A stretch of DNA of 64,000 nt from Christensenellaceae bacterium (GTDB taxonomy: Bacteria; Bacillota; Clostridia; Christensenellales; UMGS416). Every line of letters starts with the position of its first letter. The first letter of the stretch is position 1. Positions 1 to 64,000 of this stretch are shown here, piece by piece. Under the pieces are notes generated by a model. It saw only the letters and a program-made list of their open reading frames with translations. It had not been told where the DNA came from and made no database searches. The DNA lies in assembly GCA_963677605.2 (NCBI GenBank), contig CAXXDX010000002.1, positions 266,057 to 330,056 of the forward strand. Direction: 5' to 3'. The translations under genes and the position numbers were made by a program.

Positions 1-958
1 GCACAAATTCTATTAGCGCGCGCTTGTTTTTAATGTGTGAGTCCCACAGTTTCTGAGCATTGTCTACATTGTCCAGCATATTGCTGTCCACCCAAGTCGG
101 CAGGTGAATCGCGTTTGTTATTCCAATGATTTCACATCTGTCTTTTATATGCTTCCACATCTTGTTTGCAGTCTTTCCGTGCAGCTTAGCAACAGCGTTG
201 GACATCTTGCAGATTCTAAGAGCGGCAACAGTCATATTAAACGGAGCATCTCCGATTTCCACAAGCTGCTCAATTGTCAGACCGTTATTTGCCCCCATAT
301 ACATAAGCTTTTCAATGTTATGTGATTCATTGCCCTGAATAACAGGAGTATGCGTGGTGAAAACTGTCTGCTTTTTTGTCTTTTTCAGTGCTTTTTTATA
401 GCTAAGTCCAGCCTCTATATGTTCGCGAATAAGTTCAAATCCAGCAAACACAGCATGTCCTTCGTTAAAGTGATAAATATCTATATCTAGACCAAGTTCC
501 CGCAAAGCGCGCACTCCGCCTATTCCGAGTATCATCTCCTGAGCTATCCGCTCTTCTCCAAACCAACCGTAAAGCTGACCTGTTATCCAGCGCTCATCAT
601 TTTTCTCAATATCTGTGTCCAAAAGATAAAGGTCGGCGTTATCAAAGCAGTCAACCTTCCATACCTTTGCGTACACATCAGCTTTTCTGATTTTCACGCA
701 AATTTCAACACCTGTATCCTTTAAAAAAGGGTACTTATAATTATGATAGGTATCATAGGCTTTACCATCTTTAGATATCATCTGATCTGTGTATCCCTGC
801 TTCCACATAAGCCCGATGCCTACAATGGGATATCCATGCTGCTTTGCTCCCTTTAAATAGTCACCAGCCAAAATGCCAAGCCCTCCGGCATATTGCTTAA
901 AGTCGCTGTCCAGACCATACTCCATGCAAAAATATGCAACATTAGGTTTTTTATTCAT
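1..958 (-). CDS. glgP: alpha-glucan (glycogen/maltodextrin) phosphorylase, N-terminal part; the gene runs off the left edge of the window
   Basis: Absent from the ORF track because there is no stop codon in the window. My reverse-strand translation from the ATG at 956-958 gives MNKKPNVAYFCMEYGLDSDFKQYAGGLGILAGDYLKGAKQHGYPIVGIGLMWKQGY. The YAGGLGILAGD block is typical of GT35 alpha-glucan phosphorylases. A GGGAGG RBS lies 6 nt upstream. Confidence 0.8.
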   Translation of the reverse strand, partial: MNKKPNVAYFCMEYGLDSDFKQYAGGLGILAGDYLKGAKQHGYPIVGIGLMWKQGYTDQMISKDGKAYDTYHNYKYPFLKDTGVEICVKIRKADVYAKVWKVDCFDNADLYLLDTDIEKNDERWITGQLYGWFGEERIAQEMILGIGGVRALRELGLDIDIYHFNEGHAVFAGFELIREHIEAGLSYKKALKKTKKQTVFTTHTPVIQGNESHNIEKLMYMGANNGLTIEQLVEIGDAPFNMTVAALRICKMSNAVAKLHGKTANKMWKHIKDRCEIIGITNAIHLPTWVDSNMLDNVDNAQKLWDSHIKNKRALIEFV

Positions 959-1071
959 CGCAAGCCTCCCATCGGATATAGTTCAACACGTCATCTTTTT
1001 ATTATATCAAAACTAATTGTACTGTTCATATTATTATTTATGCTTTTACATTCCTGTTATTTAAAATACTA

Positions 1072-2421
1072 TTATTGCAGCTTATTTTTTTGCTTTTTCT
1101 TATCTGCATACATTTTTTTATCCGCCTCTTCAATCGAGTTGCTTAAATCATTACTCAAATCCAATTCACTTATGCCGTATGAAAAAGACAGCTCAAAGCT
1201 AAATCCTTTTATTTGAGCTACATTTTCCAACGCTCTTTTTACAATAATTTCTGCGCCTTCTTCATCAGTCTCATTAAGAAGCATCAGAAACTCGTCTCCG
1301 CCGTACCTTATAAGATAATCATCATTCCTAACTGTATTAAGCATAGCATTTGAGATTGATTTAAGCACATCATCTCCAATTAAGTGCCCGTATTTGTCAT
1401 TAACCTGTTTAAAATTATCAACATCCGTCATAACCAAAGAATACTTTTTTGATTTTTTTCTTATTTTATTATTCCAAACATCAAGAAATGTCCGAGAAAA
1501 TGCTCCTGTAAGTTTGTCGGTGTTCAGTTCTGATTTCAGCTTTCTGACACTTTTTTCAGTTAAAATAAATTTCTTTTTGGCAAACCGGAAAAATAGCAGG
1601 TATATCGCGAGATAGATGCCAACAAGCAAAGAAAACCATGAGACAACTATCCTTGTCATTACACTCATGATTTCGCTGTAAATTTTTTCTCTGTCTGTGG
1701 AAAGCGAGATATAAATATTTTCGTCAAGCTTCTTTAGCCAGAAGACGCTGTCTTTAGTTTCAACTACTCTTTCCCCGTCGTAATCTTTAATTGTTTTTGA
1801 CTCATTTATCAAAACATCATATTGATTTGATGAAACAACATCCGCAGAAACATTTTCATCCGAAATACTCTCTACAATACTTGAGAAATCAAAATATAAA
1901 ATGTCCGCACCAACAGATTTGCCGTCAGATACCACTTCAGTAATAATCTTCAGATATATCATATTGTCATACGCTATATACTCAAGCAGATTATTCATGT
2001 CGCATGAGTCAACTATGCTGTCACTGATTTTTATATGCTTTGTGCTGTCATAATGAGCTATAGTTTCCCCGTCAGAATTTCTTACTGCACAGACAAGATA
2101 ATTTAAAACTTTTGCTCCATCTTCATATTTTGACTTTGTAAACTCAACCAAATCATTTAAGCTTATGGTTCCCGAATTATATTCCGCTATTTTTTGGGCT
2201 ATCATCGTCCTGCTGGAAAGGCTGTCGCTGCCTTCTTTGCATCTTGATACTTCGCTTTCAATCTCACTAAACTTTGAAGAACAAAGTGTAGTGTAGTTTT
2301 TTATTTCTTTATCTAACAAACTTGCTTTAATTGGATTAAAAATCAAGAAAATCGTCGCTATTATAACAAGCACCGAAACAATAACTGTTATAAATCTGGC
2401 TCTTTTGATAAGTTCATTCAT
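1072..2421 (-). CDS. membrane-anchored diguanylate cyclase (GGDEF) with an N-terminal extracytoplasmic sensor-like region
   Basis: 449-aa ORF with two hydrophobic helices (FITVIVSVLVIIATIFLIF and VVSWFSLLVGIYLAIYLLFF) flanking a region of about 230 aa. The C-terminal domain carries DVDNFKQVNDKYGH and RYGGDEF. Confidence 0.9.
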   Translation of the reverse strand: MNELIKRARFITVIVSVLVIIATIFLIFNPIKASLLDKEIKNYTTLCSSKFSEIESEVSRCKEGSDSLSSRTMIAQKIAEYNSGTISLNDLVEFTKSKYEDGAKVLNYLVCAVRNSDGETIAHYDSTKHIKISDSIVDSCDMNNLLEYIAYDNMIYLKIITEVVSDGKSVGADILYFDFSSIVESISDENVSADVVSSNQYDVLINESKTIKDYDGERVVETKDSVFWLKKLDENIYISLSTDREKIYSEIMSVMTRIVVSWFSLLVGIYLAIYLLFFRFAKKKFILTEKSVRKLKSELNTDKLTGAFSRTFLDVWNNKIRKKSKKYSLVMTDVDNFKQVNDKYGHLIGDDVLKSISNAMLNTVRNDDYLIRYGGDEFLMLLNETDEEGAEIIVKRALENVAQIKGFSFELSFSYGISELDLSNDLSNSIEEADKKMYADKKKQKNKLQ

Positions 2422-2475
2422 GTGTAGCTATCCCTCTTATTACATCCCTAACTATTATAAATTATATTAAACTTA

Positions 2476-4308
2476 CTAATCAATTCGGCTGGGCTTTGAA
2501 AAATAATATCCCTGAATTATCCCGCAGCCAAGCTCAAAAAGCATATCACATTGTTCTTTTGTTTCCACGCCTTCGGCAACAATCTTAAAACCATATGCAT
2601 TCTTTAAGGCAATTATCGCTTCAATTATCTTAAGTGTTTTATTGTCAAATGTAATTCTGTCAATAAACGATTTATCTATTTTTACTTCGTCAAACTCCAG
2701 CCTAGACAAATAGTTAAGTGACGAATACCCCGTTCCGAAGTCATCAAGCGCAATCTTAAATCCATGGCTTTTCAGCTCATTAATGACGGAAATTGCACTG
2801 TTAACATTTTCAATCAACACTTCTTCCGTAATTTCAAAGACAATGTTTTGCGGACTGATTTTTCGCTGTTTTACAGCACTAACAGTAAACTCTACAAATC
2901 CCACAGAAGACAAAAATTGGGGAGAAATGTTTATTGCCACCTCAACTCCGTCACCATATTTTTTGCACAGTTTAGGATAATCGTTTAAAACCAGGTCAAT
3001 TGTATGTATTCCAAACCTGCTGTTAAACTGTGATTTTTCAACATGCGGAATAAATATTTTTGGTGAAACAAGTCCGAGCTCTTTTGACTGCCATCGGGCA
3101 AGTGCTTCAACTCCTATTACTTTATTGTCTCTGCAGTCAGTTTTCTCCTGATAGCACATATAAAATTCACGGTTTTCAAATCCCTCTTCAATTAGCTCTT
3201 TTATATGCTCGCTTTCAAGTATATTGCTTTCAATCTCCTCGCTGTAGTTTATGGCAGTCAAAGAGCCGCTTAACTTTGCAACCTGCAATGCTATTGAAGC
3301 TTTTTGATATGCTGTGTGAATGTCTGTGCTGGATTTGTCAAATTCATAATAACCTATGTGAAAACTTATATTTCTTTTCTTTTCTATTATTATTTTATGT
3401 AGTTTAGCTGAATCAATAAAGCGCCGACTTCTTTCCATTAATTCTTCTTTTGAAATATTATACATCAACCAAGCAAGCTCATTGGTGCCTGTTTTTGCGT
3501 AAATATTATTCCCTTGCTGACTGTTTATAAACGCCTCCGCAACAGCTATGTTAATCTCATCAGCTTCCTGCCTTCCGTAAATCGAGTTTATCATATCAAA
3601 TTCGCTGATGCTGAAAAGCACCATAAAACCCGGCTTATCCAGCAAAACAGAGTCTTTTGAAAAAAGCTTGTTTTTATTGGGCAGTCCGGAGAGCTGGTCA
3701 TAATACGCAAGATAGTTTATTTGTTTAGAATGGTCCTCTACTTCTTTTAAGCTAATGCTGAAATGTTTTTTTATAGAGTTTACAACACTGTAAACTAAAC
3801 TAAAGCTTAACACTAAATTTAATATATGATTTACCCATACAAAAACTAAACTAATATTTCTAAAAGAATCTGTGACATTATTTAAAATGTTCAAATACTG
3901 TAAAACTGCCAATACAATAAGTGCCGTTATTGTTGCGGCAATAACCCGTATTGCCAATTTTTTTGATCTGTATCCAACAATAAGTATGATTCCGACAAAG
4001 AGAGTCTCTACACCTGACCCATAAAAACCTCTGACATATAACAATAAGATTCCGTTAACAATTGCAATCGTAGCTAATGCTGTAATTTTGAATTCTGTAC
4101 TAATTTGTTTTCTGAAAACGACCAATATAATTAAAAGTGACAGAACAAAAATATTAATATAAAAAAACAACATACCTCGAGAAACAAAATTTATAATGGA
4201 ATTTAAGCTTACAACAAGAATCCCGATAGGAATTACTGCATCAAGACTATGTGCAATCTTAGATAAAATCATATCATCATATTTTTTAAAATCCATAGGC
4301 TTCCTCAT
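2476..4308 (-). CDS. polytopic membrane protein with a degenerate GGDEF-like domain and an EAL c-di-GMP phosphodiesterase domain
   Basis: 610-aa ORF. The N-terminal ~190 aa are strongly hydrophobic (about 5-6 helices). The central domain has no GG(D/E)EF motif; the equivalent position reads KTGTNELAWL. The C-terminal EAL domain has EALARW, DDFGTGYSSLNYL, EGVET and QGYYFSKP. Confidence 0.85.
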   Translation of the reverse strand: MRKPMDFKKYDDMILSKIAHSLDAVIPIGILVVSLNSIINFVSRGMLFFYINIFVLSLLIILVVFRKQISTEFKITALATIAIVNGILLLYVRGFYGSGVETLFVGIILIVGYRSKKLAIRVIAATITALIVLAVLQYLNILNNVTDSFRNISLVFVWVNHILNLVLSFSLVYSVVNSIKKHFSISLKEVEDHSKQINYLAYYDQLSGLPNKNKLFSKDSVLLDKPGFMVLFSISEFDMINSIYGRQEADEINIAVAEAFINSQQGNNIYAKTGTNELAWLMYNISKEELMERSRRFIDSAKLHKIIIEKKRNISFHIGYYEFDKSSTDIHTAYQKASIALQVAKLSGSLTAINYSEEIESNILESEHIKELIEEGFENREFYMCYQEKTDCRDNKVIGVEALARWQSKELGLVSPKIFIPHVEKSQFNSRFGIHTIDLVLNDYPKLCKKYGDGVEVAINISPQFLSSVGFVEFTVSAVKQRKISPQNIVFEITEEVLIENVNSAISVINELKSHGFKIALDDFGTGYSSLNYLSRLEFDEVKIDKSFIDRITFDNKTLKIIEAIIALKNAYGFKIVAEGVETKEQCDMLFELGCGIIQGYYFSKPSRID

Positions 4309-4601
4309 CGCTAAACCAAAAAACTTTTATTAATAAACCAAATTATATTTTATTATAGCAAGGCATTTTTTATATGTAGGTGCATTATAATTTTATCTTA
4401 AATTTAATTATAACAGTATAATACCATGACAATAATTTGTTTATCAAACAATTCTTATAATTCTCAGCATTTTTTATAAACAGCTATAACTTTTTGATTC
4501 GCCTTTTGTTCTTTTTGATGATTTATGAATGAAAAACAGATAAACAAAAGACATAACCTATAGCTATGCCTTTTTAAGATATTTTGATCAAATAACTTCT
4601 T

Positions 4602-5726
4602 CTACTTGTTTTCAGATTTCTTTGCTTTCTTTTCCTCGTATAGTTTTTTGTCAGCTTTTCGTATCAAATCCGGAATATTGTTTTCCTTGTCTGTTCGAAG
4701 AGCAAACCCGATGCTGATTTCTGCAGCCCATGGTGTATTGTTTTCAACATTATCTTTTTCTATCTGCCTGTATATACTGTCGCGAATCTGCTCAACCGCC
4801 TGATCCGATTCTGCCTCGCCTATTGCAACAAACTCATCACCGCCGTATCTTGCTATAATAAAATGCTGCGGCACAGCCTTTTTTAAAGCGTCAGCTATAA
4901 GTGTTAATGCGCTGTCTCCTTCAGCATGCCCGTAAGTGTCATTTATCTGTTTGAAACCATCTGCGTCCATTATCATCAAATATAGGTTGTTATCATCACT
5001 TTTCATCTTTGACGAAAGGTACTGTAAAACCTGATTTCTGTTGTTTAGTCCAGTAAGAGGGTCTTTGGATATCAAGTTCTGCTGATGGTTTTGGTATACA
5101 ATCATAGTTGCCAGCGCAATACCGACACAGGTCATTGGCGCCGCGCCGTTTAACAGCCACTGAGGAATCATGCTTAAAACAGGAAGCACAACAAAAGCGC
5201 CAAGAGAAAGATACTCATCTTTTTTCACATAGTTTTCTTTTTGGAATGCATGATAAATCGCCCGCACTCCCGTAAACAATATATATCCGAAACTTATAAT
5301 AACCTGCAGCGGATATAATGAAGCCCTGTGATATCCCGTTTCATCCAAGGTAAATATTTTCCCGGTAAACAGCAGGACAACCAAAAATGCAGCAGGTATT
5401 ATTGTTATAAACACAATCCATTTTTTCTTCAATATGCCGGATCCCTGAATAGTTTCGGAATAAAAAAACCATATTACTGCGGCTGCAAGCAAAGAAATGA
5501 AATAGATAATACAGGCTAAGTATCCCTGCCAAAGAGGATATCCCGTTTCTGGAAGCAGCGCCCATACCATATCCGATGCAAATGCCAATACACTAAACGC
5601 CATACAATATATGTACTTCTTCCATGTGTATGATTTGTCTATATCTCTTGCAGCTTTATAAATTTCATATAAAACTATTGCAATACAGATTAGATTGATT
5701 TCTGCGTAAAGGATTCTGGACTCCAT
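4602..5726 (-). CDS. polytopic membrane diguanylate cyclase (GGDEF)
   Basis: 374-aa ORF with about 6 N-terminal hydrophobic helices. The C-terminal domain carries DADGFKQINDTYGH and RYGGDEF. Confidence 0.9.
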   Translation of the reverse strand: MESRILYAEINLICIAIVLYEIYKAARDIDKSYTWKKYIYCMAFSVLAFASDMVWALLPETGYPLWQGYLACIIYFISLLAAAVIWFFYSETIQGSGILKKKWIVFITIIPAAFLVVLLFTGKIFTLDETGYHRASLYPLQVIISFGYILFTGVRAIYHAFQKENYVKKDEYLSLGAFVVLPVLSMIPQWLLNGAAPMTCVGIALATMIVYQNHQQNLISKDPLTGLNNRNQVLQYLSSKMKSDDNNLYLMIMDADGFKQINDTYGHAEGDSALTLIADALKKAVPQHFIIARYGGDEFVAIGEAESDQAVEQIRDSIYRQIEKDNVENNTPWAAEISIGFALRTDKENNIPDLIRKADKKLYEEKKAKKSENK

Positions 5727-5844
5727 TGAATTGTCCTCTTTCTTAAATTGTACTGCTTAACCGTCGACTAAACAGCATATCATCAATAAGACTACACCAT
5801 TATTTGAATAATCACAATCTAAACTTTCATTTGTTTAAAAATCT

Positions 5845-7047
5845 TTATTTAAAATTTAAGCTGCAAATTTTGTCCGTTTCCCTGGCGATGCTCAGTTCTT
5901 CGTTAGTAGGAATAACCATTAGAGAAGTTTTACCTTTAGGATCTGATATAAGCTTTTCTTTTTCCTTGGAATTATTTCTATCATCATCCAAAATAACACC
6001 TAGGTAATCCATATCCTCCAATATCATTTTCCGTATTTGAGCCGAGTTTTCCCCGATGCCACCTGCAAATGCAATTATATCCGCTCCGTTCATAGAGGCC
6101 GCATATGCACCGATATATTTTTTTATTCGATAACAAAACATTGATATCGCAAGCTCTGCCCGAGTGTTTCCGTTTTCCGCTTCAAAAAGCACATCCCTGA
6201 AATCATTGCTCAGTCCTGAGACACCAAGCACGCCGGATTTTTTGTTCAAGTAACATATCGCTTCATCAAATGACATATCCATTTTTTCGGCAAGATATTT
6301 TACAGCAGTGGGATCTATATCTCCGGATCGCGTACCCATCATCACTCCTTCAAGAGGTGAAAATCCCATTGAAGTATCAACAGCCTCGCCCCTGTTTACA
6401 GCAGCAACGCTGGATCCGTTTCCCAGATGACAGGTAATAATTTTTAAGTCGCAAACATCTCTTCCTGCCAGATGTGCCGCTCTCTTTGCAACATAATCAT
6501 GGGATATCCCGTGGAACCCGTATTTTCTTATCCTATATTCTTCATAAGCTTCAATTGGAATTGCGTAAAGATATGCCTTCCGGGGCAGCGTGCTGTGAAA
6601 TGCCGTATCGAAAACGCCTACCATCGGAATATGGGGTACAATCTTTTTACAAGCCTCGATGCACATAATATTGGCAGGATTGTGAAGAGGCGCAATGTCA
6701 GAATTTTTGTTTAGTTCAGCCATGACTTCACCGTCTAATATACATGGCTTTCTAAACCTCTCCCCGCCATGTACTATCCTGTGTCCGATTGCATCAATCT
6801 CATTAAGGTCTTTTATTATTCCAAGCTTTTGATCAATCAAAGTTTTAAACACATAATCTACGGAGTTTTGAAAGCTGCCTTCCTCTATTTCTGTTTCGCA
6901 TTCCAATTTGTCAGCTTTATACCGAAAGAAAGTGTTTTCAGAGCCGATTCGCTCGACACTTCCTTTTGCGAGAACCTCTTCGCTGTTAATGTTTATAAGC
7001 TGATATTTAAGAGAAGAGCTGCCAGCATTTAATACTAATATGTTCAT
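5845..7047 (-). CDS. ackA: acetate kinase family protein (paralog 1)
   Basis: MNILVLNAGSSSLKYQL N-terminus, then HRIVHGG, APLHNPAN, VFDTAFH, KYGFHGISH, CHLGNGSS and GGIGENS. I place the start at the ATG at 7045-7047, preceded by GAGGTG, rather than the GTG start in the track (7056). Confidence 0.9.
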   Translation of the reverse strand: MNILVLNAGSSSLKYQLININSEEVLAKGSVERIGSENTFFRYKADKLECETEIEEGSFQNSVDYVFKTLIDQKLGIIKDLNEIDAIGHRIVHGGERFRKPCILDGEVMAELNKNSDIAPLHNPANIMCIEACKKIVPHIPMVGVFDTAFHSTLPRKAYLYAIPIEAYEEYRIRKYGFHGISHDYVAKRAAHLAGRDVCDLKIITCHLGNGSSVAAVNRGEAVDTSMGFSPLEGVMMGTRSGDIDPTAVKYLAEKMDMSFDEAICYLNKKSGVLGVSGLSNDFRDVLFEAENGNTRAELAISMFCYRIKKYIGAYAASMNGADIIAFAGGIGENSAQIRKMILEDMDYLGVILDDDRNNSKEKEKLISDPKGKTSLMVIPTNEELSIARETDKICSLNFK

Positions 7048-7151
7048 AATAACCACCTCAGTCAGGCTTTTTTAGAAAACCAAAACCAGCACTGGAAAGT
7101 CAGTGCTTATGTTCATTCTTATACCCTATTTTAGAAAATATCTTTAAATTG

Positions 7152-7180
7152 AAAAAGCAGGATGTAGTTATCTTCCTGCT
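7152..7180 (-). terminator. putative Rho-independent terminator after the TetR gene
   Basis: On the minus strand: AGCAGGA, an 11-nt loop, TCCTGCT, then TTTTCAATTT. It starts at the last base of the TetR stop codon. Confidence 0.45.
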
Positions 7181-7794
7181 TATGTGTTTTTACCCGTAAA
7201 TAAACCGCCGTCAAGCATTCTCATCACTTGATCAACTATATATTCCAAGTCCATAGTTTTTTCAAAAGTTACATACCTAAGCCCGATAAAGCTGGAAATA
7301 CCCATCAGTACATAAGATATCAGCTCGTTGTCAAACTCGTAAATTTCGCCCTCGTCAAAAGCTTTTTTAAGGTTCTTTTGATAGTTTCCAGAAAATTTTT
7401 CATAGTATGCAACAAACAGTTCTTTGTCTATGTGAAGCGATTCCCAAATGATATTGTATACATGGGGATGCTCCTGAATTATATTAAGATAGCTGAGCAT
7501 TCCGATTTTTTCTTTTTCACGTCTTGAAGTACAGTCGGAATTTTTGATGTCCTGTGCTATCCTGCTGCGAACCAGATGTCCGTATCTTGTAACAAGATAG
7601 CAGTACAAAGTATATTTATCCTTAAAATAAATATACAAAGTGCCCGGAGCAACCTTGGCCTTTACCGCTATGTCATTAATTGATGTATTATAATAACCTT
7701 TTTCGCCAAACAGACGCTCTGCCGCTTTAAGAATTTTCTCTCTTGTGGCAAGACCTCTTTTGGTTTTAGGTTCGATAACGGATATATCAGCCAT
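7180..7794 (-). CDS. TetR/AcrR family transcriptional regulator
   Basis: 204-aa ORF. The N-terminal HTH region (REKILKAAERLFGEKGYYNTSINDIAVKAKVAPGTLYIYFKDK) is typical of TetR_N. Confidence 0.9.
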   Translation of the reverse strand: MADISVIEPKTKRGLATREKILKAAERLFGEKGYYNTSINDIAVKAKVAPGTLYIYFKDKYTLYCYLVTRYGHLVRSRIAQDIKNSDCTSRREKEKIGMLSYLNIIQEHPHVYNIIWESLHIDKELFVAYYEKFSGNYQKNLKKAFDEGEIYEFDNELISYVLMGISSFIGLRYVTFEKTMDLEYIVDQVMRMLDGGLFTGKNT

Positions 7795-7866
7795 TTTGCT
7801 CCTTCTTCCCAGTATTTAATCAAATATAATTTTTATATTATATCATATACTAAATTCTTTTAATAT

Positions 7867-8682
7867 TTATACGTTTATTTCGTCCTCCGGCAGGTTAATA
7901 AAGCCCATGACTATAGATGTGAAAAGATAAGGTCTCTCATAAAAAGCTGCGTGTCCGGTCTCAGGAAGCACCACAAGCTCCGCATTAGGCATCTGTTTTG
8001 CCATGAAGCGCTGTTCATCGAGAGGTGTGATATAATCCTGCTCGCATCCTATAATCATAGTCGGTACATTTATATCCTGCAGCTTATCGGTTACGTCATG
8101 AGTGTTTGCGGAGTTTGTCAGCCTAATCATGCTGTCCAAAAAATCTTTGTTTGCAAATGCAGTTTTGGTAAGTATAGCTTTCCTTTGGTCCATCCACTCT
8201 TTTTTTCTGTCATAGTATTTTGGTGAATAGATTGCAGGTATTGTTGTGCAGTAATAAGCTTCCGGAATACCCGACGCATAATTCCACGCCTCGCCTATCT
8301 CCTTAAGCCATGAGTTTGTCCTTGCCACAGTGTTTGCAAGCACCATACGCTTTATCTTCTCAGGATATTTCGCAGCAAACTGCAAGGCTACTTCTCCGCC
8401 GTATGATGTTGCCATTATAGAAACTTTATCAAGCTTCAGCTCATCCAATAGCGAATTTACAACTTCCACCTGCACTGCCTGAGTAAATTCCTCTGTCATT
8501 TTCTCGCTTTGTCCCTGATCAAGCAGGTCCACAAGCACAAGCATGTTGTTTTGAGTAAAATGCTTCTCATAAGGAGTCCAGCTTAGAGTGGACATCATTA
8601 TGCCGTTTAATATCAATAGAGGCTCGCCTTCGCCCACAGTGCGGTAAAAGACCTGTTTGCCTTTAAAAGTAAATGTACTCAT
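7867..8682 (-). CDS. alpha/beta-fold hydrolase
   Basis: Nucleophile-elbow-like MATSYGGEVAL, a late acidic residue (CEQDYITP) and TGHAAFYE. I prefer the ATG at 8680-8682 (MSTFTFKGK, with GGGGG upstream) over the TTG start in the track at 8706. Confidence 0.8.
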   Translation of the reverse strand: MSTFTFKGKQVFYRTVGEGEPLLILNGIMMSTLSWTPYEKHFTQNNMLVLVDLLDQGQSEKMTEEFTQAVQVEVVNSLLDELKLDKVSIMATSYGGEVALQFAAKYPEKIKRMVLANTVARTNSWLKEIGEAWNYASGIPEAYYCTTIPAIYSPKYYDRKKEWMDQRKAILTKTAFANKDFLDSMIRLTNSANTHDVTDKLQDINVPTMIIGCEQDYITPLDEQRFMAKQMPNAELVVLPETGHAAFYERPYLFTSIVMGFINLPEDEINV

Positions 8683-8695
8683 ATTTAACCCCCGA

Positions 8696-10018
8696 TTATC
8701 TGTCAAAAATCAGCTGAAGTTCATGTGCCTGTTTGTAAAGTTCATCCCTGTACTTAGGGTGAGCTATGGCAATCAGCCTGTCCACACGTTCTGCAATGCT
8801 TGTTCCGCGAAGAGATGCAACGCCATACTCTGTTACAACATAGTCAACATCGTTTCTTGAAAGAGAAACAGCAGCTCCCGGTCTCAGCTGACCGACTATT
8901 TTGCTGATTTCCTCTTTTTCACCCGTTTCTTTGTTGCGCACCATTGCAGTTGAATAAAGCGCTATAAACGATTTTCCGCCTTTGGAGTTTTGCGCCCCGA
9001 CGGCAGTGTCTGTCTGTCCGCCTGTTCCACTGAACTGAATTGAACCTAACGATTCGCTTGCACACTGTCCTGTAAGGTCCACTTCAAGTGTAGTGTTAAC
9101 CGAAATCTGGTTGTCATTAAGCGCCATCACATGCGGATCGTTTGTATAAGCTCCGTCCAAAAACTCAACTGCAGGATTGTCATCCAAGAACTCGTAAAGC
9201 TCTTTTGAACCCATCGCAAAAGTCGCAATCATTTTCCCCTTATAGGACTGTTTGCGCTTTCCTGTGATGACTCCTGCTTTGTATAGCTTCATCATGCCGT
9301 CGGTAAACATTTCCGTATGTATCCCAAGGTCTTTTTTGCCCATAAGAGCGTCAGCCACGGCATTCGGAATACCTCCGATGCCCAGCTGTATGCATGAGCC
9401 GTCATCCACAAGGTCGGCTATAAATGCGCCGATCTTCTTGTCTTTATCATTGATGGGAGCTTCAGGAGTTGCAAACGGCTCATAATCCGTTTCAACCAGA
9501 TAGTCCACATCGCTCAAAGGAATCTGTATATCGCCGAATGTCCTTGGGAAATTCGGATTAATTTCTAAAATTACTATATCTGCCTCTTCTATCATGTGTC
9601 TTTCATAGCACACACTCAGGCTCAGCGATACATTGCCGTGTTTGTCCGGCATGCTTGCAGCGCCAACATAAATATTAGGTTTTTTGTAAGCAAGTCTCTT
9701 TGTTGCAGCAAAATGCAGATGGTTCGGTATAAAGGATACATTTCCGTTCCTGTGGAATCTTCTAAGAGACGCCGTGTAAAACCATGTCTCAACCATAAAC
9801 TTGCTCTTGTATTCGGGATTTGAGAAAAACTCATAATCCGCCATAGGGATACAGTTGGAAACTGAAATGTTTTCCACTCTGTCAGCTATAGTGTGCAGTT
9901 TTTCCATAAAGCACACAGCCTCTGAAATACACATCCCTGTCACTATGTAATCATTGGATTTAACCAAATCCAGCGCTTTTTCTATCGTTATAATCTTGTC
10001 GCTGTAATCATAACTCAT
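8696..10018 (-). CDS. acetyl-CoA hydrolase/transferase family protein (4-hydroxybutyrate or butyryl-CoA:acetate CoA-transferase-like)
   Basis: 440-aa ORF. Family-typical blocks are GIGGIPNAVADAL, HTEMFTDG, SVNTTLEVDLTGQ and SGTGGQTD. Confidence 0.85.
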   Translation of the reverse strand: MSYDYSDKIITIEKALDLVKSNDYIVTGMCISEAVCFMEKLHTIADRVENISVSNCIPMADYEFFSNPEYKSKFMVETWFYTASLRRFHRNGNVSFIPNHLHFAATKRLAYKKPNIYVGAASMPDKHGNVSLSLSVCYERHMIEEADIVILEINPNFPRTFGDIQIPLSDVDYLVETDYEPFATPEAPINDKDKKIGAFIADLVDDGSCIQLGIGGIPNAVADALMGKKDLGIHTEMFTDGMMKLYKAGVITGKRKQSYKGKMIATFAMGSKELYEFLDDNPAVEFLDGAYTNDPHVMALNDNQISVNTTLEVDLTGQCASESLGSIQFSGTGGQTDTAVGAQNSKGGKSFIALYSTAMVRNKETGEKEEISKIVGQLRPGAAVSLSRNDVDYVVTEYGVASLRGTSIAERVDRLIAIAHPKYRDELYKQAHELQLIFDR

Positions 10019-10082
10019 TATATCACCTCATAAATAGCAATGGGGAAACAGAAGTTTCCCCATATGCATTTTTGTAGCCTTA

Positions 10083-11468
10083 TTATTTGCCTGCTATGTC
10101 TGTCAATGTTTCGATTTCGCGTACTTTTGCGAATGTCTCTGTAGGCTCGTCTCCGTCGCCTTCTGTTATAGTATATTGCAGAAGTGACATTGAATCAATT
10201 CCCCAGCGGTGTCCGTTTGAAAAGTCAACAGTTCCGCCCATAGGAATGTCTATCGGGCCCTGCTCCATAGCTTTTATGTAGTTTTCCCATGTAAGAACGT
10301 CTCCGTTTGCTTCTACTCTTTCAAGTCCCTCGACAAATGTAACTGCCGCAATGTATCCAGCGGTTGCAAATGCGTTTGTTGTGTAAGCTGTTTTTACATC
10401 TTCAGCAAGGTCAGCCTGCATCATGCATTCAACATATGCAGCTGCTGCTGCCTGTCCTTCTTCGGACACAACGTCAACCCATGCGTTTGTGTAAATCGGA
10501 CGGTTTTCAGAATACTTAGTGTGGTCAACAGCTGTAGGATCAGCGTTAACATATGATGTGAATACAGGAACTTCTAAGCCTGCGTCATCCATGGCAACCA
10601 ATGATTCTTTAAACGGTGCCTGGTTCATAGCAAGAATAACAACTGCTACGCCAGCATCTTTAAGCTTTTGAACTGCTGTTGCATATGTGCCGTCAGCAAC
10701 TGCTTCAACAACAAGGTTTGCAGCCATTGAGTCTGCATCTGCCTGTGCCTGAACACCTGCGAGTATTGATGAACCTGCATCGTCATTAGTATAAAGAACG
10801 CCGACTTTCGCATCGGAAGCAAGCTTTGCTCCGCCGAAGAGATCTTCGTGGAACACGCGAGCAGCCATAACTCTGCCGTCTGTCATATAAATAGGCTGTA
10901 CTGCCATTATAGGATTCATCGGGCTTTCTTCAAAATAAAGAGCGTTGATGCCTGTAGCAGCATAAACCATAGGTATTCCGTACTCGCTGATATAGTCAAG
11001 TGTTGCCGATACTGTAGGTGTTCCGAAATGTCCGACCAATGCGAAAACTTCATCTTCTTCAGCAAGCTTTTCTGTAAGCGCTGCGCCTGTTGCACCGTCG
11101 AATCCGTCATCATATGTGATAAACTCGATTGTTCTTCCGCCGACACCGCCAGCTTCGTTAATCATCTTAAAATATGCCATTATAGCATCGTTGAACGGTA
11201 CGCCGACAACTGCGAGCGCGCCTGACACTGCAGCAGTGTTTCCGACTGTAACAGTTGTGTCTGTAACACCCTGTGAGTATTCAACAACTTCCTCTTCAGC
11301 AGGTGCCTCTGTTGCAGCTTCCTCTGTTTCTTTTACAACTTCCGCTTCAGCTGTTTTTTCTTCGCTTGCAGGTGCAGGCTCTTCAGCTTTTTGTGAGCAT
11401 GCTGTAAATGCCAGCATTAATACAAGAAGTGCCACTAAAATTTTTGTAAGTCCTTTTGCTTTTTTCAT
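10083..11468 (-). CDS. ABC transporter substrate-binding lipoprotein, LivJ/branched-chain amino acid binding protein superfamily
   Basis: Signal peptide with lipobox (LMLAFTAC). An acidic Ala/Glu-rich linker of about 45 aa follows, then a type-I periplasmic binding fold (VGNTAAVSGALAVVG, FITYDDGFD). It sits next to livHMGF. Confidence 0.85.
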   Translation of the reverse strand: MKKAKGLTKILVALLVLMLAFTACSQKAEEPAPASEEKTAEAEVVKETEEAATEAPAEEEVVEYSQGVTDTTVTVGNTAAVSGALAVVGVPFNDAIMAYFKMINEAGGVGGRTIEFITYDDGFDGATGAALTEKLAEEDEVFALVGHFGTPTVSATLDYISEYGIPMVYAATGINALYFEESPMNPIMAVQPIYMTDGRVMAARVFHEDLFGGAKLASDAKVGVLYTNDDAGSSILAGVQAQADADSMAANLVVEAVADGTYATAVQKLKDAGVAVVILAMNQAPFKESLVAMDDAGLEVPVFTSYVNADPTAVDHTKYSENRPIYTNAWVDVVSEEGQAAAAAYVECMMQADLAEDVKTAYTTNAFATAGYIAAVTFVEGLERVEANGDVLTWENYIKAMEQGPIDIPMGGTVDFSNGHRWGIDSMSLLQYTITEGDGDEPTETFAKVREIETLTDIAGK

Positions 11469-11534
11469 AACCTTTCTCCTTTAAAATTCTTCATCTAGTC
11501 TTTTTTAATAATTATCCGGTCTCCCGGCCAGATC

Positions 11535-12266
11535 CTACTTTTTCTTGTTGCGGTTGCCAAGATATGCCGCAAACAATGATTCGTCGTCCAATAGTTGTTT
11601 TCCTGTGCCTTCGGTTTTGATTTTGCCAAGTTCCAGAACATATGCATAGTCGGCAATCTTAAGTGTCTGATATGCATTCTGCTCAACAATTAATATAGTC
11701 GTTCCTTCCTCCCTGATTCGCTTTAATATAGAGAAAATATCTCTTGTTATAAGAGGCGCAAGCCCCAGTGATGGTTCATCCAGAAGCAGAAGCTTCGGGT
11801 TGCTCATAAGTGCCCTGCCGATAGCAAGCATCTGCTGCTCGCCTCCCGAAAGGGTTGTCGCCTGCTGCTTTCTGCGCTCTTTAAGTACAGGGAAATACGT
11901 AAAAACTTCCTCCAGCGTACGGTTTAGCTGCGCCTTGGATTTCACGCTGTATCCGCCTACCCTTAGGTTTTCTTCGGTTGTAAGCCCTGCAAGTATCATG
12001 CGGCCTTCCGGCGACTGAATTATTCCGCGTTTTGCTATCTTGTGCGCTTCTTTGTTCACTACATCCTTGCCGTCGAACATGACTCTGCCGCTCTTTGCTT
12101 TAACTATTCCCGATATTGTTCTTATAATCGTGCTTTTGCCAGCACCGTTTGCCCCTAGAATGGCAACTATAGTCCCCTGCTCCACACTCATATCAATGCC
12201 TTTAATAGCTTTTATATACCCATAATCCACGATGAGGTTTTCAATAGACAGTATCTTATTCATCAT
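11535..12266 (-). CDS. livF: branched-chain-type ABC transporter ATP-binding protein LivF
   Basis: Walker A GANGAGKST, signature LSGGEQQML, Walker B LLLLDEPS. I place the start at MMNKILSIENL (12264-12266). The upstream part of the track ORF lies inside livG. Confidence 0.9.
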   Translation of the reverse strand: MMNKILSIENLIVDYGYIKAIKGIDMSVEQGTIVAILGANGAGKSTIIRTISGIVKAKSGRVMFDGKDVVNKEAHKIAKRGIIQSPEGRMILAGLTTEENLRVGGYSVKSKAQLNRTLEEVFTYFPVLKERRKQQATTLSGGEQQMLAIGRALMSNPKLLLLDEPSLGLAPLITRDIFSILKRIREEGTTILIVEQNAYQTLKIADYAYVLELGKIKTEGTGKQLLDDESLFAAYLGNRNKKK

Positions 12267-13698
12267 CGTCCTCCGTAAGTGTTCCGCCCAAGTAAGCTTC
12301 CTGAACCAGTGCATTGTCCTGAATCTCTGCAGGAGTTCCAATGGCAAGCTTTTTGCCGAACGATATTGCGCACACCGTGTCGCATATATCCATAACAAGG
12401 CCCATGTCGTGTTCAACAAGGAACACTGTGCAGTTATAATCCTGACGTATCTTATATATCATTTGAGCTAGCTCTTCGGTTTCAGCCTCATTAAGCCCCG
12501 CTGCCGGTTCATCCAAAATAATAAGGCGCGGATTTACCATAAGAGTTCTTGCAAGCTCAATTCTCTTTAATATCCCGTAAGGAAGTCCGTAAGGAATCAT
12601 GTCTTTATATTCGAGCAGCCCCAGCCTTTGAAGCACTTCAAGCGCCTTAGCTCTCATTATCTTTTCTTCTCTTACAATTCTTCTTGAATGAAGAATATGG
12701 TCGCCAAGATTTGCGCCATATAACGAGTGCGCACCGATTAACATGTTCTCAAGTACTGTAAGCTCCCAGATAAGCTCAAGGTTTTGGAATGTGCGGACAA
12801 TACCAAGCTTTATAATGTCATGCACTTTCTTTTTAGTAACATCGATTACTTCACCATTTCTTTTTTTGTAATGAATCTGTCCTCCAGTCGGCTTGTTAAA
12901 CTGTGTGATGCAGTTAAAAACCGTTGTCTTTCCCGCACCGTTAGGGCCGATAAGTCCGAATATCTCGCCTTCTTTTACTTCAAAGCTTATCTCATCAACA
13001 GCTCTTAGTCCGTCAAACTGCATCAAAAGGTCTTCCACTTCAAGAACAGTATTCTCGTTCTTCATCTCGCCGTACATTCCGCTTATAAGCGACTGAAGCG
13101 TGCTGTTATATCTTTCAACAGCATTGTTAAGTTTTATGTCATCTTTTTCAGCTCTATTTTTAAGCTTTGAAAACTTCTCTTCTGCCTTTTTGCCGGCATA
13201 TTCTTTAAACCCATCAAGCTCTTTGTTTTTTGCATTAAGCTTTTCGTTATAAGCTGTTTCCGCTCCCAGATCCTTTTGCGCATCAGCATTTTCTATTTTC
13301 TCATTCCATCCTGCTTTAAAGTCCTCAAGGTTTTTATCCAGCTTTGCTATCTGAGCATTCTTATATGCTTCTGCTTCGTTTTCGCTTTTGGCTTGTGCTA
13401 TTCTCTTTGCTTTTTGTTCCACAGCAAGCCTCGGAAGCCTTTGTTTCTCATTCACTTTCTTGAGTGCTTTTTCATACTTATACTCAAGGCTTTCTTTTTC
13501 CGTCTGCGCCTTTTTCTCAAGGGAATACAAGCTTCTTTTAGCTTTCAGCTGCTTTTTTAAAAGCTTTCTTTGCATGTCCTGATCAAGCTCATTTTTGGCA
13601 ACACCAAGATAGCTCTCATTAAGCCTGATTTTTTCCACAGCGCTGTCCCGCTTTTTGGATATATATTTTATCTTTATGTTATCAATAATTTTCGCCAT
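12256..13698 (-). CDS. livG: LivG-type ABC ATP-binding protein with an N-terminal Lys/Glu-rich extension of about 215 aa
   Basis: The C-terminal ~265 aa carry GPNGAGKTT, LPYGILKRIELARTL and IILDEPAAGL. The N-terminal ~215 aa are K/E/A-rich and in the same open frame. The start ATG overlaps the livM 3' end (AAATATGGCGAAAATTATTGA). Confidence 0.85.
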   Translation of the reverse strand: MAKIIDNIKIKYISKKRDSAVEKIRLNESYLGVAKNELDQDMQRKLLKKQLKAKRSLYSLEKKAQTEKESLEYKYEKALKKVNEKQRLPRLAVEQKAKRIAQAKSENEAEAYKNAQIAKLDKNLEDFKAGWNEKIENADAQKDLGAETAYNEKLNAKNKELDGFKEYAGKKAEEKFSKLKNRAEKDDIKLNNAVERYNSTLQSLISGMYGEMKNENTVLEVEDLLMQFDGLRAVDEISFEVKEGEIFGLIGPNGAGKTTVFNCITQFNKPTGGQIHYKKRNGEVIDVTKKKVHDIIKLGIVRTFQNLELIWELTVLENMLIGAHSLYGANLGDHILHSRRIVREEKIMRAKALEVLQRLGLLEYKDMIPYGLPYGILKRIELARTLMVNPRLIILDEPAAGLNEAETEELAQMIYKIRQDYNCTVFLVEHDMGLVMDICDTVCAISFGKKLAIGTPAEIQDNALVQEAYLGGTLTEDDDE

Positions 13699-14767
13699 AT
13701 TTATATACCTTATATTTTTGAATCAATGATTTTATTTTCACTTTAATATCCGTAAATAGCCTTATAAGACCACCCGGATAAAACATTACGATAACAACAA
13801 TCAAAACACCTGAGAAAATCGCCGAAGAGCCCGGATACTTGTTAAAGAACGCGATGTTTTTAAGCACAGCAAGATCCAGCCCGAAGATTACGAATGTTCC
13901 CATGATTACGCCCCAAATGCTGCGTGAGCCTCCGATAATTACCGCTGCAAGAACATTGAGCGAAAGTGCAAGCGTCCATGACGATGTGTTTGATGCGCGA
14001 AGATATGTCACATACAGCGCGCCGCCGATCATCGCATAGATTGTTGCAAGTATGAAAGCTAAGAGTCTGTATTTTAATATGCTTATTCCCATTGCCTGAG
14101 CTGCCGACTGCGAGTTTTTCATCGCAAGCATGGCTCTTCCTGTTGGGCTGTTTATAATGTTTATAGTAATTACAATCATGACAAACAGCACAGCCAAGAT
14201 CAGAAAATACATCTTCTCCCTGTCCATCTCATAAAAGAACGCAAGCTTTGCCCACGGAACAGATTTAAGCCCCGATGCGCCGCCTGTAAACTGATTGGGA
14301 GTCTTAAACAACTCAAGCAGAATCTCAGACAGACCGAGAGTTATAATCGCAAGGTACATTCCCTCTATCCTGAGTGAAATGAATCCGACTATTCCGCCTA
14401 AAATTATTCCAACAATAATCACTGCTGCAATTACGGCGACATAAGGCAGCGGAATGGGTATTAATTTAAGCAAGTTGCCTGCTATGTAACTGCCCAATCC
14501 AATAAATCCGGCAGTGCCCAATGAAGCAAGACCGGCATATCCCAGAAGGATTGAAAATCCCATACCGACTATCGCATAGATAAGAGTCTGAGCTATGGCC
14601 TTTGACACCGTAAGGCTTATAATGTCATCTGTGTACATGAAAAGAAGCTGCACACATATCAATATCAGTGAAAGAATCACAAATCCGAAAAGAGGATTCT
14701 TTGCAAATCTTTTAAGTCTCTCCGTGAAGAGTTTTCTGTTTTCTTGTTTATATTCGTTTAACATCAT
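13682..14767 (-). CDS. livM: branched-chain-type ABC transporter permease LivM
   Basis: 361-aa polytopic membrane ORF located between livH and livG. It contains the typical GYAGLASLGTAGFIGLGSY block. Confidence 0.85.
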   Translation of the reverse strand: MMLNEYKQENRKLFTERLKRFAKNPLFGFVILSLILICVQLLFMYTDDIISLTVSKAIAQTLIYAIVGMGFSILLGYAGLASLGTAGFIGLGSYIAGNLLKLIPIPLPYVAVIAAVIIVGIILGGIVGFISLRIEGMYLAIITLGLSEILLELFKTPNQFTGGASGLKSVPWAKLAFFYEMDREKMYFLILAVLFVMIVITINIINSPTGRAMLAMKNSQSAAQAMGISILKYRLLAFILATIYAMIGGALYVTYLRASNTSSWTLALSLNVLAAVIIGGSRSIWGVIMGTFVIFGLDLAVLKNIAFFNKYPGSSAIFSGVLIVVIVMFYPGGLIRLFTDIKVKIKSLIQKYKVYKYGENY

Positions 14768-14771
14768 CAGC

Positions 14772-15662
14772 CTACACCTTCTTGTTTATCTTTTTGCCAA
14801 ACAAACCAATAGGCTTGATTAAGATTACCAGCAATATAAGCGAATACAGTATAACGCTGCTCCATAAGCTGTTAAATATCGCGATAAGTGCTTTTGACAG
14901 CGGAAGAAGAACAGCGCCGACTATAGGCCCGTAAAACGATGAAAAGCCGCCAAGCACCGATGCCAAGAATCCGTTTACCTGCACAGCTGTCATCATTGTG
15001 CTTTCAACAGAACCCGTCTGTGATGCAAGAAGTATGGCGGCAACCGAGCCGCATCCGCCTGCAATCGACCAGCTCATAGCTGTTATAATCCTTGTGTTTA
15101 TCCCCATCATGCTTGCCACTTTTTCATTTGAAGCTGTGGCTCTAACTCCAAGTCCCCACTTTGTAAAATACAGAGCTACAAACAGTACAGTTACTATAGC
15201 TGCCGCAACTCCTACAATAAGAAGACCGTTCTTTGTGATATATAAATCCATTCTTCCGACAGAAAACTCTAGATTTCCCTCGATAAACCTCGCAAACTCA
15301 AAAGGTATCGTGCCGAATACCAGAGGTATTAACGCGGATATGATAATAACAAGTCCCATGGTTATCATTTGTTTTCCGACGATACTCACATTCTTTGCTT
15401 TTCTTATTATCATTGTGTCGATAAATAGTCCCAGCAAAAAGCTGACCGCAATGCCTGCTGCAACCGAAAGCCATGGATTAATACCAAGCTTGGTGATAAG
15501 CAGCGCGGAAGTGAATACTCCCACCATTGCCATCATTCCCTGAGCAAAGTTTGTCGTAAATGAAGTGCGGAACACGAGCATTATGCCAGCTGTTGCAAGC
15601 ACCAGAACACCTGCAAGGTGCACATTGCTCAATATAGTCTGCACTATTGTCTGCATACTCAT
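14772..15662 (-). CDS. livH: branched-chain-type ABC transporter permease LivH
   Basis: 296-aa polytopic membrane ORF with TTNFAQGMM near the N-terminus, typical of LivH. It is the first transporter gene in the cluster. Confidence 0.85.
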   Translation of the reverse strand: MSMQTIVQTILSNVHLAGVLVLATAGIMLVFRTSFTTNFAQGMMAMVGVFTSALLITKLGINPWLSVAAGIAVSFLLGLFIDTMIIRKAKNVSIVGKQMITMGLVIIISALIPLVFGTIPFEFARFIEGNLEFSVGRMDLYITKNGLLIVGVAAAIVTVLFVALYFTKWGLGVRATASNEKVASMMGINTRIITAMSWSIAGGCGSVAAILLASQTGSVESTMMTAVQVNGFLASVLGGFSSFYGPIVGAVLLPLSKALIAIFNSLWSSVILYSLILLVILIKPIGLFGKKINKKV

Positions 15663-15666
15663 TCTT

Positions 15667-16692
15667 CTACCCCCAGCGGATTATATTAGCCGCCCAAACA
15701 TATCCGATGCCCGCGGCCAACATACATATTACACTGCCGTCCGAAACTTTTCCTTCATTAATCGCCAAATGCAGCGAAAGAATCTGGTCAATCTGACCCA
15801 TGTGCCCGTAGTTTTCAAGATAAATGCTCTGCTCATCTGTAAGGTTTAAGCTGTCCAGCATAAACTTATGTCCGGATCTTTTGATGTGCAGCATCGCAAG
15901 ATAGGATATATCTTCCATTTTCATTTCAGACTTCTGGGCAGCTTTTTCGATACACTTCATCCAGTTGTCCATTGACACTTCGTTGAGCCTGTCTTTCATC
16001 TTCTTAGCATCCAGAAGCCTCAGCGATTTTTTGCCTTCTTCAAGGTTTTCTTTTGTGAAAGGATTAACCGTACCGCCGATTTCGACACCCGCCGTACGCG
16101 AGAGAGAACCGTCTGATATTATGTGTGAACCTAAAAGAAGATTTTTGCCGTAGTTCTTTTTAAGTATCAGCGCGCCGCCGCCTGCAGAAAGGTTATACAT
16201 CATTGACATCTTAGGATCACTGTAGTCCACGAAATCTACGTTCCTGTATCCGCCGACTATCATAACTGTGTCTATCTCGTCGTCTGCAATCATCATGTCT
16301 TTTGCCATCTTCATGGCGGTCACACATGTGCAGCAACGATTTTGAACATCGATTCCCCATGCGTTAACAGCACCTATTCTGTCCTGAATATATAGAGCCG
16401 ATGTAGTAAGCGGATATTCCTTCCACTCTTCTCCTATGCACACTATAACGTCAATGTCCTCGGGAAAAACGCCTGTGTTTTTAAGACAGTCCATGGCCGC
16501 CAGAGCGCCCATTTCCTGCGTTCCGTCTGAAGCATCATCTCCGGGAACGGTTTTTTCTACAATTCCGAGTTTAGCCTTTACAGCATCTTCCGCCCAAACG
16601 CCGTTAGTGCCATCAGCTACTTGCTTTGCACTCATTCTGCCTTTGGGTATATATATTCCTGTTCCCACTATGCCTACGTTGATTTCACTCAT
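15667..16692 (-). CDS. KASIII (FabH)-like thiolase-fold condensing enzyme
   Basis: 341-aa ORF. N-terminus VGIVGTGIYIP, candidate active-site Cys region WGIDVQNRCCTCVTAM, late HMGQ and AAGIGYVWAA blocks. This is the FabH/chalcone-synthase-like architecture. No ACP gene is present in the window. Confidence 0.7.
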   Translation of the reverse strand: MSEINVGIVGTGIYIPKGRMSAKQVADGTNGVWAEDAVKAKLGIVEKTVPGDDASDGTQEMGALAAMDCLKNTGVFPEDIDVIVCIGEEWKEYPLTTSALYIQDRIGAVNAWGIDVQNRCCTCVTAMKMAKDMMIADDEIDTVMIVGGYRNVDFVDYSDPKMSMMYNLSAGGGALILKKNYGKNLLLGSHIISDGSLSRTAGVEIGGTVNPFTKENLEEGKKSLRLLDAKKMKDRLNEVSMDNWMKCIEKAAQKSEMKMEDISYLAMLHIKRSGHKFMLDSLNLTDEQSIYLENYGHMGQIDQILSLHLAINEGKVSDGSVICMLAAGIGYVWAANIIRWG

Positions 16693-16701
16693 AATAATTC
16701 C

Positions 16702-17423
16702 TTATAGTCTCATTCCGCCGTCTGCCTGCATGATGTGACCTGTCACATAGCTTGCTTCGTCACTCGCCAAAAACAGCGCGACGTTTGCAATCTCTTCAGG
16801 CTGTCCGAGTCTTCCAAGCATTGTCATAGAAGCAAACTTGTCTAAAAGTTCCTGCGGTACGGTTTTTAAGATATCCGTCATGATATATCCGGGAGCGATT
16901 GCATTAACGCGTACGTTACCGCCCTTCATGGCAAACTCTTTTGCCCATGTTTTTGTAAGCCCCATAACACCTGACTTAGTCGCAGCATAGTTTGCCTGAC
17001 CGATGTTTCCAAACACTCCTACAACACTCGAAATGTTTATTATGCTTCGCCTTTTCCGCTTCTTTGCATATGCGGTCCTACAAGTCTTGTAAGATTAAAT
17101 ATGCCTGTTAAGTTTACATTTATAACAGCATCCCACATATCATCTGTCATTTTAAATGTAAGTGCGTCTTTTGTTATTCCTGCATTGTTAACCAAAATGT
17201 CCACAGAACCATACTTTTCTATTGCATAATCAAACAGTTCTTTGCAGTTTTCTCTATCTGTTACATTAATTTTGAAAAATTCAACGTTTTCATCGCTGTA
17301 TGTAAGCTCTGACATATCAGCTGCTATGACTTTTGCACCTTCCTTTGCAAAGCGTTTTGCCATTTCCATTCCCAAGCCTTTAGCTCCGCCTGTTATTATT
17401 GCAGTTTTTCCTTCAAGTCTCAT
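16702..17423 (-). pseudogene. short-chain dehydrogenase/reductase (FabG or acetoacetyl-CoA reductase-like), interrupted by a 1-nt frameshift
   Basis: The N-terminal ORF (17040-17423) has TGGAKGLG and NNAG and ends at GKGEA-stop. A second frame continues directly as SIINISSVVGVFGNIGQANYAATKSG...PGYIMTD (16702 onward). Together the two parts make one normal SDR of about 245 aa. The shift lies near 17044-17050. Confidence 0.8.
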
Positions 17424-17436
17424 ATCCTACTCCTTT

Positions 17437-18642
17437 TTATGCTCTTTTTACTATTACGGCTGTGCCCATTCCGCCGCCTATGCAAAGCGAAGCCAAGCCG
17501 ACTTTATTGTCACGTTTTTTCATCTCATGCAATAACGTTACCAGTATCCTGTTCCCGCTGGCGCCAACCGGATGTCCAAGTGCAATAGCACCACCGTTAA
17601 CGTTTGTTATTTCCATTATCTTTTCTTCTTCGATGCCGTGGTCTTTAGATAGTTGCTTTACAACCCCAATGCTTTGTGCCGCAAATGCTTCATTAAGCTC
17701 TATAAGCTCCATTTCGGAAAGTTTCATATCCGCTTGCTCCAAAGCGTTCTTTATTGCAGGCACAGGTCCCATACCCATTATCTGTGGGTCAACACCACCC
17801 TGCCCGATTCCGATTATTTCAGCCAGAGGTTCAAGTCCGTATTTCTCAACAGCTGCTTCGCTTGCTACTATCACAAATGATGCTCCGTCGTTTATTCCCG
17901 ATGCATTGCCGGCTGTAACGGTGCCGTCTTTTTTAAACACTGCGCGAAGTTTTGAAAGCTTTTCAAGATTTGTAGTCCTGTTTGGATATTCATCTCGTTT
18001 AAACTCAACCGTCTCGCGCTTGACTTTCACTTGAATTGAAACCGTTTCATCATCAAACCTTCCGGCGTCAACAGCTTTTATTGCTTTCTGCTGAGATTCA
18101 TATGCAAACTCATCCTGCTCAGTTCTGCTTATGTCATACTTTTCAGCGATGTTTTCTGCTGTAATTCCCATATGCACTCCTGTAAAGGCATCAGTTAAAG
18201 CATCCTTTACCATATGGTCGGTTGTTCTTATTTCACCCATCTTTACGCCGCTTCTTACGCTTGCTGGCATCAGCATCGGTGCTCCGCTCATGCTTTCAGC
18301 ACCGCCGGCTACAACGATATCTGAAAAACCGCTTTTAACACTTAAAACAGCATTCATAACAGCTTTAAGTCCGCTTCCGCAAAGCATGTTAAGGCTATAT
18401 GCACATACTTCCTGAGGAATACCTGAATTAATCGCTATCTGTCTTGCTATTCCCTGCCCCAAATCAGCGCTTAAGATGTTTCCGCAGATAAGTTCATCCA
18501 CATCGCTGGGATCAATTTTCGCTTCACTTAAAACAGCTTTTACTACTTCGCTTCCAAATGATGCCGGGTGTAATTTGCTCAAAGAGCCTAAAAATGAGCC
18601 GGTGGCAGTTCTCTTTGCTCCGACTATAAATGCTTTTGCCAT
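17437..18642 (-). CDS. acetyl-CoA acetyltransferase (thiolase II)
   Basis: 401-aa ORF with VGAKRTATGSF, NMLCGSGLKAV (nucleophilic Cys), NVNGGAIALGHPVGASG and LCIGGGMG. Confidence 0.93.
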   Translation of the reverse strand: MAKAFIVGAKRTATGSFLGSLSKLHPASFGSEVVKAVLSEAKIDPSDVDELICGNILSADLGQGIARQIAINSGIPQEVCAYSLNMLCGSGLKAVMNAVLSVKSGFSDIVVAGGAESMSGAPMLMPASVRSGVKMGEIRTTDHMVKDALTDAFTGVHMGITAENIAEKYDISRTEQDEFAYESQQKAIKAVDAGRFDDETVSIQVKVKRETVEFKRDEYPNRTTNLEKLSKLRAVFKKDGTVTAGNASGINDGASFVIVASEAAVEKYGLEPLAEIIGIGQGGVDPQIMGMGPVPAIKNALEQADMKLSEMELIELNEAFAAQSIGVVKQLSKDHGIEEEKIMEITNVNGGAIALGHPVGASGNRILVTLLHEMKKRDNKVGLASLCIGGGMGTAVIVKRA

Positions 18643-18705
18643 AAATGACCTCCGTATTATAAAGGGATATTTCCCTATGCTGCTAATGAATAATCATAAA
18701 AACTA

Positions 18706-18718
18706 ATATGAATCATAT
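18706..18718. promoter_or_regulatory. 13-bp palindrome ATATGA-A-TCATAT within an ATGAAT-rich array; candidate repressor operator in the thiolase operon leader
   Basis: Perfect inverted repeat. ATGAAT or ATGAATCA recurs five times between 18684 and 18735, downstream of the predicted promoter and upstream of the thiolase start. Confidence 0.35.
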
Positions 18719-18746
18719 TATGAATTATGAATCAGTCTTCATGTTT

Positions 18747-18775
18747 ATATTGTCACAACATTTATATCTTGTCAA
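18747..18775 (-). promoter_or_regulatory. putative sigma-A promoter of the thiolase-to-hydrolase operon
   Basis: The minus strand reads TTGACA (18770-18775), a 17-nt spacer, then CAATAT (18747-18752) preceded by TGA (extended -10-like). Confidence 0.4.
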
Positions 18776-18972
18776 GCATAAAATCAAGTTTTTTTAGATG
18801 TTTTTCACATATATAGTTATTTATTTTTATGTAATGTAATTAATTTCTAAATGGTGAATCATATTTCATATACTATCATTATGTTAAACAATTTGATAAA
18901 TAACTAGTAGAATGCACTTATAAGCTGATTTGCTGTACTTTATCCTCTAAAAACATACATAAGTAGTTTTGC

Positions 18973-19003
18973 AAAATAAAAGCATATCATCTAATGATAT
19001 GCT
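18973..19003 (-). terminator. Rho-independent terminator after the dTDP-glucose dehydratase gene
   Basis: The minus strand reads AGCATATCAT-TAG-ATGATATGCT followed by TTTATTTTG. Confidence 0.65.
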
Positions 19004-19028
19004 GAAATTCTAATCATCAATTAAATAA

Positions 19029-20021
19029 TTACGGCATATTATTGTATTTTTCTATATACCATAATACCGTGTCACGAAGATAATTATTAAAATCATTTTC
19101 TGGTTTCCAGCCTAGTTCTCTTTTAATTTTACTGGCACTGATTGAATATTTAAAATCATGCCCTTTTCTGTCCTCAATAAATGTAAGCAAATCATCTTTA
19201 ATTTTTGAGTTCGTCTCGCAGTTTATAATGTTAATAATTTTTTTTGCAATCTCTATATTCTTATACTCATTTTTTGTTGAGATATTGTATATCTCACCTG
19301 CTTTTCCATTAAAAACTACCTTTTCAATAGCACGTACATTATCCTCTGCATAAATCCAATCCCGAACATTTTGACCATCTCCGTAGATTGGTATTGGATT
19401 GCCATATAATGCATTTTTAATTACCTGCGGAATAAACTTCTCCTCATATTGGAATGAACCGAAATTATTTGACGAACGAGTTATAGACACAGGAAAGTTA
19501 TAGGTGTTATTCCATGCCATACACATTAAGTCCGCAGATGCTTTGCTGGCCGAGTATGGATTTCCCGGATTAAGCTTTGAATTTTCATCAAATTCCTCAT
19601 TAAAATCTGCACTCCCGTAAACTTCATCAGTAGAAATCTGAATATACCGTTTGTTTGATAGCTCTGTCCTCCACGATTCTTTTGCTGCCTGCAGCAATGT
19701 AAGTGTGCCTATAATATTGGTTTCTGCAAAAACATCTGCACTTTTTATTGATCTATCCACATGGCTTTCCGCTGCAAAATTTATAATATAATCAATTTTA
19801 TTATTATTTATTACATGGTATACAGCGTCATAATCTCTTATGTCGCCTTTGATAAACTTATATCTCTTATTATTTTCAACATGTTTAAGATTACTGAGAT
19901 TTGCAGCATATGTTAAAACATCAAAATTTATAACATTTACATCCTCATATTCTTTTAGTATGTGTAATACAAAGTGTGAGCCTATAAACCCGGCTCCTCC
20001 TGTTACCATTATATTTTTCAC
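19029..20021 (-). CDS. rfbB: dTDP-glucose 4,6-dehydratase
   Basis: 330-aa ORF with VTGGAGFIGSHF, STDEVYG and the YSASKASAD catalytic YxxxK. Its GTG start overlaps the upstream stop codon (GTGA). Confidence 0.9.
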   Translation of the reverse strand: MKNIMVTGGAGFIGSHFVLHILKEYEDVNVINFDVLTYAANLSNLKHVENNKRYKFIKGDIRDYDAVYHVINNNKIDYIINFAAESHVDRSIKSADVFAETNIIGTLTLLQAAKESWRTELSNKRYIQISTDEVYGSADFNEEFDENSKLNPGNPYSASKASADLMCMAWNNTYNFPVSITRSSNNFGSFQYEEKFIPQVIKNALYGNPIPIYGDGQNVRDWIYAEDNVRAIEKVVFNGKAGEIYNISTKNEYKNIEIAKKIINIINCETNSKIKDDLLTFIEDRKGHDFKYSISASKIKRELGWKPENDFNNYLRDTVLWYIEKYNNMP

Positions 20022-21295
20022 AATATATTCCCCTCTGGCGCAAACTTATATTTGTCCGGATAATCACTATATCTTATTATCATATTGCACCCTTTTTCAT
20101 CGGTGATAATTATCTCGTCATATGCACTGTCAATTCTTCCAGCAAGTTCTTCTTGGTTTCTTGCCACTACAAGAAAATATCCCGCTCGGGCTGTAGCATT
20201 TTCTATCCCACCTACAATATCACCGACTCTTTTAGCTATTGAAAGCTTGCTTACTCTGTTTTTAATAAGCTTTTCTTTATCGTATGATATACCTGTAATT
20301 TTGCCTTCTCTTAAGAAAAACATCTGCGTTGACAAGAAAATTTTATTGCTCTTAAGATTATAATTTAAATAATCATTTAAATCCACATCGTATCCTTTTA
20401 TTTCGCTAAGAAGAATATCCAACACATCAATACCCGTTATAACAGGAATCGTAACATCCTCATATGCACCGCCTATCCGCATAGCAATTTCATTGACCTT
20501 AATTCCATCACTACCAATGAGATACTGAAAATATACAGGGCCGTTTTCAAATCCAAAAGTTTTTATTATCCTTTCAGTAATTTCCTCTATTTCATCATAT
20601 CTTTTTTTCAAATGAACAGACGGAAAGTTGTGAGCGATGCATATACCAATATGGTTACCTTCCGACAAAGTCACTCTGTCCACTACGGAAAGCAAAGTCA
20701 GTTTACCATCTTTAAGCCATCCGTTAACAGTTATCTCATCGCTTTCATAATACTCTTCAATCAACACTTTATCCTCTCGTGAAAACGATAGAGTGTCATC
20801 TATGTATCTTCTTATTTCATCTATTGAGCTTACTTTATATATTCCGCGCTGTCCCTGTGAGTCTACAGGCTTTATTACAGCCGGAAATGTAATACTTTGT
20901 ACCTCATTATCTGAAAAATCTTTTCCAATCAAGGCATAGACAGCGGTAGGTATATCATTATCCTTAAAAATCTTTTTCATAACACGCTTGTTTGTTGCAG
21001 ACAACGCCTGCTCAGGTGTGAGATAGAAAGGAAGTCCAAGCTCATCTGCAACGACCGCTGCAGTATAAATAGGCTGATCTGTGCCCAATGTAACTATAGC
21101 ATGGGGTTTATATTTTTTTGCAGCTTCAAGAACAGCCGGTACATCAAAAGTCGATATCTGGAGATGCGCGTCACACATCTTGCTTCCAATGCAATTGGGT
21201 AAATAATCAACCAAGAAAACTTCATCGCCGCAGCTTTTAAGCCTCTCGATAAGGTTAATCTGGCAATTGCTGCCTCCTAATACCATTACCTTCAT
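20018..21295 (-). CDS. ATP-grasp domain ligase of unknown substrate
   Basis: 425-aa ORF. It has a pre-ATP-grasp Rossmann-like N-terminus (MKVMVLGGSNCQ), a central VIKPVDSQGQRGIY block and IEEYYESDEITVNG, then a later VNEIAMRIGG block. Start and stop overlap with both neighbours. Confidence 0.7.
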   Translation of the reverse strand: MKVMVLGGSNCQINLIERLKSCGDEVFLVDYLPNCIGSKMCDAHLQISTFDVPAVLEAAKKYKPHAIVTLGTDQPIYTAAVVADELGLPFYLTPEQALSATNKRVMKKIFKDNDIPTAVYALIGKDFSDNEVQSITFPAVIKPVDSQGQRGIYKVSSIDEIRRYIDDTLSFSREDKVLIEEYYESDEITVNGWLKDGKLTLLSVVDRVTLSEGNHIGICIAHNFPSVHLKKRYDEIEEITERIIKTFGFENGPVYFQYLIGSDGIKVNEIAMRIGGAYEDVTIPVITGIDVLDILLSEIKGYDVDLNDYLNYNLKSNKIFLSTQMFFLREGKITGISYDKEKLIKNRVSKLSIAKRVGDIVGGIENATARAGYFLVVARNQEELAGRIDSAYDEIIITDEKGCNMIIRYSDYPDKYKFAPEGNIL

Positions 21296-22029
21296 ATCTG
21301 CCCCCTGATTACTTTTTCCAAATTATAAGAGCCTTTGCTATTGCCATGCGTGTTTTTAAAAATACGCTTTCTGTAGTTTGTATATATTTTAAAATAAAGC
21401 TTTATAAGCTTCCAAAAAGAATAATTCGTTTCAGCTTTCTTATAACCTTTAATATCGATGTTTGCAATGTTTTTTGTATACTTCAATATCTCCATAGAAA
21501 CATACACAAACTCAGTATTTGCTCTTATTACTTTATGCCTTATGTCTCTGTTCATTATTCTATAACTTGACACTTTTATATCCTTCGGCAGCTTCGTAAG
21601 TACTCTGAACAGTAAATCTCTCATTACAGAACCAAATCCCCTGGGCCCTAAATAAGGCATTATTCCGTATACCACGTCGTAGCCTTCCAGTGCTTTATTA
21701 TAGAGCCTTTTTATATCGCTTGGATCCTGCTCCAAGTCGTCATCGATTATAACAGTATACTCATACCTGGCAAAACTCAACCCACAAAGCGTAGCACTTT
21801 GCTGTCCGTAGTTTCGATCCAGCTTTATTGCTATAACGCTTTTATTGATAATGGCCAAGCCCGATATCTTCTCCCAACTGTTATCCAAGCTGCCATCATC
21901 AACGAGTATTATCTCATAGTCATCAAACTGACCAAGCACGTATAAAAGCTCTTCCACCAGCTTTGAAACTGTTTTTTCTGAGTTGTAAACAGGTACTACG
22001 ACCGAGATGCTGGAATCAATTTTTTTCAT
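21292..22029 (-). CDS. family-2 glycosyltransferase of the polyprenyl-phosphate sugar transferase type (ArnC/GtrB/DPM1-like)
   Basis: 245-aa ORF with SVVVPVYNSEKTV, ILVDDGSLDNS, DRNYGQQSA and IIDDDLEQDP (DxD). Confidence 0.75.
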   Translation of the reverse strand: MKKIDSSISVVVPVYNSEKTVSKLVEELLYVLGQFDDYEIILVDDGSLDNSWEKISGLAIINKSVIAIKLDRNYGQQSATLCGLSFARYEYTVIIDDDLEQDPSDIKRLYNKALEGYDVVYGIMPYLGPRGFGSVMRDLLFRVLTKLPKDIKVSSYRIMNRDIRHKVIRANTEFVYVSMEILKYTKNIANIDIKGYKKAETNYSFWKLIKLYFKIYTNYRKRIFKNTHGNSKGSYNLEKVIRGQI

Positions 22030-23119
22030 AACACTCGCCTATTCGTTTTGCAATCTCTTCACAATCTTCGGGTTTCATCTTTGCATGCATCGGAAGGCGA
22101 AGCATACATTGGCATACATGCTCTGTGGCGTGTAACGCTGTTTTTCCCATATTTTGCCATTTCCCCGCCGTATGCAGCGGCACATAGTGGATAACTGCCT
22201 CAATTCCTGCCTCTTTAAGAAGATTTGCAACCTTTTGTTTCTGCGCTTCATCCTCCATCACTATATAAAACACATGCGCGTTGTTCTTGTTATTATCAGG
22301 AACCAGCGGAAGGTGTATGCCATGCTTTTTAAACGGCTCAAGAGCCTTCATGTAGCAGTCATATATAAGCCTCTGCTTGGCCGTTATCTCTTCCGCCCTG
22401 TCAAGCTGCGCGCATAAAACAGCGGCAGCAATATTGCTCATCTTGGCATTCATACCAACATCCTGCCATGAATAAAAAGAAACTTCTCCGTTCAAAAAAG
22501 CCCTTCTGTCCGTTCCGTTTTCATATATAATATCAAGTTTTTTTATAATGCTTTCATCGTTTAAAATTACAGCGCCGCCTTCATCGGAAGATACGTTTTT
22601 TGTCTTATGAAAAGATATTATCCCAGCATCGCCGATTGCACCCAACGGCTTGTCATTATATTTTGCGCCAAACGAAAGAGCTGCATCCTCTATTATCTTA
22701 ATATCCGAAAAAGCTCCTCTTAAACGCTCCATGTCACATGAAGCACCTCCGTAATGGGTTGGTATCACGCACACGGTTTTTGCGGTTTTGCGTTTCAGTG
22801 CGTCATCTATGTCCATCACTAAAGTTTCAGGATCAATGTCGCAGAAAACTGGATCCAAACCGAGCCGAAGTATGCTGTTTGCTGCCGAAGGATACGTAAA
22901 TGACGGCAAAATCACTTCCCCGCCTTTCGGAAACTCATAAGCAAAAAGCAATAAATCAAGTGCGGTTGAACCGTTTGCGGTTAAGTAAACTTTGCATCCG
23001 TAATAGTCCGAAAGTCTTTTTTCAGCTTCACTCAAAAAATCCGTGCCCGAAAGCAGCGCTTCTGTTACATTAAGCGCTTCATTTTCATCATAGTACGTTT
23101 CTTTGAATTTTATGCTCAT
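22016..23119 (-). CDS. DegT/DnrJ/EryC1/StrS family PLP-dependent sugar aminotransferase
   Basis: 367-aa ORF with a candidate PLP-lysine block (ISFHKTKNVSSDEGGAV), plus PTHYGG and IEDAALSFGA. Confidence 0.88.
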   Translation of the reverse strand: MSIKFKETYYDENEALNVTEALLSGTDFLSEAEKRLSDYYGCKVYLTANGSTALDLLLFAYEFPKGGEVILPSFTYPSAANSILRLGLDPVFCDIDPETLVMDIDDALKRKTAKTVCVIPTHYGGASCDMERLRGAFSDIKIIEDAALSFGAKYNDKPLGAIGDAGIISFHKTKNVSSDEGGAVILNDESIIKKLDIIYENGTDRRAFLNGEVSFYSWQDVGMNAKMSNIAAAVLCAQLDRAEEITAKQRLIYDCYMKALEPFKKHGIHLPLVPDNNKNNAHVFYIVMEDEAQKQKVANLLKEAGIEAVIHYVPLHTAGKWQNMGKTALHATEHVCQCMLRLPMHAKMKPEDCEEIAKRIGECYEKN

Positions 23120-24639
23120 CTTACTACCTTATAAACCTTTACAGACCAGTTTTTATTATCAGCAAATTTTACAATACGCATCGCATACGGCGAGTAAAAC
23201 TCGGTTTGAAGCTCACACTTTAAATCAAGAAATTCTTTCATGTCTTCATAGTATGGATATATGTTGCCGTAAACGATATTCCACACAGGGCGTGTTTCAT
23301 AAATATAGTCCATCTCCTCAGGATATATTATATACTCAATCCCGTTTTTATTCACATAGTCTGCAAAAGACATATTGTTGTCATCCAAATATCCTAAGTT
23401 TCTGTAATCATAAAGCGCGTCATAGGATAAAGCATATTCCGCATTAAGGTTTGCAAGCACTTTCGCATCTTCCGGAACTGCATTTTCAATATCGTTAAGA
23501 TATTCTTTATAATCATTATTTATATATGGCATCACCTGCATGGCAGATGATATTACAGTCAATACAGCAACTACCGCAATAACAAAAATTTTAAATCTCT
23601 TTATCTGATTTATCAAAAATATAGTAAGAATAAAGCTTGTTACAAACATCAGAAAGTAAGAAGGCTGTGAATATCTCCCTATAATTATATAGCCGATGTT
23701 TACAGCTATTACAGGAAAAATATACGCAAGCACTTTCTTGTTCCAAAATGCATATATAGCTCCTCCTATAATTGCTATAGCAAATACCGCAAGCTGTGCT
23801 TTTATCCATGGCGTATAGTATGTTCCGGAAATCCACAGCCACAGCTTTTGATAATATGGAACTATAGCTTTGATTTTCTGACTAAAAGTCATGGTAACGC
23901 CCAGATGATCTCCGTATTTGAGGTAATGCGTAATAAACTGCGAGTCGAAAATATAGCTTATGCCTATAAACAGCCCAGCAAACAGCGCAACAATCCCCAC
24001 CAAAACAGCTAAGTTTTTAATCTTAGCCTTTTTGTCAATTGCAATATAATAAATATACACGCTGCCTACTGCAAGAGCCGCGATAAACGAATTAGGATGT
24101 ATGCCTATCATAATCCCTATTATTAAGCCGGTAACAATATCATTTTTTATTGACCACGAACCAATATTTTTATACAAATAATATAGAGCAAATAACATCC
24201 CGAATGCTATAATTATCTCCTGCCTTGCAAAATGCGAAGCGTACAGAAACTGAACATTAAATGCCAGAGCCGCAGCTGATACTGCTAAAAAAATCTTATT
24301 CCCTGATATGACATATACCAGCTTATAAAAGACATATAATAATGCGCATCCGAAAATCAGCGACAAAAGCCTTACCGCAAACAGATTATAACCAAACACC
24401 ATTATAAAAGGCATCTGCAAAATATGAAAAATTGTTTTTATCGCGTGCGGATATCTGGGAAGCAAATCGAAAAACGTTTCAGTGGAGCTTACGCCCTCAT
24501 TCATCATGGTTCTCGTAAGTCCCGAAAGCCACGACTCATCCGAGTGCATGAATGGGAATTTATCAAGAAAAAAAAGATTTATAAGAAAATACAATCCCAA
24601 TAAAGATATCAATATTATGTTTTTGTTTTCTTTCTTCAT
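23116..24639 (-). CDS. GT-C fold membrane glycosyltransferase (ArnT/PMT-like)
   Basis: 507-aa ORF with about 11-12 hydrophobic helices. An acidic motif lies in the first predicted outside loop (FPFMHSDESWLSG). The C-terminal ~110 aa are soluble. Confidence 0.6.
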   Translation of the reverse strand: MKKENKNIILISLLGLYFLINLFFLDKFPFMHSDESWLSGLTRTMMNEGVSSTETFFDLLPRYPHAIKTIFHILQMPFIMVFGYNLFAVRLLSLIFGCALLYVFYKLVYVISGNKIFLAVSAAALAFNVQFLYASHFARQEIIIAFGMLFALYYLYKNIGSWSIKNDIVTGLIIGIMIGIHPNSFIAALAVGSVYIYYIAIDKKAKIKNLAVLVGIVALFAGLFIGISYIFDSQFITHYLKYGDHLGVTMTFSQKIKAIVPYYQKLWLWISGTYYTPWIKAQLAVFAIAIIGGAIYAFWNKKVLAYIFPVIAVNIGYIIIGRYSQPSYFLMFVTSFILTIFLINQIKRFKIFVIAVVAVLTVISSAMQVMPYINNDYKEYLNDIENAVPEDAKVLANLNAEYALSYDALYDYRNLGYLDDNNMSFADYVNKNGIEYIIYPEEMDYIYETRPVWNIVYGNIYPYYEDMKEFLDLKCELQTEFYSPYAMRIVKFADNKNWSVKVYKVVR

Positions 24640-24659
24640 AATCCTCTATGCAATCTGTT

Positions 24660-25292
24660 TCATATCTTTTTCACTACAAAATACTGTGAATTATAATTAT
24701 CTTCACATAGCTCAATTGTTCCGGATTTTTCAATTATTAAACCGGCATCTTTTATAAACTCCGAAAACTTCTCCACTGTTCTGAAAGAGAAAAACCTCTC
24801 TCCCCTGCCACCATAGTCTTTAAAGCCTTCATTGCTTTTTTGTTTGTCGCCATACTGACACAAAATAATCATCCCGTTCAGCTTTAATACTCTTTTAAGC
24901 TCATATATAACAGAAGGCATCTCAGCGTTTGGTATATGCAAAAGACAGTTCATCGCATAGATTACATCAAATGAATTATCCGCAAATGTCATGTCGGAAA
25001 AATCCATAACATGTGCATCAATCCCCTTATCCCAACACCTTTTAACATGCTCTTGCGATAAATCCACAGCGGTGACATCAAGACCGTTTTCCATAAAAAA
25101 CAAACTGTCCTGCCCGGTTCCCGCGCCTATTTCAAGAATGCTTTTTAAACCTCTATCTTTAATTATCGAAAGAAAGTCATTCCGCAAGTCAATTTTCCAA
25201 TCGCTTTTTATCTTAGCATCTCTTTCAACCACATTCTTATTATAATAATCTTTCAGCTGAGCTTTATTATTGTCCATTATTGAACCTTTCAT
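24660..25292 (-). CDS. class I SAM-dependent methyltransferase
   Basis: 210-aa ORF with motif I ILEIGAGTGQDSLFF and the acidic post-I residue in VTAVDLS. Confidence 0.85.
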   Translation of the reverse strand: MKGSIMDNNKAQLKDYYNKNVVERDAKIKSDWKIDLRNDFLSIIKDRGLKSILEIGAGTGQDSLFFMENGLDVTAVDLSQEHVKRCWDKGIDAHVMDFSDMTFADNSFDVIYAMNCLLHIPNAEMPSVIYELKRVLKLNGMIILCQYGDKQKSNEGFKDYGGRGERFFSFRTVEKFSEFIKDAGLIIEKSGTIELCEDNYNSQYFVVKKI

Positions 25293-25467
25293 GAAGATGA
25301 GTATTAATAATATACCATATTTTTCATTAAAAAGTTTAGTTCATATTAATCATATAATACTATTAATAAAAACCTGTTTAGAATGTTTTTAAAGCACTTA
25401 GATAACAAACCCCTGCGGACATGTGCCTGTATTGATCTTTTATTTTTATCTAACAATTTAGTTAACC

Positions 25468-25497
25468 AATAAAAATCCGCGGACATGTGCCGCGGAT
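25468..25497 (-). terminator. Rho-independent terminator ending the sulfur-relay operon
   Basis: The minus strand reads ATCCGCGG-CACATGT-CCGCGGAT followed by TTTTTATTGG. Confidence 0.65.
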
Positions 25498-25637
25498 TTC
25501 AATGATTAATTCTTTTGTCCGCTCGCAAAGCGCAAAACATAAAAATGCATAAGTGAATTTATTCACGAATTTTTTGTGTTTTGTAAGACTCTCGCCCGAA
25601 TAATTTTTCGGGCGAAAGCAAAGCTTTGCTTTGCGTA

Positions 25638-27224
25638 TTAGTCTGTTACTACAGGATAGCCTTCTGCAATCCAGCCCACAGCCATTCCAAAGTGGAGTGA
25701 TACTGCGTCATGGCCCATCATGCGAAGAACTGCTGTTGTCTGGCCTGCTGTCTGGCCTGAATAGCATGCAACGATAAGCTTGCCTGACGGAAGCTCGCTG
25801 AAGTCCATGTCAGCACCGAAAGGTATGTTAATTGCGCCTGCGATGTGGCCTGCAGCAAAGTCTTCTGCTTTTCTTATGTCAACTACTGTAGCTTCGCCTG
25901 CGTCAACTGCTGCCTGAGCGCCGTCCCAACCGATTTTGAAGTTTGCGTTTTCTTCCATGCCAACTGCCACGAAGTAATCTTCAACTGCTTTAAGAAGCAC
26001 TGCGTCAAAGCTTACGCCTGCGTCTGAAATCTCAACTGCTTCAGTGTCAACATAAGCTTCATAGCCTTCAACAGCCATTGCGCCTTTGTTGTAACCTGAT
26101 TTTACAGAGTAAGCATCGATGCCAAGCATGCGCATAAGAGCTGTTGCCTGTCCTGCTGTCTGTCCTGAATAGCAGTATACATAAACAGGTTCGTCTGTCG
26201 GAAGCATTGAAACCTTTTCTGCAAGGTCTGAGCCCCATGAAGCGAGAACTGCGCCTTTGATGTGGCCTTCGTCATATACGTCCTGCTGGCGGATAGAAAC
26301 TATGTTAAGCTCTTCGCCTGTGTCCATTTTCTCAAAGAGTGCTTCCCATGAAATCATAGGATTTGCGAACTCGCCTGCAAAGTATGCGTTAGCTGCAGCT
26401 GTTTTCACATATGTTGTCCAGCCGCCCATGCCGCTTTTAAGTGATACAGCGTCATAGCCGAGTGCGCGAAGAACTGCAACAGTCTGTCCTGCTGTCTGTC
26501 CTGAATAGCAAGCAACGATGATCTTTTTGCCTTCGAAGTCTGCAAATTTTTCCTGCATGCCTTCGCCGAAAGGTACGTTTACAGCGCCGTCGATGTGTGC
26601 TGCGTTGTAATCATCAGCCTTGCGGATGTCCATCACTGTAAGGTCGCCTGCTGCGATAAGCGGTGCAGCTGCGTCCGAAGCCATGATGTTGTTTGCGTTG
26701 TCAGCTACTGTGTTGAAGTACTCTTCAACAAACTCAAGTGCTTCTTTGTTAAATTTAGCTTTTGCGTCAGGAAGCTCGTTAGCTGCTGTTTCCACATAAG
26801 CTTCAAAGCCTTCAGTCTTTGATGCGCCGAGGTTATATCCTGATTTAACAGAATATGCTTCGATGCCGAGTATATTAAGGAGGGCAACAGTCTGTCCTGC
26901 TGTCTGTCCTGAATAGCAGTATACATAAACAGGTTCGTCTGTCGGAAGCATTGAAACCTTTTCTGCGAGGTCTGTGCCCCATGCTGCAAGGTATGCGCCT
27001 TTGATGTGGCCTGCTTCATAAACGTCGCTCTGACGGATGCTCAGAATGAACGGCTCGTCGCCGGCGTCGATTTTAGCAAAGAGGTCGTCCCAAGTGATGA
27101 TGCGGCTGCCTGGGTACTCCGCAAAATAGTCAGTGGCCGCGCTTTCAAGCGCATTTCCTCCGGAACATGCTGTCACAGCAAACACCATGATAGCAGCCAT
27201 AAGGATTACTAATAGTTTTTTCAT
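25638..27224 (-). CDS. lipoprotein with four tandem rhodanese domains
   Basis: Signal peptide with lipobox MKKLLVILMAAIMVFAVTAC. The active-site loop CYSGQTAGQ occurs four times. Halves 1-2 and 3-4 are clearly duplicated (PTDEPVYVYCYSGQTAGQ...SVKSGYN appears twice). Confidence 0.88.
   Translation of the reverse strand: MKKLLVILMAAIMVFAVTACSGGNALESAATDYFAEYPGSRIITWDDLFAKIDAGDEPFILSIRQSDVYEAGHIKGAYLAAWGTDLAEKVSMLPTDEPVYVYCYSGQTAGQTVALLNILGIEAYSVKSGYNLGASKTEGFEAYVETAANELPDAKAKFNKEALEFVEEYFNTVADNANNIMASDAAAPLIAAGDLTVMDIRKADDYNAAHIDGAVNVPFGEGMQEKFADFEGKKIIVACYSGQTAGQTVAVLRALGYDAVSLKSGMGGWTTYVKTAAANAYFAGEFANPMISWEALFEKMDTGEELNIVSIRQQDVYDEGHIKGAVLASWGSDLAEKVSMLPTDEPVYVYCYSGQTAGQATALMRMLGIDAYSVKSGYNKGAMAVEGYEAYVDTEAVEISDAGVSFDAVLLKAVEDYFVAVGMEENANFKIGWDGAQAAVDAGEATVVDIRKAEDFAAGHIAGAINIPFGADMDFSELPSGKLIVACYSGQTAGQTTAVLRMMGHDAVSLHFGMAVGWIAEGYPVVTD
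26148..26222. repeat. intragenic direct repeat, copy 1 (75 nt identical to 26892-26966)
   Basis: I read the exact string ctgtcctgctgtctgtcctgaatagcagtatacataaacaggttcgtctgtcggaagcattgaaaccttttctgc at both positions. The offset is 744 nt, or 248 codons. Confidence 0.95.
26892..26966. repeat. intragenic direct repeat, copy 2
   Basis: Identical 75-nt string. The flanks are similar but diverged. A second conserved pair lies at about 25738 and 26482 with the same 744-nt offset. Confidence 0.95.
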
Positions 27225-27239
27225 CTTTTGTCCTTTCTG

Positions 27240-28133
27240 TTACGAAGCGTCTTGCCTCGTGGGTGTGATATCTTCTGCCGGCGGCTGCGGGTTTTCAACA
27301 TCCTCATATTCCAACCAAGCCCCGTCATATATCCTTACATCTTTGTATCCTGCATCCTTGAGCGCCGCATAGCTCTGGGCAGCCCTCACCGATGTTTTGC
27401 AGAATAATATTATTTTAGTTTCAGGCGTAATGCCTTCCGCTATATATGTGCTCTGTATGTCGCGCGGAGTTTTATACTCTCCGTTTGCATACATGTTCCA
27501 CTTATATTCCTTGTGACACGAGCCGGGGATTGTTCCCGCGTAGTACTCTTCGTCGCTGCGTGTGTCTATAATCACCGTGTTTTCATCCGGCATGTTGATT
27601 ATCGACTTCACATAGTCCAGCGTCACAATAAGTGATTTCTGATAGTCGCCCGCAACATACTCAGCCTCGGATGTTTCCACCTTGGCAGAGTTCATTGCGA
27701 CATCCGCTTCCTTGAGAGCTTCAAATCCGCCGCTTATGACGCGAACATTGAAGTTTGAATACATGTTAAGCGTCCACTGCACACGTGCGGCCTGCATATT
27801 ACTTGCATTGTCATAAACCAGGATCTCGTCGCTTGCGGTGATTCCTGCAGCGCTCATGACCGCCTCTACCTGCGCGGTGTCCGGAAGCATGTTTGCATAC
27901 GGCTCACCGACTGTAAGCGCACCCATAGGAATGTTTACAGCTCCTACAACATGGTTTAAGCCATAGTCTTCAGCGCTTCTTACATCCACGACAGTTATGC
28001 CGTCTTCGATAAGCGCTGCCGCTTCTTTTGGTGTCACAATGTATTCGCCGGTTTCAGCAAAATCAAAGTTTGCACATGCCGAAAACGAAAGAATCATCAA
28101 TGCAGTCAGAATTATTAGCATTCTCTTTTTCAC
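27240..28133 (-). CDS. lipoprotein with two rhodanese domains (inactive N-terminal plus catalytic C-terminal), thiosulfate/3-mercaptopyruvate sulfurtransferase architecture
   Basis: Lipobox LMILSFSAC. The first domain has Asp at the active-site position (VYDNASNMQAAR). The second has FCKTSVRAAQ. I place the start at the GTG at 28131-28133, preceded by AAGGAG with 7-nt spacing. The longer track ORF overlaps the upstream gene. Confidence 0.82.
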   Translation of the reverse strand: MKKRMLIILTALMILSFSACANFDFAETGEYIVTPKEAAALIEDGITVVDVRSAEDYGLNHVVGAVNIPMGALTVGEPYANMLPDTAQVEAVMSAAGITASDEILVYDNASNMQAARVQWTLNMYSNFNVRVISGGFEALKEADVAMNSAKVETSEAEYVAGDYQKSLIVTLDYVKSIINMPDENTVIIDTRSDEEYYAGTIPGSCHKEYKWNMYANGEYKTPRDIQSTYIAEGITPETKIILFCKTSVRAAQSYAALKDAGYKDVRIYDGAWLEYEDVENPQPPAEDITPTRQDAS

Positions 28134-28137
28134 GGTA

Positions 28138-29370
28138 CTACTCCTTTGAAGCCGCAATTGCAGCAATTATGTCTTCCTTGCTAAGCTCATTTTCAGACAA
28201 AGTCTCATATATCTTGCCGTCTTTTATGATTACAACCGCCGGGCAGTCCTCGCAGCCTAAACGCTCAGCCAAGCCCTTTGATTTATAAGTATCAACCTTA
28301 TGGCAGCAGTGATTGTCATACATTTCTTCGATTTCCTCAATAACTGTAAGGAACTCGCGCTGTGTATGGTCTACTGCGTCATAAACGTATGCAATGCCGT
28401 CGCCCATCATTATCTGATGCTCGAATATTTCGCTTTCTGCAATATATTTTTCAGCCATAACACCGGCTGTCGCCGCATCGCCTACGCATGTTGCAACCTG
28501 GCGAAGGAAACGCTCGCGTACATCGCCTGCTGCAAATACACCTGAGATGTTTGTGCGCATTTCTTCATCTGTTAAAACATAACCGCGGTCTGTCATCTTA
28601 ACGATGTCTTTATAAATAGCTGTGTTAGGAACAAATCCGATAAACAGGAAGCATGTCGCGCAGTCAATTCTCTCACTTTCGCCTGTCTTGAGATTTTTGA
28701 GCACAACGCCTTCAAGCTCTTCGCCGCCGTAGTATTCATCTACAACAGTATTCCACTTAAATTCCATTTTAGGATTGGCAAGCGCTGCAGCTTTAGCTAT
28801 CTCGTTGCAGTCCATAACACCTTCATCATGAAGAACGGAAACTGTAACTTTGCTTGCAAACTTTGTAAGGAACATGCCTTCTTCTATAGCGGCATCTCCT
28901 GAGCCTATTACAACAACTTCCTTGCCTGTGTTGGCAGCAGCGTCGCATGTGGCGCAGAATGCAATTCCCTTGCCTATATACTGCTCTTCGCTGTCGATTC
29001 CGAGAACTCTCGGTTTTGAACCGTTTGCAATGATAACAGCTTTTGCTTCATATCTGTTTCTGAATGTTTCAAGGATTTTGATATCTCCCGAGAAATCCAC
29101 AGTTTTAACGTTTGTAAGTTTAAAATCCACTCCGAACTTTTTCGCCTGATCTTTAAAAAGGTTCATGAGGTCTATTCCAGAAATTCCTTCAGGGAATCCC
29201 GGATAGTTTTCTATATCATTTGTGTTTGTAGCGATGCCGCCGACCAAAGCCTGCTCTATAATAAGAGTTTTAAGCTTTGCTCTTCCGCAGTATATGCCTG
29301 CTGTAAGCCCTGAAGCTCCGCCGCCTACGATAACGACATCATATTGTTCAACTTTTTTCTCTCTAGCCAT
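28138..29370 (-). CDS. thioredoxin-reductase-like FAD flavoprotein fused to a C-terminal thioredoxin-fold-like domain
   Basis: VVIVGGGASGLTAG, redox-active CATCD, VVVIGSGDAAIEEG and FAAGDV define a low-Mr TrxR core of about 310 aa. About 100 extra C-terminal residues contain HCCH and CEDCPAVVIIKDGK. Confidence 0.8.
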   Translation of the reverse strand: MAREKKVEQYDVVIVGGGASGLTAGIYCGRAKLKTLIIEQALVGGIATNTNDIENYPGFPEGISGIDLMNLFKDQAKKFGVDFKLTNVKTVDFSGDIKILETFRNRYEAKAVIIANGSKPRVLGIDSEEQYIGKGIAFCATCDAAANTGKEVVVIGSGDAAIEEGMFLTKFASKVTVSVLHDEGVMDCNEIAKAAALANPKMEFKWNTVVDEYYGGEELEGVVLKNLKTGESERIDCATCFLFIGFVPNTAIYKDIVKMTDRGYVLTDEEMRTNISGVFAAGDVRERFLRQVATCVGDAATAGVMAEKYIAESEIFEHQIMMGDGIAYVYDAVDHTQREFLTVIEEIEEMYDNHCCHKVDTYKSKGLAERLGCEDCPAVVIIKDGKIYETLSENELSKEDIIAAIAASKE

Positions 29371-29381
29371 AATATTATCCT

Positions 29382-29939
29382 TTACATAAAGTACTTAACC
29401 AGCAGTTTGCTGCCGATCACTGCGCCGCCGAACATAAACAGGGCAAAAACCCAGCCTGAAAGCGACAGTGAAGCGATTCCCGAAAACAGTGCGCCGATGT
29501 TACAGCCTGCTGCAATGCGTGCACCGTATCCCATAAGAAGTCCGCCCAGTGTTGCGGCAGCAACCTGTTTCCATGACTTAATTTTCTTAAATTTGAAACC
29601 TGAAGCCATAAGCACAGCAAAAAGTGCTCCGAATATAATTCCTATGTTTCTCCATGTGGGTGCATGGCTTAAAAAGCCTGCTTCAAGCGTGGCCTGAGCA
29701 CCCGGGGAAGAAAAGTAATACCATTTGTCAACCGAGCCGCCCACAGCTTCAAAGAGCCAGGCTCCCCAGTTTGCAAATATTCCCGAAACGCCCCACGGAT
29801 TGCCTGTTGTAGCAAATGTAACTATCTGAAAAACAGAAAGCAGAACCGCTCCGGCAACATATGGCAACGCATTTTTAAACCACATCTTGTAGAATTCATT
29901 TTGTTTTATATTGTCAAAAAATTTCTTCAAGTTTCTCAC
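29382..29939 (-). CDS. YeeE/YedE family sulfur-transport membrane protein, C-terminal-half equivalent
   Basis: 185-aa hydrophobic ORF with the GARIAAGCNIGALFSG cysteine loop typical of the family. Confidence 0.75.
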   Translation of the reverse strand: MRNLKKFFDNIKQNEFYKMWFKNALPYVAGAVLLSVFQIVTFATTGNPWGVSGIFANWGAWLFEAVGGSVDKWYYFSSPGAQATLEAGFLSHAPTWRNIGIIFGALFAVLMASGFKFKKIKSWKQVAAATLGGLLMGYGARIAAGCNIGALFSGIASLSLSGWVFALFMFGGAVIGSKLLVKYFM

Positions 29940-29964
29940 CTCAATTAAGTTTTAATACTTTAAG

Positions 29965-30192
29965 TTATGCTTTTTCTATGATGCATTCCCATTCGCCGTC
30001 GTCAACTTCTTCAAGCTCAACTTCGTGACCTTGTTTGCGTGCCCATTCAGGAACGTTTTTCATTGCGCAGCTATGGTCGATCTGAACGATAAGCACATCG
30101 CCTGATTCAAGTTCTTCAAGTGCTTTTTCTGCTTTGATAAGTGGTACAGGGCAAGCCTCGCCCAAACAATCCAATACGACTTCTTTACTCAT
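29965..30192 (-). CDS. TusA/YeeD/SirA-like sulfur carrier protein
   Basis: 75 aa starting at MSKEVVLDCLGEACPVPLIKAEKAL, with the CPxP motif. A GGAGGAAACAAAA RBS precedes this ATG. The longer track ORF (to 30261) overlaps the upstream gene. Confidence 0.88.
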   Translation of the reverse strand: MSKEVVLDCLGEACPVPLIKAEKALEELESGDVLIVQIDHSCAMKNVPEWARKQGHEVELEEVDDGEWECIIEKA

Positions 30193-30233
30193 TTTTGTTT
30201 CCTCCGAAAAATTATTATTTAAAAAGGATTGCC

Positions 30234-30941
30234 TTAATCCTCTTTTTTGCGGTTTTCCCATTTATGTGCGATTACGTATATTACTGCGATGATAAGAAGG
30301 TTGCACAAGAGTCCTCCGAACCACCCGAATGCTGTTGAATTAAATAATTTTGTAAATACATCAGGAAGGAATATTCTCTTTCCGGTTACTATGAAGTTGC
30401 GATACCACCATCCATAGTCATGAGCTCCCCACAGCGAGCCTACAACGAAAAAGAAAAGTGATATAAGCTGCATCCAGAATCCTTCGCCTATTCTCATCAG
30501 TGTGCCCGATGCGCAGCCGCCTGCAATAACCATACCGATACCAAACATAAATGCGCCGATACCTGTTGCAATTGAAACCGGAGCCACATAGCTTTGTCCC
30601 GGAATAGCCTGTCCGTTTACAAATGCTCCGTACTTTATTGCTGTAAACGCAATTGAAGTTATGGCAAATGCTATAAGAACCGCTCTTGTTACGGTAGTTG
30701 ATCCTGTAAGGTAGGGATCGCGCATAGAAGCTGTGAAGCAAAAGCGTGCGCGCTGCAGGATAAAACCAAAAGCTAAACCTGTCATCCAATAGAGCCCGAG
30801 GTTTTCACCTCTTAACGTCAAAAGAACGCCTATTACAACGATGATTACGATAAGCCCTAATGCTATAGGTATCTGATTCATCCTTTTTTTGCGTTTTCTG
30901 CTTGATGCTCTGGAAGAAGTTCTGATTGTGCTTTCTGACAT
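30234..30941 (-). CDS. YeeE/YedE family sulfur-transport membrane protein, N-terminal-half equivalent
   Basis: 235-aa hydrophobic ORF with the QRARFCFTAS and IAGGCASGTLMR cysteine loops. Confidence 0.75.
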   Translation of the reverse strand: MSESTIRTSSRASSRKRKKRMNQIPIALGLIVIIVVIGVLLTLRGENLGLYWMTGLAFGFILQRARFCFTASMRDPYLTGSTTVTRAVLIAFAITSIAFTAIKYGAFVNGQAIPGQSYVAPVSIATGIGAFMFGIGMVIAGGCASGTLMRIGEGFWMQLISLFFFVVGSLWGAHDYGWWYRNFIVTGKRIFLPDVFTKLFNSTAFGWFGGLLCNLLIIAVIYVIAHKWENRKKED

Positions 30942-31048
30942 GATTACACCTCTTTGTTAGTTTGTTAATTATTTAACATATTGACCTGTTTTATTTTATC
31001 ATACTTTGTTAAAAATCTGTCAATCCTTTTTCTTATGCAGTATTAGAT

Positions 31049-31077
31049 TTGTTTATATCAAACTTTGGTGCTATAAT
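31049..31077 (+). promoter_or_regulatory. putative promoter of the LysR gene
   Basis: TTGTTT (31049-31054), a 17-nt spacer, then TATAAT (31072-31077) preceded by TGC (extended -10). It lies 43 nt upstream of the ATG. Confidence 0.45.
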
Positions 31078-31119
31078 ATCCATTAATATCAAAGCAATAT
31101 CAGGGATTTAGACATTAAA

Positions 31120-32016
31120 ATGAATATAGAATCTTTAAAATATTTCTATATGATTGCCAAGGCGGGAAACATAAGTTCCGTCGCAAAAAGCGTGCACCTT
31201 TCTCAGTCTGCACTATCCCAACAGATTCAGCGCCTTGAAACAGATTTTGAAAAAAAGCTTCTGATACGCTCCAATAAAGGCGTTCAGCTCACACCTGACG
31301 GTAAGATAGTTTACAAATTTGCAAGCAACATCCTTCGCACATACGAACACATGATGGAAGAGCTTGAAAGCGAATCAAGGAAAAACATAATTATAAAGAT
31401 TGAAGCTCCGTCGTCTCTTGCAGACTATGCGCTTCCCTGCACGATGATAAAGGCCAATGATAAGTATCAATTGCATAAGTACGAGCTTTCCAGCAATCCG
31501 TCCTATGAAATACTTCAGAATGTTTCAAACAACATTTGCGATGTAGGATTTTCATACATGAAAACTCCGAACGGATATGACGGAGTGCTGTGCCAAAGAG
31601 CCGGCATAAACCGTATAATTCTTGCTGCACCCAACAATTCCGATTATCCAGATGCAATAAGCCTGTCAGAGCTTTCAGACATATGCCTTATAACACTTAC
31701 CGGCAAAACCGATATTAACGAAATCATCTTCGATAAGCTTGAAAAACTGGGAGTGCCCAAAAACGAGCTGAACTGCAACCTCCGCGTGGAAGGCATTGTT
31801 GGAGCTAAAATGATGATAAACAGGGGTTACGGCATGGCTTTCCTTCCTTATATTTCGGTTAAGGAAGAGCTTTATAAAAAGCAGTTTAAGGAAGTAAAAG
31901 TAGAAGGTCTTGATATGGATCTTGACATCTATCTTTTATATAAACAAATCCACACAGAACATGTGGAGGCATTTTTGGAATGGTTTAAACAAAATGGAGA
32001 AGCAAGCTTCTGCTGA
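31120..32016 (+). CDS. LysR family transcriptional regulator
   Basis: 298-aa ORF with the N-terminal HTH LKYFYMIAKAGNISSVAKSVHLSQSALSQQIQRLE and a LysR substrate-binding domain. It is divergent from the YeeE operon. Confidence 0.92.
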   Translation: MNIESLKYFYMIAKAGNISSVAKSVHLSQSALSQQIQRLETDFEKKLLIRSNKGVQLTPDGKIVYKFASNILRTYEHMMEELESESRKNIIIKIEAPSSLADYALPCTMIKANDKYQLHKYELSSNPSYEILQNVSNNICDVGFSYMKTPNGYDGVLCQRAGINRIILAAPNNSDYPDAISLSELSDICLITLTGKTDINEIIFDKLEKLGVPKNELNCNLRVEGIVGAKMMINRGYGMAFLPYISVKEELYKKQFKEVKVEGLDMDLDIYLLYKQIHTEHVEAFLEWFKQNGEASFC

Positions 32017-32021
32017 TACAT

Positions 32022-32252
32022 TTATCTTACTGTAAATGTTACTTCCCACACGCCGTTCATAACTTCTTCTATATTAACGTCGTGTTTTTTGTCCAAATAC
32101 TTGTTTTTTATAGCTTCAATCGTACAGCTGTGGTCCACCACAATCATAAACGATTCCCCGCTTTTTGTGTGGGCAAGCTCCTGTTCTATTTTTAAGATCG
32201 GAACAGGACAAATATCTCCGAAACAGTCGATTAGTTTTATATCTTTTTTCAT
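32022..32252 (-). CDS. TusA/YeeD/SirA-like sulfur carrier protein (second copy)
   Basis: 76-aa ORF: MKKDIKLIDCFGDICPVPILKIEQEL, with the CPxP motif. It starts 3 nt after the stop of the upstream permease gene. Confidence 0.88.
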   Translation of the reverse strand: MKKDIKLIDCFGDICPVPILKIEQELAHTKSGESFMIVVDHSCTIEAIKNKYLDKKHDVNIEEVMNGVWEVTFTVR

Positions 32253-32255
32253 TTT

Positions 32256-33668
32256 CTACATCATAATGGACACATATCCTGCAACAAGCAGAACTGCGAA
32301 AGTTATTGCAACACCCATTACTCCCTTCTTTAGCATAAAATCAGTGTCAAGGCCGTATCCCACAGGGATGGCTCTTATTGAAGTCGGCAGCAGGAATGCG
32401 CAGTTGCACGCCGCAGCCGTAATATAAACATATTTAAGCGGCACATCGCTTATAACAGAGACAATACCGATTACAAGAGGCACTGCAACAGCGACGGCTG
32501 CCGTGTTGCTTGATGCATTGGATAAAAACATTGAAAAAGCGATTATTATTAGCAGTATCGGCAGGGTTTTGTTCAAGTCAATAAGCGACACAGCTTGTGA
32601 AACTCCTGAAAGCGCGCCTGTTGATATAAGCATATTGCCTATTGCAAGCCCGCCTGAAAACAGAATCATAAGCCCCCAGTTGATGTTCTTTTCCGCCTGC
32701 TTCCACGTGATGAGCCGTTCGTTTTTTTCGCCGTTTATAACAAAAGCTACAACGCCGAACAGCATAAACGCGAAAAAAGGCTTAAACTCCGGCAGTATGC
32801 TTGCATAAAGCGGCCTCGCAAAAGACAAAGCAACCGGAACAACAAACAGCACAAGCGATATTACCTGAGATCTTTTCATTTTTCCCGCCAGCTTATACTG
32901 CTCTTTAAAATACTTGCTGCTTCCCGGCATATTTTTTGTTTTAAACCTAAGAAGCAGAATATATGCAACAATGCCCAACGATAAAAGCGCAAGATACGGA
33001 AGCATCTTTGCAGTCCATTCAATGAACATGAACTCTCTTCCCGTAAAGCTTTCAATGTGAGTGATAGCGACAAGGTTCATCGCGCCGCCCAAAGGCGTAC
33101 CAAAGCCCCCAAGCCCCGCGCCCCATGCGACCATCATAAGTATCATCTTGAGAAGATAGTCGCTTTCAGCCTCGTTCTCGCCACCTGCATACTGCATCAT
33201 AGCATATGCAATGGGACATAACGCTGCGACAACCACGGCGTTCGGAAGAACCGAGGACAGCACAACCGACAGCATAAACCACACGACAAGCTGCCACTTT
33301 ACCGAGGTTCCTATGACGCTCAGTGCTTTTAGCGCAATCCTCTTATCGAGGCCGGTATTTTTCCATGTTATTGTAAGCACGTTTGCACCAAGCAAGAGAA
33401 CAACTATCTGAGATGCGTAGTTTTTTAATACATCAGCCATTGGCATTATGGAAAACAGGCTGTTTATGACAATGGGCAAAAGCGCTGTCACCGCTATATG
33501 AAAAGGCCTCGTTATCCACCAGTAGACCATCAGAGCAAGCGTTGAAACGGCAATTCTTGCTTCAAATGAAAAGATGCTTTTAGGCATAACAAAAGCGACA
33601 GCAGCAAATAATATTGCTCCCGCTGCCAGATGAATAAACCGCTTTTTTGCATCCTTTGTCATTTTCAT
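32256..33668 (-). CDS. DASS/SLC13-type (ArsB/NhaD superfamily) anion:cation symporter
   Basis: 470-aa polytopic ORF. Hairpin-tip-like motifs VLPNAVVVAAL and LSNASSNTAAVAV resemble the paired SNT motifs of DASS transporters. Confidence 0.7.
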   Translation of the reverse strand: MKMTKDAKKRFIHLAAGAILFAAVAFVMPKSIFSFEARIAVSTLALMVYWWITRPFHIAVTALLPIVINSLFSIMPMADVLKNYASQIVVLLLGANVLTITWKNTGLDKRIALKALSVIGTSVKWQLVVWFMLSVVLSSVLPNAVVVAALCPIAYAMMQYAGGENEAESDYLLKMILMMVAWGAGLGGFGTPLGGAMNLVAITHIESFTGREFMFIEWTAKMLPYLALLSLGIVAYILLLRFKTKNMPGSSKYFKEQYKLAGKMKRSQVISLVLFVVPVALSFARPLYASILPEFKPFFAFMLFGVVAFVINGEKNERLITWKQAEKNINWGLMILFSGGLAIGNMLISTGALSGVSQAVSLIDLNKTLPILLIIIAFSMFLSNASSNTAAVAVAVPLVIGIVSVISDVPLKYVYITAAACNCAFLLPTSIRAIPVGYGLDTDFMLKKGVMGVAITFAVLLVAGYVSIMM

Positions 33669-33760
33669 TGTCCTATGATTTTACCTACATTGCTGCGTTT
33701 TGTAAACCGCAAATTATCATTTATTCGCAAAATATGCACTCTTGCTTTGCAATAAACCGT

Positions 33761-33792
33761 AAAAAAGCAAAAGCGCACGGATAACCATGCGC
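33761..33792 (-). terminator. Rho-independent terminator after the sugar ABC operon
   Basis: The minus strand reads GCGCATGG-TTAT-CCGTGCGC followed by TTTTGCTTTTTT. Confidence 0.65.
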
Positions 33793-33816
33793 CTTGCCTT
33801 ATGATAGTTGGAAGAA

Positions 33817-34644
33817 CTATTGTTTTACTGCTCCAGATGTTATTCCCTGAATAAAGTACTTCTGTCCCAGCAGATATATTAGAAGAACCGGCAGAGTAGT
33901 TAAGACTATGTCTGCAAAGATAAGATTCCATTTGCTTGTCGTACGTCCGAAGAACTGATAGACAGATATCGTCATTGGATATAGCTTTGTGCTGCTTGTA
34001 AGATACAAAGGCACAAGGAAGTTGCTCCACGTTCCCATAAACTGCAGTATAAAGCATGTTGCGATGATGGGCTTGAGCAACGGCATGATTATATAGAAAA
34101 ACAATCTCACCGAATCCGCACCGTCGATTATCGCAGCCTCATCCATCTCCTGCGGCACTGAACTTACAAAGTTTCTTATAACAAAGACGCAAAACGGTAT
34201 CATCCCGCTCGTAAATGTTACAATTACACCTAGCCGTGAATCTGTCAGGTTAAACAGCTGAAACATTCTGACAAGTGTAATAAAGTTTACAGGCAAAAAC
34301 AGGCCGAACAAAATAAAGTAGTAAATAAAGTTATTTATCTTAGTCTTCTTTCGGCTTAAAACAAAAGCACACATCGCGCACAGCACGACTCCCAGCGTCG
34401 TACTTGTAAGCGAATACACAAGGCTGTTTGTAAAGCCCTGAACAAGCTTGCCTTTTTCTATGACTTCTGCATAGTTTTCAAAATGCCATACTTCGGGAAA
34501 TGCCAGAGACATTCTCGCAGCTTCGTACTTGTCTTTAAACGAGTTTATAACAACCATGTAAAATGGTATTACAACTATAACGCACAGCAGAATGCATATT
34601 ATCTGTTTTATCAATGTATAAATATGTTTCTTTTTGATAACCAT
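33817..34644 (-). CDS. carbohydrate ABC transporter permease (MalG/LplC-like)
   Basis: 275-aa ORF with 6 predicted helices and the EAA-like loop EAAIIDGADSVRLFFYIIMPLLKP. Confidence 0.9.
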   Translation of the reverse strand: MVIKKKHIYTLIKQIICILLCVIVVIPFYMVVINSFKDKYEAARMSLAFPEVWHFENYAEVIEKGKLVQGFTNSLVYSLTSTTLGVVLCAMCAFVLSRKKTKINNFIYYFILFGLFLPVNFITLVRMFQLFNLTDSRLGVIVTFTSGMIPFCVFVIRNFVSSVPQEMDEAAIIDGADSVRLFFYIIMPLLKPIIATCFILQFMGTWSNFLVPLYLTSSTKLYPMTISVYQFFGRTTSKWNLIFADIVLTTLPVLLIYLLGQKYFIQGITSGAVKQ

Positions 34645-35525
34645 TATTGCTGCACCTCCTGTTTGCTCATCATCTTAACAATAAACACACCGGCAACACC
34701 CGTTATCATTAGAAGTATTGTATTCATTGCAGTTGCCATTCCGTATGCACCCTTTGAATACAGCTGGAACACATAAGTCGTTAAGACTTCCGTGAAGTGT
34801 CCCGGACCGCCGTTTGTCAGAACATAAACTATTTCAAACACTTTAAGTCCATATGTAACGCCGAAAACAAGGTTGATTGTTATTGCTCCGGAAAGCATCG
34901 GCAGCGTTATATGAAAAAGTTTCTGCCAGAAGTTTGCGCCGTCAATATCCGAAGCCTCATAGTATGATTTCGGTATGGCGGTAAGCCCCGCAAGGAAAAT
35001 GGTCATTACATATCCGACACCTTTCCATGCATCCACTGCAAAAATGGTTTTCCACACAACATTAAGATCCGACAGCCATTTCTGCTTTAAAAAATCCAGT
35101 TTCAAAGCTCCGAGAAGGCCGTTTAGAAGACCGTTGTTGTAGTTTAAAACAGACTTAAACGTTATGCCGATAATTATCATAGGAATTATTGCAGGAAGAT
35201 ATAATATTGTTCTGTACAGTTTTTTGCCGGCCAGCCCTTCTTTAAGCATGATAGCCAAAAACAGAGCAAGCGTAATCTTTATTACGTTTGAAATCATTGT
35301 AAATCTTAGAGTATTAAATATACCCCTAGAGTATTCCTTGTCCGATGTGAAGATATCAATGTAATTCTGTATGCCTACAAAATGTGTGCCGTTTACTGCG
35401 CTTCTTGAACTCCAGTCAGTAAATGAATAGTAGATACCCATTAAGTTGGGGAGCAAAAAGAATACAATGTAAATCAACAGAGGCAGCAGAATAAACCATT
35501 GTGGGTATATTTTGTGTTTGTTCAT
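34644..35525 (-). CDS. carbohydrate ABC transporter permease (MalF/LplB-like)
   Basis: 293-aa ORF with the EAA-like loop EASDIDGANFWQKLFHITLPML. It abuts the downstream permease gene. Confidence 0.9.
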   Translation of the reverse strand: MNKHKIYPQWFILLPLLIYIVFFLLPNLMGIYYSFTDWSSRSAVNGTHFVGIQNYIDIFTSDKEYSRGIFNTLRFTMISNVIKITLALFLAIMLKEGLAGKKLYRTILYLPAIIPMIIIGITFKSVLNYNNGLLNGLLGALKLDFLKQKWLSDLNVVWKTIFAVDAWKGVGYVMTIFLAGLTAIPKSYYEASDIDGANFWQKLFHITLPMLSGAITINLVFGVTYGLKVFEIVYVLTNGGPGHFTEVLTTYVFQLYSKGAYGMATAMNTILLMITGVAGVFIVKMMSKQEVQQ

Positions 35526-35579
35526 ACGTTTCTCCTAAAAAAAGATGCCCCGGCTAATGCTGGGGCATCCTGTTGTCCA

Positions 35580-36911
35580 TTATTCCCAAGCAGGATCGCC
35601 GGCAACTTTCGCTGCTTCAGCACGATTACTGTCCATATTTTTGAGAACGTCTACAGCTTCTATCTGGCCTAAGCAATATGCTACCATATCTGCTCCGAAG
35701 TCCATCCAGAAGTCGTTTGTATAGCTTGTGCCTGTCTGAAGAACAGGATAAAGCATGTTTTCTTCGCCAACTGATTCAACAAATTCTTTTTCAGCAGGTA
35801 TCCAGTGCTGTTCGATTGCATCATCATTAACGTGAAGGTTAGTTGAGTTTGAGTTGTCAAGGATTGACTGAAGGCTTTCAGTTGTTGTTACAAATCTGAA
35901 GAATTCTTTTACAAGCTCAGGATGCTCTGATCCTTTGTAACCGAACATTGTCGGGCCTGCCGGATTTGTAGGATACTGATCGTTGTCGTTGAAAGGAATG
36001 AGGAACATTCCGAACTCGTCTGTTGAGCCCTGCTCTGCAAGTGTGTTGATCATTGATGATCCGGACATTGCCATAGCAATCTTGCGGTCAAAGAAGTCGT
36101 TTGTCATGTTGGATGAGTCTGAACCAATCCAGTCTTCTCCGAAATAGCCGAGGTCGGACAGTTCTTTGAACTGCTCAAGCACTTTAAGCATGTCTGCATT
36201 TTCTGCAAAAGTTGTTTCGTTGTTGTTCAGTTTCTCATAAAGACCAGGCTGTGCTTTTTCATAAGATGCACCTATCTGGAAGAATGAAAGCTGGTGCTGC
36301 CAACCGTCTGCTCCGGGTACAAACCAAGGTGTGATGCCTTCTGCATATATTGTAGCACAGATTTCTTTAAAGTTCTCAAATGATGTCGGCGGTTCAAGAC
36401 CAAGTTCGCTGAACAAAGTTTTGTTGTAAACCATAACGAACTCAGGTGAGTTTGCCCACAGCTGAAGTCCATAAAGTTTGTCGTCAGCAACGCATGAGCT
36501 CAAGCGTCCTTCAGGAATTACAGCTTCCCATGCTTCGCCTGTGAAATCGATACAATATTTCTCAGGATCTACGATAAAGGATTTGATTGCAAACGGATTT
36601 GACTGAATCCAGAAAATGTCCGAGCAAGTGCCTGTGTCAAGTTTAGTTTTCAAAATGTCAAAATACTGGCCTGACGGAATTGTCTGAAGGTCGACTGTTA
36701 CGCCGTATGTCTCTTCAAATCTTGCGATTGTCGGAGCATAGCGCTCATCGTCCATCCATCCCTGAGATACGATTATAGACAGTTCTTCTCCTTTAAACTG
36801 ATCTACGTCGACTGCTCCTTCGTCTTTTGCATCTTCAGCTTTGTTACAGCCTGCAAATGCGCCAAGTATAAGTACTAGGCTCAAAAGGATTACTAATAGT
36901 TTTTTCTTCAT
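35580..36911 (-). CDS. carbohydrate ABC transporter substrate-binding lipoprotein
   Basis: Lipobox LILGAFAGC. 443-aa family-1 extracellular solute-binding protein architecture. First gene of the permease operon. Confidence 0.85.
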   Translation of the reverse strand: MKKKLLVILLSLVLILGAFAGCNKAEDAKDEGAVDVDQFKGEELSIIVSQGWMDDERYAPTIARFEETYGVTVDLQTIPSGQYFDILKTKLDTGTCSDIFWIQSNPFAIKSFIVDPEKYCIDFTGEAWEAVIPEGRLSSCVADDKLYGLQLWANSPEFVMVYNKTLFSELGLEPPTSFENFKEICATIYAEGITPWFVPGADGWQHQLSFFQIGASYEKAQPGLYEKLNNNETTFAENADMLKVLEQFKELSDLGYFGEDWIGSDSSNMTNDFFDRKIAMAMSGSSMINTLAEQGSTDEFGMFLIPFNDNDQYPTNPAGPTMFGYKGSEHPELVKEFFRFVTTTESLQSILDNSNSTNLHVNDDAIEQHWIPAEKEFVESVGEENMLYPVLQTGTSYTNDFWMDFGADMVAYCLGQIEAVDVLKNMDSNRAEAAKVAGDPAWE

Positions 36912-37133
36912 AACTTCCTCCTAAATAGTTTTGGCAGTTTATTAAAACTACCAATAGAATCTTACCAGTCTGTGCAATCTATTGCCATACACTATTCAAG
37001 ACAACAAATTGTACATTTTTTATAAATTATTAGCGTATAATTAGTAATATGCGTATAAAATAACGTTTCGTGTTTTAAATGAGGCTCAAAATCATATATA
37101 TAAATATTTTATCTTTATGCAAAACACGGTTTC

Positions 37134-37161
37134 TTGACTAATACTTTTTGCTCTATATAAT
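37134..37161 (+). promoter_or_regulatory. putative sigma-A promoter of the two-component system
   Basis: TTGACT (37134-37139), a 16-nt spacer, then TATAAT (37156-37161). It lies about 75 nt upstream of the kinase ATG. Confidence 0.5.
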
Positions 37162-37235
37162 AAGTAATAAGTTTAATTATAGACAGGTGCAGCAAAAGTA
37201 TCGATTTTTAACCATTTTCACAGTTAAAGGTAAGT

Positions 37236-39074
37236 ATGTTTAAATTCATTGATAAGCAAAAATCAGGAAAAAAACAGTTTAAGCTCCAGACAAAGCTGTT
37301 TTTCATTTATGTCGTGGTAACCGAAACCATCGTTTTGTCTTTTGCGTTTTTCTTTTATCAATATATGGCAAGCAACTTAATCGACAATGAACTGAAAGCA
37401 TTAGACAGCCTGAATTCTTCAATAATAGTACAGGTGGATGCAGCTATTGAAGACCTTGACAACGTATCTGCAAACATAAACTACAGCACCAGGATAATAG
37501 GAAAACAGGACGAGTCTTTTAACGTTCCTTTTACTACCGAAAAGCTAAACCAGCTGGCGGAAGTACTCACCACCATAAACGGCATAGACCTCGAGTCCCA
37601 TCAGATTAATATTTATGACTTTGAAGGCAATGTGGCAAGAATGGGGCTAAGAAACAATCTCATAAAAGTAAACCTTAATTTGCTGGGATGGCTGGACGAA
37701 GTTATAGAGCTTGACGGATTAAAGCTTATAAGCAAACCATACAGAAGCACCGCATATTTTTCCGACGGTGATTGGTATATCTCGCTGTACAGGACTTTTT
37801 CCAGCCCCTACGGAGAAAAAGTCGGAGCTATCGAAGCGATCAGACGATGCACAAGCGTTTTTAAATCAATAATCTCCTATGAGAAAAAAGAAGACAGCGG
37901 CATCAAAACGTATATTTATGACAGCGACGGTGTTTTAATCTATCCGTATATAATAGTCGACACTGATGACAAATACCTTTTTGAGTCATACTATGCGGCG
38001 ATCAGCAGCGGAGAAGACATAAATCAGCATATAAATCCGCTGACAGGACAAAGGGAATACCTCGTATACGAAACCTCCATATACAGCGGCTGGACATATC
38101 TTTCCATCCAACGAGAAGATATAGTACTTGAACCTGTAACTTCGCTGGTAAAGTGGATACTTATAATTGTCGGAATTATATTTATACTCGCTCTTGCGGT
38201 TTCATACCTTCTGGCCAAAAACATGATTAAGCCAATAATTAAGCTTAAGGAAATATTCCAGGGCCAGGCACTTGACACGCTGAGCGAAAAGGTGGGAGAA
38301 GACCATTACACGTCATATGCAGAGCTTGCTGAAGTATACAATGACTATAACATAATGAACGAAAAACTTCACAACTCCATGAACGACCTTATCGAATCCA
38401 GAAACCATGAGATAAAGGCCCGTATGAGCGCGCTGCAGGCACAGACAAATCCGCACTTTTTCTACAACACTCTGTCCAGCATAATAGTTCTTTCCGAAAA
38501 CGGGCAGAACGAGGAAATAGTTCAGCTTTGCAGAAACCTCACAAAGCTGATGCGGTATATAACCGACAACTACGTCAACAAAGTTCAGATAAGACAAGAG
38601 CTTGAATATGTCGGAAAATATCTTTACTGTATGAAAGTACGGTATCAGTCAAGCCTTTCGTTTGAATATGACATTGACGATGAGCTGATGGACATAGTAA
38701 TCCCGAAGCTTAGCATCCAGCCTCTCGTTGAAAACGCGATAAAGCACGGAACAGACTGCATTCCGCCTTGGAAGATTACAATAAAGGGAAGAAAAACAGA
38801 CAGCGGATGGTATATAACAGTAATGGATTCAGGAAACGGCTTTAAACCCGAAGTTCTTGAAAGCCTTGAAGAAAACAAAGAAAAATACAAAATTACATCT
38901 GAAGAAAAACCAACTGAGTTTGAAGGCTTCGGCCTGATGAACGTGTATATACGGCTTAAATACTTTTTCCAGGACAGTATGGTTTTTGAGTTTGGAAACA
39001 CTGAAAAAGGACATGGCTATGTTACAATCGGCCAGACAAACATGACACAAAACGGAGATACAAATGAGCTGTAA
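37236..39074 (+). CDS. YesM-type sensor histidine kinase (two TM helices, extracytoplasmic sensor, HAMP, His_kinase/HATPase)
   Basis: 612-aa ORF with the H-box ALQAQTNPHFFYNTLSSI, the N-box QPLVENAIKHG, and MDSGNGF and GFGLMNV G-boxes. Confidence 0.88.
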   Translation: MFKFIDKQKSGKKQFKLQTKLFFIYVVVTETIVLSFAFFFYQYMASNLIDNELKALDSLNSSIIVQVDAAIEDLDNVSANINYSTRIIGKQDESFNVPFTTEKLNQLAEVLTTINGIDLESHQINIYDFEGNVARMGLRNNLIKVNLNLLGWLDEVIELDGLKLISKPYRSTAYFSDGDWYISLYRTFSSPYGEKVGAIEAIRRCTSVFKSIISYEKKEDSGIKTYIYDSDGVLIYPYIIVDTDDKYLFESYYAAISSGEDINQHINPLTGQREYLVYETSIYSGWTYLSIQREDIVLEPVTSLVKWILIIVGIIFILALAVSYLLAKNMIKPIIKLKEIFQGQALDTLSEKVGEDHYTSYAELAEVYNDYNIMNEKLHNSMNDLIESRNHEIKARMSALQAQTNPHFFYNTLSSIIVLSENGQNEEIVQLCRNLTKLMRYITDNYVNKVQIRQELEYVGKYLYCMKVRYQSSLSFEYDIDDELMDIVIPKLSIQPLVENAIKHGTDCIPPWKITIKGRKTDSGWYITVMDSGNGFKPEVLESLEENKEKYKITSEEKPTEFEGFGLMNVYIRLKYFFQDSMVFEFGNTEKGHGYVTIGQTNMTQNGDTNEL

Positions 39075-39813
39075 TATAGTGATAGCAGAAGATGAAGTGC
39101 TGCTTCTTGAAAACCTTATAAACAAAGTAAATAATATGGGCTCGGATTTTAAAGTCATAGGCTCTGCTCAGACAGGCATCGAGGCATATGAGCTGATTGA
39201 AAACCTTTGTCCGGATATATTGATAACTGACATACGCATGCCCGTTATGGACGGACTGGAGCTTATCAAGAAAGTACGGGAAAACCATCCGTATATCGAC
39301 TGCATAATAGTCACCGGATATTCCGATTTTTCATATGCAAAACAAGCTATTCACTATCAGGTGCGCGAGTATCTTTTAAAGCCTCTGGAAGATGAGCTGC
39401 TTCGCGAAACGCTTACAACGCTTCACAACGAGTTTATAACCAGAACACACGACTACAATGAAATCTTCGGAGCAGAAGGCTGTACAGACCAGCAGCCCGA
39501 TATATCGTGCATTTTGAAAAACTATATTTTAAACCACTATAAAGAAGACATTAAGCTTAACGCCATTGCAAGCACCATGCACTACAGCTCCAGCTATCTT
39601 ACCAAAGCGTTCTCTCAGGAATACGGATGCTCGCCGTCAAAATATCTTATATCCGTGCGCATACAAAACGCACAGCAGCTTTTAAAGCACAACCACGACC
39701 TTACCGTGCGTCAGGTTGGAGAAGCCGTCGGCTATCCCGAACCGGGATACTTCAGCCGCGTGTTTAAAAAGCAGACCGGGTTAAGCCCGCTTGAATACCG
39801 CTCAAACTCATAG
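39064..39813 (+). CDS. YesN-type response regulator with an AraC-family HTH output domain
   Basis: The receiver domain has IAEDE and ILITDIRMPVMDGLEL. The C-terminal AraC HTH has YSSSYLTKAFSQEYG and GYFSRVFKKQTGLSPLEYR. It overlaps the kinase gene by 11 nt. Confidence 0.9.
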   Translation: MSCNIVIAEDEVLLLENLINKVNNMGSDFKVIGSAQTGIEAYELIENLCPDILITDIRMPVMDGLELIKKVRENHPYIDCIIVTGYSDFSYAKQAIHYQVREYLLKPLEDELLRETLTTLHNEFITRTHDYNEIFGAEGCTDQQPDISCILKNYILNHYKEDIKLNAIASTMHYSSSYLTKAFSQEYGCSPSKYLISVRIQNAQQLLKHNHDLTVRQVGEAVGYPEPGYFSRVFKKQTGLSPLEYRSNS

Positions 39814-39816
39814 TTT

Positions 39817-40539
39817 TCAGACATCAGTTAAGAATTCTACAATTTGCTCGGGATTTTCAAGGCTGTGAGGATGATGCCCCACGCCTTCTTTTAAAATGAC
39901 CTCAATCTTACCCCCAAGCATTTCATAACGCTCTTTCAGGATTTTCGCATTCTCCTCATAGGGAACCACTTTGTCGGAATCTCCCGCGACGATGATTATT
40001 GGTATCTGCGCATCCACAAGAGTGCTTATCCTGTCACAGAACTTATATTTAAGCGCTTCTTCTTCATCCCTGAAACCATATGCTTTGATGCACTTTTCCC
40101 ACTCCGCACTGCTGCCTTCGCCTCCAAAATATCCTCCCGGCCAGCTCATAATATCCAGAACAGGCGCATCAAGATACATAGCTTTTACTCTTTCAGGATA
40201 CTTTGCTGCGTAGTTAAATGCATATAGCCCTCCCCTGCTGAAACCGAACAGAATAGGCTTATATTCTATTGCAAAAAACTTTGTGAAAGCTATGTGGAAA
40301 TCATTCATCAAATCAACTGCGCAAGGCGCACCGAAAAGATCACTCATCATATAATATGACAAAATATAGCCGCGGCGAACCATTTCAATATCAGCATAAG
40401 CAAAAGCGCCGAAAAACTCAGTTCTCCAAACCCAGCCTTTTATTTCACCTTCCGGAAAAACAACGACCGCTTCCCTGCTGTTTAATTCATAGTCGTGCCT
40501 TTTAAATCCGTTCCATGATGTCTCATTTATTAGCTTCAT
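39817..40539 (-). CDS. alpha/beta hydrolase (esterase or dienelactone-hydrolase-like)
   Basis: 240-aa ORF with the nucleophile elbow GFSRGG, plus VAGDSDKVVP and GVGHHPH. Confidence 0.75.
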   Translation of the reverse strand: MKLINETSWNGFKRHDYELNSREAVVVFPEGEIKGWVWRTEFFGAFAYADIEMVRRGYILSYYMMSDLFGAPCAVDLMNDFHIAFTKFFAIEYKPILFGFSRGGLYAFNYAAKYPERVKAMYLDAPVLDIMSWPGGYFGGEGSSAEWEKCIKAYGFRDEEEALKYKFCDRISTLVDAQIPIIIVAGDSDKVVPYEENAKILKERYEMLGGKIEVILKEGVGHHPHSLENPEQIVEFLTDV

Positions 40540-40579
40540 CTTTTTTCCAATCGCAGTTTATATGCTTGAACATAATAAC

Positions 40580-40610
40580 AAAAAGCCCTCAAACCATACA
40601 GTTTGAAGGC
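40580..40610 (-). terminator. Rho-independent terminator after acetate kinase paralog 2
   Basis: The minus strand reads GCCTTCAAAC-TGTATG-GTTTGAGGGC (one mismatch) followed by TTTTTGTTATT. Confidence 0.6.
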
Positions 40611-40626
40611 TTGGAATCCTCAAGTT

Positions 40627-41823
40627 TTAGTTTCCAACAAGCTCAAGAGTATCATAGGCTATCATAAGCTCTTCGTTAGCTGATATTCTAAGCACTTTAA
40701 CATTGCTGTTTTCCTTGGATATTTCCATATCCACTCCGCGAAGTTCGTTTTTCTTTTCATCGATTTCGATTCCCAAGAATGAAAGTCCGTTTGATACGTC
40801 GCGCCTTAAATCAGAGTTGTTTTCGCCAATACCGCCCGTAAAGACAATTGCGTCCACACCATTCATTGCGGCAGCGTAAGCTCCTATATACTTTTTAATC
40901 TGATAATTAAGCATATCAACAGCAATCTGCGCCTGCTTATTGCCTGCTTTTGCAGCATCCGTTATGTCGCGGTTATCCATGCTGACCTGTGAAAGTCCGA
41001 GAAATCCTGATTTCTTGTTTAATATGTCCATGACTTCATCAATGTTCAGGTTATATGAATCCATAATATATTTTACAATCGCAGGATCCAAATCGCCGCA
41101 TCTTGTGCCCATCATGAGTCCTTCAAGAGGCGTCATTCCCATGCTTGTGTCTACCGACTTTCCCCCGTCAATGGCGCAAACAGAAGAACCGTTACCAAGG
41201 TGGCAGTTTACAATTTTGAGCTCTTCAATCGGCTTTTTTATTATCTCGGCAGCTCTTCTTGCTATATATCTGTGAGAAGATCCGTGAAATCCGTATTTTC
41301 TGATTTTCTTTTCCTTATACATTTCATAAGGAAGCGCATATAGATATGCCCATTTCGGCATAGTCTGGTGGAATGCAGTGTCAAAGACTGCGACCATCTT
41401 AGCATGAGGCATGATTTCCATGCACGCCTTTATTCCCAAAAGGTTCGCCGGATTGTGAAGAGGCGCGAATTCTTTGTTTTTATCAATCGCCATAATAACT
41501 TCGTCGTCGATAACAACTGATTTTGAAAACGACTCTCCGCCGTGAACAACCCTGTGTCCCACTGCCGCCACATCCTCCAACGAAGATATAACGCCGTGCT
41601 CTTTGTCTGTTAACACATCCATAACAAGCTTTATTGCATCGCTGTGTCCTTTCATAGGCTGTTCAAGTTTTAAGTCTTCCCTGCCTATGACCTTGTGCTT
41701 GAGCACTGAGTTTTGCGCGCCTATTCGCTCTGCAACTCCCTTTGCAAGCACTTCTTCCGTACCCATATCAAATAGCTGATATTTAAGTGACGAACTTCCT
41801 GCGTTAATTACAAGTATATTCAT
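40627..41823 (-). CDS. ackA: acetate kinase (paralog 2)
   Basis: MNILVINAGSSSLKYQLFD, then HRVVHGG, APLHNPAN, VFDTAFH, KYGFHGSSH, CHLGNGSS and GGIGENN. I place the start at the ATG at 41821-41823. The 62-codon upstream extension in the track has no family counterpart. Confidence 0.92.
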   Translation of the reverse strand: MNILVINAGSSSLKYQLFDMGTEEVLAKGVAERIGAQNSVLKHKVIGREDLKLEQPMKGHSDAIKLVMDVLTDKEHGVISSLEDVAAVGHRVVHGGESFSKSVVIDDEVIMAIDKNKEFAPLHNPANLLGIKACMEIMPHAKMVAVFDTAFHQTMPKWAYLYALPYEMYKEKKIRKYGFHGSSHRYIARRAAEIIKKPIEELKIVNCHLGNGSSVCAIDGGKSVDTSMGMTPLEGLMMGTRCGDLDPAIVKYIMDSYNLNIDEVMDILNKKSGFLGLSQVSMDNRDITDAAKAGNKQAQIAVDMLNYQIKKYIGAYAAAMNGVDAIVFTGGIGENNSDLRRDVSNGLSFLGIEIDEKKNELRGVDMEISKENSNVKVLRISANEELMIAYDTLELVGN

Positions 41824-42299
41824 ATTTCCATCCCTAAAAAATATTAAAGGAGCATAGCAAAATGCTGTCCCTTTGTTTTCCGTCAAGCGTCCGAATAACA
41901 GATTATATGCTCTGTTTGTATCGTTATTATTATATTTATGTATAGTGAATAATGGAGTTGGAATCCGATTTGAAAAAGCTTCAAAATGACATATGCGTTT
42001 CAGTGTCATTCAATCAGCGTTTTGCACCACTTCATCGCAACTATTGGATTATACAAAAAAGTTTATAAACTTTCAAGTAGCAATGAGCTACATCATATAT
42101 AAAACACATAAAACCTAAATTCCTGCTATATTATTTATCATATCTTCCAAATTCAACTTATCGCGCAGCACAAACATCTTTAAAGCATAATAGATAATTA
42201 AATCCATATGAACTTAATTGTTATATGATACGGGGTTCTTTTTATAATATGAAAAATATGATAATATATGAAGTAATTACTTAGGCTAAGGATTGATAT

Positions 42300-42677
42300 A
42301 TGAAACCGCAAGAATCACAGGAAATGTATCTGGAAGTTATATATAAGCTGGAACAGAAAAACGGCACCGTGCGTTCAGTTGACATTGCAAACGAACTGAG
42401 CTATTCAAAGCCCAGCGTAAGCCGAGCAATAGGAGTCCTTAAAAAGTCCGGCTATATTACACACACCCATTATGGGGACGTAACCTTAACTGATGAAGGC
42501 CGCAAGAAAGCAAAGCGCATATATTTTGCTCATAAACTGCTCACCGCATATCTTGTAAAAGTTCTTAAAGTCGATCCTGACATCGCAGAAGAAGATGCAT
42601 GCAAAATAGAGCATGTTATAAGCGATGAAACTTTGGATGCGATGGAAAAGATGCTTAGCGATCAGGGAAATAACTAG
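42300..42677 (+). CDS. MntR/DtxR family metal-dependent transcriptional regulator
   Basis: 125-aa ORF. SQEMYLEVIYKL plus a winged HTH (VRSVDIANELSYSKPSVSRAIGVLKKSGYI). Candidate metal ligands are retained by eye (E/E near the N-terminus, H in FAHKLL, D/E/H in EEDACKIEH). Confidence 0.82.
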   Translation: MKPQESQEMYLEVIYKLEQKNGTVRSVDIANELSYSKPSVSRAIGVLKKSGYITHTHYGDVTLTDEGRKKAKRIYFAHKLLTAYLVKVLKVDPDIAEEDACKIEHVISDETLDAMEKMLSDQGNN

Positions 42678-42691
42678 TTGAAGGCACTGCT

Positions 42692-44230
42692 TTGAAGAAA
42701 TATTTATCAGCATATAAAAATCAAATTATGATATCAGCATATGCGATAATCCTCCTTTTGTTCTGCTCAAAATCATCGCCTCTTTTTTATTTTAACGACT
42801 GGGTGGATGCAAACTCTTTCTTTACAGTCGGAAAATCCATGATGAACGGCATGACGCTGTATAAGGATATATTCGAGCAAAAAGGCCCCATGCTGTATCT
42901 CATCTACGGATTGGGTTATCTTATATCACACACTTCGTTTTACGGCGTTTTTGTTTTTGAGGCAGCGGCATTTGCAGTTGCGCTTATTTACGCATACAGA
43001 TTACTGTGCTTGTTTTTCAAGGAAAACATCGCTTTTTTAGGAACATTGCTTTTGCCTGTTTTTATCCTTGGTGCAAAATATTTCGCGCAGGGCGGAAGCG
43101 CGGAAGAATATATACTGTGTGCACAGATTATAAGCTTATATTATCTGATGAGATACTTTGTAAAAGACTATCCGGAAAAAAACATTGAGATGAAGCATAT
43201 GTTTATAAGCGGATGCCTTTTTTCAGCTGTGCTTCTTATAAAATATAATATCGCGGTTTTCTGGGTGTTCCCCATAGCTGCTGTTTTTATTTCACTGCTT
43301 ATTCAAAAGCAGGTCAAAAAAGCTTTTATGTCTTTGCTTTTGTTTTTAGCGGGAAGCTTAGCAGTCATTATTCCCTGGCTTATATATTTTGTGGCAAACG
43401 GCGCGCTTTATGATTTTATCGACGTGTATTTCCTGTTTAACGCAAAGTATTACACAAATTCCAACACAAATATCACTGGCATTGTCTCTCTTATACTTGT
43501 TGTATTTAAAAATGGGATTTATCTATTAAAACAATTCAAATTTGAATACATTTCACTCATACTCGGACTGCTGTTTTTTATGTTCTATCCGTTTAAAATC
43601 AAGTGGTGGCAGAGGCTGATGCTGTCTGCCGCAAGCTTTGCAATTGTATTTACGGCAATATTTTTCAACGGTACGGGGCACATATACTACTCAATGGGAA
43701 TAACGGTTTTTTTCATCTTTTCAGCAGCTGCTTTCTGCAAAATCATCGAACTTTCAAAGCTTCCGATAAAATTCTACGTAATTGCAGCTTTTGCGGTAAT
43801 AATGTTAATTGTAACGGTGAATAAAAACCCATATCACAAAGACTCGCGCCTTTATTCAAAGCAAAATACGAGCAGCGCGGTTCAGATTGAATTTGCACGT
43901 CTTATGCATGAAACGGAAAATCCCACGCTTTTAAATTACGGCTTTCTTGACGGCGGATTTTTCACAATTGCCGACATCGTTCCAAATGTCAGGTGGTTTG
44001 AACGGCAAAACAAGATATACGAAACATATCCAGAGCACAGCGCAGAGCACGAAAGATATATACGCGAAAAAGTAACGGACTATATCGTGCGCAGAATAAA
44101 AAAGGATTACTACACAGGCGAGCTTGAAGAAGTCCCCTATCTTGACGAAAACTATACGCTGATTGCCCAAAAGGAACAGCGATTTGAGGGGTATTATTTT
44201 ATATACTTTTTATATAGGGTAAAGGATTAA
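42692..44230 (+). CDS. GT-C-like polytopic membrane protein (probable polyprenyl-phosphate-sugar-dependent glycosyltransferase)
   Basis: 512-aa ORF with about 12 hydrophobic helices. The first loop, FYFNDWVDANSFFTVGKSMMNG...EQKGPMLY, resembles ArnT/PMT-family loops. The C-terminal tail of about 110 aa is soluble. The TTG start in the track is uncertain. Confidence 0.5.
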   Translation: MKKYLSAYKNQIMISAYAIILLLFCSKSSPLFYFNDWVDANSFFTVGKSMMNGMTLYKDIFEQKGPMLYLIYGLGYLISHTSFYGVFVFEAAAFAVALIYAYRLLCLFFKENIAFLGTLLLPVFILGAKYFAQGGSAEEYILCAQIISLYYLMRYFVKDYPEKNIEMKHMFISGCLFSAVLLIKYNIAVFWVFPIAAVFISLLIQKQVKKAFMSLLLFLAGSLAVIIPWLIYFVANGALYDFIDVYFLFNAKYYTNSNTNITGIVSLILVVFKNGIYLLKQFKFEYISLILGLLFFMFYPFKIKWWQRLMLSAASFAIVFTAIFFNGTGHIYYSMGITVFFIFSAAAFCKIIELSKLPIKFYVIAAFAVIMLIVTVNKNPYHKDSRLYSKQNTSSAVQIEFARLMHETENPTLLNYGFLDGGFFTIADIVPNVRWFERQNKIYETYPEHSAEHERYIREKVTDYIVRRIKKDYYTGELEEVPYLDENYTLIAQKEQRFEGYYFIYFLYRVKD

Positions 44231-44275
44231 ACAATAAAAATAGGGCAATTTTTCATTAAGAATACTTTTGCCATA

Positions 44276-45751
44276 TCAGAACTGGAAGTAGATGAACTGC
44301 GCTGTCGTGTCGCTCAGTGCAAACTTAAATATTATAATAAGCGATAGGATGATGTAAACGCTCCATCTGAATACAACGTTTTTGCCGCTGAACACTTCAT
44401 ACGGATTCTTACCTTTTTCGCGTATCACCCACATTATTGCCATAAGTATCAGTCCGAATAAAAGAGGCACAACAACGCTCATGAAATGAAGTCCGACGTC
44501 ATTTCTTACCATGTTGAGATATGAGGGACTTGCCCAACTGCCTATGCCGGAAAACAGATGCCCGACAATATAGAACGCATCGTCAATCGAGTTTGCGCGG
44601 AAGAATATCCACGCAAAACATACAATTGCAAATATTATTATCATGTCGAAGGTTCTTTTAAGCTTTGGCATTTTAGGCATTATCTCATAATTTTTCTTTC
44701 TGAAAAGATGCGCAACAGCATCTTCAATCACACGAAGGAATCCGTGTATCGCGCCCCACAGTACAAATGTCCAGTTTGCGCCATGCCAAAGTCCGCTTAA
44801 AAGGAACGTAATGAACACATTGAAATATCTGCGTACCTTGCCCACTCTGTTTCCGCCCAGCGGAATGTAAACATAATCTCTGAACCATGTGGAAAGAGAT
44901 ATGTGCCATCTTGCCCAGAAATCTTTTATGGACACCGCGAAATACGGCTGCCTGAAGTTTTCCATAATCTCGATTCCCATAATCTGCGCGCAGCCTATAG
45001 CGATATTAGTATATCCCGCGAAATCGCAGTATATCTGGAGGGCAAAACCTAGAGTCGCTATTATAAACGCAAGACCGCCGAAGTTGTGAGGCGAGTTATA
45101 AACATTGTTTACGACAACCGCCACAGTATCTGCTATAACAATCTTTTGGAAAAACCCCCACAGCATCCTCTGAAGACCGCCTCTGGCTCTGTCATATTCA
45201 AAGATATGCTTTGTCTTAAGCTGGGGCAAAAGCCTGTCTGAACGCTCTATTGGCCCTGCCACAAGCTGCGGGAAATATGAAACATAGAGCGCAAAGTATC
45301 CGATGTGTCTCTCAGCCTTCCTTTTTCCCTTGTATACATCTATCGTGTAGCTTAATGTCTGGAATGTATAAAATGATATTCCCATCGGAAGAAGCAGAGA
45401 GAAGTTATTTACAGGATTGTCCTTTCCCCATCCGCTCAATATATTGGTTATGGTTTCATTCAGGAAGTTAAAATATTTAAACACAAACAGAAGACCGAGG
45501 TTTACTGCAAGACTTACAAAAAGATATGCTTTTTTTCTGTTCTGATTTTCGGTTTTGTCCATCAGAAGAGACATGAAGTAGTCAATAAGCGTGGACGCAA
45601 TAATTAAGATTATGTACTCCGCGCGCCAGGCCATATAAAATACATAGCTTGAAACAAGCAGCATCATCCATCTGAATCTGTGCGGAAGCGCAAAGTACAA
45701 TAGGATTACTATCGGAAAAAATATTATAAATTCATATGAGTTAAACAGCAT
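44276..45751 (-). CDS. MBOAT family membrane O-acyltransferase (AlgI/DltB/PatA-like)
   Basis: 491-aa polytopic ORF with the characteristic blocks FWARWHISLSTWFRDYVYIPLGGNR and GLWHGANW (conserved His). Confidence 0.9.
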   Translation of the reverse strand: MLFNSYEFIIFFPIVILLYFALPHRFRWMMLLVSSYVFYMAWRAEYIILIIASTLIDYFMSLLMDKTENQNRKKAYLFVSLAVNLGLLFVFKYFNFLNETITNILSGWGKDNPVNNFSLLLPMGISFYTFQTLSYTIDVYKGKRKAERHIGYFALYVSYFPQLVAGPIERSDRLLPQLKTKHIFEYDRARGGLQRMLWGFFQKIVIADTVAVVVNNVYNSPHNFGGLAFIIATLGFALQIYCDFAGYTNIAIGCAQIMGIEIMENFRQPYFAVSIKDFWARWHISLSTWFRDYVYIPLGGNRVGKVRRYFNVFITFLLSGLWHGANWTFVLWGAIHGFLRVIEDAVAHLFRKKNYEIMPKMPKLKRTFDMIIIFAIVCFAWIFFRANSIDDAFYIVGHLFSGIGSWASPSYLNMVRNDVGLHFMSVVVPLLFGLILMAIMWVIREKGKNPYEVFSGKNVVFRWSVYIILSLIIIFKFALSDTTAQFIYFQF

Positions 45752-45775
45752 CAGCTCTTCTCCTAAATCTATCTA

Positions 45776-46744
45776 TCATCTTAAATACCCTTCTTCAAAA
45801 GCTCTGCTTAAAATTTCCGCGGAAAACAGCTTCTGTCCCTGTCGGTTTAAATGGTCATCATCATAAAAAAGATAAATGTCTCCTGAGTACTTTTCGTCAT
45901 GGGAATAATCCCAATACGGAACGTCATATTCTTCCGACACATCATCTATTAAACCGTAAAACAGTTCAAAGAAATCATCGTCAAACTCATCAGCGCTGTT
46001 ATATATATCAGAATACGGTGTTGTTATAAGAATGCACTGATACCCTTTCCTGCCACAGTACTCCAGCATCTTTTCGAGCTCCTCTACCGCTTCAGGATAG
46101 ATGCCGTCATCAAAATACTTTGTATGCTGAGCTACGGTTTTGTCTCTTTCGGCTATAAGCCTTTGTTCGTCAATAAGTCCGGTGTCTTCATCTATAAGTC
46201 TGTTCTGATAAAACACCTCATCATATGCTTTAATATCGGTATCATCATGAATTAAAAGCTTTAGCTGGTCTTTTTTTATATCCAGTATGGGAAACCATTT
46301 ATATTCTATCCCCATCTTTAAAGAAAAGTCATTGATATACCAAGGATCAAGAAAATTATAATATATATACTCAAAGTTTTTTATATTTTCATCGTCAAAT
46401 CTTTGATGAAAACTAAAATATGAAACGGGTATAAACACAACGCATCCGTCGTTAAGCCTTCTTTTGTTCTGTTTGATCATACGAAGGTCATACTGGAATG
46501 TCTGGACAGCGCGTCCGAAATTAAAGCCTGAATATCCTCCTGGAAGACTCTCGTATATGAAATTTGTCATGCCGTGGGATGAGCCGACATTTATCACATC
46601 CAATGATTTGGGCGGATTTGCCGTAAAATATTTTTCATCTATCAAAAGATAGGCCTGTGTGCTCTTCCACCTTGCGCTAAGCGCATAAATAAGGCCTATA
46701 ATAATAAATAAAAATAGCAGTATTTTAATAATAAATTTTTTCAT
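45776..46744 (-). CDS. membrane-anchored DltD/SGNH-like partner of the MBOAT
   Basis: 322-aa ORF with an N-terminal anchor (IIKILLFLFIIIGLIYAL), the block-I-like INVGSSHG and the C-terminal DxxH-like YDDDHLN. It lies directly downstream of the MBOAT gene. Confidence 0.55.
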   Translation of the reverse strand: MKKFIIKILLFLFIIIGLIYALSARWKSTQAYLLIDEKYFTANPPKSLDVINVGSSHGMTNFIYESLPGGYSGFNFGRAVQTFQYDLRMIKQNKRRLNDGCVVFIPVSYFSFHQRFDDENIKNFEYIYYNFLDPWYINDFSLKMGIEYKWFPILDIKKDQLKLLIHDDTDIKAYDEVFYQNRLIDEDTGLIDEQRLIAERDKTVAQHTKYFDDGIYPEAVEELEKMLEYCGRKGYQCILITTPYSDIYNSADEFDDDFFELFYGLIDDVSEEYDVPYWDYSHDEKYSGDIYLFYDDDHLNRQGQKLFSAEILSRAFEEGYLR

Positions 46745-46781
46745 GTAAAATCCGTTTTGATGTACACATCAATTGTATAAA

Positions 46782-48416
46782 CTAATCCTTATAATAACTA
46801 AGCGTCCTGCTGTATTCTTCTATGAGGTAATCATATTTCCCGAAGTTAAGCTCGAACGCGGTTTTAATCCGTTCCAGACTAAATAAATCTCCCGATACAA
46901 CAAAACTCAGCTTATCATAATATTCATTAAGCGAAGGATTAACTATTACATTTTCGCCTGTTCTGATACTTTCAATGTACCCTTCCGGAATCTCTCTTTC
47001 ATAATGGCCCGCAAAAAGGTCAGGCGGTGACGGTATCCTCGATAAAAGAGGCGTTGTAAGCGCATAGACGTCAACTAACTTTGCTTCCGCCGGAGCATAA
47101 TAGCCCATAAACCCAATTCCGCCGGAAACATATACATCATCCGTGTTGCACTCAGCGCCCATCTGTCCCCATTCATGCAGAATGCGGTCAGGATCATATC
47201 CGTTTACCATAGCAAATTTTATATAGTGGGCAAGTCCGGTATTTTTATAGTAATAGCTTCTTACATCCCTCGGTCTGTCCAGCGGATTTGAGCTTTTAAG
47301 ATAATCATCATACTTGTCATATTCAAGCTGAGCTGTGAGCGTGGACGTTTCGGGTATGCTGCCGAAAAACAGGATTATGGCACACACAGCAGCCGTTATC
47401 TTCACCTTCGTTGATTTTATCCCTTCTCCGCCGATATCAAGTGTTTTTAGATAATGATATATTATTATTACACCGAGAAAAAACGGAGCACTCAAAAACC
47501 TTCCTGCCATAAAGTCTCCGCCGACATTAACTATATACAGAAGGTAAAGAACTATACTGCCTGCCGCAACAGCGTACTTGCCCTTATTTTTCTTAAAAAG
47601 AAATATCCCTAAAAGTATTGCCCCCAGAAGCACAAGAAGTGTAATGTTGTCCCCGTAAATATTTGAAGAAATTATATATTTAAATCCGTTTGACCATAAA
47701 TCCAGTCTTGCCGTTGTAATGTTAAGCTTCGCATAGGCTGTGTTCGGAAAGAAAAAGCCATAATAGAAAAACGAAAACAGTTCCCAGACTATAAAAGGCG
47801 AAAATCCAAGAAATCCGTATGCAATTTTTTTGGCTTTAAAGTTTTTAAAAAAGCTCATGCACAAAGGCGGTATTAATAAAAGTATTGCATCAAGTCTGTT
47901 TATAGTGATAATTGACGCGATAAAGCACAGTTTTAAAAAAATTTTGGCATCTTCCGGCTTGTCGTTTGTAAAATACACTTTATAAAAAAGAGCAACAGAT
48001 AAAAATGTTATAGGATTTTCGAGACCGGATGTGGAATAATCAATAAATGCCTTTGATACTATTATAAGCAGCATACTCACAGCAAACGGAATCATATCGT
48101 TTTTCTCTTTTGGATAAAGAGCTATTACTGCCGCAGCCATTGTAAACGCTACCGACAAAAATATTGAAGATAGGAAGATGTCATTCGATATTGCATACAG
48201 CGGAATCATCAAAAACACATATAACGGGTTAGTGTATGCCTGCACTCTTTCAAACGTGTTCCAAGTGAGCCCGTATCCGCCCAAAAAGTTTCTTACATAC
48301 CGAAACGATATATATGCATCGTCAACAATCCATGCGCTTTTTAAAATCACCGCAAGCAGTGTGAAAAAGAATGCGACCGCTATAATAATTCTTAAATTTA
48401 GTTTTTTTCTTGCCAT
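46782..48416 (-). CDS. large polytopic membrane protein, probable GT-C fold glycosyltransferase
   Basis: About 545 aa from MARKKLNLRIII. The track ORF starts at a TTG at 48494, so the start is uncertain. The acidic first-loop motif AWIVDDAYISFRYVRN is followed by about 11 helices and a C-terminal soluble domain of about 180 aa. Confidence 0.5.
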   Translation of the reverse strand: MARKKLNLRIIIAVAFFFTLLAVILKSAWIVDDAYISFRYVRNFLGGYGLTWNTFERVQAYTNPLYVFLMIPLYAISNDIFLSSIFLSVAFTMAAAVIALYPKEKNDMIPFAVSMLLIIVSKAFIDYSTSGLENPITFLSVALFYKVYFTNDKPEDAKIFLKLCFIASIITINRLDAILLLIPPLCMSFFKNFKAKKIAYGFLGFSPFIVWELFSFFYYGFFFPNTAYAKLNITTARLDLWSNGFKYIISSNIYGDNITLLVLLGAILLGIFLFKKNKGKYAVAAGSIVLYLLYIVNVGGDFMAGRFLSAPFFLGVIIIYHYLKTLDIGGEGIKSTKVKITAAVCAIILFFGSIPETSTLTAQLEYDKYDDYLKSSNPLDRPRDVRSYYYKNTGLAHYIKFAMVNGYDPDRILHEWGQMGAECNTDDVYVSGGIGFMGYYAPAEAKLVDVYALTTPLLSRIPSPPDLFAGHYEREIPEGYIESIRTGENVIVNPSLNEYYDKLSFVVSGDLFSLERIKTAFELNFGKYDYLIEEYSRTLSYYKD

Positions 48417-48872
48417 CTTCCGTCCTGTTAAATTCTCATATTCAGTAAACAAATTACTAATAAACATCTTACCATCACAGTTATAATCTTTCAATTAAAT
48501 AAAGCAGATAAAGAATGTAATCATTGCACCTTGTCCAGCTAGTGGTTTGCTATAGCTGCTTAAGTGGCTTTTATTCTGATTTTCTCGTCTTCCTACAGAC
48601 AACTAAGTGAACCTATCTCTCCCTTCACAAATGCAAAATTTTATAACAAGCAAAGCCCCCCATCGCCGTCCAGCACTATCTTTCAACCAATTTCACAGCG
48701 GCTGGGAATAAAGTTAATACTGGGGAGATTGCATCTCCCCCACACCCTCTGCCCGTACGCAATAGCATAAGCTGTTTTTATATCTTTTCATATTTTTTAG
48801 GTCATTGAAAACCTTTAATCATTACAAAGCTCTTATGTGCAGCACGCTTAGTACTTGGTTTGCATAAACAAC

Positions 48873-48903
48873 AAAAAAACTGCCCTCACTTTCGTGAAAG
48901 CAG
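48873..48903 (-). terminator. Rho-independent terminator after the GH42 gene
   Basis: The minus strand reads CTGCTTTCAC-GAAA-GTGAGGGCAG (10-bp stem with two G-U pairs) followed by TTTTTTTG. Confidence 0.75.
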
Positions 48904-48919
48904 TTTTAAATCCAAGTTT

Positions 48920-50962
48920 CTATTTCTTTTTATAAATCCTCAGCCCTATCGGCTCAAGCACTGTCTCGCCCTTGATTAAAGAGCCGTCAAGAAGACTTTC
49001 GCCTCCATCCTTTATATCCACTTTCACAGGCTTGTTGAGAATGTTTGTGAGGAAAACATATTCATTTTCTCCGTCAGTTCTGCTTATTGCATTAACTCCT
49101 TCAGGAAGCTCATAGTCCACACACGGATTTATGCCCAGCTCATCTGCGACCTTACTGTAGAAGTCGTCAAGAAAATCTGCATTTGTGCGTCCTGCGACGT
49201 AGTATGCTTTACCTCTGCCGTATTCATTTACGGTAACAGCCGGCATCTTGGCATAAAAATCCTTTTCAAATGTTCCCAGAACTTTAGCTGCGCCCTCGGT
49301 ATGGATAAGCTCACACATGTCAAATGCCTCATAGCTTTTGCCGTTATATAAAATTTCATTTCTGTCTTCAGGATAGAGCGCGTCAATTTCTTCACACCAC
49401 ACACCCATCACATCGCGAAGCGGCCCCGGGAATCCTCCCAAAAAGCACAAGTCAGTGTCATTTACATAGCCGCTCATGTAGGTTAAAACGAACGCTCCGC
49501 CTGAATTTACGAATTTCTTAACTTTCTCCGCAAAGCCTTCCCTCAGCATATAGCTCATTGGAGCTACCACAAGTTTGTAGTCGTCAAGCTCTTTTGTCTG
49601 GTCTATTACATCGCATGCTATGCCGCGCTTCCAGAATGACTTGAAGTGGTTTACCACTGTCTCTTCATAGTTGTTTTTATCCTGAAGCATTCCTTCGCTT
49701 TCGCGTATTGCCCATCTGTTTTCCCAGTCAAAAACCACAGCGACCTTGGAATCTACCGGACATCCGACAACATCATCAAGCTTTTTTAATGCCTCGCCCA
49801 CATCGGATACGTCTTTAAACACTCTTGTGTTCTCGCTTCCTTCATGGTCGATAACAGCTCCGTGGAACTTCTCGGATGAACCTCTTGATTTTCTGTACTG
49901 AAAATACTGAATCGTGTCAGCGCCGTGTCCTATAGTGTACATAGAATAATTAAGCAGCCTGTTTGGGCGATAGAGCTTTGCAACAGGACGCCAGTTTGTG
50001 GCCGACGGCGAGCTTTCCATCAGCATAAACGGCTTTTGTCCACAAATGCCGCGCATAACGGCATGCCAGAAACCAAATGAGCATGATGTCTCGATGTCAT
50101 CATCGGTTCCCTTCCACTGAGGATAGCTGTCCCAGCTTGCAACGCTTAAATGTTTGCCCAGCTCGAAGTAGTTCATATCATAAAAATACATAAGGTTTGT
50201 AGTTATCGGTACATCAGGCGTTATCCTGCGAATGTCTTTTACCTCATGTTCGTAAAAATCAATAAAGCGGTCGGTTACAAACCTCTTCCAGTCAATAGCC
50301 AAAGCGTGAACCGACATCTCTCCTCTTGGCGAAGGTGCCTCAATCTGCGACCAGTCTGTAAACGTGTGCGACCAGAACGTGCTCCACCATGCCTCGTTTA
50401 AATTGTCCAGAGTTTTATATTTGTTCTTAAGCCAAGTTCTGAACTCTTCCTGACACAAGTCGCAGAAACATTCTCCGCAGTATTCGTTTGAAATGTGCCA
50501 AACCGAAAGCGCAGGATGGTCTTTATATCTTTCAGCGAGCATTTTGTTAAGCTTGCCGATCTTTTCGCGATATACAGGCGATGTATAGCAGTGGTTATGT
50601 CTTCCTCCGTGAAGGTTTCTGTGACGCATTTCATCCACACGCAAGACTTCCTCGTACTTGTGGCTTAGCCATGCAGGGCGCGCTCCGGAAGGTGTCGCCA
50701 AAACGGCATACATTCCGTTTTCAGCAAGCATATCCATCACTTCATCCATAAACTCAAACTTATAAACGCCTTCTTCCGGCTCAAGCATAGCCCACGAGAA
50801 GATACCTACGGAAAGAGAGTTTATTCCTGCAAGTTTTGCAAGGTGCATATCTTCTTTCCAGATAGTGTCTTTCCATTTAATCCATTGCTCGGGGTTATAG
50901 TCAGCTCCGTGAACCATGTGTGGAAATTTGCTTATAATAGGCTTAAATCTTTTGTTTGACAT
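48920..50962 (-). CDS. GH42 beta-galactosidase
   Basis: 680-aa ORF with HGADYNPEQW, the acid/base region WHISNEY, the Zn-type Cys cluster CGECFCDLC and the nucleophile region FMLMESSPS. Confidence 0.9.
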   Translation of the reverse strand: MSNKRFKPIISKFPHMVHGADYNPEQWIKWKDTIWKEDMHLAKLAGINSLSVGIFSWAMLEPEEGVYKFEFMDEVMDMLAENGMYAVLATPSGARPAWLSHKYEEVLRVDEMRHRNLHGGRHNHCYTSPVYREKIGKLNKMLAERYKDHPALSVWHISNEYCGECFCDLCQEEFRTWLKNKYKTLDNLNEAWWSTFWSHTFTDWSQIEAPSPRGEMSVHALAIDWKRFVTDRFIDFYEHEVKDIRRITPDVPITTNLMYFYDMNYFELGKHLSVASWDSYPQWKGTDDDIETSCSFGFWHAVMRGICGQKPFMLMESSPSATNWRPVAKLYRPNRLLNYSMYTIGHGADTIQYFQYRKSRGSSEKFHGAVIDHEGSENTRVFKDVSDVGEALKKLDDVVGCPVDSKVAVVFDWENRWAIRESEGMLQDKNNYEETVVNHFKSFWKRGIACDVIDQTKELDDYKLVVAPMSYMLREGFAEKVKKFVNSGGAFVLTYMSGYVNDTDLCFLGGFPGPLRDVMGVWCEEIDALYPEDRNEILYNGKSYEAFDMCELIHTEGAAKVLGTFEKDFYAKMPAVTVNEYGRGKAYYVAGRTNADFLDDFYSKVADELGINPCVDYELPEGVNAISRTDGENEYVFLTNILNKPVKVDIKDGGESLLDGSLIKGETVLEPIGLRIYKKK

Positions 50963-51151
50963 AACTGCTCCTTAAATGAAAACTACCTGCTTTACTTTAC
51001 TCTTATGAAAAAGTAAAATCAATATAAAATATCAACGAATCTATATAAAAAAATAGAGATTTAAATTATTATAAAATAATGTTTCTTGAAAAAAAGAAAA
51101 TGTAAAAGTAAAATCTATAAATACAGAAAAAAATAATCCGAGGAATAAAAT

Positions 51152-52339
51152 ATGAAACTACTTTATGAATTAAGCATTCTCCTAAGAAAACCAGTCGTTA
51201 AACTTGTAAACAAACCTACTCCCATAACATTTATAGGCGAAGGTCAGTCAAAAAAGACAGGAACGATTTTAAAAACGGCAGGTTCCAAAAAAACATTTAT
51301 TATAACCGATAGCTTCCTTCGGAAAATCGGGCTTATTGACGGAATAGTAAAAAGCATTAAAGAAAACGAACTAGAATATGAAATATATGACGGAGTGACT
51401 CCCGATCCGTCATTTAAAGTGGTTGAAGATGCCTTAGCAAAATATAAAGGCTGTGATTCGATTGTTGCTATTGGCGGCGGCTCTGTTATAGACACCGCAA
51501 AGGCGGTTGGCGCAGTAGCATCAAACGGGAAAAAGGCGCACAAAATGGTCGGCATGCTTAAAGTCCGGCGGAAACTTCCTCCATTCATCGCTGTTCCAAC
51601 AACAGCAGGCACAGGAAGCGAGACGACTGTTGCCGCAGTTATATCCGACAGCACAACTCACTCCAAAAAGCAGATTCTTGATCCGAAGGTAGTGCCGGCA
51701 GCCGCTATACTGGACCCAACTCTTACAGTCGGGCTTCCTGCGCATATTACTGCACACACAGCATTGGATACACTGACGCATGCTCTTGAAGCATATGTTT
51801 CCGGATATGCCGACTCAAAAACCGACATGCACGCTGAAAGCTCAATAAAGCTCGTCTATGAAAACTTAGATAATGTATTGAAAAATCCTGAAGATATAGC
51901 TGCAAGAGAAGCGCTTTTGACCGCATCTTTTCTAGGCGGAATGGCGTTTACGCAGACCTATGTAGGTTATGTGCATGCATTCGCTCACACTCTTGGCGCA
52001 ATGTTTCATATTCCCCACGGTCTTGCAAACGCAGTTCTCCTGCCCCATGTGATGGAATACTACCTGTCAAAATGCAAAAACGAGTTTTCATATCTCGCCA
52101 AAGTCACCGGTCAGTTTGAAGACAATCTGGGTATAGACAAAAATGCCGAGATCTTTATAAAAAGCCTGTTTGATCTTAATAAAAAGGCAAAAATACCTGA
52201 AAGATTTGATAATTTCCCCGAATCATCTATTAATGAAGTTATAAAAAAGGCTTTCAGGGAATGTCACGGTATATATCCGATTCCAAAGTATTTTACAAAA
52301 AAAGAAGCTGTAAAACTGCTTAAAAAGGTTTGTGTGTAA
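51152..52339 (+). CDS. iron-containing (group III) alcohol dehydrogenase
   Basis: 395-aa ORF with AIGGGSVIDTAKA, PTTAGTGSE and the His-rich metal site YVHAFAHTLG...HG. Confidence 0.88.
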   Translation: MKLLYELSILLRKPVVKLVNKPTPITFIGEGQSKKTGTILKTAGSKKTFIITDSFLRKIGLIDGIVKSIKENELEYEIYDGVTPDPSFKVVEDALAKYKGCDSIVAIGGGSVIDTAKAVGAVASNGKKAHKMVGMLKVRRKLPPFIAVPTTAGTGSETTVAAVISDSTTHSKKQILDPKVVPAAAILDPTLTVGLPAHITAHTALDTLTHALEAYVSGYADSKTDMHAESSIKLVYENLDNVLKNPEDIAAREALLTASFLGGMAFTQTYVGYVHAFAHTLGAMFHIPHGLANAVLLPHVMEYYLSKCKNEFSYLAKVTGQFEDNLGIDKNAEIFIKSLFDLNKKAKIPERFDNFPESSINEVIKKAFRECHGIYPIPKYFTKKEAVKLLKKVCV

Positions 52340-52350
52340 CATTTAAAAAT

Positions 52351-52390
52351 AAAGAAAGAGCCTGCTTTTCAGCAGGCTCTCTCTTTATCC
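52351..52390. terminator. bidirectional terminator between the convergent ADH and GH63-like genes
   Basis: GAGCCTGCT-TTTC-AGCAGGCTC, flanked by an A-rich tract on one side and TCTCTTTAT on the other. Confidence 0.6.
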
Positions 52391-52400
52391 AGTTTTATCC

Positions 52401-53717
52401 CTATGAGATGAATCCGAAGGACAAATCATCACCTTCAAGCTCAAGCTTCATGTTGATAACAAGCAGGTTCCAGTTTAAAAAACCGGGACTCATAACGGGC
52501 TGCCCTGTTTCCGGAGAATAATACTCATGAAGAGTACCCGTTTTTTCATAATCGGAGCCTAATAGACTTAATGTCTTTTCATAAAGCTCCTGTGCCTCTT
52601 TTTTGTATCCGTAGTTCATAAGCGCCCTAAACGTCACATAGTTTACTATAAGCCATATAGGCCCAAGCCAGTTCGACGGATTGTTAGTGGCTTCGAGGTT
52701 ATACATCTTTTCGTCTTTTGCAAGTGCGCGTATACCAAAATCCGACTCAAATGTCTCAGGATTTTGTATATGCAGCTTCATTATATTTTCGCTCTGTTCA
52801 TCAGTTGCGATGCTTGCATACATCGGAATAAATCCCGTCCAAGTCTGTATCTTAATAGGCAGCGTCTTCCAGAACACTCCCAGTCCTTTATGGAACCAGT
52901 CGTATGCTCTCGTTTTTATGTCCACATCAACAGAGTAGAAGAATTTATCCTTTGGATCATAGCATTCTTCCTGCATTGCTTTCGACAAATCTTCTGCCTT
53001 TTCGATATAGTATTCAGCTCGCTGACTGTCGCCCAACGCGGTAAGAATTTTTGCCATTGACTTAAACTCCATCACAAGGAAAGAATTAAGGAATACATTT
53101 GCAGTCGAAAATCTCGGCCTTCCGAACGACGCAGGATCGTTGTCCATTCCGATCATAACGTCATCCGCCCAGACATACAGCTTGCAGTTGTCGTTAAAAT
53201 AGTATCTGTCGTAACACTCAAAGTATTTTTCAAGATTGCCCACATACTCTTTAAGCCAGTCAAAAGATTCCTTAAGCCCTGAAACAAGACACGCCTGCTG
53301 GCACAAAAAAGGCTTGTGCATGTTTAATATTTCGCCTTCTTTATGCTTTGTAATAAGATACGGCTCGGTATGTTCATCTTCATTTATATACTGATTTTTA
53401 TACGTAACCATCATCGGGATATAGCCGTCTTCCATCTGAAACTCAAAGAAGTTTAACACATTTCCCTGCGCTCCTTCAATAAGACGCTGTTTAAACTCTT
53501 CATCGCCAGTTATCTGCTGATAAGCGGTCAGCGAATACACTGTCCAGAATGAATCCCAATCCCAGAGGTTGCCCTCATAAATCGAACCCGGATCTATAAA
53601 AGGATGCTTAAATTTCACATTCGGCGACTTAAAAACATTGTCCACGCTGTCGGAGACAAATTTTAATATGCCGTCAAAATATTTTTCTCTTTTTCCCATC
53701 GAGAGTTTTCCTATCAC
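52401..53717 (-). CDS. six-hairpin (alpha/alpha)6 glycoside hydrolase, GH63/MGH1/trehalase-like
   Basis: 438-aa ORF with NLWDWDSFW and later WLGPIWLIVNY blocks reminiscent of clan GH-G enzymes. This is a family-level guess only. Confidence 0.5.
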   Translation of the reverse strand: MIGKLSMGKREKYFDGILKFVSDSVDNVFKSPNVKFKHPFIDPGSIYEGNLWDWDSFWTVYSLTAYQQITGDEEFKQRLIEGAQGNVLNFFEFQMEDGYIPMMVTYKNQYINEDEHTEPYLITKHKEGEILNMHKPFLCQQACLVSGLKESFDWLKEYVGNLEKYFECYDRYYFNDNCKLYVWADDVMIGMDNDPASFGRPRFSTANVFLNSFLVMEFKSMAKILTALGDSQRAEYYIEKAEDLSKAMQEECYDPKDKFFYSVDVDIKTRAYDWFHKGLGVFWKTLPIKIQTWTGFIPMYASIATDEQSENIMKLHIQNPETFESDFGIRALAKDEKMYNLEATNNPSNWLGPIWLIVNYVTFRALMNYGYKKEAQELYEKTLSLLGSDYEKTGTLHEYYSPETGQPVMSPGFLNWNLLVINMKLELEGDDLSFGFIS

Positions 53718-54055
53718 TTATATTCCGGCCTGCAGGGAGAGAAGCATTCAATTATTTCTGAATCCTCCAAAACTTCCGATCCGTGCACTTCATTTGATTT
53801 AAAGAAGTATCCGTCGCCCGGTACAACAATAATTTCATCACCGTTTTCAGCCAAGAACTTCACTTTTCCGCTTATAACATAACCGTTTTGCACCGCCACA
53901 TGGCTGTGAAGCGGAATGCTTGAGCCCTTCTCCAGCGTGAAATGGCAAAGCATATTGTCATCGTCATAGCATAATGTTCTGCGGTAAATCCCGTCAAACA
54001 TTTTTACGGCCGGCTGTTCATCCTTAGGTTTATACTGTGTATTTTTATCCATCAT
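53714..54055 (-). CDS. cupin domain protein
   Basis: 113-aa ORF with cupin motif 1 (GSSIPLHSH) and motif 2 (GDGYFFKSNEVHG). Confidence 0.8.
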   Translation of the reverse strand: MMDKNTQYKPKDEQPAVKMFDGIYRRTLCYDDDNMLCHFTLEKGSSIPLHSHVAVQNGYVISGKVKFLAENGDEIIVVPGDGYFFKSNEVHGSEVLEDSEIIECFSPCRPEYK

Positions 54056-54065
54056 AATCTCCTTG

Positions 54066-55163
54066 TTAAGGTTTAAGTACTACTTTAATTGATTCTTTTC
54101 CTTCACCGGCAAGAGTCATCGCTTCCATAAAATCGCTCAGCGGATATTCATGCGTTACTATCTTATCCACTTTTATGATGCCTTTTGAAAGCATATCTAT
54201 AGCCACGGGATAGCCTTCCTGTCCGCTTATATGCGCACCGTAGATTGTCAGCTCTTTTCTGTCGCCGATTATGCTCCAGTCAACCGAAGTTTCCGCCGAA
54301 AACACCGAAAACTCAACAAAAGTTCCGTGTTTTCTTACCATCTTAAGTCCCTGAATAACTCCCGAAGGATGTCCTGAATTGTGAATATAAACATCACAGC
54401 CGTAACCATTTGTCAAGTCCTGAACCTTTTGTACAGCGTCCTCTTTTCCGGGATTTATAACAATGTCTGCGCCCAGTTCTTTGGCAAGCTCCAAACGGTT
54501 GTCTTTCATGTCAAGCGCAATTAAGAGCTTTGGATTCTTAAGTTTTGCAAGCTGCAGTTTGCAAAGACCGATAGGTCCCATTCCTGCAATTACAACAACA
54601 TCATTAAACTTGATTTTTGCTCGCTCCACCGTATGCACAGAACACGACAAAGGCTCTATCATTGCCGCATGTTCCGCAGGTATATGCTTTGGCACTTTGT
54701 GTATTACGGAACGTGAATTATAGCGCATATATTCTGCCATGCCGCCGTCAGCCACTTCTTTCTGATGCCCGTATATATTGTGGACTTCGCACATCCAGTA
54801 ATCGCCGCCTTTGCAGTATCTGCACTCTCCGCATGGTACTATCTGCTCTGCTATAGCGCGGTCGCCAAGCTCAAGACCGTATTTTTTTGCTGCGTTGTCG
54901 CCGAGTGCCACAACAGTTCCAATAAACTCATGTCCCGGAACACACGGTGCGTCATTCCAAGGCGGAAGTACTCCGCCGCCCCAGAACATTGCAGCTCCGG
55001 CGTAAGATTTTACATCACCTGCACATATACCGCATGCTTCAATCTTTATAAGCACATCATCTTCAGTAATCTTAGGAACATCCTTTTGCTCATACCTATA
55101 GTCCTTAGGTCCGTAGCAAATAACAGCATTCATCTTCTCGGGAATCTTCTCCAAAGTCTTCAT
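54066..55163 (-). CDS. zinc-dependent medium-chain alcohol/polyol dehydrogenase (sorbitol or threonine dehydrogenase-like)
   Basis: 365-aa ORF with CGICAGDV, GHEFIG, the structural-zinc cluster CGECRYCKGGDYWMC and the Rossmann motif AGMGPIG. Confidence 0.88.
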   Translation of the reverse strand: MKTLEKIPEKMNAVICYGPKDYRYEQKDVPKITEDDVLIKIEACGICAGDVKSYAGAAMFWGGGVLPPWNDAPCVPGHEFIGTVVALGDNAAKKYGLELGDRAIAEQIVPCGECRYCKGGDYWMCEVHNIYGHQKEVADGGMAEYMRYNSRSVIHKVPKHIPAEHAAMIEPLSCSVHTVERAKIKFNDVVVIAGMGPIGLCKLQLAKLKNPKLLIALDMKDNRLELAKELGADIVINPGKEDAVQKVQDLTNGYGCDVYIHNSGHPSGVIQGLKMVRKHGTFVEFSVFSAETSVDWSIIGDRKELTIYGAHISGQEGYPVAIDMLSKGIIKVDKIVTHEYPLSDFMEAMTLAGEGKESIKVVLKP

Positions 55164-55189
55164 GTATTGCCTCCTAATATATTGATTTA

Positions 55190-56131
55190 TTATTTATTCC
55201 AAATAGCCTTCTTAGCTGCTTCAACAATATCCTTTGTGTCCATACCATATGCTTCAATAAGCTCCTGAGCTGAACCTGACTGAGGCCATACATCCTGCAG
55301 TCCTATACGCTCAACCGGCACCGGACACACCTTTGCAGACAGCTCACAAACAGCGCTTCCCAAGCCTCCGTTTACATTATGGTCTTCAACGGTAACTGCC
55401 GCGCCTGATTTTTTAAGCGCCGCACCTATAGTTTTCTCATCCAGAGGTTTTATAGTGTGCACTTCAACGACCTGCGCGCTTATGCCTTCTTCTTTAAGCT
55501 GTTTTGCAGCCTCCATTGTCTGGTTTATAAGGCTTCCGCATGCAAACAGCGCAACATCCTCGCCATCGCCATATACTTTTCTTGCTTTGCCTATCTCAAA
55601 AGGCATGTCTTCTTCATATACAACAGGATCGCGTCCGCTTCCTATTCGTATATATACAGGACCTTCCCACTCGGCAGCCGCGACAACAGCTTTTTGAACC
55701 TGATCCGCATCGGCAGGTACTAGTATTGTCATGCCGGGGATTGCGCGAAGTATTGCGATGTCCTCAAAGAACTGATGTGTAACACCTTCTTTTTCACCGC
55801 CTGCTATGCCGCCGTTTGCACCGACGAGCTTAACGTTTAAGTGAGGATATCCGACAAATGTGCGCACCTGCTCACACGCGCGCATTGTGATAAATCCTGC
55901 GTATGTCGCCATGAATGGCACCATTCCCGCCGAAGCCAAACCTGCCGCGACATCCACCGCGTTTTGTTCCGCGATGCCGACATCCACTGTGCGCTCCGGG
56001 TATTTCTCCACAAAAGGAACAGCCTTTATAACCAAAAGAGAGTCCGCCATAACAAGCGCAATGTCATCGCGCTTTTCGGCTATCCCCATAAGTCCATCTG
56101 TAAATCCAATTCTCGTGCTTTTAGTTTTCAT
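55190..56131 (-). CDS. transketolase, C-terminal (pyrimidine-binding) subunit
   Basis: 313-aa ORF with GIAEQNAVDVAAGLA and a C-terminal domain. It overlaps the N-terminal subunit gene by 4 nt. Confidence 0.9.
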   Translation of the reverse strand: MKTKSTRIGFTDGLMGIAEKRDDIALVMADSLLVIKAVPFVEKYPERTVDVGIAEQNAVDVAAGLASAGMVPFMATYAGFITMRACEQVRTFVGYPHLNVKLVGANGGIAGGEKEGVTHQFFEDIAILRAIPGMTILVPADADQVQKAVVAAAEWEGPVYIRIGSGRDPVVYEEDMPFEIGKARKVYGDGEDVALFACGSLINQTMEAAKQLKEEGISAQVVEVHTIKPLDEKTIGAALKKSGAAVTVEDHNVNGGLGSAVCELSAKVCPVPVERIGLQDVWPQSGSAQELIEAYGMDTKDIVEAAKKAIWNK

Positions 56132-56955
56132 AGTGATGCCTCCAATTCGCTGTCCAGCGCTTGGAGCGCTTCTTTAAGCTGCTCGGCATCGGGTGTGCCC
56201 TTGTGCCATGCGTTGTTGTGCTCCATATAAGGAACACCTTTACCTTTTACGGTGTGTGCGATTATAACTGATGGTACATCCTTTTCATTCTGCGCAGTTG
56301 TAATCGCACTGTGAATCGCCTCAAGGTCATGCCCATCTATCTCCTGCGTGTGCCAGCCGAACGACTGGAATCGGCCTGCGATATTTACCATGTTGCTGAC
56401 ATCCGATACAGTGCCTCCGCTCTGCATACCGTTGTTATCAACAAAAGCTATAAGTTTGTCGGCCTTGTATTTTGCTGCAGCATTTACTGCCTCCCACAAA
56501 ACACCTTCACCAAGCTCTCCGTCTCCGGTTATAACATAAACATAATTGTCTATTCCCTGCATACGCGCGGCAAGCGTCATTCCAAGACCGATTGAAAGCC
56601 CATTGCCCAATGAGCCGGATGTCATGTCAACGCCCGGAGTCTTAATGTCCGGATGCCCCTGCAGACGTGAGTTTATCTTTCTTAATGTCGGAAATTCATC
56701 CTCCGACAAGAATCCTTTTCTGGTAAGCGTCGCATACAAAACAGGACATGCATGTCCCTTGGACAGGATGAACCTGTCGCGCTCTTTCCACTTGGGATTT
56801 TGGGGATCAATCCTCATAAAATCGTTGTATATTACTGCCATGATGTCAGCGATTGATAACGCAGGGCCGGGATGTCCCTCGCCGCCCTGATGTATCATAG
56901 TTACCACATCTTTTCTTATCTGGCATGCAAATTTCTTTGTTTCCGCGATGTTCAT
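56128..56955 (-). CDS. transketolase, N-terminal (ThDP-binding) subunit
   Basis: 275-aa ORF with GEGHPGPALS, SKGHACP and GDGELGEGVLWEA. Confidence 0.9.
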   Translation of the reverse strand: MNIAETKKFACQIRKDVVTMIHQGGEGHPGPALSIADIMAVIYNDFMRIDPQNPKWKERDRFILSKGHACPVLYATLTRKGFLSEDEFPTLRKINSRLQGHPDIKTPGVDMTSGSLGNGLSIGLGMTLAARMQGIDNYVYVITGDGELGEGVLWEAVNAAAKYKADKLIAFVDNNGMQSGGTVSDVSNMVNIAGRFQSFGWHTQEIDGHDLEAIHSAITTAQNEKDVPSVIIAHTVKGKGVPYMEHNNAWHKGTPDAEQLKEALQALDSELEASL

Positions 56956-57614
56956 TTCATTTCCTCCAGCATTGCCTTAACCTGCTTTACGCAAAGTGGC
57001 GGGCTTGCAAGAACAGGCTTGCCCGATGCCTTCATAAGGCCTTCCTGCATGCGTCCCATTGAGCCCTGAGCCAGAACAAAGCAGTCCGCTTCTGATGCCA
57101 GTCTTTCAGCAGTTTCTAATATCGCTCTGTCGTGTCCTTCAGGATCTCCCGATACAAGCGCGTCATAAGCACCTTTTGCAAGGCCGCTAACAATCTTGAT
57201 TTCTTTGCCCGCTTTTTTTGCTTTTTCTTCAATCATGCGCATTGTTGGGTTAAGTGTTGTGGGTATTGTTGCCATAACAGCAACAGAAGTATAGTTGTTT
57301 ACAACCTCATCGCCCATTGCGTCATCGATTTTAACTATAGGAACATCAATCATAGGCTGTGCAATGTCGACAATCTCGCGTACCGACGAGCATGTGTTTA
57401 TAATTAAATCCGCTCCCATGTCCTGCGCTATCATGAAATACTGAGTTAGCCTTTTAATTACTGCAGGTGTAAGTTTGCCCGCTCGTATCACGTCGCGTAT
57501 CAGCGTATCGTCAATTATATTGTTATATTCTATGTCCTCGATGCCTTCTTTAAACACCTTCTGCAAAGGGCCTGAAAGACCTTGACCTGTGTATACTGCG
57601 ATTATCTTTTTCAT
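56952..57614 (-). CDS. Asp/Glu/hydantoin racemase family protein
   Basis: 220-aa ORF with the family-typical N-terminus IIAVYTGQG and an INTCSS block. Family-level call only. Confidence 0.6.
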   Translation of the reverse strand: MKKIIAVYTGQGLSGPLQKVFKEGIEDIEYNNIIDDTLIRDVIRAGKLTPAVIKRLTQYFMIAQDMGADLIINTCSSVREIVDIAQPMIDVPIVKIDDAMGDEVVNNYTSVAVMATIPTTLNPTMRMIEEKAKKAGKEIKIVSGLAKGAYDALVSGDPEGHDRAILETAERLASEADCFVLAQGSMGRMQEGLMKASGKPVLASPPLCVKQVKAMLEEMK

Positions 57615-57629
57615 AATTTCTCCCTCGTT

Positions 57630-59066
57630 TTAGTCCGCTGCTATAAATCTTACTGCCTGATATGGTTTTCCCGGAAGCGGAATCTCGCATGCTCCCTCAA
57701 ATTCACCTTCAAGCTCAGTTATTGTCATCTCCCATGTGTCTATTACTTCACATTTATATTTTCTTCCCTCAGGAAGTATGCATGTTTTCATAATAGGCTG
57801 TCTGTTGCCGACATATACAAGGAAATAATCTTCCTTGTAACCCACTGCAAAACGCATGCCTTCATTTAAAGTTGTAGGCACAAGATATCCGGGTGCTTCG
57901 TTTATTATTTTTACAAGGAATGCTATCCGCTCGGGGCTTTGCCCGTGAAGCTTTCCGCCTTTTGCCCACCAGAGGATATCATCTGGGTGCATGTATGTTT
58001 CGCCGTGGCCGGCGTAACCTCCGCGCGCATATGCTTCCCACATCCTGTTTGACATCTCCTCTGCTGTGATGTTTCCCCAGTTGTTTGTGATGTTTCCTTC
58101 ATAACAGCATTCGTCGATTACGACAGGCTTTTTATATGTGTCAAGCCATTCGGTAGTTCTCTGAATGTCGCTGTGCTGTATGCTGCAGTGAGTCACCCAC
58201 GGCTTGCCGTGGTCATAAAAACCTCTGCAGTTGTGAATGGAGCGAAGATGATTATACGGATCATACTGCTGGATTATCTTAAAGAACCTGTCCCAATCCG
58301 CTAGTGTTTTAGCTCCCATAAGGTCATATTCGTTTGCAAACGACCACCACAGATTACGGTATGCGGAAATCCTTGCCGCCAAGTATTTAAGATATCTGTC
58401 GTCTGCTTCCGCCGGCATTTTTGAAAATCCCCACCTGTCATACTCGTGGAAAAGGATTAAATCCGCTTCGATGCCCATATCCATAAGCGCTACGATACAT
58501 TCTTCCAAATGCTCAAAGTACTGTGGATTAAACCGCTCAAAATCCCAGCCGTCCTTAAGGCTTCCTTCAAACGGATAAAACCTCGGTTCATTGGCATTGA
58601 ATGTGTAATGCTTCGGAAAAACGCACATGCGCATTTTGTTAAAAGGCGCGGTTTTAAGCGTCTCAAGCGTTTGTTTTTCAAGCTCCTCGCTCTGATGATT
58701 CCACACATATGATGTAGTTCCAATCGGGTGATGAGGCGTTCCGTCCTCATATGCGAAGTGGTATCTGTCTATAACGCGAACAGGCCCGTGGTTTCCTTCG
58801 GATGGCGCGGTGCAAAGAAATTCGCCGCACTCACCGTCAAAGCCATGAGCATTGGTTGAAACACTGTAACTCCATGTTCCTTCCACATCAGGCATAAAAC
58901 GTATTTTATATTCACCGTTTCCGTTATAAAATCCGTTTACGCTGACTTTCCTTCCGCCGATTTTAAATTCTGCACAAACTTCCGCTTCTGTAAAGGGATT
59001 GACTTCAAGCTCGCCTTTATATACAAGCTCGAAGACACCCCATTTTTCAACATTCTTTATGCTCAT
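57630..59066 (-). CDS. DUF5060 + DUF4038 (GH140-like, clan GH-A TIM barrel) glycoside hydrolase, paralog B
   Basis: 478-aa ORF. It has an N-terminal beta-sandwich-like region (KWGVFELVY...YKIRFMPDVEGTWSY), then WWSFANEYDLM (NE acid/base-like) and VVIDECCYEGN (nucleophile-like Glu). Confidence 0.55.
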   Translation of the reverse strand: MSIKNVEKWGVFELVYKGELEVNPFTEAEVCAEFKIGGRKVSVNGFYNGNGEYKIRFMPDVEGTWSYSVSTNAHGFDGECGEFLCTAPSEGNHGPVRVIDRYHFAYEDGTPHHPIGTTSYVWNHQSEELEKQTLETLKTAPFNKMRMCVFPKHYTFNANEPRFYPFEGSLKDGWDFERFNPQYFEHLEECIVALMDMGIEADLILFHEYDRWGFSKMPAEADDRYLKYLAARISAYRNLWWSFANEYDLMGAKTLADWDRFFKIIQQYDPYNHLRSIHNCRGFYDHGKPWVTHCSIQHSDIQRTTEWLDTYKKPVVIDECCYEGNITNNWGNITAEEMSNRMWEAYARGGYAGHGETYMHPDDILWWAKGGKLHGQSPERIAFLVKIINEAPGYLVPTTLNEGMRFAVGYKEDYFLVYVGNRQPIMKTCILPEGRKYKCEVIDTWEMTITELEGEFEGACEIPLPGKPYQAVRFIAAD

Positions 59067-59084
59067 AAAAGCTCCTAAGCTTTA

Positions 59085-60842
59085 TTAGTCGAGTGCAACT
59101 GCACCATCCACGTGAAGCTCGCCCTCTTTCATCGGTGCCTTGTCCATCACTTTGCGTCCGCTGTAGAGAGGATAATATGTTCCTTTTGGAGTGATTCCGA
59201 CAACTTCGTCGCCAACCCACTTTGTGCCGTAGTTTAACCCTGCAGCAGTTTCCACAGTCTCACGCTCAATCTGCTGGAATGTAACTGTGATTTTCTCACC
59301 GGGCATTGCTCCTTTAAGTAGTATAAAGCAGCCTTTTACCCACGGAAGATCGCGTCCCGAGAACTTGTCTCCGTTTCCTCTTGTTACTGTAACACCACCG
59401 AAAGGTGTCCATTCAGGTATGCGCACAAGAAGCTCAGGTATCTCGCGGTTTACGTGGAGTTCCACTTTTCCTTCATGCGGAAGATAGCTCAATACGTCCA
59501 AGTCTTCCGTTGCTCGGTTGAGCAGCATATTAACGCTTACACGTCCGTTATCCTGTTTTGTAACGATATTCTGCCAGCCTGTGTATAGTCCGCGTGTTCC
59601 GGAAGCTACGCAGCATGTCTGAACATCCATGATATGTCCTCTGCCGTGTACACCACTGTAAACAAAGTCATTGGGCGCTGCATAGCCTGCGAATGTTCCG
59701 CGAAGGCGCTCAGCCACTTTGTAGTATGTTTTCTCGCCGGGTATATCCATCTTCTTGTCTTCGCGCTGCTTAATCCAGCTGGTATCCAGTATCTGAGCTT
59801 CTGTCAGATGGTTGCGAAGGAAGCGTTCTGCAACGCCCCAATATTCGGTATATCCCTGTTTTGCAAGCTTGATGGCGATAGAGATAGCATCAACCAGTGT
59901 GCATGTTTCGTGCTCATATTCCTGATCTTCAAGGTCTCCCGGTGTCCAGCCGAAGCTTGTGCACTTTGTAAGTCCCCAGTCAAAGCTCTTTTTAACAAAA
60001 GCGAATATGGAAGAATCCCCTGTCGCTTCAGCAAAACGCGCAAGAGAGTTAAGAGTTCCCATGCGTGTGTGGAAGTGTCCGTTTCTGTATCCGAGAGCGT
60101 CGTTGAAGCTTCCGTCGGAATTAAACACACCGCTTCTAAACATTATGTTTGATGCGAAGTTTTCGGCAAGCTCATATGCGTCGCGGTTTCCCGTCGCTTC
60201 ATAATAGCGAGTAAGCGGCATAACCTGACGTCCCCACATTGCAGCAGGATCGTAGGCCAGACGAGTGTGCACTGCGTCAAATGACGGCCATCCGCTGTCA
60301 GTATATTCTGAGCCCGGATAATACCATGAAATGCGTTCTTTCCTTGCGATCTTTTTAAGCGCTGCAACATGTCTGTCCGCGTAGCCTTTAATCTTTTCAT
60401 CCTGAGTGTCCAAAAACCATGTGGTAAGCCCGAGTATTACGGAGCGCTGATCAATCATGCTGGCGGATTCCCTGAATTTCGCCTGATGCTCAATTATTGT
60501 TTCTTCATCAAATGTATTGCGTCTGAAGCTTAATCCGTTCGGTCTGAAAGTTTTGAGCAGATTTTCGCGGTAATGCTGTTCGATATCTTCTCCATACTTG
60601 CTTCCAGTCATCCTGCGCGCAAGCAAAATGCAGTCCACCAAACGTCCGTGGCTTGAGCCGTAGTCCCAGTTTCCGTGGCTCATCCATGCCGGATCAGACT
60701 GAAAGAATCCGCTGAAAAACGGTATAAACTCATAGTCCTCATCCGCAACGTTAATCATCGCATTGAGCGCAATTTCCGCGCGCTCTTCCAGATTAAGCGT
60801 ATCCGGCATCTTAAGTGTTCTTGCTTTAGTCATCTCGTTCAC
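59085..60842 (-). CDS. conserved hypothetical protein, 585 aa; possibly an (alpha/alpha)-barrel carbohydrate-active enzyme
   Basis: Long clean ORF with an RBS, cytoplasmic (no signal peptide). I cannot place it in a named family from sequence alone. Confidence 0.6.
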   Translation of the reverse strand: MNEMTKARTLKMPDTLNLEERAEIALNAMINVADEDYEFIPFFSGFFQSDPAWMSHGNWDYGSSHGRLVDCILLARRMTGSKYGEDIEQHYRENLLKTFRPNGLSFRRNTFDEETIIEHQAKFRESASMIDQRSVILGLTTWFLDTQDEKIKGYADRHVAALKKIARKERISWYYPGSEYTDSGWPSFDAVHTRLAYDPAAMWGRQVMPLTRYYEATGNRDAYELAENFASNIMFRSGVFNSDGSFNDALGYRNGHFHTRMGTLNSLARFAEATGDSSIFAFVKKSFDWGLTKCTSFGWTPGDLEDQEYEHETCTLVDAISIAIKLAKQGYTEYWGVAERFLRNHLTEAQILDTSWIKQREDKKMDIPGEKTYYKVAERLRGTFAGYAAPNDFVYSGVHGRGHIMDVQTCCVASGTRGLYTGWQNIVTKQDNGRVSVNMLLNRATEDLDVLSYLPHEGKVELHVNREIPELLVRIPEWTPFGGVTVTRGNGDKFSGRDLPWVKGCFILLKGAMPGEKITVTFQQIERETVETAAGLNYGTKWVGDEVVGITPKGTYYPLYSGRKVMDKAPMKEGELHVDGAVALD

Positions 60843-60872
60843 TCCTTATTCTCGTAAAAAATTAATTCCAAC

Positions 60873-62387
60873 TTATTGTGCGGGTGTAAGCCTTATGGCG
60901 AGATACTTCTTATCCGGAAGCTTGATTGTTTTTTCCTCGCTGTCCGCATATCCATACTGCCCTTTTTCACCCACCGTGAAGATTTCATCGACTTCGTCTA
61001 TAGTCATATTCCATGTGTCGAGTATCTCTGCCTTATACTTTGTGCCCGGCTCCATTACGACATCTTTTGCAGGTATGAAAAATTTCCATTCATCAGGCAT
61101 TTCGTTTCCGAAATATATAAGGAAATGCTTTTCATCCTTTTTGGCCATTCCGGCAAGCCACCACTTGTCAACAGCAGTCCAGCCGTGTCCCGAGCCTTCC
61201 TCGATTATTTTCTTTAAAAAGGCTATGCGCTCTCCGCTTTCGCCCTTAAGGTTACCGCCGACAGCAGTCCAGACAAGCTCACCGTTTTCATCCGGCAGGT
61301 CGATTACTTCGCCGTGCCCGACATAAGCCCCTGCTATCATTCCGTTCCAGAACCTTCTTGTCATCTCCTGCGCGGAAAGGTTTCCCCACCTTGCATCAAA
61401 GTTTCCTTCATAGCATACTTCATCATAGATAACAGGCTTATGATAGGCTTTAACCAGAAGCACTGCTCTGCCAGCTTCATCCACAGCCATGCCGTCCTGA
61501 ACTGTCGCGTGAGTTATCCACGGTTTCCAGCTTTCATAAAGCCTCATATAGTTGTGTATTGAAAGAAGGTGATTGTATGGATCGGCATCTTCCACCACCT
61601 GACACAAGTCATGCCATTGTTCAGTTGTTTTGGTTAAAACAAGGTCATATTCATTAGCAAGCGACCACCACACATTTCTGTATGCAGCAAATCTGCTCAC
61701 GCAGTACTTCAAAAACATGACGTCCGCATCCTGAGGTTTTTGAGAATATCCCCAGTCCTTCGCATATGGGTGCAAAAGTATAAGGTCGACCTCGACTCCT
61801 ATATCCATAAGCCTTTGCAGGCGGTCTTCAATCATCTGGAAGTACTTCGGATCAAAACGCGAAAAATCCCAGTCTTTCTTTGACTCGCCAACATAAGGAT
61901 AATGCCTCATGTTTTCATCGCTGAACTCACTGTGGTGCGGAGTTACGCCTGTTCTCATTTTATTAAACGGACTGTTTTTAAGGCTTTCAATCGTCTGATA
62001 GGCAAGCTTGTCTTTCTGGTGCACCCATCCGTATGAAGTTGATCCAAACGGATAATACGGCGTACCGTCAGCATAGGCAAAGTGAAACTGCTCGGCAACT
62101 TCCACTGGTCCGTGATTGTCGCCTGTGGCTTCGGTGCACATAAACGTGCCTTCTTTGCCATCGAGCTCTTCTTTGTTGCTTGTTGTAGTATACTTCCACA
62201 CGCCTAGAGCTTTTGGCATAAAACGTATACGGAAAGTATCGTCCCCGTCATAGAATCCGCTTACTTTAACCTCGGTTGCTTCATTTTTAAAAACCGCTGT
62301 AAAAGATATATCCACAAAAGGATTAGCTGTTTCTGCGCATTTAAACTCCGCTTCAAACATTCCCCATTTTTCTATTGTAATACTCAC
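60873..62387 (-). CDS. DUF5060 + DUF4038 (GH140-like) glycoside hydrolase, paralog A
   Basis: 504-aa ORF colinear with 57630-59066: KWGMFEAEF...FRIRFMPKALGVWKY, WWSLANEYDLV and VIYDEVCYEGN. Confidence 0.55.
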   Translation of the reverse strand: MSITIEKWGMFEAEFKCAETANPFVDISFTAVFKNEATEVKVSGFYDGDDTFRIRFMPKALGVWKYTTTSNKEELDGKEGTFMCTEATGDNHGPVEVAEQFHFAYADGTPYYPFGSTSYGWVHQKDKLAYQTIESLKNSPFNKMRTGVTPHHSEFSDENMRHYPYVGESKKDWDFSRFDPKYFQMIEDRLQRLMDIGVEVDLILLHPYAKDWGYSQKPQDADVMFLKYCVSRFAAYRNVWWSLANEYDLVLTKTTEQWHDLCQVVEDADPYNHLLSIHNYMRLYESWKPWITHATVQDGMAVDEAGRAVLLVKAYHKPVIYDEVCYEGNFDARWGNLSAQEMTRRFWNGMIAGAYVGHGEVIDLPDENGELVWTAVGGNLKGESGERIAFLKKIIEEGSGHGWTAVDKWWLAGMAKKDEKHFLIYFGNEMPDEWKFFIPAKDVVMEPGTKYKAEILDTWNMTIDEVDEIFTVGEKGQYGYADSEEKTIKLPDKKYLAIRLTPAQ

Positions 62388-62419
62388 AAATAATATCCCT
62401 TCACTGTTTAACTGATTGT

Positions 62420-63847
62420 TTATCGTCCGAGAAGATAGCTGTCCACTTTCTCCTGAGCGTCATCATCATAAAAATCAATGTCCAGACCGTCGATGTATTT
62501 GAGCGCTTCCGCAACTACCGGAAGAACATCTCCGTGAACACCGACACAATGGTGAACATATGGGCCTTCAACCAGCTTCTTTTCAAGTTTAAGCCAATCT
62601 TTAACTTCAATCCATACATAGGTTCCCCAAATATATGGACCCTCTATACCTTTTGCAGCTCCAGCCAAAAGGCTGTATTTTCCGCCGTCTCCGTCAAAGC
62701 GCAGTATAGTCATTTCGCCGCCTTTGATTTCAGAAAGAACTGCACCGGGCTTTTCACCAGGCAACGCAAACGGACTTCCAAGCTTGGCTTTTGTTCCTGC
62801 TTTACAAAGCGAAATAGGATAAGGTCCGCAGTGCTGCAAAAGCTCGCCGTTGTCGTTTGACGGATGGCGTACTGTCCAGTCAGCAAAGAATGTAGCGGTC
62901 GTGCCCATTGCTGCCGCCTGTGCGATAACCGATGTTATAGCGCCGTGAATGTCTGTTTCGCATGCCACAGGTATTCCTTCGTCTGTAAGCAGCGCGTTTC
63001 CTGTGCAAGGCATCAGGCCAAGGTCTGCCTGCAGCGCGTCCCAGCACTGTATAGCTGCGGCCTGACATTTGTTTTTATCCACAAAATATCTTACAGCAGT
63101 TTTAAGGGCGGCAACTTTGAGTACGCCTTCCTCGTCAACGCACACTTCCATGTTTTTGTTTATATGCTCAATCGTTTCTTTTACTTTATCATCAGGCTTT
63201 TCGATAAGCTGTTTTGCCTTGCGCACTACATCGCTCAGCGGAATCGGGCTTATCTGAATTCCGAACTTTTCAAGAAGCTCGCCTTCGTTATACATCATTG
63301 TCCAGAAATCCGAAGGTCTTGTAGAAATCTGAAGCACTCTTAGGTTTCTGAACACCTTCACAACATTTGCGGCTGCAATGAAGTTTTTGATGCCTCTTTC
63401 AAAGCTTGCATCCTGCAGAGTGTCGTTAGGAATATAAGTAAACGGCACTTTGAAGCGGCGAAGCACTTTACCTGTTGCAAACAGTCCACACTGCGAGTCG
63501 CGAAGCCTTGAGCCATCCGGAAGCGGATCTTCATCCCTCGGTCCCCATATTGCGACCGGAAGTCCCATTTTCTTTGAAAGCTTGCCTATAATGTCTTCCG
63601 TTCCGAAGTTACAGTGAGGAAAAAACAAAGCATCAACACCGTTTTCCTGCATTTTTGCCATTATTGCATCCAGATCGTCCTCTGAATAAAATAAACCTTC
63701 GTCATTTATGTCTTCTATATCCACATAGTCAATGTTAAGTTCTTTTAAGCGGTCGTAAGTCAGGTCTTTAAATTTTAAAGCATCCTCTTTAGAAAAGATA
63801 AATCTTCTTGTTGGCACAACGCCAAGTTTTACTGTGTATTTTTCCAT
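62420..63847 (-). CDS. L-fucose/L-arabinose isomerase family protein
   Basis: About 475 aa. It has GVVPTRR near the N-terminus and the ACETDIHGAITS metal-site-like block. I place the start at the ATG at 63845-63847, after AAGGAG. The track uses a TTG two codons upstream. Confidence 0.7.
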   Translation of the reverse strand: MEKYTVKLGVVPTRRFIFSKEDALKFKDLTYDRLKELNIDYVDIEDINDEGLFYSEDDLDAIMAKMQENGVDALFFPHCNFGTEDIIGKLSKKMGLPVAIWGPRDEDPLPDGSRLRDSQCGLFATGKVLRRFKVPFTYIPNDTLQDASFERGIKNFIAAANVVKVFRNLRVLQISTRPSDFWTMMYNEGELLEKFGIQISPIPLSDVVRKAKQLIEKPDDKVKETIEHINKNMEVCVDEEGVLKVAALKTAVRYFVDKNKCQAAAIQCWDALQADLGLMPCTGNALLTDEGIPVACETDIHGAITSVIAQAAAMGTTATFFADWTVRHPSNDNGELLQHCGPYPISLCKAGTKAKLGSPFALPGEKPGAVLSEIKGGEMTILRFDGDGGKYSLLAGAAKGIEGPYIWGTYVWIEVKDWLKLEKKLVEGPYVHHCVGVHGDVLPVVAEALKYIDGLDIDFYDDDAQEKVDSYLLGR

Positions 63848-63849
63848 AA

Positions 63850-64000
63850 TCAAATCTCCTTCACACTGTTTCTTTTAATCAAATCAGTTCCGATTAATAT
63901 TTTGATATTCTCATTCGTTTTTGAATTTATAATGTCTGAAAGCCTTCTTACAGCAACTGCGCCCATACCTTCATTGCTTACTTTAACTGTTGTAAGCTGT
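63850..64000 (-). CDS. LacI family transcriptional regulator, C-terminal 49 codons; the gene continues beyond the right edge
   Basis: My translation is QLTTVKVSNEGMGAVAVRRLSDIINSKTNENIKILIGTDLIKRNSVKEI-stop, the typical LacI C-terminal pattern. The stop is at 63850-63852, just upstream of the isomerase start. Confidence 0.65.
   Translation of the reverse strand, partial: QLTTVKVSNEGMGAVAVRRLSDIINSKTNENIKILIGTDLIKRNSVKEI

Follow-up and report, generated by a model that had tools for sequence, protein, structure and literature searches.

The D-apiose transketolase route is described as running through the isomerase ApsI, the kinase AplK and the split transketolase AptA/AptB (Carter et al. 2018, as cited in PMC13753588 and PMC13001218), and its reference genes here were E. 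coli SE15 ECSF_RS02700/02710/02715, defined by PMC13001218. A second set of routes, the oxidative D-apionate pathways, uses ApnO, OiaK and RuBisCO-like OiaX/OiaC. Two glycosidases are the relevant points of comparison, i.e., BT1012, the founding GH140 beta-D-apiosidase, and BT1003 (PDB 5MQO), the GH127 aceric-acid hydrolase of Bacteroides thetaiotaomicron. L-aceric acid is 3-C-carboxy-5-deoxy-L-xylose; we know of no enzyme for its catabolism, and there is therefore no reference for comparison. B. thetaiotaomicron secretes the trisaccharide AceA-Rha-Api and free apiose (bioRxiv 10.64898/2026.03.13.711244).

In the window, i.e., the whole 64-kb stretch of DNA that was analyzed, the ORF listing revealed a minus-strand run of ten tightly packed, co-oriented genes (52401-63853). 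A LacI-family regulator gene (minus strand, 63850-64863, genome C2:329906-330919; PF00356, PF13377 and PF00532), whose last ~50 codons lie in the window at 63850-64000, is the eleventh, matching the eleven close-set genes of the preliminary description. The gaps from LacI/isomerase onward are -4, 32, 30, 18, 15, -4, -4, 26, 10 and -4 nt. The LacI gene had been placed ahead of the run, and it does overlap the isomerase gene, but past position 64000 a split transketolase (TK2) and an FGGY kinase are encoded upstream of it. Its few-base overlaps with the kinase (upstream) and the isomerase (downstream) make it internal, and the operon therefore comprises 14 genes, in the order TK2-N, TK2-C, AplK-like kinase, LacI, isomerase, GH140-like a, GH127-like, GH140-like b, Race, TK1-N, TK1-C, Zn-ADH, cupin and GH63-like. 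The window holds the distal two-thirds of this unit, which is cut by the window edge.

The operon is real. A promoter-like TAGACA-17-TATAAT is located just 5' of TK2-N, and the operon ends at the only strong terminator-like site, a perfect hairpin (52357-52380; 10-bp stem with six GC pairs) that agrees with the terminator reported earlier. The hairpin is shared with a convergent gene for an Fe-dependent alcohol dehydrogenase (Fe-ADH; plus strand, 51152-52339), whose best model, lactaldehyde reductase, is below cut-off; this candidate member of the system may reduce an aldehyde end product. Next to it is a GH42 beta-galactosidase gene (minus strand, 48920-50962) with homologues in 11 of the 80 genome loci encoding the GH127-like protein (37-43% identity; 85% in the syntenic locus L002). 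The GC content of the operon is 45.6% (vs 39.0% for the genome), and its acquisition was probably horizontal. No N-terminal or internal hydrophobic segments were detected in the operon proteins (Kyte-Doolittle 19-residue mean maximum <1.8), as expected from the earlier report of no signal peptides, and all the products are cytoplasmic. The operon contains no rhamnosidase or transporter genes.

Module A of the operon consists of the FucI-type isomerase, the FGGY kinase and TK2. The isomerase (Iso; minus strand, 62420-63853) belongs to the FucI/AraA superfamily of aldose-ketose isomerases based on family models and homologue names. It had 17.6 bits to Fucose_iso_C (below the cut-off of 29.3) and matched the NCBIfam model SftI at 1e-40, but with 139.8 bits against a cut-off of 700, and its homologues carry the name L-fucose/L-arabinose isomerase family. 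Among the earlier family calls, GH140-like, split transketolase, Zn-ADH, PF01177, Cupin_2 and GH63 pass their cut-offs, whereas by its sequence the isomerase is FucI-like at the superfamily level only. Iso travels with TK2 and an AplK-like kinase in Paenibacillaceae and is a candidate for the isomerization of D-apiose to apulose; ApsI presumably belongs to a different family.

The operon kinase, with just 37% identity to AplK, clears the GlpK equivalog cut-off by a narrow margin (595.7 vs 590.35); it shares GDS and GTG[ST]S with AplK. The other FGGY kinase of the genome (C7:405073-406542) retains GDQ and GTGCF, which we take to be the canonical GlpK motifs that form the glycerol pocket. We infer that the operon kinase resembles AplK and is no true GlpK. 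In a transketolase tree with few taxa and AptA on a long branch, TK2-N clusters with E. coli AptA (support 99/99); GHTG, TGALGHG and WHH are common to these two proteins, as is 'SYG[AP]-L...[ST]HH' to TK2-C and AptB. The genome encodes four split transketolases, and therefore neither operon copy is the only tkt, which settles the concern that a sole housekeeping enzyme had been detected. The apiose-type transketolase route raised in the preliminary description is thus present, though in TK2 and the AplK-like kinase past 64000, as the TK1 inside the window lacks the AptB signature. The reported absence of a kinase and a transporter is correct for the stretch itself, yet it results from where the stretch ends: the FGGY kinase is directly upstream of LacI, and a matching ABC transporter is encoded elsewhere in the genome.

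Module B lies entirely in the window and consists of a GH127-like cysteine glycosidase (GH127L), Race, TK1, Zn-ADH and a cupin. Race (minus strand, 56952-57614; PF01177, 56.9 bits, above cut-off) has the Asp/Glu-racemase fold with one cysteine: C75 is retained, and in alignments an invariant Gln (Gln183) occupies the position that holds the second catalytic Cys in allantoin and hydantoin racemases. The ThDP-binding TK1 N-subunit (minus strand, 56128-56955; Transketolase_N, 213.9 bits) has an intact GDG...N motif and catalytic His, with 'WHK' in place of the canonical 'WHG'. The C-subunit (minus strand, 55190-56131; Transket_pyr, 96.2 bits; Transketolase_C, 111.8 bits) has Asn at the counterpart of what we take to be His461 of E. 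coli TktA; the conserved 'GE-DG' loop has lost its Asp and reads 'G-E-K-E-G' with a basic insertion, and another sequence stands in place of the Ser-rich loop. All Race-linked C-subunits share the Asn and an inserted R/K in 'G[EN][RK]EG'. None of the AptA/AptB signatures occurs in TK1, which branches as a separate clade in the transketolase tree (few taxa); by these sequence features it is a separate, Race-linked subfamily, not of the apulose type. The Zn-dependent medium-chain dehydrogenase (Zn-ADH; minus strand, 54066-55163) passes the Zn-ADH family cut-off, its best models (threonine 3-dehydrogenase and scyllo-inosose 3-dehydrogenase) both being below theirs, and has close copies (73-75% identity) in two other Race loci. 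The small metal-binding cupin (minus strand, 53714-54055; Cupin_2 above cut-off; conserved H-x-H-x3-Q ... H-G) is also present in 10 of the 14 long metagenomic contigs that carry the cassette of Race and a transketolase.

GH127L (minus strand, 59085-60842) has 585 aa and belongs to a distant, tightly conserved family (55-87% identity across Bacillota); its gene was unplaced in the preliminary description. Its Pfam GH127 score (15.7 bits) is below the threshold of 24.9, and its identity to solved GH127/GH146 enzymes is no more than 12-14%. The structural model (pLDDT 92) had only GH127/GH146 enzymes as its top Foldseek matches, including BT1003 (E 1.1e-12), and it shares the fold of BT1003 and of the beta-L-arabinofuranosidases HypBA1 and BT0349 (E 1e-12 to 1e-16). 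Like them, it has the Glu-x-Cys and Cys-Cys pattern (E312-x-C314 and C410-C411, invariant), with the Cys-Cys motif aligned to that of GH146 5OPJ; we take this pattern to be the GH127 zinc site and nucleophile. Its neighbors are also similar (rhamnosidases, galactosidases and apiosidase-like genes), but unlike these enzymes it has no signal peptide. GH127L is no nearer to BT1003 than to these beta-L-arabinofuranosidases, and is a candidate enzyme for the release of aceric acid.

The GH140-like paralogues a (minus strand, 60873-62387) and b (minus strand, 57630-59066) are 43% identical, and both score as PF13204 'Apiosidase' (67.2 and 58.5 bits; cut-off 26.5), in agreement with the DUF4038/GH140-like assignment first proposed. 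They share this catalytic domain with BT1012, and the invariant Asn-Glu and Glu (N245-E246 and E323/E327 in a) with BT1012 and 4N0R, as in clan GH-A retaining enzymes. The uncharacterized structure 4N0R, matched with 399 bits, is a TIM barrel with the same DUF5060 - PF13204 - DUF5605 architecture; the paralogue profile reached no BT1012 PDB entries at E <= 1. We know of no activity for this DUF5060/DUF5605 subfamily. The last gene, GH63L (minus strand, 52401-53717), encodes an (alpha/alpha)6 glycosidase of the GH63/MGH1-like superfamily (PF22422/GH63, 119.8 and 76.8 bits, above cut-offs) with a weak relationship to the GH142-type domain of a BT_1020-like protein, and its orthologues are directly 5' of GH127L in other Bacillota.

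Related loci from genomes and metagenomes were compared. Race is directly before or after the GH127-like gene in ~59 of the 80 genome loci, and the two form the conserved core of the locus. The genes 3' of Race differ: in Paenibacillaceae they encode a RuBisCO-like protein (RLP) and a DUF1537 kinase that come nearest to OiaX (477 bits) and OiaK (480 bits), respectively (both cut-offs 700), in Lachnospiraceae-type loci a DUF1537 kinase and a BKACE, and in the studied operon, L002, L015 and L017 a split transketolase. Neither RLP nor BKACE genes were found in the studied genome. Among 51 Race-centered metagenome contigs (>=5 kb), the partner was a split transketolase in 15, and 12 had no labelled partner. 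The Race-transketolase cassettes usually include a transaldolase-like gene and a cupin, and the TRAP DctP binding protein or MFS carrier that adjoins them hints at an acid sugar. In most metagenomic cassettes, BLAST labels detected no GH127-like gene within 10 kb. Nearby genes in related loci encode GH78, GH106, GH2, GH42, GH95, GH43, GH28, PL10, BNR sialidase-like and BT_1020-like proteins as well as GH140-like enzymes (5 of 80 loci), which is a glycosidase context of pectin and rhamnogalacturonan-II (RG-II). A matching ABC importer is encoded in trans on contig C6 (~1.514-1.517 Mb), beside a GH78 rhamnosidase and a second GH63-like gene, and this block is 55-73% identical to the SBP-permease-permease-GH78-GH63L genes directly 5' of GH127L in L020-L026.

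With moderate confidence, we propose that the operon serves the cytoplasmic breakdown of an imported fragment of the plant pectin RG-II, with its two rare branched sugars, apiose and probably aceric acid, each reaching central metabolism through its own dedicated transketolase; the earlier suggestion that an unusual, possibly branched-chain or pectin-derived, oligosaccharide is processed inside the cell is supported. We infer the substrates and every reaction step as follows. An oligosaccharide of RG-II side chain B, for which the AceA-Rha-Api secreted by B. thetaiotaomicron is a candidate, would enter through the C6-encoded ABC system and be dismantled inside the cell. In module A, Iso would convert apiose to apulose, the AplK-like kinase would form apulose 4-phosphate, and TK2 would split this into DHAP and a C2 unit transferred to glyceraldehyde 3-phosphate. 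The substrate of module B is probably L-aceric acid. Once liberated by GH127L, it would be converted by Race to the 2-keto form, a beta-keto acid and the methyl homologue of 3-oxo-isoapionate. TK1 would then break the C2-C3 bond at the quaternary carbon, comparable to AptAB on apulose 4-phosphate, and its inserted Arg/Lys may hold the carboxylate. The remaining C4 2-oxo acid (3-hydroxy-2-oxobutanoate) would pass to Zn-ADH and the cupin, though any roles for these two and for the GH140-like enzymes are guesses. To our knowledge, a carboxylated transketolase donor with a quaternary carbon has no biochemical precedent.

Several other readings were weighed against this proposal. GH127L could be an ordinary beta-L-arabinofuranosidase acting on arabinogalactan-protein, gum-arabic or extensin-type oligosaccharides (Rha, Gal, Araf), with Race and TK1 on another metabolite: all characterized GH127/GH146 enzymes except BT1003 have this activity and they top the fold search, and GH42, GH2, GH43 and GH78 companions fit arabinogalactans too. 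We consider this unlikely: Race, RLP, DUF1537 kinase, BKACE and a dedicated transketolase are all dispensable for the use of L-arabinose, the cassettes are adjoined by TRAP or MFS carriers, and the BT_1020-like protein, PL10, GH28, GH106 and GH95 are RG-II-specific neighbors. The same logic (glycosidase, one-Cys isomerase and C-C cleavage beside a ketone) might instead serve another rare carboxylated or branched sugar of a bacterial or algal glycan. The RLP decarboxylase, BKACE and transketolase chemistry requires only a beta-keto-acid or ketose intermediate, and many Race cassettes, including the 12 contigs lacking a labelled partner, have no recognizable pectin genes. Against this quite unlikely reading, the recurring neighbors are pectin/RG-II families, aceric acid (BT1003) is the one substrate other than arabinose known for the GH127 fold, and the co-resident apiose-type module points to RG-II, the one glycan known with both sugars.

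It is more doubtful still that D-apiose or apioside catabolism is the common task of both transketolases, Race, Zn-ADH and the cupin, with the GH140-like pair freeing apiose from apiogalacturonan or RG-II. Both paralogues do pass the 'Apiosidase' model, an AptAB-like TK2 and AplK-like kinase share the operon, and Race partners elsewhere are paralogues of apionate-pathway enzymes; in E. coli two oxidoreductases replace ApsI, and Zn-ADH could therefore join such a route. However, TK1 stands apart from AptA/AptB in its own clade, Race is linked to GH127-type rather than to the GH140-like genes, the conserved Race-RLP-kinase set has no dehydrogenase, lactonase or ApnO to take apiose to an acid, and the OiaK- and OiaX-like proteins are far under the equivalog cut-offs. 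Use of glycosyl-glycerol or glycosyl-glycerate compatible solutes by an MGH1/GH63-like hydrolase and a glycerol kinase is very improbable: PF22422 ('mannosylglycerate hydrolase-like') and the GlpK models are passed, but PF22422 extends to the GH142-type domain of BT_1020-like proteins as well, GH63L orthologues lie between GH78 and GH127-like genes, and the kinase lacks GDQ and GTGCF, with a canonical GlpK elsewhere in the genome. A sulfo-TK pathway for sulfoquinovose, with an SftI-like isomerase, a split transketolase and Fe-ADH as sulfoacetaldehyde reductase, is hardly credible. That pathway has a split transketolase and no kinase, SftI (sulfoquinovose isomerase) is the best NCBIfam model for Iso, and the Fe-ADHs match SarD, the model for that reductase, but SarD (210-221 vs 700), like SftI, scores far under its cut-off, the operon contains a kinase and no GH31-type sulfoquinovosidase or exporter, and TK2 and the kinase have AptAB and AplK signatures.

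Two known systems are close to our preferred reading, with separate transketolases for apiose and probably aceric acid. The oxidative D-apionate pathways provide the closest paralogues (OiaK and OiaX) of the proteins encoded 3' of the Paenibacillaceae Race-GH127L pair, and the proposed keto-aceric acid would be a homologue of their 3-oxo-isoapionate. An ApnO-type oxidoisomerase and a dehydrogenase/lactonase pair are absent from the conserved Race set, and in the studied genome the transketolase stands in for RLP and BKACE. The papers searched contained no description of the aceric-acid route; new here are the transketolase variant of the Race cassette and its combination with an apiose module. 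The apiose transketolase route, as proposed for module A, converts an aldose to a ketose, phosphorylates it with a GlpK-like FGGY kinase and cleaves at a tertiary carbon with a dedicated split transketolase, and TK2 and the operon kinase have the diagnostic substitutions of AptA/AptB and AplK. The operon proteins are just 36-47% identical to their E. coli counterparts, the isomerase is instead of the FucI/AraA type, and the operon fuses the module with glycosidases and a second transketolase. TK1, which has neither the AptAB signature nor a kinase of its own, would apply the same principle to a different branched sugar.

Ten co-oriented minus-strand genes span positions 63853-52401, with gaps along the array of -4, 32, 30, 18, 15, -4, -4, 26, 10 and -4 nt. 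Based on the ORF list and Pfam and NCBIfam searches, they encode, in order, a FucI/AraA-superfamily isomerase, a DUF5060-PF13204-DUF5605 protein, a protein of 585 aa whose only match, to GH127, is sub-threshold, a second DUF5060-PF13204-DUF5605 protein, a PF01177 racemase-fold protein (hereafter, Race), the N and C halves of a split transketolase (TK1), a Zn-dependent alcohol dehydrogenase (Zn-ADH), a small cupin and a PF22422/GH63-type hydrolase (GH63L). This agrees with the preliminary description, including its GH140/DUF4038-type call for the two paralogues, both of which exceed the PF13204 gathering score for the catalytic domain (67.2 and 58.5 bits; cut-off 26.5). No signal peptide or membrane helix was detected in any product of the array. 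A perfect 10-bp hairpin (52357-52380), shared with a convergent Fe-ADH gene, closes the array; other terminator-like sites were no more common than in shuffled sequence (14 observed versus 11.4 expected).

The array continues on the same strand past position 64000, with a LacI gene (63850-64863) that overlaps both its neighbors, then an FGGY kinase gene, then the C and N halves of a second split transketolase (TK2; genome positions C2:332406-334176, outside the window). Because these genes extend beyond the edge, the window cuts a 14-gene operon made up of TK2-N, TK2-C, the kinase, LacI, the isomerase and nine further in-window genes. The kinase reported as missing is indeed absent from the window itself, but is encoded upstream of LacI beyond its end. 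Another Fe-ADH gene lies upstream of TK2 across a 202-nt gap that contains a hairpin with a T-run and a promoter-like TAGACA-17-TATAAT. The stretch was found in one sequencing run only, its probable source, and no RNA run was listed.

The GC content of the operon (window 52401-64000 plus C2:330057-334176) is 45.6%, against a genome mean of 39.0% (sd 2.5). None of 997 16-kb genome windows reached this value, making the operon the most GC-rich 16-kb stretch, and only one of three same-genus genomes had a close Race copy. Together, the outlying GC content and the patchy Race copies suggest that the operon was horizontally acquired.

Two further elements were observed upstream of the operon. A perfect 19-bp palindrome, TTAACAATATAATTGTTAA, lies at C2:335712-335730, upstream of the Fe-ADH gene and with similar AACAAT half-sites nearby, and may be an operator. 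Its 17-bp core (TAACAAT-N3-ATTGTTA) has one other exact genomic match (C3:41261) and four one-mismatch copies; as these copies could be tied to no regulon, its assignment as the LacI operator was dropped. Between a chemoreceptor gene and the Fe-ADH gene, a 93-aa minus-strand ORF (C2:335786-336067; L001:5987-6268 in the extracted surroundings of the window) encodes three hydrophobic helices and a PQ-loop-like stretch, WPLSIIKSIKSKSTKGKS. It had no Pfam match and is missing from the syntenic locus L002, and from its sequence features could be a SemiSWEET-type carrier.

The 585-aa protein (hereafter, GH127L) belongs to an unnamed but tightly conserved family, whose members in Christensenellaceae-type MAGs, Paenibacillus and Cohnella share 55-87% identity. 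It scores below the PF07944 gathering threshold (15.7 versus 24.9 bits), and the family profile reaches the GH146 structure 5OPJ only at E 0.004. The AlphaFold (AF2) model (pLDDT 92) has the (alpha/alpha)6 catalytic domain and beta-sandwich of the GH127/GH146 fold, and Foldseek ranks 1-21 were all GH127/GH146 structures (E 1.5e-16 to 1.1e-12, TM 0.52-0.59). Among them is 5MQO, the structure of the B. thetaiotaomicron aceric-acid hydrolase BT1003, to which GH127L is no nearer than it is to arabinofuranosidases. E312, C314, C410 and C411 are invariant among 64 sequences; the Cys-Cys pair C410-C411 aligns with the 'WCCVGSG' of 5OPJ, and the Glu-x-Cys motif (E312-x-C314) was matched to the GH127/GH146 Zn site by pattern only.

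Comparison of 80 genome loci around GH127L homologues showed that the Race gene adjoins the GH127L gene in about 59 of them. The Paenibacillaceae loci have the order GH127L, Race, RuBisCO-like protein (RLP) and DUF1537 kinase, the last two being the paralogues nearest to OiaX and OiaK (at 477 and 480 bits, against cut-offs of 700), and Lachnospiraceae-type loci have DUF1537 kinase, Race and a beta-keto-acid cleavage enzyme (BKACE). Other neighbors were GH78, GH106, GH2, GH42, GH95 and GH43 genes, ABC transporters and two-component AraC regulators.

Race has the racemase-superfamily fold (TM 0.7-0.8) and an invariant first catalytic cysteine (C75, 'NTCSSV'), and lacks the second cysteine of the Asp/Glu/hydantoin racemases. 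Race is thus not a two-thiol racemase, because the second-cysteine position of allantoin and hydantoin racemases aligns with an invariant glutamine (Gln183, 'AQGSM'). These residues make it more probable that Race acts as an isomerase or decarboxylase with a single catalytic base.

A split transketolase follows Race in the host operon, in the syntenic L002 and in loci L015 and L017. We also profiled the partners of Race on 51 metagenome contigs of at least 5 kb, finding a transketolase on 15, an RLP with a kinase on 12, BKACE on 7, a kinase alone on 4, a mixed set on 1 and none on 12; transketolase is therefore common next to Race in metagenomes. Race is typically followed by TK-N, TK-C, a transaldolase-like gene and then a cupin, and among 14 long Race-transketolase contigs the cupin was found on 10 and the transaldolase-like gene on 9. 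The double-transketolase design recurs, as three contigs (L101, L109 and L112) also carry a TK2-type pair. The neighbors of Race-transketolase cassettes, labeled by BLAST in a way that is blind to canonical GH127 genes, include PL10, GH28, GH106, GH78, GH95 and GH140-like genes, BNR sialidase-like proteins and a BT_1020-like protein, whose family is tied to RG-II, as well as a TRAP DctP binding protein, MFS carriers and an aminotransferase. RLP (PF00016) and BKACE (PF05853) had zero matches across the host genome (93.5% complete), and its single DUF1537 gene is far from the operon, at C7:758 kb; neither an RLP nor a BKACE cassette with a DUF1537 kinase thus stands beside Race in this host.

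Several of these metagenome loci have features of their own. In L176, a class I/II aminotransferase gene (8689-9942) lies between the Race-linked transketolase and Race, an MFS carrier gene follows Race, and a large conserved protein (DUF6298; 3202-6336) is encoded beside the cassette. The aminotransferase, seen in this one locus only, would be understandable if the transketolase yields a 2-oxo acid (3-hydroxy-2-oxobutanoate, to threonine). An FGE-sulfatase-like domain is fused to a BNR sialidase-like propeller in L109 (6216-8492) and L112 (6167-8470), just upstream of Race and a second FucI-like isomerase type with 28-29% identity to that of the window. Conserved ORFs of about 635-650 aa follow TK2 in L101, L109 and L112, with faint alpha/alpha-barrel matches only; their assignment as GH127-like was rejected (hhalign probability 1.6%).

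Apiose-route reference genes were those of E. coli SE15, as defined in PMC13001218. The genome encodes four split transketolases, so TK1 is not its sole transketolase; a single copy would have spoken against the preliminary reading. Canonical residues are those that 6YAJ, a split transketolase, and 4KXU, the human enzyme, show in the alignment; we take the canonical His, the Asp of 'GE-DG' and the Ser-rich loop to be His461, Asp469 and Ser385 of E. coli TktA. The C-subunits fall into three classes. The canonical class ('H...G[EP]-DG..THQ') holds the genome copy at C7:785 kb, C. hydrogenoformans 6YAJ and human transketolase, and a second class ('SYG[AP]-L..[ST]HH') holds TK2-type C-subunits and E. 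coli AptB. In the Race-linked TK1-type class, Asn replaces His461, the motif 'G[EN][RK]EG' contains an inserted basic residue and the Ser loop is altered, a signature that holds in all of the approximately 22 sequences compared. The substrate residues of housekeeping transketolases, all kept in the C7:785 kb paralogue, are missing from both TK1-C (Asn, 'GEKEG', 'DSLLVIK') and TK2-C (Ser, Leu, HH).

Among the N-subunits, ThDP motifs are intact in both TK1-N and TK2-N; GHTG, TGALGHG and WHH are common to TK2-N and AptA, and TK1-N has WHK. AptA groups with the TK2 type (support 99/99, in a small tree in which AptA is long-branched), and TK2 is the AptA/AptB orthologue by this grouping and by its signatures. 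TK1 has 32-38% identity to AptA/AptB and none of the signatures. The apiose-type split transketolase anticipated in the preliminary description is therefore present in the operon, but as TK2, outside the window, rather than as the in-window pair.

At 37% identity, the locus kinase is no closer to E. coli AplK than is the canonical GlpK of the genome (39%), and it marginally passes the GlpK equivalog score (595.7 versus 590.35). Despite this score it is not a GlpK by its pocket: it lacks GDQ and GTGCF, presumably the glycerol-pocket motifs of E. coli GlpK (Gln246/Phe270), which the other FGGY kinase of the genome (C7:405073-406542) keeps. It instead has GDS and GTGSS, sharing GDS and GTG[ST]S with AplK. 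The isomerase encoded here belongs to the FucI/AraA type, and the E. coli apiose cluster has no ApsI (PMC13001218).

For the GH140-like pair, phmmer and profile searches found 4N0R as the sole structure, and the structures of BT1012 were unmatched at E <= 1 by phmmer or by a 10-sequence profile; by these searches we class the pair as 4N0R type. A weak relation (E 4e-8) links GH63L to the GH142-type domain found in BT_1020-like proteins, and any roles given to GH63L, Zn-ADH and the cupin are conjectural. An operon elsewhere in the genome (C6:1503000-1520000) begins and ends with a LacI gene and, in between, encodes a CUT1 binding protein, two permeases, GH78 and a paralogue of GH63L that shares 73% identity with the copy in the window. 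It is orthologous, at 55-73% protein identity, to the block directly preceding the GH127L gene in other Bacillota (L020-L026), and from this similarity the operon most likely supplies the importer and rhamnosidase of the system. The window itself encodes a CUT1 ABC importer, comprising one binding protein and two permeases, at 33817-39813. Its genes adjoin those of a histidine kinase and an AraC-type response regulator, a layout also seen in the GH127-like loci of Paenibacillus, and are separated from the operon by envelope-modification genes. This ABC system (33817-36911) was set aside as the operon's importer, with 25-38% identity to its Paenibacillus-locus counterparts.

Two other genomic regions contain related genes. 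At C7:780000-790000, a second cupin, sharing 58% identity with that of the locus, directly precedes the canonical-residue split transketolase. A PF01261 gene for a xylose-isomerase-like TIM barrel comes before them, with two GHL6 proteins and an esterase on the flanks, and the arrangement resembles a further sugar locus built on a transketolase. At C7:1078000-1092000, a third GH140-like paralogue (38-46% identity) clusters with a binding protein, GH43, a Cache-like protein of 665 aa, an esterase and another cupin, the third in the genome, adjoined by an AraC-type response regulator.

Aceric acid (3-C-carboxy-5-deoxy-L-xylose) is among the rare sugars of RG-II, and as far as the literature could be searched, no catabolic route for it has been described. 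RG-II side chain B contains Gal-beta-AceA-alpha1,3-Rha-alpha1,3-Api; BT1003 removes the aceric acid, and B. theta secretes the AceA-Rha-Api trisaccharide and free apiose (bioRxiv 10.64898/2026.03.13.711244). The enzymes recurring around the core, i.e., beta-galactosidases, GH127-type enzymes, rhamnosidases and apiosidase-like proteins, match the linkages of this chain, and an RG-II-type substrate for the locus is probable. The presence of a split transketolase recalls the sulfo-TK pathway, which was rejected given an SftI score of 139.8 bits against a cut-off of 700, the presence of a kinase and the absence of a GH31-type gene from the operon; a compatible-solute (glycosyl-glycerol/glycerate) reading was likewise considered and rejected. 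Apiose is a reasonably likely substrate of the isomerase, kinase and TK2 (module A), and the chances are about even that aceric acid is the substrate of GH127L, Race, TK1, Zn-ADH and the cupin (module B). The combined model, in which two transketolases serve apiose and aceric acid from one RG-II fragment, could equally well prove right or wrong.

In the proposed pathway, Race would convert aceric acid to its 2-keto isomer, a beta-keto acid and the methyl homologue of 3-oxo-isoapionate. Each back end would then break the C-C bond beside that ketone, be it an OiaX-like decarboxylase after an OiaK-like kinase, BKACE or transketolase. TK1 would cleave at the carboxylated quaternary carbon, phosphorylation-free, its inserted Arg/Lys could bind the carboxylate, and the route would need no kinase, consistent with the gene content. 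We regard this specific TK1 chemistry as less likely than not. A third, transketolase-based route for L-aceric acid, widespread in anaerobes and here joined in one operon with an apiose route using a FucI-type isomerase, is possible but rather doubtful.

The locus and its relatives offer a concrete hypothesis for aceric acid, with RLP, BKACE and transketolase as three interchangeable back ends, and point to cross-feeding on RG-II fragments released by Bacteroides. If true, a non-pectinolytic Bacillota bacterium could live on AceA-Rha-Api from primary RG-II degraders such as Bacteroides, and one-cysteine racemase-fold proteins would gain a function. The signatures also allow apulose-type and Race-linked transketolases, as well as kinases of the AplK type, to be told apart from housekeeping enzymes, where current annotation gives merely 'transketolase' or 'glycerol kinase'. 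Transketolase chemistry would, on the same hypothesis, extend to a carboxylated quaternary donor; AptAB, acting on apulose 4-phosphate, offers a parallel in cleaving at a tertiary carbon.
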